Virus record (IMG/VR): IMGVR_UViG_2778261172_000005
Coordinates: 1-36,440 of that record
Length of the DNA stretch: 36,440 nt
Strand: one strand, 5' to 3'
Origin: a virus
Lineage: Duplodnaviria > Heunggongvirae > Uroviricota > Caudoviricetes
Shown here: positions 1-36,440 of the stretch, piece by piece
Layout: the number at the start of each line of letters is the position of its first letter
Position numbering within the stretch: position 1 is the stretch's first letter
The notes under the pieces: model-generated
Database searches by the model: none
Seen by the model: the letters and a program-made list of their open reading frames with translations, nothing else
What the model was told of the DNA's origin: nothing
Made by a program: the position numbers and the translations under genes

Positions 1-1362
1 ATGTTTAAACCGGAACTCCTTTCCCCGGCGGGAACGCTGAAAAATATGCGTTACGCTTTCGCTTATGGCGCAGATGCTGTTTATGCGGGCCAGCCGCGTT
101 ATTCCCTGCGTGTGCGCAACAACGAATTCAACCACGAAAATCTTCAGCTCGGCATCAATGAAGCCCACGCGCTGGGGAAAAAGTTTTATGTCGTGGTCAA
201 CATTGCACCGCACAACGCCAAGCTGAAAACCTTTATCCGTGACCTGAAACCGGTGGTGGAAATGGGGCCGGATGCGCTGATTATGTCCGATCCAGGGCTG
301 ATTATGCTGGTGCGTGAGCACTTCCCTGAAATGCCGATCCACCTTTCGGTGCAGGCTAACGCCGTGAACTGGGCGACGGTGAAATTCTGGCAGCAAATGG
401 GCCTGACCCGCGTGATCCTCTCTCGCGAGCTGTCGCTGGAAGAGATTGAAGAGATCCGCAATCAGGTGCCGGATATGGAGATCGAGATCTTCGTTCACGG
501 CGCGCTGTGCATGGCCTACTCCGGTCGCTGCCTGCTCTCTGGCTATATCAACAAGCGCGACCCGAACCAGGGCACCTGCACCAACGCCTGCCGCTGGGAG
601 TACAACGTCCAGGAAGGGAAAGAAGATGACGTTGGCAACATCGTACACAAGTACGAACCGATTCCGGTGCAAAATGTTGAGCCGACGCTGGGTATCGGCG
701 CGCCAACCGACAAAGTGTTTATGATCGAAGAAGCCCAGCGTCCGGGCGAGTATATGACCGCGTTTGAAGATGAGCACGGCACTTACATCATGAACTCGAA
801 AGATCTGCGCGCTATCGCCCATGTTGAACGCCTGACCAAAATGGGCGTGCATTCGCTGAAAATCGAAGGCCGTACCAAATCTTTCTACTATTGCGCACGC
901 ACCGCACAGGTTTATCGCAAAGCTATTGATGACGCCGCTGCGGGCAAACCGTTTGACACCAGCCTGCTGGAAACCCTTGAAGGCCTGGCGCATCGTGGCT
1001 ATACCGAAGGTTTCCTGCGTCGTCATACTCACGACGATTATCAGAACTACGAATACGGTTATTCAGTTTCTGACCGCCAGCAGTTTGTTGGTGAGTTTAC
1101 CGGTGAGCGCAAGGGGGACCTCGCGGCGGTAGCGGTGAAAAATAAATTCTCCGTTGGCGACAGCCTTGAGCTGATGACGCCGCAAGGCAACATTAATTTT
1201 ACCCTTGAGCACATGGAAAACGCCAAAGGTGAAGCTATGCCGGTCGCACCAGGCGATGGTTATACTGTGTGGCTCCCGGTCCCGCAGGATCTTGAGCTCA
1301 ATTACGCGCTGCTGATGCGTAATTTCTCCGGGGAAACCACGCGTAATCCCCACGGTAAGTGA
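1..1362 (+). CDS. yegQ: U32-family peptidase-like protein YegQ (tRNA hydroxylation protein TrhP), complete 453 aa
   Basis: Full ORF starting at window position 1. Sequence recognised as E. coli YegQ (MFKPELLSPAGTLKNMRYAFAYGADAVYAG...). K-12 has the same neighbourhood: yegQ, cyaR, a P2 remnant, yegR. Confidence 0.9.
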   Translation: MFKPELLSPAGTLKNMRYAFAYGADAVYAGQPRYSLRVRNNEFNHENLQLGINEAHALGKKFYVVVNIAPHNAKLKTFIRDLKPVVEMGPDALIMSDPGLIMLVREHFPEMPIHLSVQANAVNWATVKFWQQMGLTRVILSRELSLEEIEEIRNQVPDMEIEIFVHGALCMAYSGRCLLSGYINKRDPNQGTCTNACRWEYNVQEGKEDDVGNIVHKYEPIPVQNVEPTLGIGAPTDKVFMIEEAQRPGEYMTAFEDEHGTYIMNSKDLRAIAHVERLTKMGVHSLKIEGRTKSFYYCARTAQVYRKAIDDAAAGKPFDTSLLETLEGLAHRGYTEGFLRRHTHDDYQNYEYGYSVSDRQQFVGEFTGERKGDLAAVAVKNKFSVGDSLELMTPQGNINFTLEHMENAKGEAMPVAPGDGYTVWLPVPQDLELNYALLMRNFSGETTRNPHGK

Positions 1363-1396
1363 TTAATTTCGATTATTTTTCCCGGATGGAAAATTC

Positions 1397-1439
1397 TTAG
1401 AAACCGATCACATACAGCTGCATTTATTAAGGTTATCAT
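1397..1439 (+). promoter_or_regulatory. cyaR promoter: candidate CRP site TTAGA-N6-TCACA (1397-1412) and -10 TATCAT (1434-1439)
   Basis: The half-site TCACA is centred about 42 bp upstream of the predicted +1 (G1447). The -10 hexamer ends 7 nt before +1. CyaR is known to be CRP-activated. Confidence 0.5.
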
Positions 1440-1446
1440 CCGTTTC

Positions 1447-1533
1447 GCTGAAAAACATAACCCATAAAATGCTAGCTGTACCAGGAACCACCTCCTTAGC
1501 CTGTGTAATCTCCCTTACACGGGCTTATTTTTT
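1447..1533 (+). ncRNA. cyaR: Hfq-dependent sRNA CyaR (RyeE), 87 nt
   Basis: Matches remembered CyaR (GCUGAAAAACAUAACCCAUAAAAUGCUAGCUGUACCAGGAACCACCUCCUUAGCC...). Terminator hairpin AGCCTGTGTAA/TTACACGGGCT at 1498-1525 is followed by a T-run at 1528-1533. It lies between yegQ and the P2 element, as in K-12. Confidence 0.9.
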
Positions 1534-1534
1534 A
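1507..1534. repeat. att core, ogr-proximal junction (AATCTCCCTTACACGGGCTTATTTTTTA)
   Basis: 28/28 identical to 35938-35965. It contains the remembered P2 attP core (complement AAAAAATAAGCCCGTGTAAGGGAGATT) and overlaps the cyaR terminator. Confidence 0.9.
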
Positions 1535-1596
1535 CGCGTAATACAGTGAAATAAAAGGATTTATTTCTGGTCACGTCCACACATTGACCACATCGA

Positions 1597-1623
1597 CAAA
1601 AAAGCCCCTCGACTGAGGGGCTT
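1597..1623 (-). terminator. Rho-independent terminator downstream of ogr
   Basis: On the minus strand, stem AAGCCCCTC / GAGGGGCTT with loop AGTC, followed by TTTTTTG. It lies 12 nt past the ogr stop. Confidence 0.7.
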
Positions 1624-1634
1624 CCTGTTTGTAA

Positions 1635-1853
1635 TTACATCCACATAATTTGCTGCCCTGACGGCAACGGGTGCGGTCTTACGGCGTGGACTTCTCCCGG
1701 CTTCACGATGTATCGCTGTACCGACTCATAAGTGATGAACGTGGCGCTGCAATTCACGTTCTGGCACTGGTGATAACGCTCTTTTGTCGTGTCAGTGATA
1801 TAGCGACTTGTACGCGCATGTGCGGCATGCTGGCATAAAGGACAATGAAACAT
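1635..1853 (-). CDS. ogr: Ogr, zinc-finger activator of late transcription (72 aa)
   Basis: MFHCPLCQHAAHARTSRYITDTTKERYHQCQNVNCSATF has the CxxC...CxxxxC pattern. The internal Met at 1853 gives the P2 size of 72 aa. The 93-aa track ORF is an N-terminal over-extension. Confidence 0.9.
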   Translation of the reverse strand: MFHCPLCQHAAHARTSRYITDTTKERYHQCQNVNCSATFITYESVQRYIVKPGEVHAVRPHPLPSGQQIMWM

Positions 1854-1934
1854 CGCGAGCACCTCTTCCGGTTTTGTTGATGGTGCCATTTTAGTTAATT
1901 TATTCTTATAAAACAAACAGATAAAACAAAAACA

Positions 1935-3098
1935 TCACTCATCATCTTCTGTTTCGTACTCCACATCAGAAAGCCTGACCTCAAGCTCCAAGGACGTCGT
2001 GAAGCCGCTATTATTCAGAAAATGTGTCACCTTAGTGATTGTCCAGTCCTGCTCGTCTATGACGCGCTTAAAGCCTGACACTTTGACCGACGTTTCCGTG
2101 TAAATATCTGCCCGACCGGTAGCCAGACTGATGGAGAACTCCGCGACGCCCCGTTGCAGTTTGTCCCACTTCGCCTGAGCGGCGCGCATGGCCTGCGCTT
2201 TCGTGGCATATACCGTGGTCAGGGCAAAAACGTTGTCAGCCTCACCGGCCATGTATTCACCTTCGCGCGCTTCCGGTACTTTTGGCGCTTTCTTCTGCGT
2301 GACTGGTTTCGCTTTCGGGTGCTCCAGTGCGCGCAGGTGTTTTTCTTTCTTTTTGCGTTTCAGTTTTACCTTCTGCTTTTGCGGCTTCGGGTCTTTGGTG
2401 TGAAGCCACTTTGCCGTTACGCCGGTATAGGCTCCACGGTCAGCAATCGCAAAATGGTGGCGGTCGCCGTCGCTGCGGGTTATGGTGACCTGCGGGATTT
2501 TTTTACCGCTGGCCGTCACCCCCTGCCCCGCTTTGAGAAACAACAGTTTTCCCATTTTTACCGAGACCTCACCACCGTTGCGTTCTGCAAGACGGGTCAG
2601 GAATTTCGCATCAGACTCCTGCGACTGGTCGATGTGCGGGATTTTAATTCCTGCCAGTGACGGCGCGACACTGGCTTCCAGCCTGTTACGGGAGGCTATC
2701 GCCTCAACAATCGCACCGAGCGTGGTGTCATGCCAGGAGCCTTCACGGCGGGAATTGAGCGTCCCGCGAAAATCTGCACTCCGGGCGCGGATGGTAACCA
2801 CATCCGGTGCGCCCCGGTGTTCAACCTCATCAACGGTGAATTTCCCTTTGCATACCAGGGCAAAACCTTTCCAGCCGATATACACCGTCAGGACAGCGCC
2901 ACGAACCGGCAGCCCGACCTGCCCGTCGGCATCGTTCAGTTCAATATCAAGCTGGTCAGCCTCAAAGCCCCGGTTATCCGTCAGGGTCATGCTCATCAGA
3001 CGGTCGCTGATATTGCCGGTAATATCCCTGCTGTCGAGCATCAGCATGTAATCCGGTGTCAGCGTACTGCCTGCATCAAATGTCAGCGCATCCAGCAT
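1935..3098 (-). CDS. D: Tail/late control protein gpD (387 aa)
   Basis: Size and position are identical to P2 D. It is the last gene of the FI-FII-E-T-U-D operon. Confidence 0.9.
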   Translation of the reverse strand: MLDALTFDAGSTLTPDYMLMLDSRDITGNISDRLMSMTLTDNRGFEADQLDIELNDADGQVGLPVRGAVLTVYIGWKGFALVCKGKFTVDEVEHRGAPDVVTIRARSADFRGTLNSRREGSWHDTTLGAIVEAIASRNRLEASVAPSLAGIKIPHIDQSQESDAKFLTRLAERNGGEVSVKMGKLLFLKAGQGVTASGKKIPQVTITRSDGDRHHFAIADRGAYTGVTAKWLHTKDPKPQKQKVKLKRKKKEKHLRALEHPKAKPVTQKKAPKVPEAREGEYMAGEADNVFALTTVYATKAQAMRAAQAKWDKLQRGVAEFSISLATGRADIYTETSVKVSGFKRVIDEQDWTITKVTHFLNNSGFTTSLELEVRLSDVEYETEDDE

Positions 3099-3577
3099 TA
3101 TCCCGCCCCCGTCATACCCGTGAATTTAGTCGCCATACTGCCAGCCTTACCGATGAGCGATTCCGCCTGTTTACCTATATCGCCATAAAGCGCGGCCAGT
3201 GATTCATCAACGCGGGTAAGTGACAGCGTAAAATCAATTTTCCGGGGTGTGCCGTCTGCAAAGAAAATACTCCCTGTTTCACTCACCCTGCTGATGACAT
3301 ACATGCCGTAAATCATGCCGGTGCCATCCAGCAACGGCCACGCCCGGCCTTCCTCTGCCATCAGCCTGAGCGTGGTCATCGTCAGCTTGCCGCCGGTCAG
3401 TTCTGGATAAAGCACACCGGCAAGCGTGATGTTTTCCTCACCCACACCGAGAAACTGAAAGGCATCCCGTTTACCGATACGGGAATTTGACGGCCAGCGA
3501 TAATCTGATTCACGCTGCATGGTCTGGTGTGGCAGCGTCTGGCGCATAAAAACAAACATACCTAACGCGAGCATCAT
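3098..3577 (-). CDS. U: Tail protein gpU (159 aa)
   Basis: P2-collinear and 159 aa, with a 1-nt overlap with D. Confidence 0.9.
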   Translation of the reverse strand: MMLALGMFVFMRQTLPHQTMQRESDYRWPSNSRIGKRDAFQFLGVGEENITLAGVLYPELTGGKLTMTTLRLMAEEGRAWPLLDGTGMIYGMYVISRVSETGSIFFADGTPRKIDFTLSLTRVDESLAALYGDIGKQAESLIGKAGSMATKFTGMTGAG

Positions 3578-3591
3578 TTTTCGTCACCTCC

Positions 3592-6039
3592 TTAACCGTC
3601 ATGCATCATGCTGGCACGGGCGCGCGCACGTTTATCCCGCTCGTATTTTTCGAGTGCATCCTGTAACTGGCAGTCAAGCTGTGTCCCCGGCGCAGTACCA
3701 CCCGTAAGGCTGATGTGATATTCGTTTTTACTCTGGTCTACATAAGAGCGGCCAGCCGGTGCCGTGACCGGCTGATAAGCCTGATAGCCTGCATAAGAGC
3801 TGGTCGCCGGAATATACCCACCGGTGCCATACGTGGCGGCATGAGTCCTTGCGGCGGTCTGGTCAAGTGTGTCTGACTCTTTGTTGATAACACCGAGTTT
3901 TTCCAGTACCCAGTCAATACCGCTGCGCAGTTTGTTGAACGCATTAAGCGGCAGCATCAGCGCGTCAGCCAGTGCCTGCCCGAACATGACGCCCGTGTCA
4001 CGGCAACGGTTCAGGGTGTCCCGGGTGGCTTTGACCGGGGCAATCAGGTTTTTAAACCACTGCCACGCGGCCTGTAACTTTTCGCCCAGCCAGTCAAACA
4101 CCGGCTTAAGTGGCGTGAACAGTTCCCCCACCGGCGCAAATGCCGCTTTCAGCCCTTCCACCACACCGCCAAAGAATGCGCTGACAGGCTCCCAATATTT
4201 ACGGATAAGCAACGCCCCGGCGACAATGGCGGCCACCACGGCCACAACCGGCCAGCTAATCGCCCCGATGGCCGTCATAACAGCACTGCCAACCGTCGTG
4301 AAGATTGCCCCCATTGCGCCTGCTGCCGCGATGATGGCATTGATGCCAGTGATAACCGGCCAGGCTACGAGGCCAATGGCACCGATGACAGCAGTCAGCG
4401 CCAGTGCACCACCGACAATGAGGCCGATGGTTGACGCCAGTGATTTGTTTTTCTGTATCCAGCCGTCGAGTTTTAACACATACTTTGTGGCCGTCTGCGT
4501 GAGCTTACGCAGTGCGCCTTCCTGCTGGTCAAACAGGTCAGTCCCCACCGCCTCATAAGCGGATTGAAACTCCTTAAAGTCACCGCCGAGGTTGTCCTGC
4601 ATGATATTTACCAGCTCGGCGGTCTTCCCGTCTGAGGCTTTAAACGCAGCGGTCAGTTTGTCCAGCTTTCCAGTTGAGGCGGCAGTCATCAGCACGGCGG
4701 CGGCTGAGCTGGCCTCCTCCCCGAAAATGGTTTTCATGTATTCAGCCTGCTGGGCAGTACCGAGCCGGTTTTTCTCAAAACTGGCCTGCATTTCTTTCAG
4801 AATGGTAAATACTGGCCGGGTATTCCCCTTGCTGTCTGAGGTTTTCACGCCAAGCTCTTTCAGTGCATCCCATGCTTTTCCCGTCGGTGCCTGCAGGCGA
4901 CTTAACACGGCACGGCTTCCCGTCCCCGCCATTGAACCGGTAATTTTTGCATCATGCAGCGCCCCGACCATTGCGGCGGTTTCTTCAATGCTGACACCGG
5001 CATTTTTTGCCACAGGTGCGGCATAGGTCAGCGCATCGCTCATGCCGTCAAAATCGGCGGCGGTTTTGTTCATCGTCATGGAGAGAACATCCCCGATATG
5101 AGCGACCTTATCGTTTGAAAGCTGAAAGGCGGATTTCATCCCCATCAGCAGGGCGGCGTTTTCTTCCATCGTGCGGCGGTTCGCCAGTGCCATATTCAGC
5201 GTGACCGGCGTTGCCGCCTGAATGGCATCAACATCCCCACCGGCTTTCGCAATGATAATCTGTGCACCGGCCGCATCATCCGCCGAGGCGGCAGTATTGT
5301 CACCGAGCTGGCGCGCCTGCTTGCGGAGTGCGACCATTTCGGCGGAGTCTTTTGCCACACCTAGCACGGCCTGCAATTCTGAGTTTTTCTGCGCAAACTC
5401 ATAACCGGGCATCAGTAGCTTAACACCGGCCATCGTTCCCGCCGCCGCAATCCCCACACCGGCAGCGCCCACTGAGGCCATATTTCCGGCCAGTTCCTTT
5501 CCGGCCTGATAACGCTGTTTTACTGCGTTAAGTTTTGCCTGTTGCGCACTGACACGCGCCAGCGCATCACGCTGACGGTTAAGCTGTGCGGTGGTTTCAC
5601 TGATACGGTTTTTCAGTCCCTGCTCATCATGTGCAAGATTGCGGGTATTAATTCCCACAGCGGCCAGTTCCCGCTGCTGGCGTTTAACGGAATCTGTCAG
5701 GCGGTTATATTTCGCCTGTAAGTCCTCCGCCGCACGCTTTGCGGATTCCAGCACTTTCGCCTGAGCACGGGTCGGACGTTCGGTGTTTTTAAACTGTGTG
5801 GCAAGGGCTTCGGCTTCCTGCCGTGCCTTTTCAAGTGCATGACCAGTCACGGCGAGCTGTGCACTGGTCTTGCGGAATCCCTCAATACGGGATGCGTGAC
5901 CGTTCAGCTCGCGCAGTGATTTTTGTGTTTCCCGGATATCCCCCGACAGCGATTTGCTCGCTGTGCGGATGGATTTAAACGGGCGGGATGCCTGGTCAAC
6001 AGCCCTGAGCAATACCTGTAATTTTACATTGTTACTCAT
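3592..6039 (-). CDS. T: Tail tape measure protein gpT (815 aa)
   Basis: 815 aa as in P2. It has an Ala/Gly-rich central hydrophobic segment and a coiled-coil N-terminus. It follows E/E'. Confidence 0.9.
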   Translation of the reverse strand: MSNNVKLQVLLRAVDQASRPFKSIRTASKSLSGDIRETQKSLRELNGHASRIEGFRKTSAQLAVTGHALEKARQEAEALATQFKNTERPTRAQAKVLESAKRAAEDLQAKYNRLTDSVKRQQRELAAVGINTRNLAHDEQGLKNRISETTAQLNRQRDALARVSAQQAKLNAVKQRYQAGKELAGNMASVGAAGVGIAAAGTMAGVKLLMPGYEFAQKNSELQAVLGVAKDSAEMVALRKQARQLGDNTAASADDAAGAQIIIAKAGGDVDAIQAATPVTLNMALANRRTMEENAALLMGMKSAFQLSNDKVAHIGDVLSMTMNKTAADFDGMSDALTYAAPVAKNAGVSIEETAAMVGALHDAKITGSMAGTGSRAVLSRLQAPTGKAWDALKELGVKTSDSKGNTRPVFTILKEMQASFEKNRLGTAQQAEYMKTIFGEEASSAAAVLMTAASTGKLDKLTAAFKASDGKTAELVNIMQDNLGGDFKEFQSAYEAVGTDLFDQQEGALRKLTQTATKYVLKLDGWIQKNKSLASTIGLIVGGALALTAVIGAIGLVAWPVITGINAIIAAAGAMGAIFTTVGSAVMTAIGAISWPVVAVVAAIVAGALLIRKYWEPVSAFFGGVVEGLKAAFAPVGELFTPLKPVFDWLGEKLQAAWQWFKNLIAPVKATRDTLNRCRDTGVMFGQALADALMLPLNAFNKLRSGIDWVLEKLGVINKESDTLDQTAARTHAATYGTGGYIPATSSYAGYQAYQPVTAPAGRSYVDQSKNEYHISLTGGTAPGTQLDCQLQDALEKYERDKRARARASMMHDG

Positions 6040-6459
6040 TCGTGTTTCCGCTTCGCCGGAGCGCCTTTTCGCGCCATGTGATGAGTTCGGTCAGGCTCAT
6101 GGGATACAGTTCTGATGGCGGCCAGTGAAATATCACTGCCACATCCGCCATCAGGTCATCGACCGACAGATTTTTCGGGAACGTTACTGCACCGAGTTCG
6201 GCGACAAAAAACCAACCACCTTACCTGCCAGCGCCACAAGGTCAGGCAGTTCCAGCGCGGCGACTTCCTGCTCGGTCAGCATCGGTGCCGTCATGCGCGG
6301 CAGTACCTTAATCAGTGCATCGACTTCGGAGTTTGCAACCGCAGCCAGACTGACACCGCGCAGCGTCCCGGCACTGGGTTTCATCAGCGTGACCTGTTCG
6401 ATGACCTGCTCACCACGCTTGACCGGATTGTCCAGGGTAATGACATTTTCTTTGTTCAT
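6032..6459 (-). CDS. E+E': Tail assembly chaperone E+E' (142 aa) made by programmed -1 frameshift
   Basis: I translated by hand past the slippery site. After GGT TTT TTG the -1 frame reads VAELGAVTFPKNLSVDDLMADVAVIFHWPPSELYPMSLTELITWREKALRRSGNTNE, then TAA at 6032-6034. That is 85+57=142 aa, the P2 E+E' size, and it overlaps the T start. Confidence 0.85.
6184..6459 (-). CDS. E: Tail assembly chaperone gpE (91 aa, zero-frame product)
   Basis: 91 aa as in P2, located between FII and T. Confidence 0.9.
   Translation of the reverse strand: MNKENVITLDNPVKRGEQVIEQVTLMKPSAGTLRGVSLAAVANSEVDALIKVLPRMTAPMLTEQEVAALELPDLVALAGKVVGFLSPNSVQ
6205..6211 (-). other. Slippery heptamer T TTT TTG for the E/E' -1 frameshift
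   Basis: The plus strand reads CAAAAAA, so the minus strand reads TTTTTTG. In the E frame this is GGT TTT TTG, the classic X XXY YYZ arrangement known for P2. Confidence 0.85.
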
Positions 6460-6515
6460 GGTTTTCTCACTTCTGAATCGGGGTTAACCGGTCAGCCAAG
6501 CTGACCGGATGAAAA

Positions 6516-7034
6516 TCACAGGCCGATATTGCGGCGGTGTTGCTCCAGCCGGTCGACGCCGTTCACCTTCTCAATCATGTTGATGGTGTCGATTTCGACC
6601 AGCTCCTTACCGTCCATCGTCAGCCGGAAATAGGTGCAGACCACGGAGATTTTCGACTCGGTGTCTTCTCCCTGTTTGCCCTCGCCGGTGTCGATTTCTT
6701 TCTGACATCCACGCATGACCACCTCGACGGCCACCGTTTCGCCGGTATCGTCGCGCTGGTAAGAGCCTGCAAAACGAATCGGTACGGCATCCACACCGGT
6801 TGCGGCGTAAAGCTCCCAGATAACCGAATCCGGGAAGCCACCGAGCGACCACTCCATTGACAGCGCATCGTCATCAAGGCCGAGGTCTACCGGTGCGCTG
6901 CCGTTCATCCCCGCACCGCGATAGTTTTCGAGCTTACGGGTCAGTTTTGGCAGCGTGACGGACTTTGCAACGCCCTGATAGCTGTAGCCGTTCAGAAAGA
7001 CGTTCATTAACTTGAGTTTGCGCGGCATTGCCAT
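6516..7034 (-). CDS. FII: Tail tube protein gpFII (172 aa)
   Basis: P2-collinear, 172 aa. Confidence 0.9.
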   Translation of the reverse strand: MAMPRKLKLMNVFLNGYSYQGVAKSVTLPKLTRKLENYRGAGMNGSAPVDLGLDDDALSMEWSLGGFPDSVIWELYAATGVDAVPIRFAGSYQRDDTGETVAVEVVMRGCQKEIDTGEGKQGEDTESKISVVCTYFRLTMDGKELVEIDTINMIEKVNGVDRLEQHRRNIGL

Positions 7035-7046
7035 CGGTCAGGCTCC

Positions 7047-8237
7047 TTAATTGCTGTTAACCGAGGTGACCAGATTTGCCAGGTATTTATCGGTAATACG
7101 CTGGCGCAGGGTCAGGTTTTCAAGAGGAGGCACCGGTGTATAGTCGTAGTCGATATACAGTTTTCCGGCCTTGAGGGTTTCCGCATCGTTGGATTCTTCG
7201 CTGAACCAGCAGGTCGCATCCACGATATAGCCGTTTGTTTTCAGCTCACGGAATTTGGCATTGATGCCGTCAACGATGTCGCGAATCAGCGTTGCGGTGA
7301 TGGGCTTGTCCACCGCCCACATGTGCGCCTCAGCCATCGTGTCGGCCAGCACCTGCGCGGTGCGGGTGTAGTTTTCAAAGAGGAACAGCGGGTCATCAGA
7401 GCAGGTACGGTTACCCCAGAATCGGAAACCGTCGCGGCGAATAATCGTAGTGACGCCTGACTCGTTCAACAGGTCAGCATCGGTGCCGGACTCCTGCAAA
7501 TCCCAGAATACAGAAGCACTGATGCCGGTAACACCGTTTACCCCGACATTGGACAGCGTTTTATGCCAGCCCTGCTCCTGGTCGATTTTAGCGCGCAGAC
7601 CCAGCGCACGGGCGGTGGCATACGCGGTGGCGGTGGAGCTGCTGACCGTATCCCATGCGAGGAAATCCGGCCAGATGACCATCAGCTCACGCTGGCTGAA
7701 ATTCTGGCGGTAGGCTTTCACCTCGGAAATGGTTTTACAGCCCCATGCGCTGATATACCCGAAAGCGCGCAGCTTCTGACAGACTGATGCCAGTGCAACA
7801 GCCACCTCTTTGGTGTCCAGTCCCGGCACGCCGAGAATACGCGGTTTAACACCGGTTACTGACTCCGCCGCCAGCAGGGCTTTCAGTCCGGTGTACTGAC
7901 CGTTTTCGTCGGTGGTGCCGATGATATTGGAAACGGTCTGCGCGAGTTTCGTTTCTTCGTCTTCGCCGGTGCCGTCTTCCACACGCACGACAACGGTGAC
8001 CGGTTTTGACTGGTCGGCGATGGCCTGTAACGATGCCGCCAGCGTGCCTTTTTTACCGGCCTTTGCAATTGCGCTCTGGGCATTGGTAATCAGCACAGGT
8101 TTATTGAGGGGGAAGGTTTCCGCATCCGCATCGCTGGCCGTGCAGACCATGCCGACAATGGCAGTGGATACGGTGGAAATGACGCGGGTGCCGTCGTTAA
8201 TCTCCAGCACCTGCACGCCATGATGATAGTCACTCAT
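7047..8237 (-). CDS. FI: Contractile tail sheath protein gpFI (396 aa)
   Basis: P2-collinear, 396 aa, with SD GGAG 6 nt upstream of the ATG. Confidence 0.9.
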   Translation of the reverse strand: MSDYHHGVQVLEINDGTRVISTVSTAIVGMVCTASDADAETFPLNKPVLITNAQSAIAKAGKKGTLAASLQAIADQSKPVTVVVRVEDGTGEDEETKLAQTVSNIIGTTDENGQYTGLKALLAAESVTGVKPRILGVPGLDTKEVAVALASVCQKLRAFGYISAWGCKTISEVKAYRQNFSQRELMVIWPDFLAWDTVSSSTATAYATARALGLRAKIDQEQGWHKTLSNVGVNGVTGISASVFWDLQESGTDADLLNESGVTTIIRRDGFRFWGNRTCSDDPLFLFENYTRTAQVLADTMAEAHMWAVDKPITATLIRDIVDGINAKFRELKTNGYIVDATCWFSEESNDAETLKAGKLYIDYDYTPVPPLENLTLRQRITDKYLANLVTSVNSN

Positions 8238-8268
8238 CCGTTTAACTCCGTGGTTAATGGGTGCAACT

Positions 8269-8330
8269 ATTTTCTGTTGTGCAGAGCATGAGACGCTATT
8301 TGACCTGGCTGGTCAGTGGATGAAACAACA
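8269..8330 (-). promoter_or_regulatory. Candidate Ogr-dependent late promoter P_F: TGTTGT-N12-CCA (8330-8310) plus -10-like GAAAAT (8274-8269)
   Basis: The element and its spacing recur upstream of O: TGTTGT-N12-CCA with GAAACT 55 nt downstream, versus 56 nt here. It resembles the known P2/P4 late-promoter dyad TGT-N12-ACA centred near -55. Confidence 0.45.
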
Positions 8331-8333
8331 GAT

Positions 8334-8360
8334 AAAGAAAAGGCGGGCAATTCGCCCGCC
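8334..8360 (-). terminator. Rho-independent terminator closing the G-FI cargo island before P_F
   Basis: Stem GGCGGGC / GCCCGCC (8342-8348 and 8354-8360). On the minus strand it is followed by TTTTCTTTATC. Confidence 0.6.
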
Positions 8361-8420
8361 TGTCCTGATTTGTACTCACTCATTTTCCGACTGACAATTT
8401 ACATAACCCAAACGCTATCA

Positions 8421-8459
8421 ATTCTGACAGTCTGCTTTGAGCGAAAAGTGGAAGTTCGC
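8421..8459 (+). repeat. Cargo-island repeat, copy C (inverted relative to copies A and B)
   Basis: ATTCTGACAGTCTGCTTTGAGCGAAAAGTGGAAGTTCGC aligns with the reverse complements of 11051-11092 and 9894-9934. In the core there are 22 of 26 matches to copy B. It shares GAAGTT(C)GC with copy A. Confidence 0.7.
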
Positions 8460-8581
8460 AATTATCCTCACCACTGATAAGTAGCCTTTACTTACAATGT
8501 AATGTGTTAGCTAATGTAATAGGAGCTGAGCAGTGAATTATGAATGGATGCTTTAGTTCATATTTGGGAACAAATTACTGT

Positions 8582-8604
8582 AAAAAAAACCGGCTTACAC
8601 CGGT
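8582..8604 (-). terminator. Rho-independent terminator of the 305-aa gene
   Basis: On the minus strand, ACCGG-TGTAAG-CCGGT followed by TTTTTTTT. It lies 58 nt past the stop codon. Confidence 0.7.
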
Positions 8605-8661
8605 TTAAACTCGCTCGCGAGAATCACCCCCCAAATTATATGCAAAATTAAAAATACCAAT

Positions 8662-9579
8662 TCACTCCATTTCTCTTTTGGCTAATTCTTCCCATTCGTC
8701 GATTGAGTTATTATAAGGAAATACCTCTTTAACTATGAAAGGAATGTAGCTTTCTTCAGCATTGTGATGTATTTCATTACTGATATTACTTGTGATTCCG
8801 AATTTTACGTCAGGATCGTTTTCAGAGAAATGTATATGAAAAGGTTGTTGACCTAAAGCCTGTCTAATTTTATTTGCTTGTTCTGATGGAAGGACTTTAA
8901 GTAGCTGTTTGAATGTTTTTTTATTAAAGTCTAGAGAAATGGCCATATCAATATCTCCGGGTATCATAGATATGCACGTGTATGACCGTTCGCTCAATCG
9001 ACTAATAAATTTAGTATTTATAGCAGGGGCACTAAAAGAACCATCTTTAACCAAACCCATTTTTCGAATATGAATTCCAAAATCAGGTGCATAACTCAAG
9101 ACATCCGGATTGGCTTTAATATCTGGATTTAATATCCTAAATAATTTTTCCCAGTAATTACCAATGTCTTTCAAAGAAAATCTGAGTATTGGGTGGAGTT
9201 CCCGTATACTATATAGAACAAATTCATTCCCATTGCACAATGCATACATTTCTGCCCTTATTTCTGGATGTATAGCATAACTATAGGCTTGCTCAACGTG
9301 CATGCTTTTGGTTATTTTTTCATTAGGGGCCTTTGCATCAAGAATCCAATATGGTCGGTCGTTAGAAAGAAAAACATAATCCGGTACTATTGAAATCTTT
9401 CTTGGCTGTGAACCTATTGAGACAAATGGATGTGTAAGCGTTTTGCTCCTGATTACACGACTATCTCCCGATGCTTTATAACCAAGAGCTTTAATAATTG
9501 GTAAAATCAACTCTTCTCTGACTGAATCCTCTTTAAATTCATCTGAGCTTAGTAAGTTAAAATCAAAATCATCAAACAT
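8662..9579 (-). CDS. PD-(D/E)xK nuclease-fold protein with an HsdR-N-terminal-like domain and an unassigned C-terminal half (305 aa)
   Basis: N-terminal pattern EELILPIIKALGYK...IVPDYVF...WILDAKAP...VEQAYSYA...ALCNGNEFVLYS fits the type I restriction R-subunit N-terminal (Mrr-like) nuclease fold, with D, D-A-K and Q signatures. The gene is AT-rich, has its own terminator and sits at the Z/fun position. I am confident it is coding and less sure of the family. Confidence 0.7.
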   Translation of the reverse strand: MFDDFDFNLLSSDEFKEDSVREELILPIIKALGYKASGDSRVIRSKTLTHPFVSIGSQPRKISIVPDYVFLSNDRPYWILDAKAPNEKITKSMHVEQAYSYAIHPEIRAEMYALCNGNEFVLYSIRELHPILRFSLKDIGNYWEKLFRILNPDIKANPDVLSYAPDFGIHIRKMGLVKDGSFSAPAINTKFISRLSERSYTCISMIPGDIDMAISLDFNKKTFKQLLKVLPSEQANKIRQALGQQPFHIHFSENDPDVKFGITSNISNEIHHNAEESYIPFIVKEVFPYNNSIDEWEELAKREME

Positions 9580-9593
9580 ATCCCCCCCACATA

Positions 9594-9623
9594 TATTTAT
9601 TTGACAAAAGATGTATAATTCAA
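9594..9623 (-). promoter_or_regulatory. Candidate sigma70 promoter for the 305-aa gene: -35 TTGAAT (9623-9618), 18-nt spacer, -10 TAAATA (9599-9594)
   Basis: Read on the minus strand directly upstream of a G7 Shine-Dalgarno-like run and the ATG at 9579. This is only a hexamer match. Confidence 0.3.
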
Positions 9624-9893
9624 ATTATTCAGAGCCATTGTAAATCACTATAGAATAAAAAGATAATTTCAAGTGGAGGTGTTATCTGATTTTTTGATTT
9701 ATAGCACAAAAAACGACCTCTACAGGCTGTTTATTACGATAGTTAAAGCTGATCACATTTAGGCAGTCAGTCCAAGATGCTCTCTTCAACATGGCCTAGG
9801 TTTTTTTACCGTCGAAGAAGATAATTGTGTCCATAGCATGATGCTTTCAAGTGGTATGATCTCTTTCTCAGTGATTCATGCAGTATGAGCCTA

Positions 9894-9934
9894 GCAACTT
9901 CTGCTTCTGGCACAGGGCGGACTTTCTGACTGAG
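9894..9934 (-). repeat. Cargo-island repeat, copy A (internal, same orientation as B)
   Basis: Plus strand GCAACTTCTGCTTCTGGCACAGGGCGGACTTTCTGACTGAG aligns with 11051-11092. The shared stretch CTGCTT(C/T)TGGCACAG(G/A)GCGGACT is nearly identical. Confidence 0.7.
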
Positions 9935-10085
9935 TTGAAGGTCTGCTGCGACCGAATATCGGACATTAATAACCTCAGAGACATAGCGCCCTTGAAATGC
10001 ACCCCTCCAGAAATGAAAATCTGTTATGATACTAGCATAAACTATTTATTTTTCAGTAAAGTTTAGAAAACAAATTTTTATGAAT

Positions 10086-10112
10086 AGAAAAAAGGAGAAC
10101 AATGCCCTCCTT
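10086..10112 (-). terminator. Candidate terminator of the DUF2971-like gene
   Basis: On the minus strand, AAGGAG-GGCATTGTT-CTCCTT followed by TTTTTCT. It lies about 20 nt past the stop. The stem is short (6 bp). Confidence 0.45.
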
Positions 10113-10130
10113 CTTTATTTTTAAATTCTA

Positions 10131-10859
10131 CTACAATTTAATTTTTAGTCTTTTAGGAGCATCGTATAGAGTAGATATTTTTATTTCGGCTTTACAACCC
10201 TTATCCTCAATTGCCAATGTGTATGCCTGCCTTAAGTTTTTTTCCATTCTTGGGTCAAATAGCACGGTGTCTAATAGTTCAACTGGATTAATTTCAAACT
10301 GGAAAATATCATTATCGACACTATTATCATCACCAGAATATATTAAACGAACTTCGCTTTCGTGTTCAAACTCCACGCGTTTGTATAAAAGCGATTCAGC
10401 AATGCCTGAGCCATTAGTGTTGAATAAATCAATTGACAAGAGTTTTTCCGAAAGAGTATCCTCCGGAAGATAAGAAACCTTGCCTATAAAACACCTTAAA
10501 TTATGGTAAGTCGGCTCTGCTTTTTGAAGTGCGGCTAATAGTTTTCTTGGTGTGGTTGAAACTCTTACACCATTTTTATCATGGGAATATATCCGCCACA
10601 TTGCATCGGTTTCACTATGAAATGTCCAGCATTGCCCATAAACAGAATCTCTTGCGGCAACTGTTCCTGTTTGACCATCAGAAGTTTCAATTACACAATT
10701 TAATAAAGCGTTCTCAAAAGGGTCATCCCATTTTCTTGGTTTTACTAAAGTTAATTTTTTTTCTTCAAGCAATTGAAGAAAACGGTGTATTGGCATAATT
10801 CTATAAATAGGTATATCCAATGATTCATCTGTTAAATTAATATAGTTATTATAGCTCAT
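10131..10859 (-). CDS. DUF2971-like protein (242 aa)
   Basis: The motif order matches my memory of DUF2971: IYRIMPIHRFLQLLEEKKLTLVKPRKWDDPFE, then GQCWTFHSETDAMWRIYSHDKNGVRV, then LLYKRVEFEHESEVRLIY. The gene is strongly AT-rich and sits at the Z/fun position. Confidence 0.65.
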   Translation of the reverse strand: MSYNNYINLTDESLDIPIYRIMPIHRFLQLLEEKKLTLVKPRKWDDPFENALLNCVIETSDGQTGTVAARDSVYGQCWTFHSETDAMWRIYSHDKNGVRVSTTPRKLLAALQKAEPTYHNLRCFIGKVSYLPEDTLSEKLLSIDLFNTNGSGIAESLLYKRVEFEHESEVRLIYSGDDNSVDNDIFQFEINPVELLDTVLFDPRMEKNLRQAYTLAIEDKGCKAEIKISTLYDAPKRLKIKL

Positions 10860-11050
10860 ACATATTGACCTTTTGGTAGTTAGTGTAATTAAAAAGGCGG
10901 TTGGGATATTTTAGCAAAAACCTAAGAACTGATTCAACCCTGCGGACTTACAGATTTCAGTTCATATATCCAATGTTATAAATTCTCATTTATGAACTAT
11001 TCTCCTAAAATTTTTTGATTTCAATCTTTAGAGAGCGCAAAAGACCTATG

Positions 11051-11107
11051 TTCGAATGACTGCTTTTGGCACAGAGCGGACTGTCAGATTAGGCTTTACT
11101 CTGTGCC
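11051..11107 (-). repeat. Cargo-island repeat, copy B (11051-11092), with an associated 9-bp-arm hairpin GGCACAGAG / CTCTGTGCC (11068-11076 and 11099-11107)
   Basis: It lies immediately downstream of the G stop (11143). See copies A and C for the alignments. Confidence 0.7.
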
Positions 11108-11142
11108 ATAGATATGTAAGCTCACACCAGAGTTCATACAAC

Positions 11143-11670
11143 TTATTGCGGCATTTCCGGCCATTCAGGATTTGCAGGATCCACACGACTGACCAGAACG
11201 CTGTAGCGTTCCCAAGCCTCCAGCCGTGTGCGCTCCTCCTCTGTTGCCATGTTCAGTCTGACCGCGCGCTCCAGCGGCAAAATCACGGATTCAGCATCTG
11301 CAAGAAGTCTGGCTTTCCGAATTTCTGCCTGCTGCTGTAATTCCTCTGCCGTATAAATGCGTTTAATCACTTTGCCGTCCTTAAACATCCAGCCCCCTGA
11401 AATATCCGCCCGTCGGTTAGCAGTAATATCCGCCACTTCAACCACACTTAATCCATCCGGTCTGATAGCTGTCACATCCTTTTCCACATAGCGGATGATA
11501 TTATCTTTGTCGTACGCTATTTTTATCGTGTCATCAGCAAAATACTTTTGTTCTTCGTACCAGTTCTTACCATCTTCTGTAAAAAACCAGACAACATCAA
11601 AGCCCTTTGTCAATTGATATTGTTCAACTGTTTTTGGATTACCCGCCGTTATATTTATCAAATGCTGCAT
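11143..11670 (-). CDS. G: Tail fibre assembly chaperone gpG (175 aa)
   Basis: P2-collinear, 175 aa, directly downstream of H. Confidence 0.85.
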
Positions 11671-11673
11671 AAA

Positions 11674-13992
11674 TTATACCTGCGCTACGTTATACCATGT
11701 CCCGTTAATGTATTTCTGCACCGGTCTGTAATATATGCCACCAATGTTATCGGCAGAGTTTGAGCCGGTATCCTGAACAATAATGCCGGAATATACACAC
11801 CCGGACGGTGCCTGATGTGTCCATGTCATGCCATTGTTCGCAGGTTTGTATGTGGCAGCACCACCAAGCCGGATATCCCGGACATAGCGTGAATCAAAGT
11901 TGCCATAGTTAGATGGTGATACCTGCCCGTTAACAGCAAAAGTGATGCTGTTATCTGTATTTCTCTGACTGTAAAAATGCCAGCCTGCATCATCACCTAA
12001 TTCAGCCACCACCGGACGACTTGAGTTTCCCCACAAATTGAATGCGGCTTCCTTCGTGGATGTATTACTGCTGCTGACCGTGAATTTTTTCCCGCTACCG
12101 GCACGTACTTTGGTACTTGAGACAATATCACCAGTAACATTCAGGCCATGCCCCATTGATACAGCACCAGTGGCATCATTTATAATCAGCGGTCTTAAAT
12201 TATTATAAGTGCCTAATCTGTCACCTGATTTAGTCAACATAAAATAAGTGCTGCTGCCATCATTCCTGATAAAGAAACCATAATTGCCATAAGCAATGCG
12301 CAGACCATTAGCACTGAGTGATGTAATCTCACCTCTTGAACGGAGACCATAAGCGGAGCTGAGTGATAATTCTTCCTGAGCATCAGTATTACCAGTCGCC
12401 CAACGAACTACCCCGCCCTGTACTGTTTCATGCCAGATAGTGTCTCCTTCTCCACCACGAAACTTTCTGAGATATTTTTTGCCGCCTCTTGTGCCTGAAC
12501 ATAAGGCCGTAGACATATAGGCATTCTGGCTTCCACCGTCCTGATTAATCGTTCCGGTCATTGCGTCGCCCTGACGATTCCAGTCACGACGCCAGCCGGG
12601 GGAGTAGCCGTCCCCATGATTAATGTAAGTGAATTGTGCGCTGGTTGTACCGCCACCGCTTGATGTTGTCGGCGTGGTCACTCGGATAGTGATTGCAGAT
12701 TTAGTTCCCATGACCTCGACGACACAACCAGCCAGGTGGATATCACCACATCCGGTATCCGTAATGATTTTGTTATTTGCATATGACCAGGAGCCTTTGC
12801 ACATCCAGTACGGATGATTAAATGCACCACGGGAATCCAGCCATTCAATAAACTGAGCGGTTGTCCAGTTTCCGGCTTCAGTGCTCAAAGCGCCGCTATA
12901 AGCACGACAGGCACCGATATTTTTCGTGAAGGTATCCTTTCCCGGAATATCCGCACCATTCTGATCTTTCTGAAGACGTTTTTCAGCATTGTCATAGGCA
13001 GACTTCACCGCTTTTGATGTTGCGGCCAGCGTTTCAGAATCACTGTTGGTGGCGCTACTGAGCTGGACAAGCCCTTTTCGCGCCGTGGTGGCATCCTGTG
13101 CAGTGTATTTCCCGTTAGCAAGGTCATACGCAGCCTTTACCGCCTTTGGCGTTGCCGCAAGCGTTTCAGCCGTGCTGTTAGTGGCACTACTGAGCTGGAC
13201 AAGGCCTTTTCGCGCTATGGTGGCGTCCTGTGCGGTATATTTCCCGTTAGCAAGGTCATACGCGGCCTTTACCGCTTTCGGCGTTGCGGCTAGCGTTTCA
13301 GACGTGCTGTTGGTCACACTACTGAGCTGAACAAGGCCTTTTCGCGCCGTGGTGGCATCCTGCGCAGTATATTTCCCGTTAGCAAGGTCATAGGCGGCCT
13401 TTACCGCTTTCGGCGTTGCGGCCAGTGTTTCAGACGTGCTGTTGGTCGCACTGCTTAACTGAGTAAAACCTTTTGCGGTCAGCGAGGCGTCCGGGTGACG
13501 TCGTGACTGTTCGTGCTCTGCAATTTTGTCATCAACGTAATCCTGCGTTGCCATCACCGTTGTGGTGTCAATGGTCAGCTCCACTGAGGCCACACTGCTG
13601 ACGATGATGACCATGCGGCAGGTCTGCGAACGCCCTGAGCCTTCGGCAAGAGCTGGCTTATAACTTTCGGCCATGTTCGCCACGGCAATTAACGTTCCCG
13701 CATCATCGTACAGGCCAAGCTCACGCATCCAGAAACCGCCCACCTCCGGCGGAATAACCAGCTCTGCGATAATATAATTACTGTTTCGTTTGTCCTGACT
13801 GATTTTGTTCAGCGCATGTCGCCAGACTTCGTGGATAAGCCCGGTCTGTCCGGCATCCGGGACAGGCAATTTACCACCGCCATCCCCGACGGCCATCGTG
13901 GTAATGTTGACCTTCCGCCCTTCCGGCGCGGTTGCCGCTGCCAGCTTTGCTGCACCGGCAGTGGTGATAACGGTTCTGAATTTTGTGCTCAT
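11674..13992 (-). CDS. H: Tail fibre protein gpH (772 aa)
   Basis: It has the conserved P2-type N-terminus (MSTKFRTVITTAGAAKLAAATAP...). It is longer than my recollection of P2 H (669 aa) because of tandem repeats and a different C-terminal receptor-binding part. Confidence 0.9.
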   Translation of the reverse strand: MSTKFRTVITTAGAAKLAAATAPEGRKVNITTMAVGDGGGKLPVPDAGQTGLIHEVWRHALNKISQDKRNSNYIIAELVIPPEVGGFWMRELGLYDDAGTLIAVANMAESYKPALAEGSGRSQTCRMVIIVSSVASVELTIDTTTVMATQDYVDDKIAEHEQSRRHPDASLTAKGFTQLSSATNSTSETLAATPKAVKAAYDLANGKYTAQDATTARKGLVQLSSVTNSTSETLAATPKAVKAAYDLANGKYTAQDATIARKGLVQLSSATNSTAETLAATPKAVKAAYDLANGKYTAQDATTARKGLVQLSSATNSDSETLAATSKAVKSAYDNAEKRLQKDQNGADIPGKDTFTKNIGACRAYSGALSTEAGNWTTAQFIEWLDSRGAFNHPYWMCKGSWSYANNKIITDTGCGDIHLAGCVVEVMGTKSAITIRVTTPTTSSGGGTTSAQFTYINHGDGYSPGWRRDWNRQGDAMTGTINQDGGSQNAYMSTALCSGTRGGKKYLRKFRGGEGDTIWHETVQGGVVRWATGNTDAQEELSLSSAYGLRSRGEITSLSANGLRIAYGNYGFFIRNDGSSTYFMLTKSGDRLGTYNNLRPLIINDATGAVSMGHGLNVTGDIVSSTKVRAGSGKKFTVSSSNTSTKEAAFNLWGNSSRPVVAELGDDAGWHFYSQRNTDNSITFAVNGQVSPSNYGNFDSRYVRDIRLGGAATYKPANNGMTWTHQAPSGCVYSGIIVQDTGSNSADNIGGIYYRPVQKYINGTWYNVAQV
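12991..13473 (-). repeat. In-frame tandem repeat inside H: about 3.7 copies of a 132-nt (44-aa) unit
   Basis: The unit KG(L/F)(V/T)QLSS(A/V)TNS(T/D)(S/A)ETLAAT(P/S)KAVK(A/S)AYDLANGKYTAQDAT(T/I)AR repeats over aa 174-334. The 132-nt period is visible in the DNA (e.g. CTACTGAGCTGGACAAG at about 13056 and 13188). Confidence 0.9.
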
Positions 13993-14002
13993 TATTCCTC
14001 AC

Positions 14003-14533
14003 TTATCCGGGGTAAACCGTAATTACATCGCCGTCGTAAGCCACACCACCGGCGAACAGATAGCCGGGAATGTCCCGGGTAATGTTCAGGCCAATAAGGT
14101 GACGGCTTGCAGGTTTGGCATCAGCAATCAGCCGTTCCATTTCCTGATACATTGCCTCTGTGATACCGCTTTCCAGTACACCAATATCAAGCCGGAAGGT
14201 GCCGGGCGGGTCACTGTTTTCCCACCACTCCGTCACGTTGATGAGATAGCCGAGCGGCTCCACCACACGCCGGATTGCGCCGACAGTGCCTTTATGACAG
14301 TGAATGAAATACGCATCGCGGATAACGGCGCGTTTTGTCGCTTCCGGCCACTTTTCATCCCAGCGGTCAACCGAAAATGACCACGCCAGCCACGGCAGCA
14401 GATTTGCCGGGCAGGTGTCCGGGTTCCACAGCTCACGAATACTGACCGGTGTTTTTTCAATTTCCGCACAGGCTTTTGCGGCGGCGACCTCAAGCGGTGA
14501 TGAGCCGGTCGGCAGCAGTCGCGAATCACTCAT
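14003..14533 (-). CDS. I: Baseplate protein gpI (176 aa)
   Basis: P2-collinear, 176 aa. Confidence 0.9.
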   Translation of the reverse strand: MSDSRLLPTGSSPLEVAAAKACAEIEKTPVSIRELWNPDTCPANLLPWLAWSFSVDRWDEKWPEATKRAVIRDAYFIHCHKGTVGAIRRVVEPLGYLINVTEWWENSDPPGTFRLDIGVLESGITEAMYQEMERLIADAKPASRHLIGLNITRDIPGYLFAGGVAYDGDVITVYPG

Positions 14534-15434
14534 CCGAGCCTCCGGTCACGACGCGGTATTCGGTACAGAAAGACGCCTGCGTACTGTTGAGCACGATGTC
14601 GGCCAGTGGTGCAGCCAGTTCGACACGCTGCACACCTTCCACATGCAAAGCGGCATAAATGGCAGACAGACGGATGTCACGCCCCAGCCGGTGCTGTGCT
14701 GTGATATACGCTTCCAGTTTTTTCACGGCGGCAGCGCGAATGGGTTCGCTTTCGGGGCCAGGGTAAAGGTAAAGCGTGGCGTTTATCTGGTATTCAACAA
14801 TGGCGGCAGACTGCACGGTCACACGGTCAGCCACCGGCCTGACGTCCTCACCATTAAGGGCGTTACGCACCACAGCCAGCAGGTCTTCGGATGCGACACC
14901 GTTATTTTCACGTGACAGCACAGAGATGGTGACGCAGGCCGGAGACGGACTGGTGACAGAGATATCCGCGACACGCCCGTCGGCACTGCGACCATGATAC
15001 TGATAGGCTCCCACCGACCCGGCGACGCTTAAGCCTTCAAACGCCTGCTGAATACGCAGACGATAATCCGTGTCAGATTCCATCACTGCCGGTGTCGGCG
15101 GGATGGTCGAATCATCTGCCGGGGTGATAGTCAGGCGCGTGGTGTTGTAATTGGCACCAATCACATCAAGGTCATTACCGGCTGCACAGGCCAGCATCAC
15201 CGCCCGTGCGGCCTCATTCACACGCTGACGCCAGATAAGCTCGCGATAAGCATTTTCCTCCAGCAGTTTGACGAGAGGCTCGGATTCCAGCGTCAGGGTA
15301 CGGGCGACCGCCTCCTGCTGGTCTTCCGGGTAAAGGGAAATCAGTGTCGCCTTGCGTTCGGCAAGAATGCTTTCAAAGTCCAGCTCCTCGACCACATCCG
15401 GTGCGGGTAGCTGGTTCAGGTCGATAATCGGCAT
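14526..15434 (-). CDS. J: Baseplate wedge protein gpJ (302 aa)
   Basis: P2-collinear, 302 aa, with an 8-nt overlap with I. Confidence 0.9.
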   Translation of the reverse strand: MPIIDLNQLPAPDVVEELDFESILAERKATLISLYPEDQQEAVARTLTLESEPLVKLLEENAYRELIWRQRVNEAARAVMLACAAGNDLDVIGANYNTTRLTITPADDSTIPPTPAVMESDTDYRLRIQQAFEGLSVAGSVGAYQYHGRSADGRVADISVTSPSPACVTISVLSRENNGVASEDLLAVVRNALNGEDVRPVADRVTVQSAAIVEYQINATLYLYPGPESEPIRAAAVKKLEAYITAQHRLGRDIRLSAIYAALHVEGVQRVELAAPLADIVLNSTQASFCTEYRVVTGGSDE

Positions 15435-15438
15435 GGTT

Positions 15439-15786
15439 TCAACTCACAGGGATGGTTAATGAAAGTGGCTGGCCGGTGTCGTTGTGCTGGCCGGTTAACG
15501 TGACCGTCATTCGCCCGTCAAAACTGCGCTCAGTGGTGACGGATGACAGGGTGACGCGGGGTTCCCATTTCAGCACCGCCATGTAACAGGCGACCTTAAT
15601 CTGCAACTCAAGCGCCGGGGTCTGCGGCTGGTCAATCATTGATGCCAGCAACGAGCCGTAATCACGACGCATCACCCGTGAGCCGACCGGTGTGCGCAGG
15701 ATATCGCCGATACTCTGGCTGATATGCTCAAGGTCAGTGACAGTCAGGCCATCACTGCGATTCATTCCGAGATAACGCGCTGTCAT
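15439..15786 (-). CDS. W: Baseplate protein gpW (115 aa, GPW/gp25 family)
   Basis: P2-collinear, 115 aa. Confidence 0.9.
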   Translation of the reverse strand: MTARYLGMNRSDGLTVTDLEHISQSIGDILRTPVGSRVMRRDYGSLLASMIDQPQTPALELQIKVACYMAVLKWEPRVTLSSVTTERSFDGRMTVTLTGQHNDTGQPLSLTIPVS

Positions 15787-16418
15787 AAAGGACTCCCGGT
15801 TGTGCCGCCGCTGTCGCCGGGGTGTTTATGGGTATGCAGTACCTTACCGTTTGATGAGAGTTCACCGCCGGTGTGTTCAATGTTGCCGCGCATCGTCCCG
15901 CCCTTCTGCACTTCCAGCGTGCCGGTAATCAGCTTGTTGGTGCAGACCACCTCCGGTGTGTCCAGGGTGATGCGGGTTGACGCTTTCACCATGACCACCG
16001 GCACCGTGGCAGTAACAGAATCAGAAGCCGTCACGCTGGCCGTTTTAATTCCGCTTACCGTCAGTGAACTGGTTTCGGGTTCATACTCAATCACCGCCCC
16101 GTCAGGGAAACGGATATGCAGGGCATCCGCCGACGCAGACGGCGCGGGATTATCGCCGGAATAAATCCCCGGCAGAACAAACGCCGTGTCGAGTTCACCA
16201 CCCACGGCCAGAATCAGCACCTGTTCCCCCACGGAAGGTGCCCACCATGTGCGCGAACGCCCGGCGCGATGGGTCAGCCACTGAAGCCAGTCGGTGCACA
16301 TGCCGCCGGTCTGCACACGGCAGCGACCGGCGTTAAGGTCAGTTTCGACGATAATGCCGGTGCGAATCATGTTGCGCAGTGCGCGCGCGAGTTCCTGAAT
16401 ATTTGCGAGAGTGTTCAT
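15783..16418 (-). CDS. V: Baseplate hub/spike protein gpV (211 aa)
   Basis: The Met at 16418 (MNTLANIQELARALRNMIRTG...) gives the P2 size of 211 aa. The 223-aa track ORF is over-extended. There is no obvious SD upstream. Confidence 0.85.
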   Translation of the reverse strand: MNTLANIQELARALRNMIRTGIIVETDLNAGRCRVQTGGMCTDWLQWLTHRAGRSRTWWAPSVGEQVLILAVGGELDTAFVLPGIYSGDNPAPSASADALHIRFPDGAVIEYEPETSSLTVSGIKTASVTASDSVTATVPVVMVKASTRITLDTPEVVCTNKLITGTLEVQKGGTMRGNIEHTGGELSSNGKVLHTHKHPGDSGGTTGSPL

Positions 16419-16465
16419 AACGGGAAGGATGCCGCCGGACGATACCAGCAGCAATCATGGAGGAT

Positions 16466-16486
16466 TCTGTCAGCTGTGACACAACA
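16466..16486 (-). promoter_or_regulatory. Candidate late promoter P_V activator site TGTTGT-N12-AGA
   Basis: It has the same TGTTGT hexamer as the F and O elements. Using the F/O spacing puts the -10 at about 16431-16426 (CATCCT) and the transcription start essentially at the V ATG. Confidence 0.35.
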
Positions 16487-16495
16487 TAATAAATA

Positions 16496-17251
16496 TTAGT
16501 TGTAGCACTTCTCTATAATCTTCATACACTCCTCATGAGCTAAATCATGGCTGTCAAATTCTTTATTAAAAAAGAAGAAAAACGCCTTATTAACCTGAGG
16601 TATTTCAATAAAAATAAATTCATCAGCCTTATGAAAGAAATGAAAACTCTTGTTTGATGTTTCAAAAACCATCAAAGAATTATGTTTTTTATCCTTCCAT
16701 TTCGACATCAGATTGCTTCGCGATTTTCGTATAATCCTGAAGACATCCCCCGGCGTCGTATCGACATCCCCCCAAAACATTGCAACCGGGAAGTTTGCAA
16801 GAAAAGGGATATAATCACCCCCTTTATACCTGAGAAAGCGGGTCCGTAAATCCATTAATTGCAACTTAAAGCCCATGTATTGCAACCACCATATGATGCA
16901 ATCATATTCATAATCTGTTAACTCATCCCCCCTCTTTTCCGTAAGAAATTTCTTCAGGTTATACTCAAACACTCCCAGCAAATCAGAATTGCACACTCTG
17001 CATGCTGGTACAGTGACTTTAATGTAATGAGTTGACTGATTATTCTTTTTATTAATTAAAGATTTTTCAGCATTTGACTCAAAGGCCCACTGAGGAATAA
17101 TGTGCTCACGAGTAATATCGTCAGAGCTCCCGCATAACACACATATATCAGCATTATGGTCAGCAATAATACAATCCATAACTTTCTTTTGAGAATGCTT
17201 TACTCTTTTTCTCAAAATGGAAAACTTTTTATCCACAAACACCCGTCTCAT
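16496..17251 (-). CDS. HNH-type endonuclease-domain protein (251 aa) with an unassigned C-terminal two thirds
   Basis: Motif pattern CVLCGSSDDITREHIIPQW...THYIKVTVPACRVCNSDL, i.e. CxxC...EH..P...CxxCN. The gene is very AT-rich compared with its neighbours S and V. ATGA overlap with the S stop (17248-17251). It sits where P2 carries the non-essential orf30. Confidence 0.7.
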   Translation of the reverse strand: MRRVFVDKKFSILRKRVKHSQKKVMDCIIADHNADICVLCGSSDDITREHIIPQWAFESNAEKSLINKKNNQSTHYIKVTVPACRVCNSDLLGVFEYNLKKFLTEKRGDELTDYEYDCIIWWLQYMGFKLQLMDLRTRFLRYKGGDYIPFLANFPVAMFWGDVDTTPGDVFRIIRKSRSNLMSKWKDKKHNSLMVFETSNKSFHFFHKADEFIFIEIPQVNKAFFFFFNKEFDSHDLAHEECMKIIEKCYN

Positions 17252-17706
17252 ATAACATCTTTCGATAGAATCACTAATAACTCCCTTTCTATCAATTGTA
17301 TAGATTCCTTGTCAAAACCAAATAACTCACGAACAGGATATTCCACCACCGCACTATTACGCCCCGGCTTATCCCTAAGCCCTAATTGATGTACTCGCGC
17401 AATTCGTTGTACTCCGCTGGCAAACGCCACCACAGCCGCACTCTCGCTACCTGTTGCTTTCATAAACCGGTTAGTGCGTAATTTCACAAACATTTCCCGC
17501 TTTATCCGGCCTTTCTTATTTCGTACTGGTTGGTTTTTTCTCGGTACATACGGCGTACCATCCGGGGCTTTTTGTAATTTAATTCGCTGCTGCTGGCGCT
17601 GGCGCAGCTTCTTCGCAATATCTACCGCCAGTCTCCGACGCCCTGACGGTGACAGCGATTCAGTCAGTCCGGTCAGCCGGTCTTCAAAACGCTTAAACTC
17701 ATTCAT
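17248..17706 (-). CDS. S: Tail completion protein gpS (152 aa)
   Basis: P2-collinear and overlaps the R stop. Confidence 0.85.
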   Translation of the reverse strand: MNEFKRFEDRLTGLTESLSPSGRRRLAVDIAKKLRQRQQQRIKLQKAPDGTPYVPRKNQPVRNKKGRIKREMFVKLRTNRFMKATGSESAAVVAFASGVQRIARVHQLGLRDKPGRNSAVVEYPVRELFGFDKESIQLIERELLVILSKDVI

Positions 17707-18166
17707 CCCACTTACTCACCAGTTCGCCATTGATATAAAGCTCCATCGGGCGGGTGACCGGCTCCGGCGGCGGGGGTTCCGGGATATTCTTCACATGCAG
17801 CGCACCGTCAACCTCACTGACCAGCGTGCGCTCGGTCAGCATCAGGCTGATGCTGATATCAAAGCTGCTGTCATTGTTGATGTCCGCATAAAACGTGAAG
17901 CCCTTTTTCTGGCCTTCGTCGGTGGTCATGATGTCGGGCTGATTTTCCCGCAGCCACGCCAGCACCGGCACGATGAGCAGGTCAAAATCACCGTTAAAGT
18001 CGGTCACAATGACATTGAGCGTGTAACACTTTTCGAATGACAGCGACGTCGCCAGTGTGGAGGCAATACTCCCGTTATCCACGAATATCCGCAGCATATC
18101 GGGGTTAGTTTTCAGCACCGTGACGGCATCAGTCAGCGCCCTGCGCAGGCTGTCGGGTTTGAGCAT
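17699..18166 (-). CDS. R: Tail completion protein gpR (155 aa)
   Basis: P2-collinear, 155 aa. Confidence 0.85.
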   Translation of the reverse strand: MLKPDSLRRALTDAVTVLKTNPDMLRIFVDNGSIASTLATSLSFEKCYTLNVIVTDFNGDFDLLIVPVLAWLRENQPDIMTTDEGQKKGFTFYADINNDSSFDISISLMLTERTLVSEVDGALHVKNIPEPPPPEPVTRPMELYINGELVSKWDE

Positions 18167-18419
18167 CGTTTTCGTCCTGACAGTGTTTAATCATTTTTAC
18201 CTGGCTGGCACAGCGTGCCAGCGCGTTCTCAAGCTGCCGGATATCGGCACTTAAATCGCCGTTCGTCTGCGGGTCACTGCCCGGCATCGGGCAAAGGCTC
18301 ACTTTCGGGCAGGCGTTGGCGACAATCACTGGCGTCAGTGCAGGCCGGACGCTGGTGCAACCGGCGCACAGCATCAGGCAGGTCAGCGCCATACCAGCGG
18401 CGAAAATCTTCGTTTTCAT
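18129..18419 (-). CDS. lysC: LysC, Rz1-like outer-membrane lipoprotein spanin (96 aa)
   Basis: The Met at 18419 gives MKTKIFAAGMALTCLMLCAGC with lipobox LCAGC. It is embedded out of frame in lysB and runs into R, as in P2. The size is 96 aa. Confidence 0.85.
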   Translation of the reverse strand: MKTKIFAAGMALTCLMLCAGCTSVRPALTPVIVANACPKVSLCPMPGSDPQTNGDLSADIRQLENALARCASQVKMIKHCQDENDAQTRQPAQGAD

Positions 18420-18699
18420 TGAGTAACCTCGTGATGGTTTTCTCGCGCTGTGCTTCACGCTTCGCGGCGTTCTCCAGTTCCTGACGCAGTGCCACCTGCG
18501 CCAGCTCGTTTTTGTCTGCCCTGGTGAGCGCAACATGAAGCTGATTTTTCAGCATGGTGATGGTCGTCTGCTGCCCGCTGGCGACGTTGTTCGCCCTGAC
18601 CAGCGAGGCGCGCAGGCTGGCATTTTTGTGTTTCACCAGAAACAGACCGGCCACCGCCAGTGATAACAACACAACCAGCACAGTCATCAGCCTTGACAT
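18274..18699 (-). CDS. lysB: LysB, Rz-like inner-membrane spanin (141 aa)
   Basis: It has an N-terminal TM helix (LMTVLVVLLSLAVAGLFLV) and a coiled-coil region. The size is 141 aa as in P2. Confidence 0.85.
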   Translation of the reverse strand: MSRLMTVLVVLLSLAVAGLFLVKHKNASLRASLVRANNVASGQQTTITMLKNQLHVALTRADKNELAQVALRQELENAAKREAQREKTITRLLNENEDFRRWYGADLPDAVRRLHQRPACTDASDCRQRLPESEPLPDAGQ

Positions 18700-19112
18700 G
18701 GTTCCCGCCCCTCAAAACGCTGACAGCAGGCCGTACGTATCAGCCGGAAGAACACCGATGCCACAAGATAAATCAGCGCGGTAAAAATCCACCCGGCAGC
18801 GACCAGCGAGATAAACGTCGCCACCACCACTACCAGAGCCACTGCCCGTCTGCGCCACGGTACCGGCTGCAAAAACAGCGACGTGACAATCTTCACGGCC
18901 AGCGATTCCGGCGGCAGCTCCCGCCCGTAGCGCTCCAGTACATACTCAGTGACATACACGCCGACACCACAGGCAACCACACAGATAACCGTCGCCAGAA
19001 TCGCCCAGGTGGCGACAAAACTGACGGCCACGCTCTGCGGGTAAATCAGGGACAGTGCCAGCATCAGCGCCAGCGACACGTTCAGCATCAGTGAAAGGGA
19101 TAATTTCTTCAT
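18687..19112 (-). CDS. lysA: LysA, lysis-timing membrane protein (141 aa)
   Basis: It has multiple TM helices, is P2-collinear and is 141 aa. Confidence 0.8.
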   Translation of the reverse strand: MKKLSLSLMLNVSLALMLALSLIYPQSVAVSFVATWAILATVICVVACGVGVYVTEYVLERYGRELPPESLAVKIVTSLFLQPVPWRRRAVALVVVVATFISLVAAGWIFTALIYLVASVFFRLIRTACCQRFEGREPCQG

Positions 19113-19126
19113 GGTGTTTACTCCGT

Positions 19127-19624
19127 TTAAGCCGGTACGCCGCCAGCGGTACGCCAGACGGTGACCAGTTTTTCCAGTGAATACTCACGCTGACCGTAAC
19201 CGGCACCCGGCAGGGACGCCCAGATATTGCGACAGCGTGAAATGGCGCGCTCAATGCGTCCCGCCCGGATGTCATCCAGTGCACCGCGTTCGCGGATCAA
19301 CTGAATGGCGAGTCTGTCCTGTGACAACGGACTGAAATCCGGCAGGGCAAGCTGTTTGCGGTAGTGCGGCCAGAACAGGTAAAGCTGCTGATAGCGACCG
19401 GATGCCGTGGATTTTTCACCGCGACGGTTAAACACTTTCGCCGGTCGGCCATGTGCGAACGGGTGGTCACTGTAGTCGGTGAAAATTTCCGGCTTTCCGT
19501 CCAGTCCGGTGACTATCACGTCATAGCCCCGGTTTTTCGTCAGCGGATGGTTCGCCGTCCCTTCGGACACGGCCAGCATGTCGAGAAAGGCGGCGATATT
19601 CTGATGCGTGTTAATAACCGGCAT
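19127..19624 (-). CDS. K: Endolysin gpK (165 aa)
   Basis: The LDMLAVSEGT motif is typical of lambda-R-like lysozyme/transglycosylase. The size is 165 aa as in P2. Confidence 0.9.
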   Translation of the reverse strand: MPVINTHQNIAAFLDMLAVSEGTANHPLTKNRGYDVIVTGLDGKPEIFTDYSDHPFAHGRPAKVFNRRGEKSTASGRYQQLYLFWPHYRKQLALPDFSPLSQDRLAIQLIRERGALDDIRAGRIERAISRCRNIWASLPGAGYGQREYSLEKLVTVWRTAGGVPA

Positions 19625-19905
19625 TACGGTTTCCCCCTGCCCTTAAAGCGGCGCTGAATGGCAATCTCAATCACCTGATAACCGGCGATACCCAGCATGG
19701 AGCCGATACCGCACACCGCAGGCAGTGACAGGTCAGGAAACTGCACCAGAACAACACCGGCAACCATCGAGACAAAACCACCGAGCAACATGCGCCCGAT
19801 AAACAGACGCGGGGTGATGGGTTCACCACCGGCAAGCACCTTGCCGACAACAATCAGCACCCCAATCATGAAAAGCGACAGAACGCTTTTTTCTTCTGCT
19901 GTCAT
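19624..19905 (-). CDS. Y: Holin gpY (93 aa)
   Basis: A small protein with TM helices directly upstream of K. The size is 93 aa as in P2. Confidence 0.85.
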   Translation of the reverse strand: MTAEEKSVLSLFMIGVLIVVGKVLAGGEPITPRLFIGRMLLGGFVSMVAGVVLVQFPDLSLPAVCGIGSMLGIAGYQVIEIAIQRRFKGRGKP

Positions 19906-19908
19906 GCG

Positions 19909-20112
19909 TTACTCCCACAGATTGACAGTTTCAGCCACGGGCGCGGTCTGAACGTCGGGCAGTTCGACGGCGGTGCCGTGTGGCAGCACCGCACCCAGTT
20001 CAGCCAGTCCCGGATTTGCGGCGAGCACGGCCTCGACCACGCCCTCAGTGCGCCCGTAATACCGGACACAAATGGCGTCGAGCGTGTCGCCCTGTAGCGC
20101 AAAGGTCTTCAT
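19909..20112 (-). CDS. X: Tail protein gpX, LysM-like (67 aa)
   Basis: The Met at 20112 (MKTFALQGDTLDAICVRYYG...) gives the P2 size of 67 aa. The track ORF is over-extended. Confidence 0.85.
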   Translation of the reverse strand: MKTFALQGDTLDAICVRYYGRTEGVVEAVLAANPGLAELGAVLPHGTAVELPDVQTAPVAETVNLWE

Positions 20113-20621
20113 CAGATTTGACTCACGATGCAGCGCGGCTTGTCCTGGATGCGCGCCACCGCCCAGCGCATATCCCGCCACAGCTCATCAATGGTGCTGT
20201 CAATGCTGTCGGCCTTCTTGTCGCCTTTCGCACTGGCATCCACGCCGCGATAACGCTCATAAAGCGACGCGGTCGCCATCGCACACACGGCGCGCTCGTA
20301 GTAAAAAACTTTGATGCTTTCACCGTCGATGTCGTCCGCCGGAACGTCCGCCAGACGCGTAAAACCGGCGGCAATTTTCTGTTCGCGGTACTCGTACAGC
20401 TCCGCATTCGTCTCCGCCATGCCTGACTTGATGGCCTCACGCAGACGGGCGGGGGCGACGGTCTGCTCAAGGCGCATACGTTCCCGGACGCGCTTCGGGT
20501 CGATATCGGGAAAAAAGAACGTGTTTTTAATCACCGGCTCGTCGCCTGCCGGTTGCGGGATGACCACCGTACCCTCACCGGATACAGGAGCCTCCTTTCG
20601 CGGAATAATCAGCGTCATCAT
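20112..20621 (-). CDS. L: Head completion/stabilisation protein gpL (169 aa)
   Basis: The Met at 20621 (MMTLIIPRKEAP...) has SD AGAGG 5 nt upstream. The size is 169 aa as in P2. Confidence 0.85.
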   Translation of the reverse strand: MMTLIIPRKEAPVSGEGTVVIPQPAGDEPVIKNTFFFPDIDPKRVRERMRLEQTVAPARLREAIKSGMAETNAELYEYREQKIAAGFTRLADVPADDIDGESIKVFYYERAVCAMATASLYERYRGVDASAKGDKKADSIDSTIDELWRDMRWAVARIQDKPRCIVSQI

Positions 20622-20720
20622 GACTACCTCTGAAAAGTCGGGCGGTGGACGCCGGTGCAGTGTCAGGTGATTCACCCTCACTGACCGGCGTGCCGCCCTG
20701 GCGCGGGGCGCATTCGGTTG

Positions 20721-21464
20721 TTAACTGGCTTTCTTTTTCGGGCGTCCACGTTTTGCCGGTGTCACGCTCCGTGTCTTACGCGGGGCGCGGGTGACCGCTT
20801 TTGGCTGCGGCTCCGGCTTCGGTTTCAGTTCCCGCTCCAGTCGTTCAATCTCTTTTTTGACGCCTGCCTGACAGTCGAGCTGTGTCGCACGTTGCAGGTG
20901 CGCCAGCGCACCGGTGGCATCACCAGCGTCACGCAGAAACAGACCGGTGATTTTGTGCAGCTTTGCGCGCACTTCATCAGGCATGTCAGCCGTGGCGGTC
21001 AGTTCAAGGGTCTCCGTCAGCAGGCGGGTATCCACAGACTCACCGGCAGCGTGAGCGCGCATGGCCGCAAGCGCCACCTCCTCGGTGAACATGTACGGCG
21101 GGGTACGGCGGTGTTTACCCGGCATGGTCAGACCGTACTTCAGGGCATAACGGGCAATCTCCAGCGCACCGGCAATATCGCCGATATCCAGACGCCACAG
21201 AATGACCGTCATCAGAATGTCATCCTGTGCGCCTTTGCCCTGCTCCAGCACGCCGTTCACCCACGGCAACCAGAACGGCAGCAGCTCGCGTTTTTTCGCG
21301 GCCTTCAGCTCTTTTGAATAAATCGCTTTCAGTGTGCGCTGGTCTGCGGCCAGCTTAACCAGCATCTGCTCATAGACAGTTGCATGTCGCAGCGGGGCGG
21401 CTTCCCGCTGCGCGGTTATCGCTGCCGAGACCCGCATCATGTGGCGCTGTGCGGGACTCGTCAT
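20721..21464 (-). CDS. M: Terminase small subunit gpM (247 aa)
   Basis: P2-collinear, 247 aa. Confidence 0.85.
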   Translation of the reverse strand: MTSPAQRHMMRVSAAITAQREAAPLRHATVYEQMLVKLAADQRTLKAIYSKELKAAKKRELLPFWLPWVNGVLEQGKGAQDDILMTVILWRLDIGDIAGALEIARYALKYGLTMPGKHRRTPPYMFTEEVALAAMRAHAAGESVDTRLLTETLELTATADMPDEVRAKLHKITGLFLRDAGDATGALAHLQRATQLDCQAGVKKEIERLERELKPKPEPQPKAVTRAPRKTRSVTPAKRGRPKKKAS

Positions 21465-21467
21465 CGG

Positions 21468-22541
21468 TTACGCTCCCGGCTCTGCGGTCGCCTTAGCCGG
21501 TGTGGAGAAATCACCGACCTTAATTTTTTCCACCAGACAACCGGCGGCGTAGTCTTCCACCACGTAATCAATGTTCATTGACTCGTAGTTCTCCACGCGG
21601 TCGAGTTTCGGGTTTTCCTCAATCACGCGGCGATGGCTGTCATCCATGTAGTAGATGGACAGGTTTTCCAGCTTCGTGATGAGCATCGCATCCGCCGGGA
21701 AGTACGGGACGCGTACCGCCGGCAGGTTACCGATGCGTTTCTGGCTGATGATGACGTCAGCGGCCAGCATTTCGCTGTTGTCCTGCTCCTTGTTGACGAT
21801 GGGGAAATACTTGTCCGCCAGTAGCTGACGTCCCACAATCACCACAAGGTCAGGGTCTTCCTGATACCACGGTTCAATCAGGTTATTGGTCGCATCCATC
21901 ACCAGTGCGTCAAGGCTGGCATAATCACCGCCCTTGCCCACGCGGATAACCTCAGAGGTGGTGCGGCCTTCCTCGTCAGTGACCTTGCTCATCACGCGCG
22001 CCGGGGCTTCATTGCGGTATTTCTGCAACCAGCCGACCGCCACATCCTGCAACATCGGATTGCTGCTGCGGTCAGAGGTTTCGGCACGCTTCACGCCGTT
22101 AAAACCGGCCATGATGAAATCAAGGGACTGGCGTTTGATAATGGCGTTACGGACACGGAGCTGGAAATCCTGATAACGCGCCCACAGGTCCAGCGTTTTG
22201 TAGCGGATATAAAAATCGAAGTTAATCTGGTCGCATTCGTACTTGTTTGACGCCAGCTTCGAGAAGTCCTTCGGCTGACGCTCGGTGCCACCGGCGGTGT
22301 CGGTGGTGCTGGCGATGGAGCCGGTGACACCGATACCAATTTTTTCCCCTTTCATTTCGCTGACCGGCACAATGTTGATGCGGGTCAGAAAGTCAGAGGA
22401 CTCCTGCATGGTGTTCATCAGGGTCTGGGTGACCGACGGTTCAACGGTGAATTTTTTCGACACATCACCGGCGTCGATGCCGTTCAGTTCGGCAACACGG
22501 GACAGGTAGGCATTAAATTTAAAGCGGGTTTCCTGGCGCAT
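21468..22541 (-). CDS. N: Major capsid protein precursor gpN (357 aa)
   Basis: P2-collinear, 357 aa. Confidence 0.9.
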   Translation of the reverse strand: MRQETRFKFNAYLSRVAELNGIDAGDVSKKFTVEPSVTQTLMNTMQESSDFLTRINIVPVSEMKGEKIGIGVTGSIASTTDTAGGTERQPKDFSKLASNKYECDQINFDFYIRYKTLDLWARYQDFQLRVRNAIIKRQSLDFIMAGFNGVKRAETSDRSSNPMLQDVAVGWLQKYRNEAPARVMSKVTDEEGRTTSEVIRVGKGGDYASLDALVMDATNNLIEPWYQEDPDLVVIVGRQLLADKYFPIVNKEQDNSEMLAADVIISQKRIGNLPAVRVPYFPADAMLITKLENLSIYYMDDSHRRVIEENPKLDRVENYESMNIDYVVEDYAAGCLVEKIKVGDFSTPAKATAEPGA

Positions 22542-22599
22542 AGTTTTTCCTGAAATTAAGGGTTAATCGTGAAGGTTTTCCCGGACTGACTGACGCCGG

Positions 22600-23454
22600 T
22601 CAGCAGTTCGTCATCAGGGCATCACCGCCACCGCCGGTGGCCTTGCTGCGGCGCTGCTGGGTCAGACTTTCGGTGCTGTCGAGACTGTTTTTCAGGCGGG
22701 TGAATGCCTGGCTGGTTTCATCCGCCCTGTCAGTCACCTCCTGCTTAAGTGCGGAAAAAGCGGTTTCCATCTCAGCGAGGCGCTGCTCAGTGGCACTCAG
22801 TTTTTCCTGCACATGTTCAGCAACAGCGGTCACCGCTTCATGCACATCATTCAGACGGGCGTCATCGCTGGCCTGTTTGCGGCCAAAAATGGATTTCACC
22901 TTTTCGGTCAGGGCGGTGAACACGGTTTCAGGCAGGTCTTCAAATTCCAGCTCAACAGGCGTTGCCACTGAAATCAGGTTTTCAGGGCTTAATTTGAAGC
23001 GGTTCAGGGGGTTGTGTTTTGCCGTGCGGCAGAATTCCAGGTATTCCGTGCCGAGGCTTGCCGGGTCATCGGTGACGGCCAGACCCACCAGATAACATTT
23101 GCCGGTGTTGGCAAAGTTCGGCTGAATTTCCATTGAGGTGTAGACCTTCTGCGCGGCCTTGTTCATCGCAATAAGGTCATCGGTCGGGGTGATTTTCGCA
23201 AACAGCGCCCATTTGCCTTTCAGCGCCGAATCATCGTCAATCTTTTCGGCCTTCAGTTCGGCCACATCGCCATAACGTTTAAAAATACCGTCAGGCAGGA
23301 TGCCGCGCAGATGTTCCAGGTTAATGCGGCAACCATAGACACGCGGGTCAAAGGTTTCCGCCATTTCCTGAATATCCTGCGCACTGATGACACGCCCGTC
23401 ACAGGTGTCACCCTCAACGCCGATACGAAAGAATTTTGAGACTTTTTTTGCCAT
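22600..23454 (-). CDS. O: Capsid scaffolding protein/protease gpO (284 aa)
   Basis: The Met at 23454 (MAKKVSKFFRIGVEGDTCDGR...) gives the P2 size of 284 aa. The track ORF is over-extended. Confidence 0.9.
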   Translation of the reverse strand: MAKKVSKFFRIGVEGDTCDGRVISAQDIQEMAETFDPRVYGCRINLEHLRGILPDGIFKRYGDVAELKAEKIDDDSALKGKWALFAKITPTDDLIAMNKAAQKVYTSMEIQPNFANTGKCYLVGLAVTDDPASLGTEYLEFCRTAKHNPLNRFKLSPENLISVATPVELEFEDLPETVFTALTEKVKSIFGRKQASDDARLNDVHEAVTAVAEHVQEKLSATEQRLAEMETAFSALKQEVTDRADETSQAFTRLKNSLDSTESLTQQRRSKATGGGGDALMTNC

Positions 23455-23500
23455 TGTCAGGAGTCCTGAATAGTGATTAGAGGAGTCACATGTCGGCATC

Positions 23501-23598
23501 AGTTTCCCGACGATACGCATCCTCCGCCATCAGTCCCGGATGGCTTATCACTGACACAACAGCACCTTAGCGAATCGCGGGGCGCGACTCAGTAGCCT
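23501..23598. promoter_or_regulatory. Divergent late promoter region P_O / P_P around a single dyad (23541-23561)
   Basis: On the minus strand: TGTTGT-N12-CCA, then GAAACT (23506-23501) 55 nt downstream. On the plus strand the same site reads TGG-N12-ACAACA, with a TAGCCT -10 candidate (23593-23598), then SD GAGG and the P ATG at 23628. Confidence 0.4.
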
Positions 23599-23627
23599 TG
23601 CCGTGTATTCATCACGGCGAGGTATTC

Positions 23628-25400
23628 ATGACCATCACCACAGACACCACTCTTTTGCACGACCCGCGTCGTCAGGCGGCGCTGCTGTACTGGCAGGGTT
23701 TTTCCGTGCCGCAGATTGCCGCCATGTTGCAGATGAAACGCCCGACGGTGCAGAGCTGGAAACAGCGCGACGACTGGGACAGCGTTGCCCCCATCAGCCG
23801 TGTCGAAATGAGTCTGGAAGCGCGGCTGACCCAGCTCATTATCAAACCACAGAAAACCGGCGGTGACTTCAAGGAAATTGACCTGCTGGGACGCCAGATT
23901 GAACGACTGGCACGGGTAAATCGCTACAGCCAGACCGGCAACGAGGCAGACCTTAATCCGAACGTCGCTAACCGCAACAAAGGCGGGCGGCGCAAACCGA
24001 AAAAGAATTTTTTCAGTGACGAGGCCATCGAAAAGCTGGAGCAGATTTTCTTTGAGCAGTCTTTCGACTATCAGTTGCACTGGTATCGCGCCGGGCTTGA
24101 GCACCGCATCCGCGATATCCTGAAATCCCGCCAGATTGGCGCGACGTTTTATTTTTCCCGCGAGGCGCTGCTGCGCGCCCTGAAAACCGGCCATAACCAG
24201 ATTTTTCTGTCGGCCAGTAAAACGCAGGCGTATGTGTTCCGTGAATACATCATCGCCTTTGCTCGTCTGGTTGACGTTGACCTGACCGGTGACCCGATTG
24301 TCCTGGGCAATAACGGCGCAAAACTGATTTTTCTCGGCACCAACTCCAACACCGCGCAGAGTCATAACGGCGACCTGTACGTCGATGAGATTTTCTGGAT
24401 CCCGAATTTTCAGGTACTGCGTAAGGTGGCATCAGGTATGGCCTCACAGAGTCACCTGCGCTCGACCTATTTCTCCACCCCGTCCACGCTGGCGCACGAC
24501 GCCTACCCGTTCTGGTCGGGTGAACTGTTTAACCGGGGACGCGCCAGCGCCGCCGAACGCGTGGAAATCGACGTCAGTCATAACGCCCTTGCCGGTGGGC
24601 TTCTCTGTGCGGACGGCCAGTGGCGACAGATTGTCACCATTGAGGACGCCCTGAAAGGCGGCTGCACGCTGTTCGACATTGAGCAGCTCAAACGCGAAAA
24701 CAGCGCCGACGATTTTAAAAACCTGTTCATGTGTGAATTTGTTGACGACAAGGCATCGGTGTTCCCGTTCGAGGAGCTGCAACGCTGCATGGTCGACACG
24801 CTGGAAGAATGGGAAGACTATGCGCCGTTTGCCGCCAATCCGTTCGGCTCCCGCCCGGTATGGATTGGTTACGACCCGTCACACCGTGGCGACAGCGCCG
24901 GATGCGTGGTACTGGCACCGCCGGTGGTGGCCGGTGGCAAATTCAGAATACTTGAGCGTCACCAGTGGAAAGGCATGGACTTTGCCACCCAGGCGGAATC
25001 CATCCGCAAACTCACCGAAAAATACAACGTCGAATACATCGGGATTGATGCCACCGGCCTCGGTGTCGGCGTGTTCCAGCTCGTGCGCTCGTTCTATCCC
25101 GCCGCGCGTGATATCCGCTACACGCCGGAAATGAAAACCGCAATGGTGCTCAAGGCAAAAGACGTTATCCGCCGTGGCTGTCTGGAATACGACGTCAGCG
25201 CCACCGACATCACCAGCTCGTTTATGGCTATCCGCAAGACCATGACCAGCAGCGGACGCAGCGCCACCTATGAGGCCAGCCGCAGCGAGGAAGCCAGCCA
25301 CGCCGACCTCGCCTGGGCGACCATGCACGCCCTGTTAAATGAGCCACTCACCGCCGGTATCAGCACCCCGCTGACATCCACCATTCTGGAGTTTTACTGA
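23628..25400 (+). CDS. P: Terminase large (ATPase/endonuclease) subunit gpP (590 aa)
   Basis: The Met at 23628 (MTITTDTTLLHDPRRQAALLYWQG...) has SD GAGG 5 nt upstream. The size is 590 aa as in P2. Confidence 0.9.
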   Translation: MTITTDTTLLHDPRRQAALLYWQGFSVPQIAAMLQMKRPTVQSWKQRDDWDSVAPISRVEMSLEARLTQLIIKPQKTGGDFKEIDLLGRQIERLARVNRYSQTGNEADLNPNVANRNKGGRRKPKKNFFSDEAIEKLEQIFFEQSFDYQLHWYRAGLEHRIRDILKSRQIGATFYFSREALLRALKTGHNQIFLSASKTQAYVFREYIIAFARLVDVDLTGDPIVLGNNGAKLIFLGTNSNTAQSHNGDLYVDEIFWIPNFQVLRKVASGMASQSHLRSTYFSTPSTLAHDAYPFWSGELFNRGRASAAERVEIDVSHNALAGGLLCADGQWRQIVTIEDALKGGCTLFDIEQLKRENSADDFKNLFMCEFVDDKASVFPFEELQRCMVDTLEEWEDYAPFAANPFGSRPVWIGYDPSHRGDSAGCVVLAPPVVAGGKFRILERHQWKGMDFATQAESIRKLTEKYNVEYIGIDATGLGVGVFQLVRSFYPAARDIRYTPEMKTAMVLKAKDVIRRGCLEYDVSATDITSSFMAIRKTMTSSGRSATYEASRSEEASHADLAWATMHALLNEPLTAGISTPLTSTILEFY

Positions 25401-26434
25401 TGAGCAAGAAAAAAGGGAAAACACCGCAACCTGCGGCAAAAACAATGACCGCCAGCGGCCCGAAAATGGAGGCATTCACCTTTGGTGAGCCGGTGCCGGT
25501 ACTCGACCGCCGTGACATTCTGGATTACGTCGAGTGCATCAGTAACGGCAGATGGTATGAGCCACCGGTCAGCTTTACCGGTCTGGCAAAAAGCCTGCGG
25601 GCTGCCGTGCATCACAGCTCGCCGATTTACGTCAAACGCAATATTCTGGCCTCGACATTTATCCCGCATCCATGGCTTTCCCAGCAGGATTTCAGCCGCT
25701 TTGTGCTGGATTTTCTGGTGTTCGGTAATGCGTTTCTGGAAAAGCGTTACAGCACCACCGGTAAGGTCATCAGACTGGAAACCTCACCGGCAAAATATAC
25801 CCGCCGTGGCGTGGAAGAGGATGTTTACTGGTGGGTGCCGTCCTTCAACGAGCCGACAGCCTTCGCGCCCGGCTCCGTGTTTCACCTGCTGGAGCCTGAT
25901 ATTAATCAGGAGCTGTACGGCCTGCCGGAATATCTGAGCGCCCTTAACTCTGCCTGGCTGAATGAGTCGGCCACGCTGTTCCGCCGCAAGTATTACGAAA
26001 ACGGCGCACATGCCGGATACATCATGTACGTCACCGATGCCGTGCAGGATCGCAACGATATCGAAATGCTTCGCGAAAACATGGTGAAGTCGAAAGGCCG
26101 CAACAACTTTAAAAACCTGTTTCTCTACGCCCCACAGGGAAAAGCCGACGGTATTAAAATTATCCCGCTCAGTGAAGTGGCAACGAAGGACGATTTTTTT
26201 AATATCAAAAAAGCCAGCGCCGCTGACCTGCTTGACGCGCACCGCATCCCCTTTCAGTTGATGGGTGGCAAGCCGGAAAACGTCGGGTCGCTGGGCGATA
26301 TTGAGAAAGTGGCAAAGGTCTTTGTCCGCAATGAGCTTATCCCGTTACAGGACAGGATTCGGGAAATAAACGGCTGGCTCGGTCAGGAGGTCATCCGCTT
26401 TAAAAACTACTCACTGGACACTGACAACGACTGA
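25400..26434 (+). CDS. Q: Portal protein gpQ (344 aa)
   Basis: P2-collinear, 344 aa, with a 1-nt overlap with the P stop. Confidence 0.9.
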   Translation: MSKKKGKTPQPAAKTMTASGPKMEAFTFGEPVPVLDRRDILDYVECISNGRWYEPPVSFTGLAKSLRAAVHHSSPIYVKRNILASTFIPHPWLSQQDFSRFVLDFLVFGNAFLEKRYSTTGKVIRLETSPAKYTRRGVEEDVYWWVPSFNEPTAFAPGSVFHLLEPDINQELYGLPEYLSALNSAWLNESATLFRRKYYENGAHAGYIMYVTDAVQDRNDIEMLRENMVKSKGRNNFKNLFLYAPQGKADGIKIIPLSEVATKDDFFNIKKASAADLLDAHRIPFQLMGGKPENVGSLGDIEKVAKVFVRNELIPLQDRIREINGWLGQEVIRFKNYSLDTDND

Positions 26435-26439
26435 ACAAC

Positions 26440-26461
26440 GCCGCCTGCGGGCGGCTTTTTT
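26440..26461 (+). terminator. Rho-independent terminator after Q
   Basis: GCCGCC-TGCG-GGCGGC followed by TTTTTT. Confidence 0.8.
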
Positions 26462-26603
26462 ACACCCCGTCATCACGCCCTCACACACTCACCACCGCAC
26501 AAAACAGCCCGCAGACACACCAACGCCCCGGTGCACAATCTAAACGCCATCAAGACGCGCTCAGACGCTGAAAAAATAAAATCAGCACCACCGCCAGCGC
26601 GCA

Positions 26604-26622
26604 GTGCTTTCCCCGCCTCGCC
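26604..26622. other. cos cohesive-end sequence (19 nt)
   Basis: GTGCTTTCCCCGCCTCGCC is the reverse complement of my remembered P2 cohesive end GGCGAGGCGGGGAAAGCAC. It sits at the expected place next to Q. Confidence 0.8.
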
Positions 26623-26908
26623 CGCCCGCTTCACATCGCCTTTTTAATGCAAGTGCAACGATTCAGTGTTCCAAGCATGGTTTTAGGTGAATAGAGAATG
26701 AGAGGGTAAAAAAAATCATGCAGATTAATGCACCTATAGATGCATTATTAAACTAATAGGATAGTTGTGATATTGGCTGCATTGACTCCACTTGTGAGGG
26801 AACAAACCAACGACAGCGCAAGATTCAACCTGACAATTAACTATTCCCCAGAGGGATATTCTTACAGTATTTAAGTCATCAGTTGATTATTCATTAGCAC
26901 TGCCGTTA

Positions 26909-26942
26909 TTGACAATTTTGTTGTTTTTTGAGATGTTATTAA
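26909..26942 (+). promoter_or_regulatory. Candidate promoter of the cargo cassette: perfect TTGACA (26909-26914) and extended -10 TGtTATTAA (26934-26942)
   Basis: This is only a hexamer reading. The 22-nt spacing between the two elements is too long for them to work together, so the extended -10 would have to act alone. Confidence 0.3.
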
Positions 26943-26975
26943 ATCAAGTTCCATAGATAAGATCATGGGTGGGCG

Positions 26976-27521
26976 ATGATAAATATTAATGAAGAAATTA
27001 ATAATTCTTTCGATGAGTTTGATGAGGAGGATAAACAGCAAGCTTACTTATCTTTCTTTAAAAATAGTTTCCCTTTTTTACTTTGCCCAACTCTATTCAA
27101 ACGCAGTGAAGATCTCCCTCAATTAAATTGGGTGAAAGTAAAATATACTGAGCATGCGGCTCATACTTTCCCAAATCAACAGGGAGTATATATGTTTATG
27201 GTTGGTTTCGAAAGCACTAAGCTCCCCAATAATTCATATGTTATGTATGTAGGAAAGGCCGGCGATACTAATTCCAACAACACAATCTGCAAAAGGTTTA
27301 AAGATTACGTTAATCCATCTGGATTTAGAGACAGGCCCAGAGTTAAGAAACTCATTCAGCATTTTAGTGAGCATTTATATTATTACTATGCAACACTCCC
27401 AACAGGGCAATCCACAGCAGATGTTGAATCCACTTTAGCCGATATTTTCGCACCACCTTGTTGTCAACGAGATTTTTCAGCTAATGTGCGAAGCTTATTG
27501 AGAGGAGTTAGAATTATATGA
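26976..27521 (+). CDS. GIY-YIG-like nuclease-domain protein with an acidic N-terminus (181 aa)
   Basis: QGVYMFMV-x11-SYVMYVGKAG...ICKRFKDY...YYYYATL...ADVESTLADIFAPP follows the GIY...YIG...R...E order of GIY-YIG catalytic cores. The gene is AT-rich. Its stop overlaps the next ATG (ATGA at 27518-27521). Confidence 0.6.
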   Translation: MININEEINNSFDEFDEEDKQQAYLSFFKNSFPFLLCPTLFKRSEDLPQLNWVKVKYTEHAAHTFPNQQGVYMFMVGFESTKLPNNSYVMYVGKAGDTNSNNTICKRFKDYVNPSGFRDRPRVKKLIQHFSEHLYYYYATLPTGQSTADVESTLADIFAPPCCQRDFSANVRSLLRGVRII

Positions 27522-28657
27522 ATCAACGTTTAGTCCTTCCATGTTTGAGAGGCTATATGGGGAGCTGGATTACATATAGTTGCATGATGAGACTTTCAGA
27601 TGCATCCAATTTGATCGGGTTTGCTGAGGAACTCCATCAAATTGATAAATTGTCAGACAAAATACAACGTGAATTAAATAATGATAGGGCTGAAGAAATC
27701 TCTCATTATTTGGTTAGCAATGATGATCGCTTCTTTAACTCATTAGTTGTAGCTGTTTATGATGGCGATCCAAATTGGCATGAAATTGGAGGAATAACTC
27801 CAAACAATGAAGAAGCCTCTTTGCTTGATTTTCCTGAGTATGCAGGGAATTGCATTGGTTTTTTATCCATTACAAGAGATGAAAAATTTTTTGCACTTGA
27901 TGGACAACATCGCTTAGCTGGCATCAAAGCTGCTCTTAAAGTTAATAGCGATATTGCTGATGATCTAATTAGCGTTATTATTGTTGCTCATGCTAATACG
28001 CCAGAAGGTAAAGTAAGATCCAGAAGATTATTTACCACTTTAAATAAAAAGGCAAAATTAGTTAGTAAAGATACCATTATAGCTTTAGATGAGGATGATA
28101 TAGCAGCATGCATAACAAGACGTCTAATTGAGGCAGAGGATTTCATATACTTCAATGAAGATAACGTATCCTTTAACTCTGGTCCTGTTAGAGATAAAAC
28201 GAGCATCACATCTATTGTTAATATATATGATAATGTTCAGAAGTTAGTAGCATATAAATTAGGTGTTAAAATTACCGAGTTGGAAAGATACAAGTATAAA
28301 GATCATATTGACATATACAACTTCATTTCTAATTTTTATAGCTACACATTCGAAGGATGTGAAGAGTTAATCAAAGTAGCTAAAGGTGAACAACCTGCTG
28401 GATTTTATAGAAATTCCGAAACTGGTGGGCATATTTTGTTTAGACCTATTGGTTGGGATTTATATACAGATATAGTACTCTATGCCATGACTCATTTTAA
28501 TCATGACCTTAAAAAGGCAATTCAACACATCACCAAACACAATCTAAACATGTCTGGCTCTATTCTATCCAACAAAGTTTGGTCAACAAAACAAAAGAAA
28601 ATCCTTAAGATAAGTGCTAAAAACATAAAAGCAATACAAAAAAGTTTGTTATCATAA
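27518..28657 (+). CDS. DGQHR-domain (DndB-like, ParB/Srx-fold) protein (379 aa)
   Basis: It carries the literal motif FALDGQHRLAGIK followed by RRLFTTLNKKAKLVS, the signature of the DGQHR/DndB family. The gene is AT-rich and translationally coupled to the upstream ORF. Confidence 0.75.
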   Translation: MNQRLVLPCLRGYMGSWITYSCMMRLSDASNLIGFAEELHQIDKLSDKIQRELNNDRAEEISHYLVSNDDRFFNSLVVAVYDGDPNWHEIGGITPNNEEASLLDFPEYAGNCIGFLSITRDEKFFALDGQHRLAGIKAALKVNSDIADDLISVIIVAHANTPEGKVRSRRLFTTLNKKAKLVSKDTIIALDEDDIAACITRRLIEAEDFIYFNEDNVSFNSGPVRDKTSITSIVNIYDNVQKLVAYKLGVKITELERYKYKDHIDIYNFISNFYSYTFEGCEELIKVAKGEQPAGFYRNSETGGHILFRPIGWDLYTDIVLYAMTHFNHDLKKAIQHITKHNLNMSGSILSNKVWSTKQKKILKISAKNIKAIQKSLLS

Positions 28658-28680
28658 ATCAATTGATACTATATTACTGT

Positions 28681-28719
28681 ACAGTTTAAAAACCGCCAAT
28701 CAGGCGGTTTTTAAACTGT
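28681..28719. terminator. Bidirectional terminator between the cargo cassette (+) and the early operon (-)
   Basis: Perfect 17-bp arms ACAGTTTAAAAACCGCC / GGCGGTTTTTAAACTGT around a 5-nt loop. The GC core has an A-run on one side and a T-run on the other. Confidence 0.8.
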
Positions 28720-28815
28720 CAACCAAGCGTTTCTTGAGCGGTTTACATTCTTAAACCAGTGCCGTATTTAACTAAACATAACATTCCAGCCAATCTGACA
28801 GGTCAGTAACATCCG

Positions 28816-28974
28816 TTATCCGGGCTTCACTTTTCGTCTCGTATATCCATACAGAATAAACGAGCCTCCGCTCTCATAATTACGGTGATTTTTAAGAAAC
28901 TCCGCGCGTTTCTTTCCTTCCAGCCCAAGGTCTAAATATTTTGTGTGCAGCTTTACCTCATGAATTTTTGCCAT
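28816..28974 (-). CDS. Small ASCH/DUF3850-like protein (52 aa), possibly truncated
   Basis: MAKIHEVKLHTKYLDLGLEGKKRAEFLKNHRNYESGGSFILYGY resembles the N-terminal two thirds of DUF3850/ASCH beta-barrel proteins. Its ATG shares a base with the A stop (TAATG at 28972-28976). Confidence 0.5.
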   Translation of the reverse strand: MAKIHEVKLHTKYLDLGLEGKKRAEFLKNHRNYESGGSFILYGYTRRKVKPG

Positions 28975-31265
28975 TATGTCCACTCCATTACAGCTGAGAA
29001 TCCCGGCCACTCATCAGCGACCGGATACGTGAATTTTTTCCCGTCATAATTTACTGTTGCCCCACGCGCCAGCGCCTCAAGCTCCCATCGCTGCGGCCTG
29101 ATACCGTTCTGAGCAAGGTCAACGCGGATACGGGTAATTTGCGTTCGTTCCGACCGGGTCAGTCTGGCCGATGGCGCTATTTCATGTGGTTTTAACGGGC
29201 TTCCGTTTCTCTGCTGACGATTTGGTGTTCTCAGTTCGTGTTTTAATGCACCTCTGAGCGCCCTCACGACCTCTGGCTCATTCCATTCGATAACACCGTC
29301 ATCAACCAGATTAAGCACTGCTGCGGCGTGCTCAGAAGGCGTGGGAGCCGGTGACGAAGTATCACCGTCGGTAAGCTTTCCACAGTTATTGACAGGACTC
29401 CGAGGCGCGGCGATGCCGCTTTTTAAAGTCAAAGGCTCAACGACCGGAACTTTCGGCACAATGCGCCAGTCCGTCGTTCTGGTGATATGAATATGACGCG
29501 CGCCGAGATGCGGCGCGTAAATGCCGACCACTCTCTCGACTTCTTCCTCATACTCGTTAACGTCATCCGACGGGCTACGGGCGACCCTGACAGTCTGACA
29601 ATCGCGCGGGACATTTGCCCCGCCCTGCGCGCTGATATACAGCGCAAAATCGCCACTGTCTGCGGCAGCGCGTGCAGCCTCGACGCGTTCGTCAAACTCA
29701 TCAGCAATGCTGACGCCGCGAGGCAACTTACGTAGTTCACGGTAAGCCCCCATTGTCGGCAGGCCAACCGTTTTAAATTGCGGGATGCGCCACGTTGACG
29801 CCCATGCGGTAACAGCCGCAGCAGTGTCTTTCAGCGGCCTGCCGGTATCGTTATCGAGCTGACCATCCAGTGCATAGCCGTCGATGTTTTTTGAAATGTA
29901 TTTCGCGATATATCCCGCAGCACCGCCCCGGTTAAGGTGTTTTGCCTGAAAACGGTTTCGCGCAGCTCCTCTTTCGTCGCCATCCTCTTTGAGCGCATAG
30001 CGACGCATGATTTCGATAATCTGGTTACGCTGGCGTGGATTACAAAAAAGCATCATATGCCAGTGCGGCGTTCCGTCGTGGTGTGGCTCGACGACTCGCA
30101 AACCGTAGACCTGTAAATCATTATCCTTGAATGCCGTGCGCATCAGGCTCCAGATACGGCAGAGATAACGCTGCGCATCCTTCGGATTAAATGCCTCATC
30201 ATTCCAGCCGTGATTAAGCTGGACGGTTTTACTTTCGCCTTTTCCGACCTGACGTGTCGGATGATACTTTGACGGCGCGGTCAGCGTGATAAACATCCCC
30301 ACATCACCCTCTGCGGCGGCGTAACGCTCAATACCGGCAATGGTGTTCATCAGCTCCATCCGGCGAATTTCAGGATTAGAAATACTGCCCATCACCTTAC
30401 TGATAAGGTCGATGCGTTCGCCGGTTTCCCTGTTTTCAAGGTCACACGATTTAAGAAATTCCAGATTTGCCTGACGGCGCGTACGCACATCACGAATAGC
30501 ATGTTTACTGGCATAAGGTGAACGGTCTTTATTGACCTCCCCGACAGCAATCAGTAACGCCTCATGCCAGCGCATACGCTGGCCTTTAAGCTGATGAGTC
30601 CACCACTCATCGTTAAACAGACGGGCAATGGCAGAATATGCCTGCCTCGTGGTCATCTGCCCTTTACGGTATTTTTTCCAGTAGAGAGGGGAAATATTGA
30701 AAGCTCGTGCAGCGCCAGCAACATGACCATACAGGTGAGCCTGCGCCTCATCCGTAAACAGCGATTCTTTCTCGCCATGCGCATCCACCCAGGCATCGCT
30801 GAGTTCCTCATACATCATGAAAAGCTGCGATGAGATACGGGCGGCAAATTTTTTCAGCTCCTTGTCATTCATTCCCGGCAGGCGTGCATACTGGTCGCGC
30901 TCTGCCAGAAACAGCAACGACGCGTCGGTGTTCATTTCATGGCGCTGATTCACGCGCTCAATGCGCGGCCATAAACGACGCTGAAAAGTGGATGTGAGGA
31001 AATAAAACCCGTGTAGCGGACTTTTATTGCGCCGGATGTAGTCATAGCGTGAAGTAAACAGCGAGCGCAAAAAGTAAGGCAGGCGGTTAATCGTGGATAA
31101 AACACCTTGCACCTGACGCATCTCGTCACGTGTAAGGGTTCTTTCGCGCCCGACGGCCTCGCGTGGCGCGTTCCATGCATAAGCACCGGTAAACGCCTTA
31201 CCGGTGCCTGCAGCAAATGCTGACGGAGGTACGCAGGTGTATTGCTCCTGGAAAGAATGACTCAT
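28974..31265 (-). CDS. A: Replication initiation endonuclease gpA (763 aa), rolling-circle HUH type
   Basis: It has the HUH-like motif EPHHDGTPHWHMMLF and the tyrosine motif GYIAKYISKNIDGY. It is P2-collinear; P2 A is about 761 aa. Confidence 0.9.
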   Translation of the reverse strand: MSHSFQEQYTCVPPSAFAAGTGKAFTGAYAWNAPREAVGRERTLTRDEMRQVQGVLSTINRLPYFLRSLFTSRYDYIRRNKSPLHGFYFLTSTFQRRLWPRIERVNQRHEMNTDASLLFLAERDQYARLPGMNDKELKKFAARISSQLFMMYEELSDAWVDAHGEKESLFTDEAQAHLYGHVAGAARAFNISPLYWKKYRKGQMTTRQAYSAIARLFNDEWWTHQLKGQRMRWHEALLIAVGEVNKDRSPYASKHAIRDVRTRRQANLEFLKSCDLENRETGERIDLISKVMGSISNPEIRRMELMNTIAGIERYAAAEGDVGMFITLTAPSKYHPTRQVGKGESKTVQLNHGWNDEAFNPKDAQRYLCRIWSLMRTAFKDNDLQVYGLRVVEPHHDGTPHWHMMLFCNPRQRNQIIEIMRRYALKEDGDERGAARNRFQAKHLNRGGAAGYIAKYISKNIDGYALDGQLDNDTGRPLKDTAAAVTAWASTWRIPQFKTVGLPTMGAYRELRKLPRGVSIADEFDERVEAARAAADSGDFALYISAQGGANVPRDCQTVRVARSPSDDVNEYEEEVERVVGIYAPHLGARHIHITRTTDWRIVPKVPVVEPLTLKSGIAAPRSPVNNCGKLTDGDTSSPAPTPSEHAAAVLNLVDDGVIEWNEPEVVRALRGALKHELRTPNRQQRNGSPLKPHEIAPSARLTRSERTQITRIRVDLAQNGIRPQRWELEALARGATVNYDGKKFTYPVADEWPGFSAVMEWT
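29389..29408 (-). other. Candidate ori / gpA nick site inside gene A
   Basis: The minus strand reads GCGCCTCGGAGTCCTGTCAA, which matches my uncertain recollection of the P2 A-protein cleavage region. It lies in the 3' part of A, where P2 ori maps. Confidence 0.4.
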
Positions 31266-32269
31266 TCACATACACCGGCATAGACACTACTGCAAACGGC
31301 TTTATCATTCGCCGAAGCCAGTAAATCAAACTGAGTACCCCCACGCGTTGTCATTGTCCAGTCATGGTAGGTTTCTATTCCGTATGCCTCGACTGTTACA
31401 ATCTCAATACGACGTTCTGCGCGTAGCGGATCATGTGTGGATGGGAAAAAAGTGGAATTTCCCCGACGGGAGCACGACGCAACCAGTCGTTCCCATTCAG
31501 CAACCCGTTTTATTTCCTCCGGCCACCGGCGAAAAATTTCTGCCAGTTCAGATTTACGGACATGAATACATGGCATACAACCAACACGGCCACACCCCTG
31601 CTGATATAACGGATTTGGCTTAATGTCATGTCTTCTGGCTATTGCAAATACATCTTCATGCTTCCAGTGCAAAATCGGGCGATATACATGCAATCCGGGG
31701 GTGTTGTCTGCATCCTCTTCCCAGACAGGTAAAGCAGCGCGTGATGGCGATTCCTGAGCACGCACTCCCTGCCAGCTAATCACTTCCTCAAATTCATTGA
31801 GTAAAGGCAATATTACCTGAGAACGCACGGGCTCATGTTTCAGTTCAAATGTGCAAAATCTGGCTTTGGTTGATGGGAAACGCCCCTTCCACAGACACAA
31901 ATCAAGAAACGGGATACCCGTTGGTTTGAGAATTTCCAGCGCACAACTGATGCGCTGGTGCGCTTCTTCTTCCGACATTCCACAATCGTTAACCAACAAA
32001 TCAGGCCATTTGGTCTGGATAAACTTGCGCTTTGATTCAATCCGGCAGGAAAAATCAGCTCTGACTCTTTTAATTGGGCCAAGCCGTTTTTCCAGATAAT
32101 CCAGATATTTCATTGTCTGTGGATGTTCATGTCCCGTATCAGCAAAAACCGGCAATATGGGTACATTTTCTTCAATAGCGACAAGCCACTGAGCAAGGCT
32201 GTCCTTTCCACCTGAAACAAAAATAACATTGATGGTATTTTCAGTATGGCAACGAGCATCAGTAATCAT
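31262..32269 (-). CDS. PP-loop ATP pyrophosphatase of the PAPS-reductase / DndC-like family (335 aa)
   Basis: It has the N-terminal PP-loop motif VIFVSGGKDS and a C-terminal cysteine cluster QQGCGRVGCMPC. ATGA overlaps join it to both the upstream ORF (32266-32269) and A (31262-31265). As I recall the P2 early operon, P2 has no such gene. Confidence 0.75.
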   Translation of the reverse strand: MITDARCHTENTINVIFVSGGKDSLAQWLVAIEENVPILPVFADTGHEHPQTMKYLDYLEKRLGPIKRVRADFSCRIESKRKFIQTKWPDLLVNDCGMSEEEAHQRISCALEILKPTGIPFLDLCLWKGRFPSTKARFCTFELKHEPVRSQVILPLLNEFEEVISWQGVRAQESPSRAALPVWEEDADNTPGLHVYRPILHWKHEDVFAIARRHDIKPNPLYQQGCGRVGCMPCIHVRKSELAEIFRRWPEEIKRVAEWERLVASCSRRGNSTFFPSTHDPLRAERRIEIVTVEAYGIETYHDWTMTTRGGTQFDLLASANDKAVCSSVYAGVCE

Positions 32270-32544
32270 TCAGACGCTCCTCTGGAGAACGCCTCTGAAC
32301 AACGCTTGCTGAGTTGCTCAACCTGCGCGTTTAAATCAGCAAAAGACTTTGCGCTTCCGGTCAGAATATCGTGATGCATCAGGCCGGAAACGAGCTGGCT
32401 TAATTTCGGGTAATAACCAACCACCGCCAGCCATTCCTGACCGGCGTTTTTACCGCTTTCCGCTCTCTTTTTCTCGTGGAGAATAAACTGAAAGCTGTCA
32501 CTGGTAACGACATAACGTTCGCCAATTTCAATACGAATACTCAT
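32266..32544 (-). CDS. Hypothetical early-operon protein (92 aa), positional equivalent of P2 orf83
   Basis: The ORF is chained to its neighbours by 4-nt overlaps. I recognise no motif. Confidence 0.6.
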   Translation of the reverse strand: MSIRIEIGERYVVTSDSFQFILHEKKRAESGKNAGQEWLAVVGYYPKLSQLVSGLMHHDILTGSAKSFADLNAQVEQLSKRCSEAFSRGASE

Positions 32545-32765
32545 GCCATTCTCCGGTAATGCTTGTTTTTTGCTTCAAAGACTGACTGGCAGGAAACACA
32601 ACGCGTGGCTGACGGATAAGCTGCACGACGGGCAGCAGGTATTGGCGCGTCACACTCTTCGCAAACCAGCGCAGAAACACCGCAATGTTTTACCCTTGCC
32701 GCGTTAATCTGGCGCTCCAGTAATTCAGCCTGTTGTTCCTGAATAAAATCTACGTTGTCCGGCAT
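32541..32765 (-). CDS. TraR/DksA-family C4 zinc-finger protein (74 aa), P2 orf82-like
   Basis: CEECDAPIPAARR...RCVSCQ is a four-cysteine DksA/TraR finger. Confidence 0.75.
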   Translation of the reverse strand: MPDNVDFIQEQQAELLERQINAARVKHCGVSALVCEECDAPIPAARRAAYPSATRCVSCQSVFEAKNKHYRRMA

Positions 32766-33070
32766 TACCAGCTCCTTTTGTCGTTCAGCTTCTTAAATTC
32801 ATCAGCGCAATAGCTGGCGATTTCTGTCGTTAATTTTGTCAGTTCATCCACTGAGGAAATTTGCTTGTGGAATACAGCGCGTTTAACAAGTAAATTGACC
32901 ACATCAGACAGGAGGTTTAATTCATTCTGATAAATCGCGATAACAGATTCAGTGATGTCGCGTTTTTCTTTATCAAGACAAAGTTGAATAAGAGACAAAT
33001 CACCATTTTCCATAACGGCGATTTTTAAGGCGTTATTCAGTAATACAACTGAATGAGAACAGGACATCAA
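32765..33070 (-). CDS. Hypothetical early-operon protein (101 aa), P2 orf81 position
   Basis: The ORF is coupled to its neighbours. I recognise no motif. Confidence 0.55.
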
Positions 33071-33291
33071 AGTACCTCCCCGCGAGACAATCCGATATTG
33101 TGAAATTTTTCCGACTCCTGACTGAGCAGCTCGACTATCTCCACGCGGGATAACTCCGCCTTTGTGATGTGGCGAATCATGGCGTCAAGATGAGAAGAAA
33201 AGCGCGTCGCCGCGTCGGCCTGTGCTTCGGTTCTGGCCTGTTGCAGCAGTAATGCGTATTTACCGCACTGATTTTCAGAAACTGTATGCAT
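33067..33291 (-). CDS. Hypothetical early-operon protein (74 aa), P2 orf80 position
   Basis: The Met at 33291 has SD GGAG 6 nt upstream. The longer track ORF lacks an RBS. Confidence 0.55.
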
Positions 33292-33354
33292 GACTTTCTC
33301 CAGGCAAAAAGAAGCCCCGCACAATTAAGTGCGTTAAAAACTCTGGTTAATTAC

Positions 33355-33855
33355 TTAATGCAGATATTGCTCTGGTTTTACCGACGTCAGAATTGTCGGT
33401 GCATACTCAAACAGGCTGAATAATTCACGTAATGCACGGAATAAAGCATCACGCCAGTAACATGACTCTTCATTAATTCGCCAGTATGGCTGGTTGAATT
33501 CTTTTTCAGTCAATCCGGCATGCATAAATAAAGTACGACGCTGACTGACTGTTAAAAAACTAATATATGCATACTCACTTGCACCGACCTGACGGCGTTT
33601 TGAGAATGCCCCACGCAATTCATCAATTGCACAAACCAGCCGTTCACGTTCGACGTCGTTCATTTCTTCAAAACGCATCGTTGCGTGACGTTGTTTTAAC
33701 TGCGCATGAAAGCAAACTGTTAGCCGTTCGCGCTCCATCATCTGATTATAATAATCACATGTATCCTGCCAGCGAGGAACGGCAAGATGCTTACCAATTA
33801 TCCGGCGCATGGTTGCTGGCTGTTTTTCAACGAGATTGAGCGTCATCACTGTCAT
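33355..33855 (-). CDS. B: Replication protein gpB (166 aa), helicase-loader type
   Basis: The Met at 33855 is 8 nt from SD GGAGG and overlaps the upstream stop (ATGA). The size is 166 aa as in P2. Confidence 0.8.
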   Translation of the reverse strand: MTVMTLNLVEKQPATMRRIIGKHLAVPRWQDTCDYYNQMMERERLTVCFHAQLKQRHATMRFEEMNDVERERLVCAIDELRGAFSKRRQVGASEYAYISFLTVSQRRTLFMHAGLTEKEFNQPYWRINEESCYWRDALFRALRELFSLFEYAPTILTSVKPEQYLH

Positions 33856-34022
33856 TTCCATACCCTCCGGCTTTTCAGAAAGGTCAGAGCCTTTTTTAAC
33901 GGACTCTGTTTTTTGGTGCGGATAATGATTCCCTTACGCCCCTTACCGTGGGTGATGGTGAAGTCAATCGCCCTGGGGCTTTCGTTACGCAGTAACTGAG
34001 CAATACAACGAGGCTCATTCAT
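33852..34022 (-). CDS. Small basic early protein (56 aa), P2 orf78 position
   Basis: The Met at 34022 is preceded by SD GGAG. It lies between cox and B. Confidence 0.55.
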   Translation of the reverse strand: MNEPRCIAQLLRNESPRAIDFTITHGKGRKGIIIRTKKQSPLKKALTFLKSRRVWK

Positions 34023-34032
34023 ACGGTTCTCC

Positions 34033-34308
34033 TTAACGTGGTTCACCGAGACCTAACCACATCAACCAGCCGTCACGAATCTCTTTAGGACGGCTTTCAT
34101 AAGCCAGTTTTAGTCCGTTATTCCATGCCGGAAGGTATACCCAATATTCACCAGCACGCCCCGATACTGACTGAGGGTCAGTAATCTCAATAACTGGTAA
34201 TTTCCCTTTCTCAATCATGCCCCTTACAGCTCTTGGAGTTTTACCAATGAGTTTTGCAAACTCCTGATAAGGCACGGCATCAGTCACGCTTACAAGCTGT
34301 CTATTCAT
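34033..34308 (-). CDS. cox: Cox: excisionase, repressor of Pc and activator of satellite P4 (91 aa)
   Basis: 91 aa. The C-terminal part DPQS.SGRAGEYWVYLPAWNNGLKLAYESRPKEIRDGWLMWLGLGEPR matches my memory of P2 Cox. It is the first gene of the early operon. Confidence 0.85.
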   Translation of the reverse strand: MNRQLVSVTDAVPYQEFAKLIGKTPRAVRGMIEKGKLPVIEITDPQSVSGRAGEYWVYLPAWNNGLKLAYESRPKEIRDGWLMWLGLGEPR

Positions 34309-34429
34309 CTGCTACGATTCTCCCTTAGTGCTTCTAATGGCTCCTAATGGCTAATTATTGCCTAAAAGGATAACTCCAGAAGCGCAACATTTCACACTAT
34401 CAGCAAGAAATTACGCAATCGGAGTAATT
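34309..34429. promoter_or_regulatory. Pe/Pc immunity switch region with a direct-repeat operator candidate CTAATGGCT x2 (34334-34342 and 34344-34352)
   Basis: This is the divergent cox and C intergenic region. Two perfect 9-bp direct repeats are phased 10 bp apart, followed by a partial third copy, GCTAATT. P2-type C repressors are known to bind direct repeats around Pe. Confidence 0.5.
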
Positions 34430-34729
34430 ATGTCAATAGACGTTTCGGAGAAGTTGAAGCTAATCCGTGAATCTGAAAGGTTAAACCGTAAAGAATTCAG
34501 TGAATTAACTGGTGTAGCCTACAGCTCACTTTCGAGCTATGAGAGCCGGTCAAAAAACGCTGGAGTTGAAGCCATAATGAAGGTCTTACAACATCCTAGA
34601 TTTACTAAATATACTTTGTGGTTCATGACTGATCAGGTAGCTCCAGAAGCCGGGCAAATTGCGCCCGCTCTCGCACACTTTGGGCAAAACGAAACAACGT
34701 CGCCCCACTCCGGTCAAAAGACTGGTTAA
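34430..34729 (+). CDS. C: Immunity repressor C (99 aa)
   Basis: The Met at 34430 has SD GGAG 5 nt upstream and gives 99 aa as in P2. The C-terminus FTKYTLWFMT.Q.APE.GQIAPALAHFGQNETTSPHSGQKTG is P2-like, while the N-terminal HTH half differs from my memory of P2 C. Confidence 0.85.
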   Translation: MSIDVSEKLKLIRESERLNRKEFSELTGVAYSSLSSYESRSKNAGVEAIMKVLQHPRFTKYTLWFMTDQVAPEAGQIAPALAHFGQNETTSPHSGQKTG

Positions 34730-34844
34730 CAATTTATCGTGAATATATTCATCACAAGTGCCTACTATTGGTGGCTAAATTTCAGCCACCACGAAAAAAG
34801 CGATTAGTAGTAGCAAAAAAAAGTACCACTCGGAGGGTTTTCTG

Positions 34845-35858
34845 ATGGCAATCAAAAAACTCGATGATGGTCGATATGAAGTGGACATCCGCCCTACTGG
34901 ACGTAACGGAAAACGCATCCGTAGGAAGTTTGATAAGAAAAGCGAAGCTGTCGCTTTCGAAAAATACACGTTGTACAACCACCACAATAAAGAATGGCTA
35001 TCAAAACCAACAGACAAACGACGTCTGTCGGAACTGACACAGATCTGGTGGGATTTAAAGGGTAAACACGAAGAGCATGGGAAATCTAATCTTGGAAAAA
35101 TTGAAATCTTCACAAAAATAACGAATGACCCATGCGCATTTCAAATCACGAAATCCCTTATCAGCCAGTACTGCGCCACCCGAAGAAGTCAGGGTATTAA
35201 ACCTTCGAGTATCAATCGTGATTTAACATGTATTAGCGGCATGTTTACAGCCCTGATTGAAGCGGAGTTATTCTTTGGTGAGCACCCTATCAGAGGGACA
35301 AAGAGGCTTAAGGAGGAAAAACCAGAAACAGGCTATCTCACACAGGAAGAAATTGCCTTACTGCTTGCAGCACTTGACGGCGACAATAAAAAGATTGCGA
35401 TTCTTTGCCTGAGTACAGGAGCACGTTGGGGAGAAGCAGCTCGTTTGAAAGCAGAAAATATCATCCATAACCGCGTCACGTTTGTTAAAACGAAAACAAA
35501 CAAACCACGCACCGTCCCGATCTCAGAGGCTGTTGCCAAAATGATCGCGGATAACAAACGAGGTTTTTTATTCCCTGATGCTGATTACCCTCGCTTCAGA
35601 CGAACAATGAAAGCAATAAAACCGGATTTGCCAATGGGGCAAGCCACACATGCACTAAGGCACAGCTTTGCCACTCATTTCATGATTAATGGAGGAAGTA
35701 TTATCACGCTACAACGGATACTAGGTCACACGCGGATTGAACAAACTATGGTTTACGCTCATTTTGCGCCAGAGTACCTTCAGGACGCCATTTCTCTTAA
35801 TCCGCTAAGAGGTGGTACTGAGGCCGAGAGTGTCCACACAGTGTCCACAGTAGAGTAA
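34845..35858 (+). CDS. int: Tyrosine integrase (337 aa)
   Basis: 337 aa as in P2 Int. It has the catalytic-region motifs ARWGEA...HALRHSFATHF...LGHTRIEQTMVYAH and lies next to the att core. Confidence 0.9.
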   Translation: MAIKKLDDGRYEVDIRPTGRNGKRIRRKFDKKSEAVAFEKYTLYNHHNKEWLSKPTDKRRLSELTQIWWDLKGKHEEHGKSNLGKIEIFTKITNDPCAFQITKSLISQYCATRRSQGIKPSSINRDLTCISGMFTALIEAELFFGEHPIRGTKRLKEEKPETGYLTQEEIALLLAALDGDNKKIAILCLSTGARWGEAARLKAENIIHNRVTFVKTKTNKPRTVPISEAVAKMIADNKRGFLFPDADYPRFRRTMKAIKPDLPMGQATHALRHSFATHFMINGGSIITLQRILGHTRIEQTMVYAHFAPEYLQDAISLNPLRGGTEAESVHTVSTVE

Positions 35859-35937
35859 CGTTTAAGGGCTTTCAGTGGTAATTTATGCCGCTCAAACCCG
35901 CATTGTACCGTTGAAAGCCCCTACTGGTGACACCCTA

Positions 35938-35965
35938 AATCTCCCTTACACGGGCTTATTTTTTA
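35938..35965. repeat. att core, int-proximal junction; orphan duplicate of the cyaR 3' end
   Basis: 28/28 identical to 1507-1534. The left arm of the CyaR terminator hairpin is absent here. Confidence 0.9.
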
Positions 35966-36027
35966 TGCATAAGCCCTATCCCTGGTCACCGTCTTCCATT
36001 GACCACATCGATAGAATCTCCCTTCAT

Positions 36028-36060
36028 AGCACGATGCCTTTCACGTAACGGCATCGTGCT
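36028..36060. other. Perfect 11-bp-arm stem-loop AGCACGATGCC / GGCATCGTGCT of unassigned function
   Basis: Seen directly in the sequence. Neither strand has a T-run after it, so it is not a canonical intrinsic terminator. Confidence 0.4.
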
Positions 36061-36122
36061 CGCACAGGTTCCGGCTAAGCACAACCAGAACGCGCATGTT
36101 TGACGCTTACCAAAAAATATTC

Positions 36123-36440
36123 TCACTCTCCACATTTGAATGTCAGACGAGCGACGCCATGTAATCCTGCACCTTCTGTCTTCAGGTCAACTATCTGCAT
36201 TTTTTTGCCCTGAGTAACACAGAAATGGGCTGCATCATTTTTTACTATATTTTCTGCACCAGATATTCTGCCCCTGGCTAAAGAAGCTTCGGCTTCGGTG
36301 TAGTATTGGTTATCGAGTTTACGCTGAATATTACTTTTATATGCAAGACCAAATTTACCGATACTTGTCTCATCATTATGCACAGCACAACCAGACATAA
36401 TAAAAATACTAATTAATGATATAGCAGCTATCTTTTTCAT
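36123..36440 (-). CDS. yegR: Lipoprotein YegR (105 aa), complete
   Basis: MKKIAAISLISIFIMSGCAVH carries the lipobox MSGC. I recognise it as E. coli YegR. The ATG is the last triplet of the window. Confidence 0.85.
   Translation of the reverse strand: MKKIAAISLISIFIMSGCAVHNDETSIGKFGLAYKSNIQRKLDNQYYTEAEASLARGRISGAENIVKNDAAHFCVTQGKKMQIVDLKTEGAGLHGVARLTFKCGE

Follow-up and report, generated by a model that had tools for sequence, protein, structure and literature searches.

The closest described elements are the inverted repeats of the Z/fun region of P2-like coliphages, reported by Nilsson, Karlsson and Haggard-Ljungquist (2004, Mol Biol Evol 21:1). According to a 2022 review that cites this work, the repeats allow site-specific exchange of fun between phages and bacteria. 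The 2004 repeats seem to have been overlooked since, and a 2026 survey in NAR, which covered thousands of P2 and P4 elements and weighed transposons, homologous recombination and illegitimate recombination without favouring any of them, listed the mechanism as unknown and did not mention these repeats. A second related system is found on Acinetobacter plasmids, whose dif modules consist of accessory modules lying between inversely oriented XerC/XerD pdif sites (PMC6449649, PMC13141974).

Both sequence and position, between G and FI and enclosing foreign AT-rich ORFs, place the repeats studied here among the Z/fun-region inverted repeats, as the same element in the same place. The window, that is, the whole 36,440-bp stretch of P2-like phage DNA that was analysed, contains three copies (A, B and C) of an element for which the initial annotation knew of no described counterpart. 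However, the repeats are already annotated in GenBank (AJ512676–AJ512685), the work cited by the review being Nilsson et al (2004). The annotated left and right inverted repeats have B and C as their cores, and the element is therefore not new. B and C aligned at ~92–96% with these repeats, which are 113 bp long on the left and 91 bp on the right; window positions 11054–11142 matched the 'left inverted repeat' of AJ512680 at 93%, and positions 8238–8456 the 'Right inverted repeat' of AJ512677 at 92%. In the P2 reference, a site is found at 15326–15362, adjoining fun(Z). Seen here and lacking annotation in the GenBank records are an internal doublet, two spacer types (L and R), a crossover window, a lambdoid hotspot and the empty site; this comparison was made against the annotations of AJ512676–AJ512685, and the text of the 2004 paper may already contain some of these features. 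The two-cassette island of the window occurred in 1 of 5,426 complete E. coli genomes.

The three copies lay where the initial annotation placed them and read as quoted there. Repeat detection recovered A and B in the same orientation, as a direct repeat of 29 nt (86% identity), and B and C in opposed orientation, as an inverted repeat of 26 nt (85% complementarity). In agreement with the initial description, B and C lie in inverted orientation at the two ends of the island, and a hairpin with 9-bp arms is present at B (GGCACAGAG at 11068–11076 pairing with CTCTGTGCC at 11099–11107). When the whole window was searched with the copy-B 27-mer, allowing up to eight mismatches, we found three places, which were A, B and C, and nothing else, compared to a mean of 0.0 places in 20 shuffles, confirming that three copies are far above chance expectation. 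Weaker similarity extends the terminal inverted repeat past B and C for ~60 nt outward, reaching the G stop codon beyond B and a terminator beyond C. The G+C content of the island is 34.7%, versus 50.3% for the window.

A fourth, degenerate copy that had been overlooked, A', is found back-to-back with A and in the orientation of C. It is weak alone (71% to C by repeat detection, ~10 bits with nhmmer); taken whole, the A/A' doublet matches the doublets of five other loci at 75–80%, and the positional counterpart of A' in E. coli SE11 is a good, clean site (33 bits). Since A' is back-to-back with A, the island consists of two cassettes, one running from B over cargo gene 1 to A' and the other from A over cargo gene 2 to C (Table 1). 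A partial fifth copy, B', comprises the 5' arm only, and the 98-nt stretch beside B is probably the remnant of an earlier cassette. Both minus-strand terminators described previously were found by a terminator scan, and the one next to the FI leader represents the backbone terminator of the tail-fibre operon, because it lies 3–5 nt past the G stop in empty-site phages. The ~220 bp between the two terminators had been taken for an orphan segment, but they resolve into ordinary pieces, namely the outer right repeat, site C and the 3' trailer of cassette 2 past its own terminator.

Table 1. Features of the G–FI hotspot in window coordinates, with the sites given in register
Feature	Position	Strand	Basis	Remarks
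Gene G, tail fibre assembly protein	11143–11670	−	ORF; Pfam Caudo_TAP, E 1.5e-33	Left backbone border of the hotspot
Left inverted repeat, outer part	11093–11142	−	Corresponds to 'left inverted repeat' of AJ512680 and related records (approximate, offset mapping)	Begins immediately past the G stop codon; conserved over 32 cargo types; missing from P2-like phages with an empty G–FI junction
Site B, L type	11055–11092	−		Left boundary of cassette 1; 11 outer nt CTAATCTGACA, arm GTCCGCT, spacer CTGTGCCAAA, arm AGCAGTC (5/7 complementary), ATT; homology of the window to other P2-like phages stops inside the site, at 11050–11067
98-nt probable remnant, then B' (10942–10956, AATCTGTAAGTCCGC)	10942–11054	−	Repeat family D4	B' directly abuts cargo-1 DNA; similarity to the SE11 cassette stops at 10935
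Cargo gene 1, DUF2971 protein	10131–10859	−	PADLOC candidate defence family PDC-S31, E 1.1e-94	81% DNA homologue in a non-P2 island of E. coli SE11
Site A', R type, degenerate	9930–9967	+	Repeat family D1; nhmmer	Right boundary of cassette 1; arm GTCTGCT (9941–9947), spacer GCGACCGAAT, arm ATCGGAC, ATT; homology with SE11 begins at 9930, the start of A'
Site A, L type	9896–9933	−		Left boundary of cassette 2; arm GTCCGCC, spacer CTGTGCCAGA, arm AGCAGAA, GTT; 18 nt between the stems of the A'/A doublet
Cargo gene 2, 305-aa protein	8662–9579	−	Weak similarity to HsdR N-terminal nuclease domain, all domain matches under curated cut-offs	RefSeq name: HsdR N-terminal domain protein
Intrinsic terminator of cargo gene 2	8587–8606	−	Terminator scan	
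Site C, R type	8419–8456	+		Right boundary of cassette 2 and of the entire island; outer CAATTCTGACA, arm GTCTGCT (8430–8436), spacer TTGAGCGAAA, arm AGTGGAA, GTT; homology to other P2-like phages runs from FI as far as 8444–8456, then none
Right inverted repeat, outer part	8362–8418	+	Corresponds to 'right inverted repeat' of AJ512677 and AJ512680 (approximate, offset mapping)	Missing from empty-site phages
Intrinsic terminator	8341–8361	−	Terminator scan; empty-site comparison	
Upstream leader and gene FI (tail sheath)	7047–8340	−	Phage_sheath_1, E 9e-34	Right backbone border of the hotspot; leader conserved in empty and filled sites, and expected from P2 biology to hold the late promoter

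The sites share a common plan, with 7-bp inverted arms (GTCYGCT/AGCRGAC; reaching 12 bp in loci L017, L070 and L234), a 10-bp asymmetric spacer between them, and RTT after the second arm. Their spacers are of two types, L with TGTGCC (YTGTGCCANN) and R with TGAGCG (TTGAGCGANN). Among 32 non-redundant cargos, conservation was 0.9–1.0 in the outer flank, the 5' arm and spacer positions 1–8, fell to 0.4–0.5 at the last two spacer positions, rose again to 0.7–0.9 in the 3' arm, and was at background immediately past RTT, which marks a sharp common boundary. Each cassette has an L site at one end and an R site at the other, the two pointing inward, and neighbouring cassettes are joined at a back-to-back R/L doublet; the architecture of A'/A was found in at least 20 enterobacterial loci. 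The L site was on the G side in all 45 P2 loci. Cargo ORFs pointed either way relative to the sites (28 versus 21), and the arrangement in which A and B each precede a cargo gene, to which attention had been drawn, is thus incidental. Internal sites were present in 6 of 33 islands, including that of P2-EC46, and fell between ORFs in every case, often as doublets. As seven multi-ORF islands had no internal site, copy number tracks exchangeable modules, with two sites per module, and not the number of cargo genes.

The initial annotation had named absence from other P2-like hotspots, or random scatter in E. coli genomes, as observations that would speak against a link with cargo boundaries. In scans that took in at most 80–120 loci each, the motif was found at the hotspot boundaries of 45 of the 80 P2-like loci examined, and elsewhere in E. 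coli it again lay at cassette boundaries and was not scattered. The comparative data therefore agree with the view of the copies as markers of cargo-unit boundaries. The other 35 P2-like loci had no motif, and those read in detail had either an empty junction or a DNA invertase gene at that place; compared with filled loci, empty G–FI junctions of P2-like phages contained neither L nor R site. L/R pairs also occupy a second hotspot, the ren–nin junction of at least 35 lambdoid loci, and they bound cassettes in the variable regions of tRNA-type E. coli genomic islands, where the cargo is an iron-uptake operon in Nissle and a DUF2971 homologue of cargo 1 in strains 675SK2 and SE11. Cargos in other Enterobacterales include glyoxalase, LysE, ASCH, GNAT and similar proteins. 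With an SE11-type query, copy number in E. coli was low (median 1, maximum 5 places per genome), and plasmid locations accounted for 0 of 1308 places in one E. coli scan and 8 of 2299 in another. In Alpha- and Betaproteobacteria, the 24-nt core of these sites is found between genes as a high-copy repeat.

Five cassettes of 1033–2244 bp were 99.2–99.7% identical between P2-like and lambdoid prophages, with unrelated flanks. In these cassettes L paired with L and R with R every time, and nine of the ten homology ends were at most 1 nt from the outer stem foot. Bases in the outer part of the sites followed the hotspot whatever the cargo: L spacer position 1 was C in 43 of 45 P2 sites and T in all 34 lambdoid sites, and R arm position 4 was T in 43 of 44 P2 sites and C in all 34 lambdoid sites. 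Cargo-linked variants began at spacer position 6 (R) or 9–10 (L). Together, the hotspot-specific outer bases and the cargo-linked inner variants confine the joint to ~5–9 nt of spacer, and since the outer half-site stays with the hotspot while the inner half moves with the cargo, the crossover probably lies in the spacer. Mapped in six cargo types, the joints fell in the interval from arm position 4 to spacer position 6 in R sites, and from spacer position 1 to position 9 in L sites, although recombination within the identical 15 nt would look the same. Same-cargo R sites of loci L021, L025, L027 and L039 differed at spacer positions 11–16, a variation that one fixed crossover point does not explain.

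Our preferred reading, held with about even confidence and built on sequence comparison, is that the copies are recombination sites delimiting exchangeable cassettes, which would be swapped by a lox-like double exchange at heterospecific sites through a putative recombinase. The comparison shows cassettes moving between hotspots that already have a resident L and R site, namely P2 G–FI, lambdoid ren–nin and the variable regions of genomic islands. The movement would involve two site-specific crossovers, one between L sites and one between R sites, predicted to be catalysed in trans by the putative recombinase. The joint would form inside the spacer, with the recipient keeping its outer arm and the cargo bringing the inner one. 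Among the options considered in the initial annotation, a functional site for cassette exchange is the best fit to the comparative data. A broader proposal, which we make only tentatively, is that L and R are substrates of a putative trans-acting site-specific recombinase serving a natural network of P2-like phages, lambdoid phages and Enterobacterales islands; relatives of this network may reach other Proteobacteria, where the 24-nt core is abundant. Against the exchange model, the P2 and lambdoid hotspots have no neighbouring gene in common, and in the window's own copies the canonical hairpin fold is absent (z ~0) and the inner arms are imperfect. The four window sites are eroded, and they are therefore probably traces of past exchanges rather than fully active.

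The layout of two inverted arms around an asymmetric central spacer is that of a tyrosine recombinase core site, although such sites usually have a spacer of 6–8 bp, compared to 10 bp here, which also speaks against the exchange model. As in dif modules, discrete gene modules have short, inversely oriented recombination sites at their ends, form arrays and are shuffled between replicons, by an enzyme that would likewise act in trans. In contrast to dif (11 + 6 + 11), the present sites have 7–12-bp arms and a 10-bp spacer, adjacent cassettes are separated by a two-site doublet and not by one shared site, and the carriers are prophages and chromosomal islands instead of plasmids. In comparisons with shuffles, the sites did not significantly resemble dif, pdif, hix/gix, loxP or the Tn3 inverted repeat, which is a further point against the exchange model; the best ungapped match to XerCD dif/pdif (11–14 of 28) was at the shuffled level, and the Hin/Gin/Cin sites (hix, gix and cix; 26 bp with a 2-bp core) gave no similarity above shuffles. 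The motif was absent from P2-like loci with an invertase upstream of FI. Engineered lox/FRT cassette exchange provides an analogy in mechanism only, the present system being natural and its sites having no loxP similarity: in both, sites with different spacers flank a cassette and the recipient retains the outer arm, and as sites pair with their own kind only, a double crossover exchanges the cassette without changing its polarity. Integron attC sites are likewise short imperfect palindromes at the ends of promoterless accessory-gene cassettes, and the cargo in other Enterobacterales resembles typical integron cargo. However, integron cassettes have one attC in uniform orientation, of ~57–141 bp and with R''/L''/L'/R' boxes, whereas those described here have two inward-facing sites of 27–38 bp with no R/L box pattern. 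We rejected an assignment to attC on these grounds, no intI-type integrase being present among the neighbours.

The main rival to the exchange model, which we regard as possible but do not favour, is short-homology recombination. Here, the sites would be portable shared ends of ~27–38 bp, swapped by RecA, lambda Red or RecET with no dedicated enzyme, and their inverted arrangement would merely guard the cassettes against deletion. In support of this explanation, no recombinase was enriched among 122 ORFs adjoining sites in other Enterobacterales, the joints fall within a stretch that is identical in donor and recipient, and recombination in the identical 15 nt would also be expected to leave the outer part with the resident and the inner part with the cargo. 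Lambdoid partners, moreover, typically encode Red- or RecET-type functions. The variation at spacer positions 11–16 fits variable crossover points or mutation, and the variable arm pair showed no Watson–Crick covariation (C:G 64, T:G 43, C:A 25, T:A 5). On the other hand, P2 and lambdoid sites offer just ~15 contiguous identical nt per end, fewer than RecA usually needs to recombine DNA efficiently, and L joined L and R joined R at all complete cassette ends examined. In addition, more than 32 unrelated cargos share a conserved 3' arm and RTT with a sharp end, suggesting selection on the whole site.

Non-autonomous transposable cassettes of the mobile insertion cassette (MIC) or MITE type, with the sites as terminal inverted repeats and a transposase elsewhere, would account for the inverted ends of every cassette, for back-to-back doublets that look like abutted transposon ends, and for between-context homology that stops at the stem foot. 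We nevertheless consider this explanation improbable. The outer 4–8 nt of the sites track the hotspot and not the cassette, target-site duplication was not seen between empty and filled junctions, and the position of L on the G side in 45 of 45 P2 loci gives no sign of insertion in two orientations. We accordingly did not assign the sites to the MIC/MITE class. The 2026 survey also reported almost no transposable elements in P2/P4 hotspots.

The sites also share features with REP, BIME and REPIN elements, being intergenic imperfect palindromes with short-spaced inverted doublets and with high-copy relatives of the 24-nt core in other Proteobacteria. Good copies fold well, with z = −2.6 in L036 and SE11 and z = −6.8 in L070. 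This raises the alternative that they are structural or regulatory elements of RNA or DNA, such as an mRNA stabiliser, terminator or insulator, whose border position is secondary, which we judge very unlikely. Unlike REP elements, they have a low copy number in E. coli and keep to the ends of cassettes that move horizontally. Cargo genes run in both directions relative to L and R, the variable arm pair lacks covariation, the window's copies do not fold, and the hotspot-specific outer halves would be left unexplained. The terminator scan was positive only at the two terminators of Table 1 and never at the copies, arguing against intrinsic terminators. No Rfam family matched, the sole overlapping match being STnc150 at 16.8 bits against a cut-off of 60, with no compensatory change in the arms. 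Least probable, and largely refuted, is the explanation as inert scars, by which pieces of post-G sequence were duplicated as cargo units stacked in tandem, each bringing its own post-G copy: it fits the degenerate state of the window's copies and the partial copy and 98-nt remnant beside B, but L and R sites of the same kind are also found in places that have no G gene, such as genomic islands, lambdoid prophages and other genera, unrelated cargos share a conserved inner arm, and empty-site phages lack the sequence, which is therefore not ancestral post-G DNA.

Prophage hotspots are major reservoirs of anti-phage defence genes, and what is at issue is how cassettes move between unrelated elements. 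Our analysis adds a defined ~38-bp site with two spacer types and a crossover window of a few nucleotides, a second, lambdoid hotspot on the same sites, and near-identical cassettes across phage families. These additions make the general idea of repeat-mediated cassette exchange testable. A dedicated recombinase, if real, would represent a natural cassette-exchange tool, and the putative exchange network, if true, would provide the missing mechanism by which defence and accessory genes jump between unrelated mobile elements.

In the window, the initial annotation had placed three copies (B, A and C) of a ~40-bp element in the cargo island between G and FI, and both their positions and their sequences proved correct. 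A repeat finder returned A and B as a direct repeat (29 nt, 86%) and B and C as an inverted repeat (26 nt, 85% complementary). When the 36,440-bp window was searched with a copy-B 27-mer allowing up to 8 mismatches, these three copies were the sole matches, and shuffled sequences gave none. The gene context was also borne out, G being the tail-fibre assembly gene and FI the tail sheath gene, as were both minus-strand terminators. Cargo 1 encodes a DUF2971 protein, which PADLOC places in its candidate defence family PDC-S31, and the product of cargo 2 weakly resembles a nuclease. The window is a prophage of E. coli JNEC-KY180. Its two-gene island is present in this strain alone among 5,426 complete E. 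coli genomes, and the flanks of the island in 1,048; for cargo gene 2, no DNA homologue was found elsewhere in these 5,426 genomes or in the loci fetched for comparison.

The element had been described before. The stretches after G and before FI match ~95 phage records, and in GenBank AJ512676-AJ512685 ('P2-ECxx proviral Z-region') the matched parts lie in annotated repeats, a 113-bp 'left inverted repeat' and a 91-bp 'right inverted repeat', of which B and C are the best-conserved inner cores. Nilsson, Karlsson and Haggard-Ljungquist (2004) are the source of these records. Repeat and recombination hypothesis alike are thus already published, and the statement that no such element was known was wrong.

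We aligned 74 distinct copies taken from the 80 P2-like loci listed, which had been fetched with the FI protein. Each site consists of a 7-bp arm (GTCYGCT), a 10-bp spacer, a complementary arm (AGCRGAC) and RTT, beyond which sequences with different cargo are unrelated. In a few copies (fetched loci L017 and L070) the arms reach 12 bp (TGACAGTCCGCT / AGCGGACTGTCA). Two spacer types occur: in the P2-like loci listed, the L type (CTGTGCCANN) always lies on the G side and the R type (TTGAGCGANN) always on the FI side, both sites facing the cargo. A profile of 32 non-redundant cargos gives consensus-base frequencies of 0.9-1.0 in the outer flank, the 5' arm and the first 8 spacer positions, 0.4-0.5 at the last two spacer positions and 0.7-0.9 in the 3' arm, with background values after RTT.

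An RNA or terminator role was contradicted by our tests. All seven Watson-Crick pairs are formed in just 18 of 74 P2-hotspot copies, and a hairpin kept by compensatory change was rejected, as the variable arm pair (C:G 64, T:G 43, C:A 25, T:A 5) shows no positive covariation. The inner arms of the window's copies are imperfect, and in a folding test B, A, C and a fourth copy, A', did not adopt the canonical hairpin (z -0.5 to +0.7). Rfam gave no match and terminator prediction no call at any copy. A very weak hit to the Salmonella sRNA STnc150 was attributed to chance (16.8 bits vs a cut-off of 60, E = 1.8); it is full-length and spans the stretch between both terminators. We also observed that the outer flanks of the L and R sites hold segments complementary to their own spacers, with three L/R differences compensated, which may represent either an alternative stem or leftover inverted copies in the outer repeat. 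Since inverted-copy remnants explain this pairing equally well, we make no claim of a functional second stem for the 9-bp hairpin at B. Finally, concerted evolution of the two ends of an island was rejected by a permutation test on 35 non-redundant islands (p = 0.10 to 0.99 by segment). The impression of matched ends had come from three loci (L004, L018, L036), and apart from the general motif, no covariation links the two ends of an island.

Coordinates of sites, neighbouring features and compared loci (window positions unless otherwise indicated; L plus three digits denotes a fetched locus)
Feature	Position or loci	Strand	Remark
Site B	11055-11092	-	in register
Site A	9896-9933	-	in register
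Site A'	9930-9967	+	degenerate, R-type
Site C	8419-8456	+	in register
Partial copy B'	10942-10956		5' arm only, fused straight to cargo-1 DNA
Unassigned 98 nt	within 10942-11054		between B' and site B
Annotated left repeat	~11058-11170		by match offset
Annotated right repeat	~8364-8454		by match offset
Complementary segments at the L site	11068-11107		outer flank holds GGCACAGAG, complementary to the L spacer
Complementary segments at the R site	8414-8448		outer flank holds CGCT..CAAA, complementary to the R spacer
STnc150 hit	8331-8587	-	chance
Island region in JNEC-KY180	8238-11200		NZ_AP045177.1, 1840174-1843136
Empty junctions	L005, L013, L055, L057, L068, L071		no site
Invertase junctions	L007, L008, L009, L014, L022, L028, L029, L037, L038, L042, L049, L053, L054, L059, L060, L065		no L/R site
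Lambdoid hotspot	within L208-L322, e.g. L261:4034-9340, L242, L224, L276, L243		
Nissle 1917 iron-uptake operon	L204:7007-12766		NZ_CP171242.1
SE11 YagK/YfjJ gene	L083:1911-2489		
Core repeat, Alpha-/Betaproteobacteria	L086-L203, e.g. L097, L113, L138, L152		

A profile search revealed A' back-to-back with A, and the island therefore reads as two cassettes, B-cargo 1-A' followed by A-cargo 2-C. A single DNA homologue of cargo 1 (81%) was found among the E. coli genomes. It belongs to a genomic island of strain SE11 that is unrelated to P2, and the match sets in at 9930, on the outer edge of A'; at this point SE11 carries a clean R site. The segment 10942-11054 looks like the stump of an earlier cassette, and the window's four copies resemble worn traces of former exchange. 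The inner half of B (AGTCATTCGAAC) was found again at the L site of a lambdoid locus (L287). Other P2 islands with two cassettes (L001, which is P2-EC46, L015, L033 and L044/L048) likewise have R/L doublets between their ORFs. Such doublets, whose spacer of 14-18 nt is conserved, were also found at 20 or more loci in other Enterobacterales. Among the 33 non-redundant P2 islands listed, 27 have no internal site, seven of these being multi-ORF, and six have internal sites, invariably between ORFs. Copy number therefore counts modules and not genes.

Among the 80 P2-like loci listed, we read three states of the G-FI junction. In the empty state, the terminator corresponding to 8341-8361 comes 3-5 nt or less after the G stop codon, with no site. 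In the filled state, the repeat pair and its cargo lie exactly between this stop codon and this terminator. In the third, a Hin/Gin-type DNA invertase gene stands directly upstream of the FI leader, ~260 nt from FI, which implies an invertible tail-fibre segment; the invertase replaces the Z/fun island in many P2-like prophages. The repeats thus belong to the inserted DNA and do not derive from an ancestral post-G sequence. An inert-scar reading and a transposon-end reading were each contradicted by our tests, and no target-site duplication was found at the P2 junction.

Viral contigs (IMG/VR, partly redundant) were then scanned, and most of the new matches listed do not adjoin P2 genes. At least 35 lambdoid prophages carry a second hotspot, reaching from a Ren-like exclusion gene to HNH/RusA/Q genes with an L site 72-101 nt past ren as one border and an R site as the distal one. 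Among the matches listed, six cargo types are common to both hotspots. For five complete cassettes, the block shared between P2 and lambdoid hotspots measures 1033-2244 bp at 99.2-99.7% identity, the flanks outside are unrelated, and in 9 of 10 cases the homology stops no more than 1 nt from the site's outer foot, L matching L and R matching R. One of these blocks is an array of two cassettes transferred as a unit. A few bases inside the sites track the hotspot and not the cargo: among the matches listed, L spacer position 1 is C in 43/45 P2 and T in 34/34 lambdoid copies, and R arm position 4 is T in 43/44 and C in 34/34, respectively. Variants travelling with the cargo start at R spacer position 6 (the GAGTG variant, L043/L224) and, in L, at spacer positions 9-10. 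The joint therefore lies within a few nt of the spacer. In these comparisons, the outer half-site remains with the recipient, the inner half-site travels with the cargo, and each type is paired with its own, L with L and R likewise. A single fixed crossover point fails to explain the R sites of four P2 loci with the same cargo (L021, L025, L027, L039), which differ at several spacer positions.

The sites are also found outside phages. A scan of a single genome from each bacterial species for the pattern GTCYGCTYTGWGCSANNAGCRGAC gave at least 120 loci vs ~2 expected by chance by our own estimate, with no P2 genes near the loci among the matches listed. The SE11-type site is present in 1,767 of 5,426 E. 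coli genomes, usually once and nearly only on the chromosome, and the contexts examined were tRNA-type islands. A genomic island of Nissle 1917 has, between an R and an L site, a 5.7-kb operon for iron uptake that encodes a TonB-dependent receptor together with an iron ABC transporter, and site-bounded cassettes are therefore not limited to small defence genes. Strain 675SK2 carries two cassettes as R..L.R..L, one with a DUF2971 gene. Neighbours in other Enterobacterales are ordinary accessory genes (glyoxalase, LysE, FMN reductase, LysR, ArsR), and among the genes adjoining these sites neither a recombinase nor an HUH nuclease was enriched. In SE11, a YagK/YfjJ-domain gene lies ~2 kb from site-bounded cassettes. 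This family is related to inovirus Gp2-type nicking proteins, and the gene is a possible lead for a site-acting enzyme. The 24-nt core (ATGTCCGCTTTGTGCCAATAGCGGACAT) is furthermore a high-copy repeat in Alpha- and Betaproteobacterial metagenome genomes (Pseudolabrys, Xanthobacteraceae, Nitrosomonadaceae), with up to 13 copies per 8 kb, mostly on one strand, and it frequently stands in tandem with sister hairpins carrying TTTGGGTCAAA and TTTACCCCCGAA as loops.

Taken together, the sites are very probably cassette-exchange joints of some kind, and we give roughly even chances to a dedicated site-specific mechanism. A putative recombinase would bind the inverted arms and exchange strands in the spacer; the two spacer types would make the sites heterospecific, and a double crossover would swap the cassette with neither inversion nor deletion. 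Such a double crossover between heterospecific sites resembles engineered recombinase-mediated cassette exchange. The main rival is that the sites are short shared sequences recombined by RecA or by phage Red/RecET, which would place the joints in the same 15 identical nucleotides and requires no unknown enzyme; we consider it possible, if somewhat doubtful. Among natural systems, the closest analogue known to us is that of the dif modules of Acinetobacter plasmids (PMC6449649, PMC13141974), which differ in that their sites have no sequence in common with the L/R sites. None of the reference sites compared (dif, pdif, hix/gix, loxP, Tn3 38-bp repeat) resembled the L/R sites more closely than shuffled sequences did, and a by-eye likeness to the Tn3 repeat was dropped.

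Literature searches with sequence strings and translated peptides of the element returned nothing relevant. In the literature covered, to which the 2004 study did not belong, we found no account of the L and R types of site, of internal doublets marking module borders, of the empty site, of the lambdoid hotspot, of the near-identical cross-family cassettes or of the mapped joint. According to a 2026 survey of P2 and P4 hotspots, it is not known how these exchange genes with other mobile elements, and the survey makes no mention of the repeats (PMC13586616). Our comparisons show that the sites mark the boundaries of cassettes and that these move from one unrelated element to another between resident sites.

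Follow-up and report, generated by a model that had tools for sequence, protein, structure and literature searches.

What does a 242-aa protein do that is encoded in AT-rich DNA between two tail genes of a P2-like prophage, and does it act alone or together with the nuclease-like protein encoded next to it? The window analysed here, a stretch of 36,440 nucleotides, is a P2-like E. coli prophage; the 2.9 kb of it that were queried match E. coli JNEC-KY180 (NZ_AP045177.1) at 100% identity. A preliminary description of its sequence had assigned the 242-aa protein to DUF2971 and had offered two alternatives for it, a single-gene defence candidate or one component of a system with its 305-aa neighbour.

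A cargo slot at the Z/fun locus

The slot that holds both genes is flanked by the tail-fibre assembly gene G (11143-11670, minus strand) and the tail-sheath gene FI (7047-8237, minus strand), and corresponds to the Z/fun locus of phage P2. Its designation as a defence hotspot of P2-like phages is documented in the literature: the fun locus is a second defence-enriched locus of P2, holding fun and three validated systems (Vassallo et al., 2022; PMC9519451), and differs from the better-known hotspot, which lies between gpA and gpQ (Rousset et al., 2022; PMC9122126). The flanks of the Z/fun locus are common to about 1021 of 5426 complete E. coli genomes, and the cargo between them varies, encompassing RES, HNH, SIR2, SMEK, DUF4145, S1 peptidase and many hypothetical proteins; the exact cargo of the window is found in a single one of these genomes.

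The gpA-gpQ (old/tin) hotspot of the same prophage holds an overlapping gene pair (26976-28657, plus strand; 32-42% G+C across 26.5-29 kb), which encodes a 181-aa protein without a family match and a 379-aa DndB-family protein (Pfam DndB, E 7.5e-32; PADLOC DndB, E 2.8e-20) and, as no other dnd genes are present, may represent a two-gene defence candidate. Among the baseplate and tail-completion genes lies an AT-rich (37-40% G+C) 251-aa ORF (16496-17251, minus strand), without a Pfam or PADLOC match and labelled a hypothetical protein in RefSeq, whose position is possibly a third moron slot. The translation of the tail-fibre gene (11674-13992, minus strand) displays, at window positions 12800-13500, a roughly 40-residue motif occurring four times in tandem (…SETLAATPKAVKAAYDLANGKYTAQDAT.ARKGLVQLSS…).

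Family assignment of the 242-aa protein

In the ORF listing of the window, the gene under study appears as follows:

10131-10859, minus strand: 242-aa gene, ATG start

The coordinate of 10086 given earlier for its beginning includes the downstream hairpin, the coding region spanning 10131-10859. The strong AT-richness first noted for the ORF is evident, with a G+C fraction of 0.326-0.336 across 10001-11000 as compared to 0.54-0.58 in the flanking tail genes, and the AT-rich stretch around the gene spans 2.6 kb at 33-37% G+C. All three motif blocks on which the preliminary description had based its assignment are found in the protein, RKWDDPFE at aa 42-49, CWTFHSETDAMWRIYS...GVRV at aa 77-100 and FEHESEVRL at aa 164-172, and they coincide with invariant columns of the family alignments; in a 70-sequence alignment (A5), D46, W88, Y130, K160, E167, E169 and R171 are invariant.

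The Pfam model of DUF2971 (PF11185) scores 25.6 bits on the protein (E 3.3e-5), above its gathering cut-off of 22, in a marginal match that aligns aa 87-172 to the full model length (1-89) and that precomputed tables grade as 'faint' or 'weak'; since the match is limited to these residues, the RKWDDPFE block falls outside the model. Nothing besides DUF2971 was found in the Pfam scan at E <= 1. The PADLOC model PDLC04993 (PDC-S31), by comparison, covers aa 3-241 of the 242 (E 1.1e-94, 314 bits), and RefSeq already labels the protein as DUF2971 domain-containing (WP_052903811.1). That the gene is not a chance ORF follows from its 972 homologues at E <= 1e-5 and from the number of homologue clusters at 50% identity, 8090 at E <= 1e-3 and 738 at E <= 1e-30. 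By sequence, the 242-aa protein is a member of both Pfam DUF2971 and PADLOC PDC-S31, and thus a member of a known candidate kind in a known hotspot. A literature search for PDC-S31 and for the accession numbers of the protein returned nothing.

A gene with its own transcription signals

Two putative transcription signals frame the ORF:

10908..10937, minus strand: candidate sigma-70 promoter (TTGAAT-18 nt-TAAAAT, with an upstream TG)
10083..10114, minus strand: hairpin followed by a U-run, 17 nt past the stop codon, with an A-tract upstream

The candidate promoter is kept in the cassette copies of Proteus, Yersinia, Serratia and Rouxiella, and a ribosome-binding site (AAAAGG) directly precedes the ATG. 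The candidate terminator that had been attributed to the gene holds up as an 11-bp hairpin with a subsequent U-run (-15.3 kcal/mol, z -3.5, 1 of 200 shuffles being as good), is shaped like a bidirectional intrinsic terminator and is absent from the list returned by a consensus terminator scan of the window. Equivalent hairpins are found in six homologous cassettes from other genera, so that the structure is present at 7 of 7 loci (-9.7 to -17.5 kcal/mol), with stems of differing sequence, e.g. GGAGGGC/GUUCUCC in the window and GGAACUCA/UGAGUUCC in Rouxiella. A fold retained on differing stems is what one expects of a structure under selection. Between the stop of gene G at 11143 and the 242-aa ORF, the same scan reports nothing terminator-like, so read-through from the late operon into the gene would be possible in lytic growth.

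Repeats at the cassette boundaries

Four copies of a repeat lie within the slot:

11067..11088, plus strand: repeat copy A, on the inner border of the conserved P2 flank, marking the upstream end of the DUF2971 cassette
9908..9929, plus strand: repeat copy B, at the junction of the DUF2971 and 305-aa cassettes
8423..8444, minus strand: repeat copy C, an inverted counterpart of A close to where the variable cargo ends
9934..9955, minus strand: degenerate C-type repeat (15/22 bases by our own comparison), closing the DUF2971 cassette

The interposed copy reported earlier is indeed present, the sequence TGGCACAGGGCGGACTTTCTGA at 9908-9929 matching that at 11067-11088, with 0.01 matches expected by chance. 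Homology to P2 phages ends at 8448 and resumes at 11067, i.e., at copies C and A. In foreign contexts, nucleotide homology to the DUF2971 cassette extends beyond the ORF, upstream to 10935-11073 and downstream either to 10076-10090 or to 9930-9950, where the homology to other loci ends; relatives of the 305-aa gene share its leader from 9884-9925 onward, depending on the locus. The two cassettes join at 9925-9930, exactly at copy B. The SE11 and Serratia copies carry a better-preserved C-type repeat at the position that matches 9934..9955, and the GenBank Z-region records AJ512676 and AJ512685 annotate a 'left inverted repeat' and a 'right inverted repeat' at matching places. This placement of the repeats suggests that cassettes are exchanged through them. 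We also considered the repeat junction at 9890-9965 as a terminator and rejected it, as it folds no better than shuffled sequences (z +0.47).

The repeats are not confined to this gene pair. Z/fun cargo genes are each flanked by imperfect inverted repeats of about 22 bp, of an A type (TGGCACAGAGCGGACTGTCAGA) and a C type (TCGCTCAAAGCAGACTGTCAGA), and C-type copies are also seen about 75-200 nt downstream of homologous genes in contexts other than P2, namely the SE11 island, a Serratia P4-like satellite, a Klebsiella islet and Pectobacterium. In the last of these, about 80 nt upstream of the 305-aa gene resemble the 3' end of P2 gene G. Copies at other loci of our set are:

L002, 10005-10026: repeat copy
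L093, 10905-10926: repeat copy
L100 and L101, 7120-7141: repeat copy
L104, 7063-7084: repeat copy

One gene or two

Downstream of the 242-aa gene, across the gap of 551 bp that had been given for it, follows the second cargo gene of the slot:

8662..9579, minus strand: 305-aa HsdR_N-like gene, equipped with a separate leader (9580-9925) and terminator (8587-8606)

The 305-aa protein carries an apparent PD-(D/E)xK motif, read from the sequence as PD67...D81-A-K83, and its family matches are weak (Pfam HSDR_N, 22.8 bits, below the cut-off; PADLOC type IIG REase N-terminus, E 9e-6). Since the two genes are adjacent, on one strand and in one hotspot, and since every contig with an identical 242-aa protein also carries the 305-aa gene, they could constitute a single two-gene system, e.g. 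a sensor or modifier with a nuclease effector. These contigs all derive from one prophage lineage, however, and are thus not independent evidence. Outside of it the two do not co-occur: the 305-aa protein gave 0 tblastn matches in 81 loci with DUF2971 homologues, its gene is absent from five independent enterobacterial contexts that hold homologues of the 242-aa gene (SE11, Proteus, Yersinia, Serratia and Pantoea), and its own relatives at 88-90% identity stand alone in four contexts: a P4-like satellite of Enterobacter, the vicinity of an IS element, a small integrase/resolvase islet of Klebsiella and a Pectobacterium site next to ParDE. Moreover, a conserved leader or promoter and a terminator belong to each gene separately, the leader of about 300-345 nt (9582-9925) being common to the relatives of the 305-aa gene, and a repeat copy marks their junction. 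A two-gene system therefore appears very improbable to us. A 305-aa ORF next to the SE11 homologue is unrelated to the nuclease of the window (BLASTP E 1.8), its length being a coincidence.

Between the two alternatives offered at the outset, the single-gene reading is thus strongly favoured and the two-component one, lacking co-occurrence outside the lineage, is not supported; independent acquisition of the 242-aa gene, which had been argued from its terminator and the repeat copy, is well supported by co-occurrence, by the signals that each gene carries and by the junction at copy B. We judge from these sequence comparisons that the 305-aa cassette is independent and not part of the DUF2971 unit. 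With members of about 295-305 aa, the 305-aa family represents a single-gene cassette that is widespread in its own right and occurs by itself both in small islets and in the hotspot of a P4-like satellite, and the gene is probably a separate stand-alone defence candidate.

An ADP-ribosyltransferase-like fold

The 242-aa protein is predicted to adopt an ADP-ribosyltransferase (ART) core fold. Its nearest folds are DarT, the closest, Tpt1, scabin and pierisin, which act on nucleic acids, and the top matches from both fold-search methods are DNA ARTs, with modest TM-scores of 0.42-0.50 over about 130-140 superposed residues of the 242. A fold search of BFVD yielded uncharacterised phage proteins and nothing else. 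Profile searches against PDB sequences, with a narrow (A1) and the broad (A5) alignment, found no ART and no DarT, and the matches to ENaC and ribosomal protein L3 that they returned were dismissed as chance. The link to DarT is structural only, resting on the predicted fold.

E167 and E169 are candidates for the catalytic glutamate of motif III (E or ExE), which in ARTs opens the strand behind the ARTT loop; the strand that follows the long 132-168 region spans residues 169-175, and the motif was placed by secondary-structure position, not by residue-level superposition. The alignments offer R20 or H81 as candidates for the NAD+-binding motif I (H/R), and to C77-W-T79, Y91 or Y130 for motif II (Y or S-T-S). 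The ExE motif is frequent in ART toxins that target proteins and characteristic of protein-arginine ARTs, so both nucleic acid and protein have to be considered as the target. The protein could also share the fold without transferring ADP-ribose, acting in RNA-end processing as a 2'-phosphotransferase of the Tpt1/KptA type, as an NAD+ glycohydrolase or as a non-catalytic binding protein; the invariant acidic residues at the position of motif III argue for catalysis, though, and the best matches by both methods are DNA ARTs, so that we hold such a function to be rather improbable.

Control without an antitoxin gene

[quoted passage not shown] By analogy to this closest fold, the 242-aa protein might serve as toxin in an addiction module through which the mobile element is kept stable, with the antitoxin, e.g. 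a small RNA or peptide, residing in the region past the terminator:

9956..10082, minus strand: 3' non-coding tail, about 75-80% conserved in Yersinia, Serratia, Rouxiella and E. coli SE11

For about 130 nt past the DUF2971 terminator, conservation across five genera roughly equals that of the coding region. Such a conserved segment without an ORF speaks for an addiction module, and a bidirectional terminator would suit a convergent small transcript. However, a search for a hidden antitoxin in the tail showed no ORF kept across the compared loci, no match to Rfam and no covariation-supported RNA structure, alifold yielding a weak consensus of -6.4 kcal/mol with one compensatory pair. In addition, homology of the Proteus locus stops just past the terminator, so this copy is without the tail; the Yersinia copy shares the terminator but aligns less well beyond it; and a candidate plus-strand promoter at 9992-10020 is not conserved. 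We thus consider an addiction module distinctly unlikely, a role in toxin-antitoxin function and one in defence of the abortive-infection (Abi) type being compatible with each other. Given that DarT needs DarG and that no equivalent is present here, either control of the 242-aa protein differs from that of DarT, or the protein is not a toxin.

Homologue contexts and defence association

Close homologues of the 242-aa protein (71-90% identity) reside in a CP4-like island of E. coli SE11, the mutS-rpoS region of Proteus together with IS110, a lambdoid prophage of Yersinia, a P4-like satellite of Serratia and a prophage-like region of Pantoea, and their neighbour genes are different in every one of these enterobacterial contexts. 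Across 80 species, 280 neighbours of homologues fall into 258 clusters, the largest of which, HsdM, is represented at 6 loci; as far as these loci tell, the 242-aa gene is without a conserved partner gene. Homologues are associated with known defence genes, two sets of neighbours within two genes on either side matching 163 and 285 PADLOC models compared to 6 in a far control (E <= 1e-8), counts that refer to models rather than proteins, are inflated by redundancy (about 20 models for type I methyltransferases) and rest on crude ORF calls. In 50,697 deposited phage genomes, tblastn with the 242-aa protein gave 0 matches.

ART effectors also act outside of defence, and the protein might be a lysogenic-conversion or host-manipulating ART directed at a host or eukaryotic target, comparable to T4 Alt, ModA and ModB or to the secreted ART effectors proposed for Legionella DUF2971. 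The frequency of ExE among protein-targeting toxins would fit such a role, as would the prediction of about 18% of DUF2971 proteins as effectors (PMC12522546) and the presence of virulence cargo, e.g. cytolethal distending toxin, in P2 hotspots (PMC9122126). Yet no secretion-system genes were seen in the inspected contexts, homologues are found across numerous phyla in free-living bacteria (Nitrosomonas, Scalindua, Bacteroidota), where they adjoin restriction-modification (R-M), MADS and Mokosh genes, and in the hotspot of a P4-like satellite the gene lies beside Abi_C. We find this explanation unlikely, and a role in phage defence remains the one that we prefer.

Two further contexts were observed. 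In three Neisseria species (loci L012, L020 and L022, about 10001-10708), the homologue adjoins the same ABC-transporter genes (NMT1-like binding protein, permease and ATPase), and may be an insertion fixed at one chromosomal site in the genus. In E. coli O8:H8 16F5M1D1 (NZ_AP019856.1; locus L084, 1942-3299), the Z/fun slot of a P2-like prophage contains a distant DUF2971 protein of 261 aa (PDC-S31 model PDLC04990, E 3.9e-47) and, after it, a 161-aa protein without a match; the fold family has therefore been recruited independently to one hotspot.

Comparison with known systems

The statement in the preliminary description that DUF2971 is without characterised function is outdated, as a bioinformatic survey has placed the family among the DarT-like ADP-ribosyltransferases (PMC12522546) and one member, Aristaios, is a validated single-gene anti-phage system of Lactococcus (PMC11381338). 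Encoded on plasmid pUCCL641 and 316 aa long, Aristaios has an Abi-like phenotype and interferes with phage transcription (PMC11381338; PMC13064643). It shares with the 242-aa cassette the DUF2971 domain, the predicted ART fold and the organisation as a single-gene unit on a mobile element, but differs in length, in its Gram-positive host and in its plasmid location; compared by description, the relationship is probably distant. While the phenotype of Aristaios has been measured, the 242-aa protein is known from sequence alone, and ART catalysis is a prediction for both. Functionally, the 242-aa gene would by this analogy be most like Aristaios. The lactococcal AbiG component AbiGi, described as ART-like and as a sequence-level relative of DUF2971 (PMC12522546), likewise has an abortive-infection role, but AbiG is a two-gene system and the likeness to the 242-aa protein follows the survey's description.

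PDC-S31 is a single-gene candidate obtained by 'guilt-by-embedding', and PDC systems are explicitly put forward as untested candidates (Payne et al.; bioRxiv 10.1101/2024.01.29.577857). The 242-aa protein matches it over its full length, is encoded by a stand-alone single gene and is associated with known defence genes, its homologues being located within or beside defence systems, type I R-M among them; on the other side, the five HMMs of PDC-S31 span distant subfamilies, and the copy studied here sits in a prophage hotspot rather than embedded in an R-M operon. From DarT, the protein differs in showing no detectable sequence similarity and in having extra conserved elements at the N-terminus (WDDPFEN) and the C-terminus (FDPR, S..LY..P), and its locus differs from DarTG in that no DarG macrodomain gene is nearby, the neighbours being the tail-fibre assembly gene and the HsdR_N-like nuclease, with no neighbour family conserved across 80 loci. 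Without DarT sequence similarity or DarG, the gene is not a DarTG member. The P2 Z/fun and PD systems of P2 'hotspot 2' (PMC9519451) occupy the same slot between G and FI and are bounded by the same inverted repeats, but their proteins are unrelated to the 242-aa protein, the hotspot being defined by position and not by homology.

Proposed mode of action

Taking these lines together, we favour, with somewhat better than even confidence, the reading of the 242-aa gene as a self-contained, horizontally mobile one-gene cassette (promoter, ORF and terminator; about 9930-11072) that encodes a single-gene, abortive-infection-type anti-phage ART effector. In such a scheme, the lysogen would express the gene from the cassette's own promoter, and infection by a phage would activate the enzyme, which would then use NAD+, with the invariant E167-x-E169 as catalytic motif, to ADP-ribosylate its target. 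Going by the nearest folds this may be a nucleic acid; the alternative is a protein of the transcription machinery, e.g. RNA polymerase, which we regard as a live option because of the ExE motif and because Aristaios affects transcription. Phage transcription or replication would be blocked and the infection aborted, shielding the lysogen and its resident prophage from competing phages. As no antitoxin gene is present, we propose that control is intrinsic or trigger-dependent; our guess is auto-inhibition by the N-terminal WDDPFEN region or the C-terminal subdomain, or else the need for a phage trigger or a phage-specific target.

A more far-reaching version would see in the protein a free-standing, DarT-like nucleic-acid ART that is switched on by a phage cue without an antitoxin, carried in a mini-cassette with inverted repeats of about 22 bp that a dedicated site-specific mechanism exchanges among P2 Z/fun hotspots, P4-like satellites, other prophages and genomic islands. 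We put this forward as a speculation with a small chance of being right; if true, mini-cassette exchange would be an integron-like shuffling system for single-gene defences.

Implications

What is added here to the existing annotation is the evidence for an autonomous cassette, a predicted structural link to DarT for the PDC-S31-type subfamily to which the 242-aa protein belongs, and the exclusion of the nuclease as a partner. At about 1.1 kb with native promoter and terminator, the cassette is small and thus simple to test. The two-cassette array at the P2 Z/fun locus shows prophage hotspots gathering single-gene defences from a pool common to satellites and islands. If the cassette protects against phage, it would provide the first validated member of the large proteobacterial DUF2971/PDC-S31 branch, and an E. 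coli model for antitoxin-free ART-fold defence beside DarTG and the lactococcal Aristaios.

Follow-up and report, generated by a model that had tools for sequence, protein, structure and literature searches.

A predicted HNH-type nuclease gene between tail genes S and V of a P2-like prophage and its likely place in late expression

What does the small AT-rich gene between the tail genes S and V of a P2-like prophage encode, when is it expressed, and is it passing cargo or a settled part of the phage? We addressed these questions for an ORF of 251 aa in the window, i.e., the whole 36,440-nt stretch of DNA analysed here, which contains a P2-like prophage whose late genes are encoded on the minus strand (Table 1). 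An earlier note on this DNA had described the ORF as markedly more AT-rich than both of its neighbours, and the composition agreed: the GC content of the ORF is 0.362, compared to 0.471 for S, 0.593 for V, 0.549 for R, and 0.503 for the whole window. The contrast with S holds with a qualification, as S is itself a diverged and more AT-rich allele (GC 0.465) from approximately position 17640 to its stop codon. The true start of gpV is the ATG at 16418, and the TTG-extended ORF listed up to 16454 is an artefact. The ORF itself is a predicted nuclease gene of the zinc-finger HNH type that appears to close the late tail operon, and the family to which it belongs is uncharacterised.

Table 1. Features in and around the S-V junction of the window, with other cargo found in the same slot of related phages.
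Feature	Position	Strand	Evidence and remarks
251-aa ORF, HNH family (phrog_10503)	16496..17251	(-)	100% identical to cluster P0001, 95.6% to R18C ORF16
N-terminal His-Me (HNN-type HNH) finger, aa 33-105	16937..17155	(-)	invariant residues, AF2 model, HNH_5 match
C-terminal domain, ~146-150 aa, conserved	16499..16936	(-)	helices, 4-stranded sheet, terminal helix; W122 and K129 invariant
ATGA overlap of the ORF's upstream ATG and the S stop codon	17248..17251	(-)	E. coli clade only
GTG at codon 6, alternative initiation codon at the family-consensus start (MDKKF)	17234..17236	(-)	11 nt after S stop
gpS tail-completion gene	17248..17706	(-)	PF05069, E = 3.7e-29; diverged allele from ~17640 to stop
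gpV baseplate spike gene	15783..16418	(-)	Phage_base_V and Phage_spike
TGTTGTGTCA, late-promoter (PV) signature	16477..16486	(-)	same 10-mer upstream of O (23552-23561) and FI (8321-8330)
1231-nt recombination module (85% of S, HNH gene, V upstream region)	16410..17640	(-)	0-70% identity vs. P2/L-413C
L169 cargo	S-V slot	opposite	small-alarmone-synthetase-like: RelA_SpoT 1.9e-21, PDC-S33 1e-16, PDB 2be3 1e-15
L168 cargo	S-V slot	opposite	AAA ATPase, PDC-S59 1.5e-31
L116 cargo	S-V slot	co-oriented with tail genes	AAA protein, near-threshold TIR_2 (27.6 bits, cutoff 28)
L160 cargo	S-V slot	opposite	247-aa protein

The gene is not new, having been on record since 2019 as a hypothetical protein of Bacteriophage R18C, its sole carrier among 50,697 phage records. 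The gene for the R18C protein, ORF16 (YP_009883387, HYP91_gp15), lies in the S-V slot as well, with the orientation that it has in the window; R18C has an ATG at codon 6 and its ORF was annotated from there, with a length of 246 aa. Its authors reported a 741-bp hypothetical ORF replacing P2 orf30, for which PSI-BLAST and motif searches came back empty, and called the phage virulent (PMC6823313). In PHROGs, the window protein matched phrog_10503 over its full length (E = 8e-178; function not assigned). It is also identical to a cluster of 547 database sequences, every one of which is named "hypothetical", and the gene is carried by 77 of 5426 complete E. coli genomes.

P2 has a gene of its own at the S-V junction, orf30, which is AT-rich, non-essential, and regarded as horizontally acquired (PMC3091744). 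The earlier note could not tell whether the window protein is an orthologue of P2 Orf30, and alignment answered this: the best BLASTP match extended over 16 residues (E = 0.09). At a threshold of 1e-5, tblastn of the window protein among phage records retrieved R18C only and did not recover P2 Orf30. The product of orf30 (261 aa) contains no HNH motif and had no Pfam or PADLOC match, and its gene lies on the strand opposite to S and V. The two ORFs resemble each other in their position at the junction and in their AT-richness, but differ in sequence and orientation, and orthology was rejected. What is new here is the HNH assignment, this non-orthology with Orf30, the definition of a swapped block, the long-standing co-divergence with the tail module, the wide distribution of the family, and the diversity of defence-type cargo at the S-V junction.

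The motifs from which an HNH fold had been proposed, CVLCG (aa 37), ITREHIIPQW (aa 46), and VPACRVCNS (aa 81), were all located inside the first 90 aa. A deep profile search collected 34 clusters at E <= 1e-30 and 880 at E <= 1e-3, and residues C37, C40, E49, H50, P53, W55, N70, C84, C87, N88, L92, W122, and K129 were invariant down to 25% identity. Among them are the residues expected of an HNN-type His-Me finger: four zinc ligands (C37, C40, C84, and C87, forming a Cys4 site), the catalytic His, and the Asn that binds the metal. The catalytic-site residues E49-H50, at the end of beta-1, were invariant in both family alignments (A3 and A4), as were N70 and N88, the latter at the start of the helix, across the family. 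In the AlphaFold model (pTM 0.82), strand 46-50, strand 80-84, and helix 85-105 with N88 had pLDDT values > 90, and the histidine on which the nuclease call depends, H50, ended strand 46-50 as a His-Me finger requires; loop 61-73, which includes N70, was modelled with low confidence.

The match of the window protein to HNH_5 (PF14279) remained below threshold (16.1 vs. 27.5 bits, E = 0.011, aa 37-54) and was confined to the first 21 of 56 profile positions. This poor score is due to an insertion of approximately 30 residues between the two strands. Longer relatives of approximately 330 aa all touch HNH_5, and one of them, P0134, passes the gathering score (30.8 vs. 27.5 bits); hhalign aligned the family with these relatives at a probability of 99.7% (E = 8e-26, columns 39-228 of 270). 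The window protein is linked to HNH_5 transitively only, through these relatives. In an alignment of the family profile with 4h9d, the HNH nicking enzyme of GVE2, each motif found its counterpart, as did the Cys pairs, albeit at E = 0.12. The invariant catalytic and zinc residues, the score of P0134, and the fitting topology of the model support the assignment of the product as an HNH_5-type His-Me finger nuclease, in agreement with the earlier call, its activity being a prediction from sequence.

No match was found for the C-terminal domain in PDB, BFVD, Pfam, NCBIfam, or PADLOC. The PDB sequence-profile search returned nothing significant, and NCBIfam gave zero matches for the window protein and ten relatives. 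In PADLOC v2.0, the window protein was a member of no model, the sole match being to PDC-M01B (E = 0.041); one relative, P0164, showed a weak similarity to the same model (E = 1e-5). Weak Pfam matches to Endonuclease_1 (E = 0.017) and JetD_C (E = 0.15) were taken as noise. DNA-binding modules of the homing type (NUMOD, IENR, HTH) were sought in the window protein and none was present.

The position of the gene gave indications of its expression. As had been observed, the ATG of the ORF (17251-17249) overlaps the TGA stop of S (17250-17248). Orthologues start at MDKKF, which corresponds to codon 6 of the window ORF (GTG in the window, ATG in R18C), so that only the E. coli clade has the overlap. 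In the remaining carriers, translation would start 11-22 nt past the S stop, in most cases with no good Shine-Dalgarno sequence ahead of it. Given the overlap in the E. coli clade and this short gap elsewhere, translational coupling to S, through the overlap or by re-initiation, is plausible.

At its other end, the ORF stops at TAA (16498-16496), which is followed by 9 nt and then by TGTTGTGTCA; the late-promoter element described near the stop was present, at a spacing of 9 nt rather than the 10 nt given before. The sequence TGTTGTKTCA occurs in exactly three copies in the 36-kb window, all on the late strand and upstream of FI, V, and O, with an expectation of 0.24; three copies were reached in 0 of 100 shuffles. 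Because this count is beyond chance and the copies always lie upstream of late operons, the 10-mer is a mark of late promoters, PV being the one that lies just past the end of the ORF. By itself, the shorter TGTTGT...ACA pattern implied by the earlier reading was no more frequent in the window than expected by chance. The late-promoter dyad TGT-N12-ACA was not found at that spacing, and the empirically common 10-mer was used instead.

An internal promoter had also been envisaged. The consensus scan detected none above shuffle level upstream of the ORF: 5 promoter-like sites were present on its own strand, compared to 3.5 +/- 1.7 in shuffles, and no sigma-70-like promoter was found. The corresponding scan for terminators found none between S and the ORF and none on either side of the ORF. 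A promoter spotted by eye in the 3' end of S, TTGACA-N18-TAGAAA, was discarded as a conserved promoter, since it is without the -7 T and derives from FDK codons that are unconserved in other carriers. The absence of a promoter from a consensus scan does not prove that the gene is silent in the lysogen.

In every P2-type carrier examined, the gene was co-oriented with S and started 0-22 nt after the S stop. With no intervening terminator and a location upstream of PV, the proposal that it is made from the PO late transcript stands by position. As neither a promoter nor a terminator of its own was seen, late expression is likely, and the reading we prefer is that of a final cistron in the PO unit.

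Comparison with P2 and L-413C delimited an exchanged block of 1231 nt around the gene (Table 1), with flanks that are approximately 97% identical to these phages. Besides the gene, the replaced DNA comprises 390 nt of S and approximately 70 nt upstream of V. From residue 27 on, the window S resembles its counterparts in Klebsiella and soil prophages that carry the HNH gene more closely than it resembles that of P2; this allele is absent from other phage records, the nearest being 60-70% identical, and in E. coli it is almost fully linked to the HNH gene (79 vs. 77 genomes). The linkage and the fixed boundaries of the block are explained by the resumption of homology at these points. In contig L168, a 5' part of S similar to that of the window occurs together with different cargo. 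The block length of 1231 nt in the window recurs in L090 and L091, the two HNH-type contigs of the junction survey described below. The mean distance within the S'-HNH block was 0.021, and the median for the backbone was 0.028; with diversity on a par with that of the backbone, there was no recent sweep. Congruence between block and backbone distances was abandoned as a test, being uninformative in that even the two backbone flanks were uncorrelated with each other.

Beyond E. coli, the order R-S-HNH-V-W was found in 47 of the 50 IMG/VR contigs carrying a family member, the other three (L218-L220) having no R/S/V context. Across the contigs with this order, identity of the HNH protein decreased from 97% to 45% and that of S from 100% to 51%, with R and V falling in parallel, and the distance from the end of the gene to the start of V stayed nearly constant at approximately 81 nt. 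In contigs L189-L193, the HNH protein (69% identity) was better conserved than S (59%) and R (55%). The orthologue from Klebsiella is equally AT-rich, with a GC content of 0.34-0.37 vs. approximately 0.6 in its flanks. Intact copies numbered 45 of 47, and dN/dS was 0.24 relative to R18C, synonymous sites being saturated in deeper pairs; by these measures the gene is under purifying selection. Judged from these alignments, it is an old resident after S in Peduoviridae that co-diverges with the tail module, and not a fast-swapping moron. The idea of recently acquired cargo survives in part, in that the 1231-nt block was swapped into this E. coli backbone, but the gene is old within Peduoviridae. 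Co-divergence with the tail genes would also fit a role in the phage's own late development.

That the S-V junction serves as a cargo slot, as had been suggested, is correct and already established in the literature, where it counts among three moron regions recognised in P2-like phages (PMC3091744, PMC6823313). Among 76 close P2-like contigs, the junction was empty in 55 and held orf30-type cargo in 15, HNH-type cargo in two, and other cargo in four. Four of the five other cargo types surveyed (orf30-type, L160, L168, and L169) are on the opposite strand, and only that of L116 is co-oriented. The published studies of P2-type defence hotspots consulted here cover the old/tin and Z/fun loci and a tail-CI locus, and the S-V junction appears in none of them.

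Beyond phages, scanning a single genome from each species yielded 128 loci, the best 80 of which were kept. These best 80 of 128 came from Vibrionaceae, Shewanella, Halomonas, Desulfobulbaceae, many Bacteroidota, and Gracilibacteria, with 30-43% identity, and approximately 75 of the examined genome loci were solitary chromosomal genes without phage neighbours. Neighbour clustering over 84 loci revealed no conserved partner gene beyond the P2 tail genes. The 148 flanking proteins were mostly housekeeping proteins, together with three integrases, one portal protein, and a few RM, PDC-M02, or GajB-like proteins; the S-V slot of other phages, by comparison, holds PDC-S33 and PDC-S59 cargo. At 52 of 69 non-phage loci the GC content of the gene was more than 0.03 below that of its flanks, and it was above the flanks at none. 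The longer relatives of approximately 330 aa were also solitary, and one remote relative was situated in a mobile RM-type cluster with a resolvase, an S1/P1 nuclease, Vsr, a C5-methylase, and NOV_C. Non-phage members of the family are solitary, AT-biased genes with a patchy distribution over the phyla.

The gene thus probably encodes an active HNH nuclease that is conserved, selected, and wired into the late expression of Peduoviridae. We tentatively read the protein as a late-phase accessory nuclease in conflicts between mobile elements, and it is in this sense that we infer its nuclease activity, its late-only expression, and its conflict role. The product would be a stand-alone DNA endonuclease with an N-terminal zinc-stabilised finger of the HNH_5 type and a family-specific C-terminal domain of approximately 150 aa, which presumably picks the target or gates activity. 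Translation would begin at or just past the S stop on the PO transcript (O...R-S-HNH), and the protein would be made as the late genes fire, be it in lytic growth, after induction, or upon transactivation by a satellite. As an accessory product rather than a part of the virion, it could cut the DNA of rival genomes inside a shared cell, with co-infecting or superinfecting phages, satellites, and P2-type genomes without the allele as possible targets. This reading was preferred on the nuclease signature, the late-operon position, and the selection and age of the gene, because the gene is sporadic (77/5426 genomes, 2/76 junctions) and its relatives outside phages are solitary and AT-biased, and because defence-type cargo occurs in the same slot. 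Among the objections to it are that no PADLOC model matched and that housekeeping genes make up most of the chromosomal neighbours, RM or defence genes being few. A late nuclease also requires a mechanism that spares the genome of its own phage, and the sequence reveals no such mechanism.

A further-reaching version, which we regard as rather doubtful, is that the gene represents a new family of single-protein nucleases in which an HNH_5-like finger is combined with a new C-terminal sensor or targeting fold, deployed as a late weapon from an overlooked hotspot at the S-V junction. If true, the weapon would be directed against satellites like P4 or co-infecting phages, and the junction would join old/tin and Z/fun as a hotspot.

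It seems unlikely that the gene serves prophage defence or superinfection exclusion, in the manner of old, tin, and fun(Z), from a low level of expression in the lysogen. The C-terminal domain would then sense infection, and the HNH finger would cut incoming phage DNA, or host DNA in an abortive infection. A solitary, patchy, and AT-biased distribution is typical of single-gene defence systems, and the chromosomal homologues show it. Defence would also accord with the placement in a recognised P2 moron region (PMC3091744, PMC6823313), with the matches of other slot occupants to defence-candidate models, with the weak PDC-M01B similarity of P0164, and with the remote relative within an RM-type cluster. 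However, the promoter scan was negative, and in all carriers the gene directly follows S within the late operon. Most other cargo types of the slot are on the opposite strand. Moreover, the protein matched no PADLOC family, the neighbourhoods outside phages are not enriched for defence genes, and the gene is kept in R18C, virulent according to its authors. Defence cargo of P2 hotspots turns over fast, but this gene co-diverges with the tail module.

Quite unlikely in our view is a free-standing HNH homing endonuclease that, as in the "intronless homing" of T4 Seg and Mob, would cut the S-V region of HNH-negative P2-type genomes late in a mixed infection, with repair copying the gene and its flanks. 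HNH_5 is grouped with T4 Mob and F-Lim in His-Me group 1 (PMC5714182). The gene occupies an intergenic position between conserved structural genes, where it shows a presence/absence polymorphism at one fixed site (2/76 occupied, 55/76 empty); its flanks, as a diverged allele, would be immune to cutting, and expression from the late operon would suit such an enzyme. A difficulty is that the whole protein, including its C-terminal domain, is shared with solitary chromosomal genes of Bacteroidota, Vibrionaceae, Desulfobulbaceae, and others, mostly beside housekeeping genes, and recognition of a P2-specific site is therefore a poor fit; the family is not confined to phage, intron, or intein contexts. 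An element less diverse than its backbone, or one with variable co-conversion ends, was not found: the block shows no recent sweep, and its fixed boundaries are trivially explained by homology resumption. The missing NUMOD, IENR, and HTH modules point in the same direction.

A helper in late DNA transactions, i.e., a structure-specific or nicking nuclease for debranching, trimming, breakdown of host DNA, or packaging, is very unlikely. Phage nucleases of this helper type are exemplified by HK97 gp74 and T4 endonuclease VII. Such a role would accord with the embedding in the late operon, the co-divergence with R, S, and V, at times with better conservation than theirs (L189-L193), the purifying selection, and the nicking activity of the phage HNH enzyme that provides the closest solved motif (4h9d). 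Yet most viable P2-like phages, among them P2, L-413C, 186, and WPhi, lack the gene, which is hence dispensable, and the family is mostly non-phage. The terminase-associated function proposed in the earlier note was graded unlikely on the same absence and on location: the M-like (20721-21464) and P-like (23598-25400) terminase genes are 3.5-8 kb away, and neither the adjacency to terminase or portal genes nor the lineage-wide presence that characterise HK97 gp74-type enzymes was found for this gene between S and V. It is also established that P2 packages monomeric circles with its own terminase.

Finally, a dead or binding-only finger with a non-nuclease role (regulator or assembly factor), or a neutral passenger, is highly improbable, since the sub-threshold Pfam score of the window protein and the low confidence of the loop containing N70 are set against catalytic and zinc ligands that are all invariant across the family, a dN/dS well below one would not be expected of a passenger, and nearly all copies are intact.

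P2-like prophages are a major reservoir of E. coli immunity genes. If the reading as a late conflict nuclease is true, these phages would arm their lytic programme as well, beyond the lysogen, and the catalogue of defence and counter-defence would gain a new nuclease architecture with an uncharacterised C-terminal domain. If the protein is instead a homing enzyme or a helper, it would account for the mosaic S allele in approximately 1.5% of E. coli genomes. The practical gain is modest: approximately 550 identical entries and the R18C gene can be re-annotated from "hypothetical" to [quoted passage not shown].

Among known nucleases, the window protein is most similar to HNH_5, to His-Me groups 1 and 8, and to 4h9d, with which it shares the CxxCG...(E/D)H...P and VPACxxCN(N/S) motifs, the Cys4 site, and the beta-beta-alpha-metal arrangement. 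It differs from HNH_5 and 4h9d by the insertion of approximately 30 residues between the strands and by a conserved C-terminal domain of 150 aa that those families lack. T4 MobA-E and I-HmuI are likewise small stand-alone HNH genes that occur sporadically between phage genes and are co-transcribed with them, as is predicted here. In contrast to these, the window gene has no DNA-binding modules of homing endonuclease genes and no sweep signature, and its homologues are mostly solitary chromosomal genes of several phyla. The P2 exclusion genes old, tin, and fun(Z) and the defence systems of the P2 hotspots (Rousset 2022, Vassallo 2022) resemble it as AT-rich accessory cargo of a variable region. 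The window gene is found at another locus, however, and is embedded in the late operon without signals of its own; and whereas the defence systems of the P2 hotspots are rapidly swapped, this gene is old and co-diverges with the phage.

The junction between the tail genes S and V was found to be a slot for multiple cargo types in close P2-like phages: cargo was present in 21 of the 76 contigs surveyed and included at least six types. Among these were a RelQ-like alarmone-synthetase protein matching the PADLOC model PDC-S33, an AAA ATPase matching PDC-S59, and an AAA protein whose match to TIR_2 was close to the threshold. The defence-hotspot papers that we examined do not cover this junction.

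In some carriers of the HNH gene, from Klebsiella and other hosts, a second AT-rich cargo gene was present between the HNH gene and V: an opposite-strand gene of 216 aa or a same-strand gene of 347 aa. Scanning one protein of each size (from contigs L007 and L012, respectively) against Pfam and PADLOC yielded no matches. The HNH gene itself was truncated or frameshifted in a minority of viral contigs (2/47) and in the E. coli hit H44, and truncated members of the family also form the database protein clusters P0035 (170 aa) and P0036 (181 aa). A 77-aa antisense ORF at the S/HNH junction, observed also in contigs L090 and L091, is probably an incidental product of the high AT content there, not a gene.

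The motif TGTTGTKTCA was a specific signature of the FI, V and O late promoters, with three matches in the window, upstream of these genes, vs. 0.24 expected. The exact 10-mer was absent from the P promoter, which lies on the other strand.

Two further cargo ORFs were located in the Z/fun region of the window, in the stretch separating FI from the tail-fibre genes. Of these, the 242-aa ORF matched the candidate defence protein PDC-S31 over its full length, and the sole match of the 305-aa ORF was weak. The old/tin (TO) region, adjoining the portal gene, also held two ORFs, which overlap by 4 nt. PADLOC gave no match for the first and a DndB-like match for the second; the pair may constitute a two-gene defence unit. 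A 335-aa ORF belongs to the early operon, not to a cargo slot, and overlaps by 4 nt the start of a 763-aa ORF (28974–31265) that, judging by its length and location, was taken as the P2 A-like replication gene. The 335-aa ORF matched the PAPS-reductase-type models SspD (2.7e-21), BrxP (8e-13) and DndC (1e-7).

Coordinates of the features described; S-V cargo genes occupy the same junction as window 16419-17247.
Feature	Sequence	Position	Strand	Remark
FI late promoter	window	8321-8330	-	TGTTGTKTCA
V late promoter	window	16477-16486	-	TGTTGTKTCA
O late promoter	window	23552-23561	-	TGTTGTKTCA
305-aa ORF, Z/fun	window	8662-9579	-	N-terminal type IIG-like match, 9e-6
242-aa ORF, Z/fun	window	10131-10859	-	PDC-S31, E = 1.1e-94
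77-aa antisense ORF	window	17156-17389	+	spans S/HNH junction
First old/tin ORF	window	26976-27521	+	no PADLOC match
Second old/tin ORF	window	27518-28657	+	DndB-like, E = 2.8e-20
335-aa ORF	window	31262-32269	-	PAPS-reductase-type models
S-V cargo	L116	1910-3436	+	
S-V cargo	L160	2674-3417	-	
S-V cargo	L168	2150-3394	-	
S-V cargo	L169	2279-3379	-	
Second cargo, 216 aa	L007-L009	6926-7576	-	between HNH gene and V
Second cargo, 347 aa	L012	7785-8828	+	between HNH gene and V
Extra stretch, about 1 kb	L204-L207			between HNH gene and V
Truncated/frameshifted HNH copy	L211	5294-5752		
Truncated/frameshifted HNH copy	L214	5001-5609		
Truncated/frameshifted HNH copy	E. coli hit H44 (NZ_CP149553)

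Follow-up and report, generated by a model that had tools for sequence, protein, structure and literature searches.

A two-gene cassette carried by a P2-like prophage has the sequence features of, and probably is, an uncharacterised nuclease-based defence module. The cassette lies in a window of 36,440 nucleotides (the whole stretch of DNA that was analysed) and joins a predicted GIY-YIG nuclease to a DGQHR-domain protein. Our results lead to the conclusion that GIY-YIG plus DGQHR is an ancient, obligate and coupled dyad, not a prophage invention. By its gene neighbourhoods the dyad is a widespread accessory of the Ssp and Dnd phosphorothioate (PT) gene clusters, into which it appears to be built in most bacteria.

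The cassette and its place in the prophage

The cassette consists of two genes on the plus strand, ORF1 (26976-27521, 181 aa) and ORF2 (27518-28657, 379 aa), which meet at the junction TTATATGAATC, where an ATGA at 27518-27521 ends ORF1 and starts ORF2 (4-nt overlap). A previous reading of this DNA, made from the sequence only, had described the co-directional, overlapping pair and quoted peptides from both products, and all of these are present. The same reading had called the region GC-poor, which was confirmed by a GC content of 0.342 for the cassette versus 0.522 for its flanks. Along the profile, values of 0.31-0.39 were obtained for 26750-28850, of 0.51-0.60 for Q/P and of 0.52-0.59 for A. 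Comparison with the copy in the Serratia P2 hotspot, which pairs two stand-alone P2 copies, gave dN/dS values of 0.079 for ORF1 and 0.055 for ORF2, and the cassette is thus under strong purifying selection. Because of these values and of homologues in many genera, the coding character of the two frames is not due to chance.

The cargo slot is bounded on its left, outside the cassette, by a cos-like 19-mer, GTGCTTTCCCCGCCTCGCC (26604-26622, no strand assigned), which we take to be the reverse complement of P2 cos. Homology to P2-like phages ends at about 26633-26658, shortly past this 19-mer, and the cassette ORFs sit between the end of that homology (about 26658) and gene A. The variable insert opens with an AT-rich leader (26659-26908, no strand assigned) that is partly common to the Serratia P2-hotspot copy only and shows no conservation with cassettes from other contexts.

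Next to the leader is a promoter-like element on the plus strand (26909-26937) that is conserved in cassettes from unrelated contexts. It comprises a -35 hexamer TTGACA (26909-26914), a 17-nt spacer, a TG (26929-26930) and a -10 hexamer GATGTT (26932-26937). TTGAC and a TTTGnGA block are invariant, and the spacing is fixed, in seven cassettes whose contexts are P2, lambdoid, island and chromosomal, and homology among the seven stops just 5' of the element. A consensus promoter scan did not call it. From this pattern of conservation, we infer that 26909-26937 is the cassette's own travelling promoter. The position at which the sequence-only reading had begun the cassette, 26909, is the first base of this TTGACA.

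At the other end, a putative bidirectional terminator hairpin (28681-28719, no strand assigned), which is flanked by A and T runs, separates the cassette from the convergent early operon. Two 100% complementary arms of 17 nt (28681-28697 and 28703-28719) enclose a 5-nt loop, so the perfect 17-bp arms reported earlier are indeed there. The RNA fold has a free energy of -26.9 kcal/mol (z = -7.9), and 0/200 shuffles folded equally well. The consensus terminator scan did not call this hairpin either, probably because its A/T runs lie inside the stem, and termination remains its presumed function. No homology was found to the hairpins behind other cassette copies; the hairpin is therefore a feature of this particular insertion rather than of the conserved cassette.

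The slot between cos/Q and A is an exchangeable P2 cargo hotspot, as had been proposed, since sibling prophages with an identical backbone hold an Old-like nuclease or a DUF7380 protein in the same place. The cargo of this slot that has been tested consists of defence genes (PMC9122126). The pair had also been put forward as undescribed. PADLOC and literature searches returned no named system for a GIY plus DGQHR pair, but the locus itself is already in Rousset 2022, where Table S5 has the ORF1 accession WP_086048488 as 'DndB + hypothetical', unnamed. The cassette accessions are missing from Table S2 of that study, which holds the tested systems.

Cassette copies occupy the P2 hotspot in E. 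coli and Serratia. Other stand-alone copies are found in lambdoid prophages of Citrobacter and Enterobacter, in filamentous prophages of Vibrio, in islands and in one ICE, and the free cassette with its own conserved promoter occurs in Enterobacterales and Vibrio. Neighbours of the mobile copies include HicAB, HipA, KAP NTPase, GmrSD and PRTase-CE/NADAR genes. The sequence-only reading had suggested a survey of other P2-like prophages for the pair; one copy does sit in the Serratia P2 hotspot, but the pair is widespread outside prophages, in Ssp/Dnd clusters. INPHARED contained no DNA match to the cassette, the IMG/VR search returned no match, and the sole good protein match in phage collections was a Salmonella chromosome contig filed as phage.

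No PT genes accompany the cassette in the window. A PAPS-reductase gene at 31262-32269 was considered as a partner and rejected as prophage backbone: it is present in 44 E. coli genomes and the cassette in 2, different cargo is found in sibling prophages whose copy of the gene is 100% identical, and no PAPS-reductase gene lies near the other (stand-alone) cassette copies inspected. A dndC-like gene occurs in 207/5426 E. coli genomes, and the host strains PEC209 and JNEC-KY180 are absent among the 60 of these 207 that were listed.

The two proteins

ORF1 is predicted to be a stand-alone GIY-YIG-fold nuclease-like protein. Its structure model (pLDDT 76) carries the GIY-YIG alpha/beta fold, and its key residues are G70-V71-Y72, Y91-V-G93-K94, R107, Y111, R120 and E151. 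Across 79 family sequences sharing 19-56% identity, Y72, Y91, G93, R107, Y111, R120 and E151 are invariant. The catalytic set is thereby represented by the Tyr of 'GIY', the Tyr of 'YIG', an Arg and the metal-binding Glu; no equivalent of the Asn of this set was identified. The motif register agrees with that of UvrC (YVGKA / R..Y), and when the family profile was searched against PDB sequences the matches were UvrC GIY-YIG domains only (E 0.27-0.65). ORF1 itself had no match at E <= 1 in Pfam (including PF01541 GIY-YIG), NCBIfam, PHROG or PADLOC, and the nuclease call therefore rests on the model and on motif conservation. Thus, the earlier GIY-YIG assignment stands with respect to fold and motif register, on the evidence of structure and family invariants, but the Pfam GIY-YIG family does not recover the protein. 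The dyad is represented by 685 clusters at 50% identity, in Proteobacteria, Chloroflexota, Acidobacteriota, Planctomycetota and other phyla.

A fold neighbour of ORF1 is PD-T4-3 (PDB 9u75), likewise a GIY-YIG enzyme of P2-type prophages and specific for 5hmC. In contrast to the dyad, PD-T4-3 has a reader region of its own within one 248-aa polypeptide and lacks a DGQHR partner, and PADLOC gave no match between it and ORF1.

ORF2 is a DGQHR-domain protein of the DndB family, ParB/Srx-like in character, as the sequence-only reading had recognised from its DGQHR motif. It scored 110.1 bits against TIGR03187 (cut-off 58.85) and 111 bits against Pfam DndB PF14072 (cut-off 29.1). The QR, DGQHR and FxxxN motifs, as defined in PMC4619093, correspond to Q50-R51, D128-G-Q-H-R132 and F172-x3-N176, and are essentially invariant among 62 partner proteins.

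With DndB (TIGR03233), which regulates dndBCDE and is modulated by ATP, ORF2 shares PF14072 and the DGQHR signature, but a GIY-YIG gene always comes before ORF2, which is not the case for canonical dndB. Identity with DndB proper was ruled out: the score against the TIGR03233 equivalog was 78.8 bits, below the cut-off of 328, and ORF2 is not the first gene of a dndBCDE operon, with no dndCDE genes in the window. Furthermore, dnd clusters beside the dyad possess their own DndB. In three of the surveyed loci (L012, L080 and L084) canonical DndB shares the cluster with the dyad and scores 43.7 bits against ORF2, and thus the two are not redundant. A HEPN Rx4-6H motif has been suggested for DndB (PMC3632139). 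The corresponding R298-x6-H305 of the ORF2 C-terminal domain is present in the gammaproteobacterial clade, and we make no claim for it, as H305 varies in the wider family.

The dyad in phosphorothioate gene clusters

Conservation of the pair was surveyed in 63 species-level loci from many phyla, for which the search alignment was narrower than the 79-sequence one. The DGQHR gene lies directly 3' of the GIY gene in 61/63 loci. Among these 61 junctions, 36 have a 4-nt overlap and 8 a 1-nt overlap, and the pairwise distances of GIY and DGQHR proteins are correlated (r = 0.92).

The dyad comes immediately after sspBCD, where sspE normally sits, in 30/63 loci. The gene order in those 30 is cysteine desulfurase, DUF4007/SspB, a P-loop protein of about 1130 aa (SspC), PAPS-reductase (SspD), GIY and DGQHR, with a median gap of 21 nt from sspD to the GIY gene. 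No DUF262/DUF1524 (SspE-like) protein was found within 8 kb in any of the 30. Other copies of the dyad flank dnd clusters, as in Salmonella SARB27, where the order GIY, DGQHR, DndI-like adjoins dndBCDE.

Many of the Ssp-linked loci bear further restriction-type modules downstream, namely HKD-helicase plus ABC ATPase, HATPase plus PLD, or FtsK-like genes, and therefore the dyad could have its role in modification or regulation, like DndB. Some Ssp-linked loci (L033, L016 and L061) have the dyad and no other recognisable restriction gene.

Since the dyad is a widespread accessory of PT clusters, its closest analogues would be SspE and DndI and not GmrSD and BrxU, which the sequence-only reading had named together with SspE. 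In SspE and DndI, a ParB-like NTPase that senses PT is fused to a nickase, and both are found alongside further restriction modules (PMC11662687). Like these proteins, the dyad is predicted to combine an NTPase-type domain of the ParB/Srx superfamily (QR, DGQxR, FxxxN) with a DNA nuclease. At the level of the family it is also attached to PT modification genes, fills the post-sspD position and can be accompanied by other restriction modules.

The differences lie in architecture and context. SspE and DndI unite DUF262 and a DUF1524 HNH nickase in one polypeptide, whereas the dyad has two polypeptides, a reader of the DGQHR family (PF14072) in place of DUF262, and a predicted GIY-YIG nuclease; neither ORF1 nor ORF2 matched DUF262 (PF03235, E <= 1) or DUF1524 (PF07510) in Pfam. 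Additionally, SspE and DndI are restriction partners of SspABCD/DndBCDE, and SspE works only with host PT marks (PMC11662687). The dyad family is coupled to PT genes in the same manner, but the copy in the window is not.

GmrSD and BrxU likewise pair a ParB-like NTPase with a nuclease, can be split (GmrS plus GmrD) and reside in defence islands and mobile elements. However, they are DUF262 plus DUF1524 proteins that target glucosyl-hmC or other modified bases and have no link to PT clusters. At some loci GmrSD-type genes adjoin the dyad, as separate genes. Identity with SspFGH was ruled out, because that system has three genes including a Walker A protein and an FtsK-like translocase (PMC8092258) and the dyad has neither. 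The URI (GIY-YIG) nucleases that the Aravind group placed at Dnd boundaries (PMC10853773) probably overlap the ORF1 family, and both adjoin PT clusters, but an obligate GIY-DGQHR dyad, sspBCD linkage and prophage cassettes do not figure in that work.

Possible roles of the dyad

By analogy, the pair may be a split, GIY-YIG counterpart of SspE and DndI, a mobile, stand-alone dyad that serves as a defence nuclease, and we give this proposal about half of our confidence. The cassette would be a stand-alone mobile copy of the conserved two-gene module, with ORF2 translationally coupled to ORF1. The DGQHR protein would bind DNA and nucleotide and thereby serve as a reader or switch, and its GIY-YIG partner would nick or cut invading DNA. 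In a P2 lysogen, the cassette would be driven by its own promoter and would shield the host, hence the prophage, from other phages. We infer complex formation, nuclease and NTPase activity and a defence phenotype for the pair, and the prophage copy may or may not still need PT marks.

A broader proposal, which we put forward more tentatively, is that the dyad forms an unrecognised and widespread class of PT-immunity effectors that replaces SspE in a large share of the Ssp systems of many phyla, accompanies Dnd, and has been captured by mobile elements as a self-sufficient defence without modification genes. If the dyad is an effector, a partner is missing from published accounts of Ssp/Dnd immunity (SspE, SspFGH, DndFGH, DndI, PbeABCD), and another ParB-like reader is joined to a nuclease, now with a GIY-YIG catalytic partner. 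Prophage hotspots would also take cargo from chromosomal modification systems. The prophage copies would offer a compact two-gene E. coli system in which to ask whether a PT-associated reader can act without PT or target PT-marked invaders. If the cassette were a mere regulator remnant, its interest would be limited.

That last role is unlikely in our view. The dyad would regulate or assist PT modification, in such a way that a DndB-like DGQHR protein limits or directs PT incorporation or represses the operon, the GIY-YIG protein aids DNA access or turnover, and the prophage copies are orphans that modulate a host PT system elsewhere. DndB does regulate dnd negatively and is not essential (PMC10853773; PMC12914056), and next to sspBCD the dyad is the fixed element, followed by restriction-type modules that differ between loci. 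However, a canonical DndB that is not redundant with the ORF2 homologue is found in the same clusters, the catalytic GIY-YIG residues are invariant, and stand-alone copies persist on four or more types of mobile element, under strong purifying selection and with no adjoining PT genes.

No more probable, in our estimate, is a type IV-like enzyme of PT-free hosts, whose DGQHR protein would read PT-marked or otherwise modified incoming DNA for the GIY-YIG protein to cut. An orphan reader and nuclease of this kind would be harmless to an unmodified host. The tie of the family to PT systems makes a capacity to read PT plausible; ParB-like domains of SspE and DndI do so (PMC11662687), and the fold neighbour PD-T4-3 restricts modified DNA. 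Yet within ssp and dnd clusters, PT cleavage would strike the host's own marked DNA, so that specificity would need to have inverted.

Slightly less probable again is an addiction pair of the toxin-antitoxin or abortive-infection type, with a toxic GIY-YIG nuclease restrained by the DGQHR protein, that stabilises islands and prophages or kills infected cells. The genes are coupled, overlapping and inherited as a unit, mobile copies often lie beside HicAB or HipA, and the URI nucleases at Dnd boundaries were themselves proposed to be back-up suicide effectors (PMC10853773). The arrangement, however, would place the toxin upstream and a larger antidote downstream, sizes of 181 and 379 aa are atypical of type II pairs, and the steady embedding in sspBCD operons would go unexplained.

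Finally, we consider it highly improbable that the cassette is a phage counter-defence that disturbs host PT restriction (it might repress Dnd/Ssp components of the host, or mimic them) and so helps P2 or the lysogen, even with a DGQHR protein that is kin to a dnd regulator and with phages known to target Dnd systems, since the dyad is resident in chromosomal Ssp/Dnd clusters of many phyla, the tested cargo of the P2 slot is defensive, and repression needs no nuclease with a conserved active site.

The insert and its slot

The window is a P2-like prophage in which the capsid and terminase genes are followed by portal gene Q (25400-26434), the cassette and the convergent replication gene A (28974-31265). 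The sequence-only reading had proposed two ORFs joined by an ATGA overlap, a drop in GC content relative to Q and A, a perfect inverted repeat behind them and a position in an exchangeable hotspot, and each of these was borne out. ORF1 (26976-27521, 181 aa) and ORF2 (27518-28657, 379 aa) share the ATGA at 27518-27521, with lengths and overlap exactly as proposed. GC content is 0.31-0.39 across the cassette versus 0.51-0.60 on both flanks. The repeat at 28681-28719 has perfect arms (28681-28697 and 28703-28719) and folds with -26.9 kcal/mol (z = -7.9). Homology to P2-like phages stops at about 26633-26658, slightly beyond the cos-like 19-mer, and therefore the variable insert extends from about 26659 to about 28800.

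Exchange of cassettes in the slot between Q and A is confirmed by sibling prophages that hold different cargo there and share a 100% identical PAPS-reductase-domain gene (31262-32269, minus strand; PF01507, 5.3e-35). One sibling carries an Old-like ATP-dependent nuclease with a hypothetical gene and another a DUF7380 protein. The PAPS-reductase gene itself, which adjoins gene A in the early operon and displays weak similarity to DndC, was rejected as a partner of the ORF1-ORF2 pair, as it belongs to the backbone: of 5426 E. coli genomes, 44 have this gene and 2 have the cassette. Solitary PAPS-reductase genes have been discussed in relation to phosphorothioate (PT) modification and BREX type 4 (PMC12914056).

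The identical 2.1-kb segment is present in 2 of 5426 complete E. coli genomes and was not found among deposited phages. The arrangement in the window is that of JNEC-KY180. In PEC209, the IS21-family element ISEc12 (istA, istB; 8299-10601 of the fetched locus L001), absent from both the window and JNEC-KY180, lies between the cassette hairpin and a short DUF3850/ASCH ORF. The latter (28816-29010, minus strand, in the window; weak match, E 4e-4) overlaps the start of gene A. In PEC209 and JNEC-KY180 its annotation is that of a truncated or frameshifted pseudogene, and it is probably what is left of former hotspot cargo.

The two proteins of the dyad

ORF1 has no match in Pfam, NCBIfam, PHROGs or PADLOC. 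The proposal that it is a GIY-YIG protein thus found no Pfam match and instead gained evidence from fold and motifs. A structural model built from 20 homologues has a confident core, and UvrC GIY-YIG domains were the sole PDB matches to a profile of 79 ORF1 family members, with weak scores and the motifs in correct register. Residues Y72, Y91, G93, R107, Y111, R120 and E151 are invariant in the 79 sequences (19-56% identity to ORF1). GIY-YIG enzymes use a Tyr/Tyr/Arg/Glu catalytic set, to which Y72, Y91, R107 and E151 correspond. Taken together, the model core, the UvrC register and the invariant residues lead to the conclusion that ORF1 is a divergent GIY-YIG protein with a conserved active site and a predicted nuclease. 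An exhaustive profile search placed its relatives in 685 clusters at 50% identity; among the matches listed, all are short (70-237 aa) and none is fused to a larger protein. In the gammaproteobacterial clade, residues 1-45 (26976-27110) make up an additional N-terminal segment, helical and acidic (EEINNSFDEFDEEDKQQ...), which has low model confidence and is absent in most family members.

ORF2 is a DGQHR-domain protein, as the sequence-only reading had it: it matches PF14072 at 7.5e-32 and scores 110 bits against TIGR03187 (cut-off 58.85). The QR pair, DGQHR and FxxxN motifs that define the domain (PMC4619093) are essentially invariant in its family. ORF2 lies far under the DndB equivalog threshold (78.8 bits versus 328).

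The earlier statement that no named system fits the pair agrees with the literature, where no named system or experiment was found; PADLOC 2.0 recognizes ORF2 alone, by a generic DndB model. The claim that the pair is undescribed holds for its naming but not for the locus, since loci labelled "DndB + hypothetical" are among the P2-hotspot entries in Table S5 of Rousset et al. 2022, and one of them includes WP_086048488, the accession of ORF1. These accessions are absent from the table of tested systems in that study. DndB, DGQHR and GIY-YIG all go unmentioned in the main text of a 2026 paper on P2/P4 hotspots. For URI/GIY-YIG nucleases that border Dnd systems, the Aravind group proposed a role as back-up effectors, in a paper that describes neither the dyad nor a link to Ssp (PMC10853773). 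SspFGH is unrelated and was rejected as an identity for the dyad.

Association with phosphorothioate clusters

Scanning one genome per species, with selection for presence of the GIY gene, yielded 63 loci from Gamma- and Alphaproteobacteria, Chloroflexota, Acidobacteriota, Planctomycetota, Spirochaetia, Latescibacterota and Nitrospinales; genes were called with our own ORF caller, which places some starts too far upstream. The GIY gene is directly followed by the DGQHR gene on the same strand in 61 of 63 loci, with junctions that overlap by 4 nt in 36 of the 61 and by 1 nt in 8. Pairwise distances among the GIY proteins track those among the DGQHR proteins (r = 0.92). Neighbor genes were clustered and annotated, and one layout dominates (30/63): a divergent cysteine desulfurase gene, DUF4007/SspB, SspC (a BrxC-like P-loop protein of ~1130 aa), SspD (a PAPS-reductase of ~280 aa) and then the dyad, GIY before DGQHR, with a median gap of 21 nt between sspD and the GIY gene. 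In described sspBCDE operons, sspE directly follows sspD, where the dyad sits. No DUF262/DUF1524 protein is encoded within 8 kb in any of the 30 sspBCD-linked loci. Other copies adjoin dndC and dndD, or DndE-HerA genes, and about a dozen loci are without a PT gene within 8 kb. Judged from the sequences, the two genes make up an ancient and obligate dyad linked to PT systems.

What lies downstream of the dyad varies, and includes genes for a CxC/DndD-like ABC ATPase plus an HKD-SF2 helicase, for an MzaB-like HATPase plus a PLD protein, and for FtsK-like proteins of ~1800 aa; nothing recognizable follows it in L033, L016 and L061. Some genomes hold two dyads within one locus. In L016, from a Dehalococcoidia MAG, they flank sspABCD on both sides (943-1434, minus; 7971-9760, plus), and in L084, from P. 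viridiflava, two paralogous subtypes (1348-3080, 7459-9140) lie beside dndBCDE and a GmrSD-like gene. In eleven loci the dyad is accompanied by unannotated genes that recur as a set: c8 (~630-950 aa, faint HSP90/sacsin-like ATPase signal), c11 (~470-530), c16 (~285), c13 (~330) and c20 (~285 aa). The set lies at ~9700-16300 in L018, L020, L049 and L053 and at ~3300-7700 in L019, L035, L041 and L056, in some cases with an additional PAPS-reductase-cluster protein of ~540 aa, and could represent a system of modification or restriction that has yet to be described.

Every functional statement on the dyad is one that we infer. In SspE and DndI, a ParB-like NTPase that senses PT is fused to an HNH nickase; they are the restriction partners that go with SspABCD and DndBCDE, and are found alongside DndFGH or SspFGH (PMC11662687). 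The dyad follows the same logic and occupies the SspE position after sspD, but is split in two proteins with GIY-YIG as the catalytic partner. Because of this shared logic and position, and the lack of an SspE-like gene within 8 kb in the sspBCD-linked loci, we favor a split SspE/DndI analogue, a reading that has an even chance of being correct. In it, nicking would fall to the GIY-YIG protein, and the DGQHR protein would read DNA and NTP and serve as the switch.

It is unlikely that the dyad is a DndB-like regulator or accessory. Some dyads stand beside complete dndBCDE clusters that retain their own canonical DndB, namely in Shewanella (L012), P. viridiflava (L084, with its two dyads) and Salmonella SARB27 (L080, in the order GIY, DGQHR, DndI-like). 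A type IV-like variant is equally improbable, and a toxin-antitoxin or abortive-infection pair slightly more so. A counter-defense role is very improbable. The L080 locus stems from a 501-kb chromosome contig of Salmonella Infantis SARB27 filed in a phage collection (AFYI01000007.1); its DGQHR gene is apparently frameshifted, with the N-terminal 50 codons in another frame, which may be a draft-assembly error.

Free cassettes in Enterobacterales and Vibrio

The window copy clusters with Serratia and Citrobacter copies; the sisters of this cluster are a Vibrio copy and the Shewanella copy adjacent to Dnd genes. Members of this clade occupy the P2/186-like hotspot in Serratia (neighbors HicAB, FRG protein), lambdoid prophage cargo positions in Citrobacter and Enterobacter (KAP NTPase, LEM-3 GIY-YIG, colicin, PRTase-CE/NADAR), filamentous prophage ends in Vibrio (Zot, Rep_trans) and integrase-bearing islands at lptFG in E. 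coli and Pectobacterium (GmrSD/DndI-like, dndE, dndD). In an alignment of seven copies, homology begins at a promoter-like element in which TTGAC is invariant and is separated from GAT(G/T)TT by a TG-containing spacer of constant length, 17 nt (26909-26937 in the window, ~40 nt before the ATG). It ends at the ORF2 stop; the hairpins that follow are unrelated from copy to copy. Compared with their hosts, all copies are rich in AT (GC 0.34-0.39 versus 0.46-0.52).

Comparison of the two stand-alone P2 copies gives dN/dS values of 0.079 (ORF1) and 0.055 (ORF2), synonymous sites being nearly saturated; thus both genes are kept functional without adjacent PT genes. Such prophage copies may by now be PT-independent, may rely on a PT system encoded at another site of the host genome, or may act on PT-marked incoming DNA.

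In two Vibrio loci (L085 and L013) the dyad is the terminal cargo of filamentous prophages, and defense-type cargo on inoviruses possibly deserves a survey. In V. cholerae, the dyad adjoins a HEPN_RiboL-PSP-like gene.

Follow-up and report, generated by a model that had tools for sequence, protein, structure and literature searches.

The 335-aa open reading frame (ORF) at 31262..32269, on the minus strand of the window (the whole 36,440-nt stretch of viral DNA analysed here), is by its sequence orthologous to phage 186 orf84, here in a P2-like prophage, and belongs to PHROG 424; as such it is already known. The gene is accessory, non-essential cargo of the early lytic operon, and its product, by translation and by PF01507 and phrog_424 matches a stand-alone ATP pyrophosphatase of PP-loop type within the PAPS-reductase superfamily, probably serves phage DNA modification or counters host restriction.

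An orf84 ortholog in the early lytic operon

An earlier note on this DNA had described the ORF as a PP-loop enzyme of the PAPS-reductase superfamily inserted into the replication operon. The superfamily assignment was borne out by Pfam, PHROG, PADLOC and NCBIfam matches. Pfam PF01507 (PAPS_reduct) matched far above its gathering score (E=5e-35, 121.4 bits, cut-off 22.5 bits), residues 15-236 covering profile positions 3-174 of 175, and was the sole Pfam domain in the ORF; the phrog_424 profile matched with E=7e-86. The enzyme is not a novel insertion, however: the earlier note set it against a canonical P2 early operon lacking such a gene, but the other archetype, phage 186, has it in exactly the same slot. 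Phage 186 Orf84 (NP_052288) showed 76.3% identity over ORF residues 2-335, compared with only 37% between the two gene A products. In both phages the DUF5405 gene is followed by orf84 and then A, the stop and start codons overlap and the motifs are the same, and no essential difference was found between the two proteins; RefSeq describes the 186 protein as of 'unknown function; not essential'. Annotation in RefSeq already exists for E. coli, Yersinia phage P37 and many prophages, and phage P37 and E. coli prophages repeat the gene arrangement seen here. The gene is rare: just 44 of the 5426 complete E. coli genomes have it.

The ORF proved real, and runs on the minus strand from an ATG at 32269..32267 to a TGA at 31264..31262. 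Upstream of it lies a P2 orf83-like early gene of the DUF5405 family (32266..32544, minus strand; 92 aa, identified by ORF call, Pfam and phrog_154), and downstream the replication gene A (28974..31265, minus strand; a 763-aa rolling-circle initiator, Pfam Phage_GPA E=1e-123). The operon begins with cox (34033..34308, minus strand; Pfam Phage_Cox E=2e-42), from which the repressor gene diverges (34358..34729, plus strand; Pfam HTH_3). Both ATGA overlaps that had been claimed are present in the sequence of the minus strand, one joining the DUF5405 stop to the orf84-type start (32266..32269) and the other joining the orf84-type stop to the start of gene A (31262..31265), where translation is probably coupled. 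A Shine-Dalgarno sequence, GAGGAG (32277..32282, minus strand), stands 7 nt 5' of the orf84-type ATG, within the end of the upstream gene, and no clear one was seen ahead of gene A on reading the sequence. Between cox and the ORF, no promoter-like sites were found except one at 33772. Because the gene sits in the early lytic operon, is chained to A and lacks a promoter-like site of its own, its arrangement fits expression at infection or induction and not in the lysogen. The early timing proposed before thus holds up on these grounds, together with the gene's own Shine-Dalgarno sequence, and the gene is read with the replication genes from the early promoter. Its position beside A likewise stands for this prophage, but only P2/186-like phages have the gene next to A, and relatives in lambdoid and other phages lie in nin or early regions without A.

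Conserved motifs, predicted fold and named relatives

Conservation was scored over 45 diverse homologs of 39-56% identity, residues conserved in at least 90% of them forming a near-invariant class; the motifs below all lie on the minus strand. The PP-loop VSGGKDS, an ATP alpha-beta pyrophosphatase signature recognised from translation and homologs, is present near the N-terminus as had been noted (residues 18-24, 32198..32218), with G21, D23 and S24 invariant and S19, G20 and K22 at least 90% conserved. Homolog alignment covered four further motifs. DTGHEH (residues 44-49, 32123..32140) is the DTG motif that binds nucleotide in the PAPS-reductase fold; D44, T45 and E48 are invariant, and it aligns with the DTG of CysH chains and of lambda NinC. 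FCTFELK (residues 138-144, 31838..31858) contains a candidate first Fe-S ligand, Cys139, which is invariant together with Lys144, and FCT..LK also occurs in lambda NinC. GVRAQES (residues 168-174, 31748..31768) is a G-x-R-x-x-E-S phosphate-binding strand in which G168, R170 and E173 are invariant and which aligns to GLRREQS of CysH. The cysteine cluster GCGRVGCMPC (residues 225-234, 31568..31597) is there as described earlier, but its first cysteine, C226, is not family-conserved. Only RVGC231xPC234 is, with C231 invariant and C234 at least 90% conserved, and this CxxC aligns with the Fe-S motif 'SIGCAPC' of M. tuberculosis APS reductase (7lhr).

The protein ends in CSSVYAGVCE (residues 326-335, 31265..31294; homologs), with a strictly C-terminal family consensus of C-S-S-x-Y-G-L-C-E in which C334 and E335 are invariant and C326 and S328 at least 90% conserved; the same tail is found in a 36%-identical lambdoid homolog. 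Its cysteine is a putative mobile catalytic or persulfide-carrying residue, a role suggested by the comparable ECGLH tail at the C-terminus of CysH. The conserved cysteines of the family are C139, C231, C234, C326 and C334. Of these, C139, C231 and C234 are candidate ligands of a [4Fe-4S] cluster, for which Fe-S-dependent PP-loop enzymes of the APS reductase, TtuA or DndC type have three or four. The PP-loop, C139/C231/C234 and the cysteine tail would fit an Fe-S, mobile-cysteine adenylating enzyme.

In the predicted model the closest solved fold was CysH/APS reductase (Foldseek E about 1e-7, TM about 0.57 on target). The model carries a helical insertion at residues 74-128 and has low confidence in its C-terminal third, including the C-terminal tail, with pLDDT <50 at residues 230-236. 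A loop at 134-136 is also of low confidence, which may point to an unmodelled cofactor site.

DndC, BrxP and IbrA had been named as enzymes of this kind; profile and partner checks placed the ORF in none of these groups, nor in SspD. The DndC equivalog TIGR03183 scored 21.3 bits against a cut-off of 290.4, the PADLOC DndC match (1e-7) was limited to residues 127-214, and no DndD- or DndE-like genes were found among the scanned ORFs, the neighbours being the DUF5405 gene and gene A. The best of the PADLOC matches, to SspD (2.7e-21, 74.5 bits), spanned only profile positions 73-216 of 277, and no SspB or SspC partner adjoined the gene. IbrA is defined by an adjoining ParB-like IbrB gene and an IbrA-specific C-terminal domain; here there is no adjoining ParB-like gene and PF01507 is the only domain, which sets IbrA apart by description. 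For BrxP, the PADLOC match (8e-13) covered only profile positions 212-336 of 779 in an ORF of 335 aa, and no brx genes were present; published work describes BrxP of type 4 BREX as about 780 aa long, combining a PAPS domain with a DUF4007/SspB-like one, and flanked by BrxC/Z/L. The ORF shares with DndC, SspD and BrxP the superfamily, the catalytic core and the proposed chemistry of ATP pyrophosphatase activity plus sulfur insertion. It differs in lacking the DndD/SspC/BrxC NTPase and the DndE/SspB DNA-binding partner, and in being phage early-operon cargo whereas those genes belong to host defence islands. The PAPS domains of BrxP, DndC and SspD have been reported to produce phosphorothioate (PT) DNA, and PT synthesis to require a PAPS-domain protein plus an NTPase (published work). 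The ORF also gave a weak match to the PADLOC type II methyltransferase (MTase) model.

Lambda NinC (ORF-290 of the nin region) emerged as a remote homolog (hhalign probability 99.4%, E=4e-21, 25% identity). The two have in common the PP-loop, DTGxEHP, FCT..LK and CxxC, and each is a dispensable early or delayed-early gene. In contrast, NinC has 290 aa, its PP-loop reads SGGRTS, and its C-terminal region does not align with that of the orf84 family.

Methyltransferase neighbours and competing explanations

The relatives of the ORF adjoin DNA methylase genes, which makes DNA modification or counter-restriction the probable function. DNA MTases were the commonest neighbours and occurred in 15 of 22 close loci; the 15 lay within two genes, 12 of them were of the D12-class Dam type, the usual order was Dam-orf84-A, and the neighbouring MTase often overlapped the orf84 start (e.g. 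loci L058 and L056). MTases were also the top neighbour family in 75 distant clusters (11/138 at +-1 and 11/129 at +-2). This amounts to 22/267 at +-1/+-2 against 2/129 at +-3 (odds ratio 5.7, one-sided p=0.005), statistics that derive from crude ORF calling and from loci that are not phylogenetically independent. Annotated examples include MTase-gp57-ParB in phiE125, MTase-PAPS-MTase in Rivra, and PAPS-hypothetical gene-Dam in Parlo, and ParB_N neighbours stand beside some distant relatives. The neighbouring MTases span at least five unrelated families (C5, N4/N6, D12, Dam PF05869 and MT-A70), so that a shared purpose or a shared hotspot fits better than a fixed physical complex. No MTase, P-loop NTPase or DNA-recognition partner was found adjoining the gene in this prophage.

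A precedent comes from a Vibrio podophage, in which a two-gene locus including p0018, a PAPS-Dam fusion, confers escape from host Dnd (Piel et al., 2022; preprint 10.1101/2021.05.05.442762). As in the Dam-orf84 pair of most close relatives, a PAPS domain is there tied to Dam and used against a host defence. The proteins, compared by description only, differ in that p0018 is a fusion with a shorter PAPS domain (residues 4-175), works with a second gene and carries Dam, whereas the ORF here has no adjoining methyltransferase. Aca-regulated phage PAPS reductases have likewise been proposed in the literature as anti-defence genes. The DNA-modification or counter-defence reading of the earlier note is thus partly supported by the MTase enrichment and the Vibrio precedent.

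We weighed five other explanations. The protein might instead thiolate or otherwise modify tRNA or rRNA, in the manner of TtuA, TtcA or ThiI, and so, during lytic growth, tune translation or guard the tRNAs of host or phage against anticodon nucleases. The Fe-S tRNA thiolase TtuA, and ThiI, were the next structural matches after CysH/APS reductases, three conserved cysteines with a PP-loop are the arrangement of TtuA and TtcA, and published work ascribes the shared pyrophosphatase activity to ThiI, MnmA, Ncs6 and TtcA. Against this, the TtuA TM-scores were low (0.3) with a large rmsd, Pfam detected no RNA-binding domain (THUMP, PUA) in the ORF, and the local enrichment of DNA MTases and ParB-like genes points to DNA. 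We regard a role in RNA modification as unlikely.

Alternatively, defence could be countered with the phage DNA left unmodified, the protein acting as a decoy or competitor that binds host IscS, DndD/E, SspB/C or a restriction module, or as a drain on the sulfur relay that leaves PT-sensing effectors unarmed. The gene does lack the partners for autonomous PT synthesis, its product resembles SspD, BrxP and DndC only in part, within the catalytic core, and the anti-Dnd effect of the Vibrio locus has no known mechanism. However, the catalytic residues (PP-loop, DTG, R170/E173) and the C-terminal Cys-Glu are strictly invariant down to 39% identity, which argues for catalysis rather than mere binding, and the family occurs across hosts that seldom carry Dnd or Ssp. 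A decoy or drain is therefore improbable in our view.

An auxiliary metabolic gene would be either a true PAPS/APS reductase supplying sulfite for cysteine, methionine and SAM synthesis, or another small-molecule adenylyltransferase, e.g. one resembling FAD synthetase. CysH/APS reductases are indeed nearest among solved folds and account for the weak sequence matches, FAD synthase is also listed among the structural matches, and the database name for PHROG 424 is 'phosphoadenosine phosphosulfate reductase'. The likeness to CysH extends to the fold, to a CxxC resembling the Fe-S motif of APS reductase, and to a cysteine on a flexible C-terminal tail. But CysH is defined by the C-terminal catalytic motif ECG[LI]H and has a degenerate PP-loop, whereas the orf84-type protein has no ECGLH, ending ...CSSVYAGVCE, and differs further by its canonical ATP-type PP-loop, the insertion at 74-128 and its phage early-operon context. 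All scores for CysH and APS-reductase NCBIfam models fell far under their cut-offs (PRK02090, 67.4 against 154; TIGR02055, 53.1 against 235.3; TIGR00434, 46.7 against 165.1; TIGR02057, 39.9 against 254.2). By profile, then, the protein is clearly not a CysH of sulfur assimilation, which the earlier note had considered as a refuting case. The gene lies in an early replication operon and the family lies near methylases, not sulfur genes, and we hold a metabolic function to be very improbable.

A DndB-like DGQHR cassette (26976..28657, on the strand opposite to the ORF) stands on the far side of gene A, and the ORF might be its DndC-like functional partner. Pairs of ParB/DndB-superfamily and PAPS-reductase-like genes recur, as in phiE125 gp57-gp58 and the ParB_N neighbours mentioned above; DndB-DndC and IbrB-IbrA are further such pairings. 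On one lambdoid contig, 154 nt separate a cassette of 81% identity from an orf84-type gene of 36% identity, and a Serratia 186-like prophage has both. Yet loci L007-L010 and 28/30 E. coli genomes have identical orf84 alleles but no cassette, a conjugative element and an integrative island carry the cassette but no PF01507 gene within 8 kb of it, and the two lie here on opposite strands in separate transcription units. Each occurs without the other, so obligatory pairing is largely refuted. The cassette is cargo independent of the orf84-type gene, and a functional partnership is highly improbable.

Finally, we give almost no credence to a mainly structural role, in which the upstream frame is translated to express A and any enzymatic activity is vestigial: the ATGA overlap, an A without a good Shine-Dalgarno sequence and the RefSeq note for phage 186 that 'translation to end of orf84 appears necessary for translation of A protein' speak for it, but matching P2-like DNA occurs in about 1700 E. 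coli genomes and the gene in only 44 of these, so that other upstream genes can supply the coupling, and the catalytic residues are invariant over deep divergence in a family that thrives in phages without A.

Proposed mechanism and meaning for temperate phages

In our favoured reading, DNA modification or counter-restriction, the orf84-type enzyme would bind ATP and adenylate a substrate oxygen, and sulfur or another nucleophile held on an Fe-S site and/or the mobile C-terminal cysteine would displace AMP. DndC/SspD and the tRNA thiolases work by such chemistry. The likeliest substrate would be nucleic acid, specifically replicating phage DNA, and the likeliest purpose counter-restriction, with phage DNA methyltransferases as functional allies. 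A methyltransferase gene is adjacent and translationally chained in most relatives; there is none in this prophage. The gene might have a second, structural role as well, bringing terminating ribosomes to the weakly initiated A. We give an even chance to this account as a whole, that is, a 186 orf84 ortholog encoding an adenylating enzyme that acts on nucleic acid for counter-restriction, with coupling as a second role. In laboratory hosts phage 186 can do without orf84 and lambda without NinC, so any phenotype would be conditional.

A bolder version, which we think rather unlikely, is that Orf84/NinC-type proteins form a stand-alone class of phage DNA-modifying enzymes, in which an Fe-S site and a C-terminal cysteine arm would install an undetected, possibly sulfur-containing mark on replicating phage DNA, cooperating with or targeted by the neighbouring MTase. 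If this were true, temperate phages would gain a second, methylation-independent layer of counter-restriction.

Operon setting and distribution of the orf84-type gene

The orf84-type ORF, an ortholog of orf84 of the classical temperate coliphage 186, is read on the minus strand from an ATG at 32269..32267 to a TGA at 31264..31262, and its translation carries the PP-loop motif VSGGKDS at residues 18-24 and the sequence GCGRVGCMPC at residues 225-234. The gene that the earlier note had placed at 31262..32269 therefore exists, with the specification that it lies on the minus strand and encodes 335 aa. A comparison with PF01507, which the same note had proposed, gave a match to Pfam PAPS_reduct (E=5e-35). 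Because the product matches both this model and PHROG 424 (E=7e-86), the ORF is evidently not a chance ORF.

As had been described before, ATGA overlaps chain it to both neighbours, and we could read both in the sequence. The first (32266..32269, minus strand) joins the stop of the 92-aa DUF5405 gene to the start of the orf84-type ORF, which has a GAGGAG ribosome-binding site 7 nt upstream. The second (31262..31265, minus strand) joins its stop to the start of the 763-aa rolling-circle replication gene A (28974..31265, minus strand), for which no good ribosome-binding site of its own was found in the sequence. Just downstream of A, a short ORF (28816..29010, minus strand) has a weak DUF3850/ASCH-like match. 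RefSeq labels it a frameshifted ASCH-domain pseudogene, and in phage P37 and other E. coli prophages the gene after A is an intact ASCH or DUF3850 gene.

The window is a P2-like E. coli prophage, identical (100%) over 27000..33400 to strain JNEC-KY180. Its edges (1..1362, plus strand; 36123..36440, minus strand) appear to be host DNA flanking the prophage. A peptidase U32 family gene lies at one edge, and at the other a small ORF with a signal-peptide/lipoprotein-like N-terminus. The early gene order starts with cox (34033..34308, minus strand), from which the repressor and integrase (34845..35858) genes diverge, and continues on the minus strand with a 168-aa ORF, DUF2732, DUF5405, TraR-type zinc finger and DUF5405 genes, the orf84-type ORF and A. 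The 168-aa ORF had no Pfam match; a neighbour of the same length in related loci matches Phage_RepB. Since a consensus scan revealed no promoter-like site just upstream of the orf84-type ORF, the nearest being at 33772, the early lytic promoter should be the only one from which the gene is read, in agreement with the early lytic timing proposed in the earlier note. On the same ground, a separate promoter for lysogenic expression was rejected. A probable second accessory region (8662..10859, minus strand), beside the tail-fibre assembly gene, encodes a 242-aa DUF2971 protein and a 305-aa protein that weakly matches, below the threshold, the nuclease-like domain found N-terminally in type I restriction R subunits. 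This region could be further defence cargo.

By tblastn of a phage collection, we found the gene in phage 186, as Orf84 (76% identity), and in both Yersinia phage P37 and a record titled 'Peduovirus P2' (82% identity). In phage 186 the slot is the same as in the window, with a DUF5405 gene, orf84 and then A in overlapping codons. What had been regarded as an insertion relative to P2 is thus the normal state in the other archetype of the phage group. The RefSeq record of phage 186 describes orf84 as 'unknown function; not essential' and notes that 'translation to end of orf84 appears necessary for translation of A protein', and the translational chaining to A has experimental precedent there. 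We consider it secure that the ORF is the ortholog of 186 orf84 and encodes an accessory enzyme of the early lytic phase, its translation coupled to that of A. The family is already known and annotated; temperate phages harbour it in several hundred sequence clusters.

Among 5426 complete E. coli genomes only 44 carry the orf84-type gene, while about 1725 match the surrounding P2-like DNA at least in part, so the gene is rare cargo. Between the window and phage 186, it is 76% identical and A only 37%; the same holds for IMG/VR P2-like loci (63-80% for the orf84-type gene, 28-40% for A). In addition, copies of 77-79% identity occur in IMG/VR loci without a detected A homolog and with different neighbours. 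That an accessory gene is better conserved than the essential A, and is found in loci without a detected A, suggests either strong constraint or cassette exchange.

Family membership and conserved residues

All NCBIfam CysH/APS-reductase models scored far under their curated cut-offs (e.g. 67 vs 154 bits), as did the DndC equivalog (21 vs 290 bits). The best PADLOC matches, to SspD (2.7e-21), BrxP (8e-13) and DndC (1e-7), covered the catalytic core only. An ORF and Pfam scan showed no DndD/SspC/BrxC-type NTPase, DndE/SspB-type DNA-binding protein or ParB-like IbrB adjacent to the ORF. Judged by these scores and the lack of adjacent partner genes, the protein belongs to the PAPS-reductase superfamily and the phage Orf84 family, outside CysH, DndC, SspD, BrxP and IbrA. 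The kinship with DndC, BrxP and IbrA claimed earlier holds for the superfamily but not for membership, which we rejected, as we did for SspD. A true sulfur-assimilation enzyme, the alternative by which the earlier note could have been refuted, was likewise rejected, since both the curated cut-offs and the motifs speak against CysH.

Phage lambda NinC (1582..2454 of the fetched lambda locus) is a remote homolog (hhalign probability 99.4%, 25% identity). It shares the PP-loop, DTGxEHP, FCT..LK and CxxC motifs with the orf84 family and, like orf84, is dispensable, whereas its C-terminal region does not align with the orf84-family tail. On the function of orf84 or NinC our literature search yielded only 'non-essential', and neither the Aravind-lab Dnd reappraisal nor the P2 hotspot papers treat the orf84-type gene.

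When 1.84 billion cluster representatives were searched exhaustively, 308 clusters matched with E<1e-30, and 2445 with the wider limit of E<1e-3. We aligned 45 diverse members, whose identity to the query was 39-56%, and found as invariant or near-invariant the PP-loop S19-G-G-K-D-S24, D44-T45, E48, D123, C139, K144, G168, R170, E173, N219, L221, Y222, R228, V229, C231, C234, K239, E260, C326, S328 and the final two residues C334-E335. The family consensus at the extreme C-terminus is C-S-S-x-Y-G-L-C-E. The cysteine cluster emphasized in the earlier note is present, but its first cysteine, C226, is not conserved. In a profile search of PDB sequences, RVGC231xPC234 aligned with the SIGCxPC iron-sulfur motif of M. 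tuberculosis APS reductase. Taken from the alignment, the invariant features appear to be those of an adenylating Fe-S/cysteine-tail enzyme. Domain fusion was rejected for longer members of 400-450 aa, which carry insertions or extensions without a Pfam domain and of which none is a methyltransferase fusion.

The AlphaFold2 model had a mean pLDDT of 73.7; residues 1-270 are modelled well, residues 271-335 and the surroundings of the cysteine loops poorly. Its best structural matches were CysH/APS reductases, and the Fe-S tRNA thiolase TtuA and FAD synthase came next; in the viral structure library BFVD, all matches were generic phage 'PAPS reductases' or QueC. Neither the PDB nor the BFVD search turned up a structure of the DndC or SspD type; both gave only generic PAPS-reductase/PP-loop folds.

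DNA methyltransferases in the neighbourhood

About 290 IMG/VR loci encoding family members were freed of duplicates and clustered at 85% enzyme identity, which gave 97 clusters, 22 'close' (>=60% identical to the window protein) and 75 'far'. Neighbouring ORFs were called crudely with a simple script and scanned against Pfam, and the clusters are not phylogenetically independent. Within two genes in the close set, A was found in 16/22 loci, a D12-class N6-adenine DNA methyltransferase in 12/22 and other DNA methyltransferases in 3/22. The D12 enzyme lies mostly immediately upstream (e.g. in the IMG/VR loci L056, L058 and L075), its stop often overlapping the orf84 start. With these counts, Dam-orf84-A is the commonest arrangement in the close set. 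The window, phage 186 and P37 have orf84 without the Dam methylase, and no DNA methyltransferase was found in those other accessory regions of the window that were scanned.

In the far set, DNA methyltransferases were the most frequent neighbour family at ±1 (11/138) and ±2 (11/129), and fell to 2/129 at ±3. Other neighbours included the nin-region genes RusA, NinG and YbcO at ±1 and three ParB_N proteins at ±2. When pooled, ±1/±2 (22/267) differed from ±3 with an odds ratio of 5.7 (one-sided Fisher p=0.005). At ±3, one distant locus (alignment A9) had a Mom-family DNA hypermodification gene, a further DNA-modification neighbour besides methyltransferases. Annotated phages follow this pattern too: methyltransferase gp56, PAPS-like gp57 and ParB-like gp58 in phiE125, a PAPS-like gene between two methyltransferases in Agrobacterium phage Rivra, and Dam one gene away, after the PAPS-like gene, in Serratia phage Parlo. 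The neighbouring methyltransferases span at least five unrelated families, which speaks for a purpose in common and against a single fixed complex.

Proposed activity and its alternatives

The orf84-type enzyme would carry out ATP-dependent adenylation, with a putative Fe-S site at C139, C231 and C234. A further cysteine, which would act in catalysis or carry a persulfide, would be placed on a mobile C-terminal arm, much as CysH has a cysteine in its C-terminal tail. Such chemistry is the same as that attributed to DndC/SspD and tRNA thiolases. We give roughly even odds to an adenylating Fe-S/cysteine-arm enzyme that acts on phage DNA in counter-restriction, allied with phage methyltransferases. 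The modification or counter-defence role suggested in the earlier note is partly supported, namely by the methyltransferase association and by a Vibrio anti-Dnd precedent: two genes, one of them a PAPS domain fused to Dam, allowed growth on a Dnd-protected host when moved into a related Vibrio podophage (Piel et al., 10.1101/2021.05.05.442762). A 2026 NAR paper also places Aca-regulated phage PAPS reductases among candidate anti-defence genes. What counts against this role is that the gene stands alone. In a 2026 Nature Communications paper, BrxP and BrxC together produced phosphorothioate DNA, and the authors emphasize that a PAPS-domain protein requires a P-loop NTPase as partner, which argues against autonomous phosphorothioation by a lone orf84-type gene.

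An RNA or tRNA thiolase, for which the TtuA match and the shared chemistry could speak, is unlikely beside the DNA methyltransferase neighbours. Somewhat less probable is a non-modifying decoy or sulfur-relay competitor against PT-based defences, with which the missing partner and the Vibrio precedent are compatible, and the invariant catalytic residues less so. A metabolic enzyme is improbable, given the CysH scores. Other papers still handle phage PAPS reductases as sulfur-metabolism genes or state that they 'deserve further investigation'.

Very improbable is a partnership with the DndB-like cassette across gene A, a split-pair idea that arose from the closeness of a DndB-like gene to a DndC-like gene. 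In the window the cassette occupies the previously described P2 A|Q defence hotspot and consists of two plus-strand genes overlapping by 4 nt, for a 181-aa protein without a Pfam match (26976..27521) and a 379-aa DGQHR/DndB-family protein (27518..28657; TIGR03187, 110 bits vs a cut-off of 58.85). It is present in 2/5426 complete E. coli genomes, and homologs of 70-85% identity occur in P2/186-like and lambdoid phage hotspots, a conjugative element and an integrative island. For the partnership speak a lambdoid contig (L305, 6393..9166), in which an 81%-identical cassette lies 154 nt from an orf84-type gene, and a Serratia 186-like prophage that has both the cassette and an orf84-type gene. On that contig the orf84-type gene is 36% identical to the window ORF, ends in CSSRYGLCE and is convergent with the cassette, both lying in the nin region next to NinB- and NinG-like genes. 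In contrast, no PF01507 gene was found within 8 kb of diverged cassette copies in a conjugative element and an integrase/HipA island, another copy occupies a different P2 hotspot, and identical orf84 alleles occur without the cassette. Obligatory pairing was rejected on this distribution; the cassette is a self-contained mobile module of the kind usual in defence hotspots and looks like a mobile defence candidate. Finally, a mere spacer coupling translation to A is barely credible beside so many invariant residues.

Genes of the orf84 family are routinely mislabelled as sulfur-metabolism 'auxiliary metabolic genes'. Our analysis cleanly excluded the named families, established which catalytic features are invariant, the C-terminal Cys-Glu tail among them, and quantified the local DNA methyltransferase association. 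Non-CysH status, invariant features and this association replace a vague annotation by a counter-defence hypothesis that can be tested in a phage amenable to genetics. If counter-defence fails, orf84 is an ordinary, dispensable accessory gene; if it is confirmed, the family would be a new enzyme class in phage anti-restriction, and a new DNA mark might emerge.
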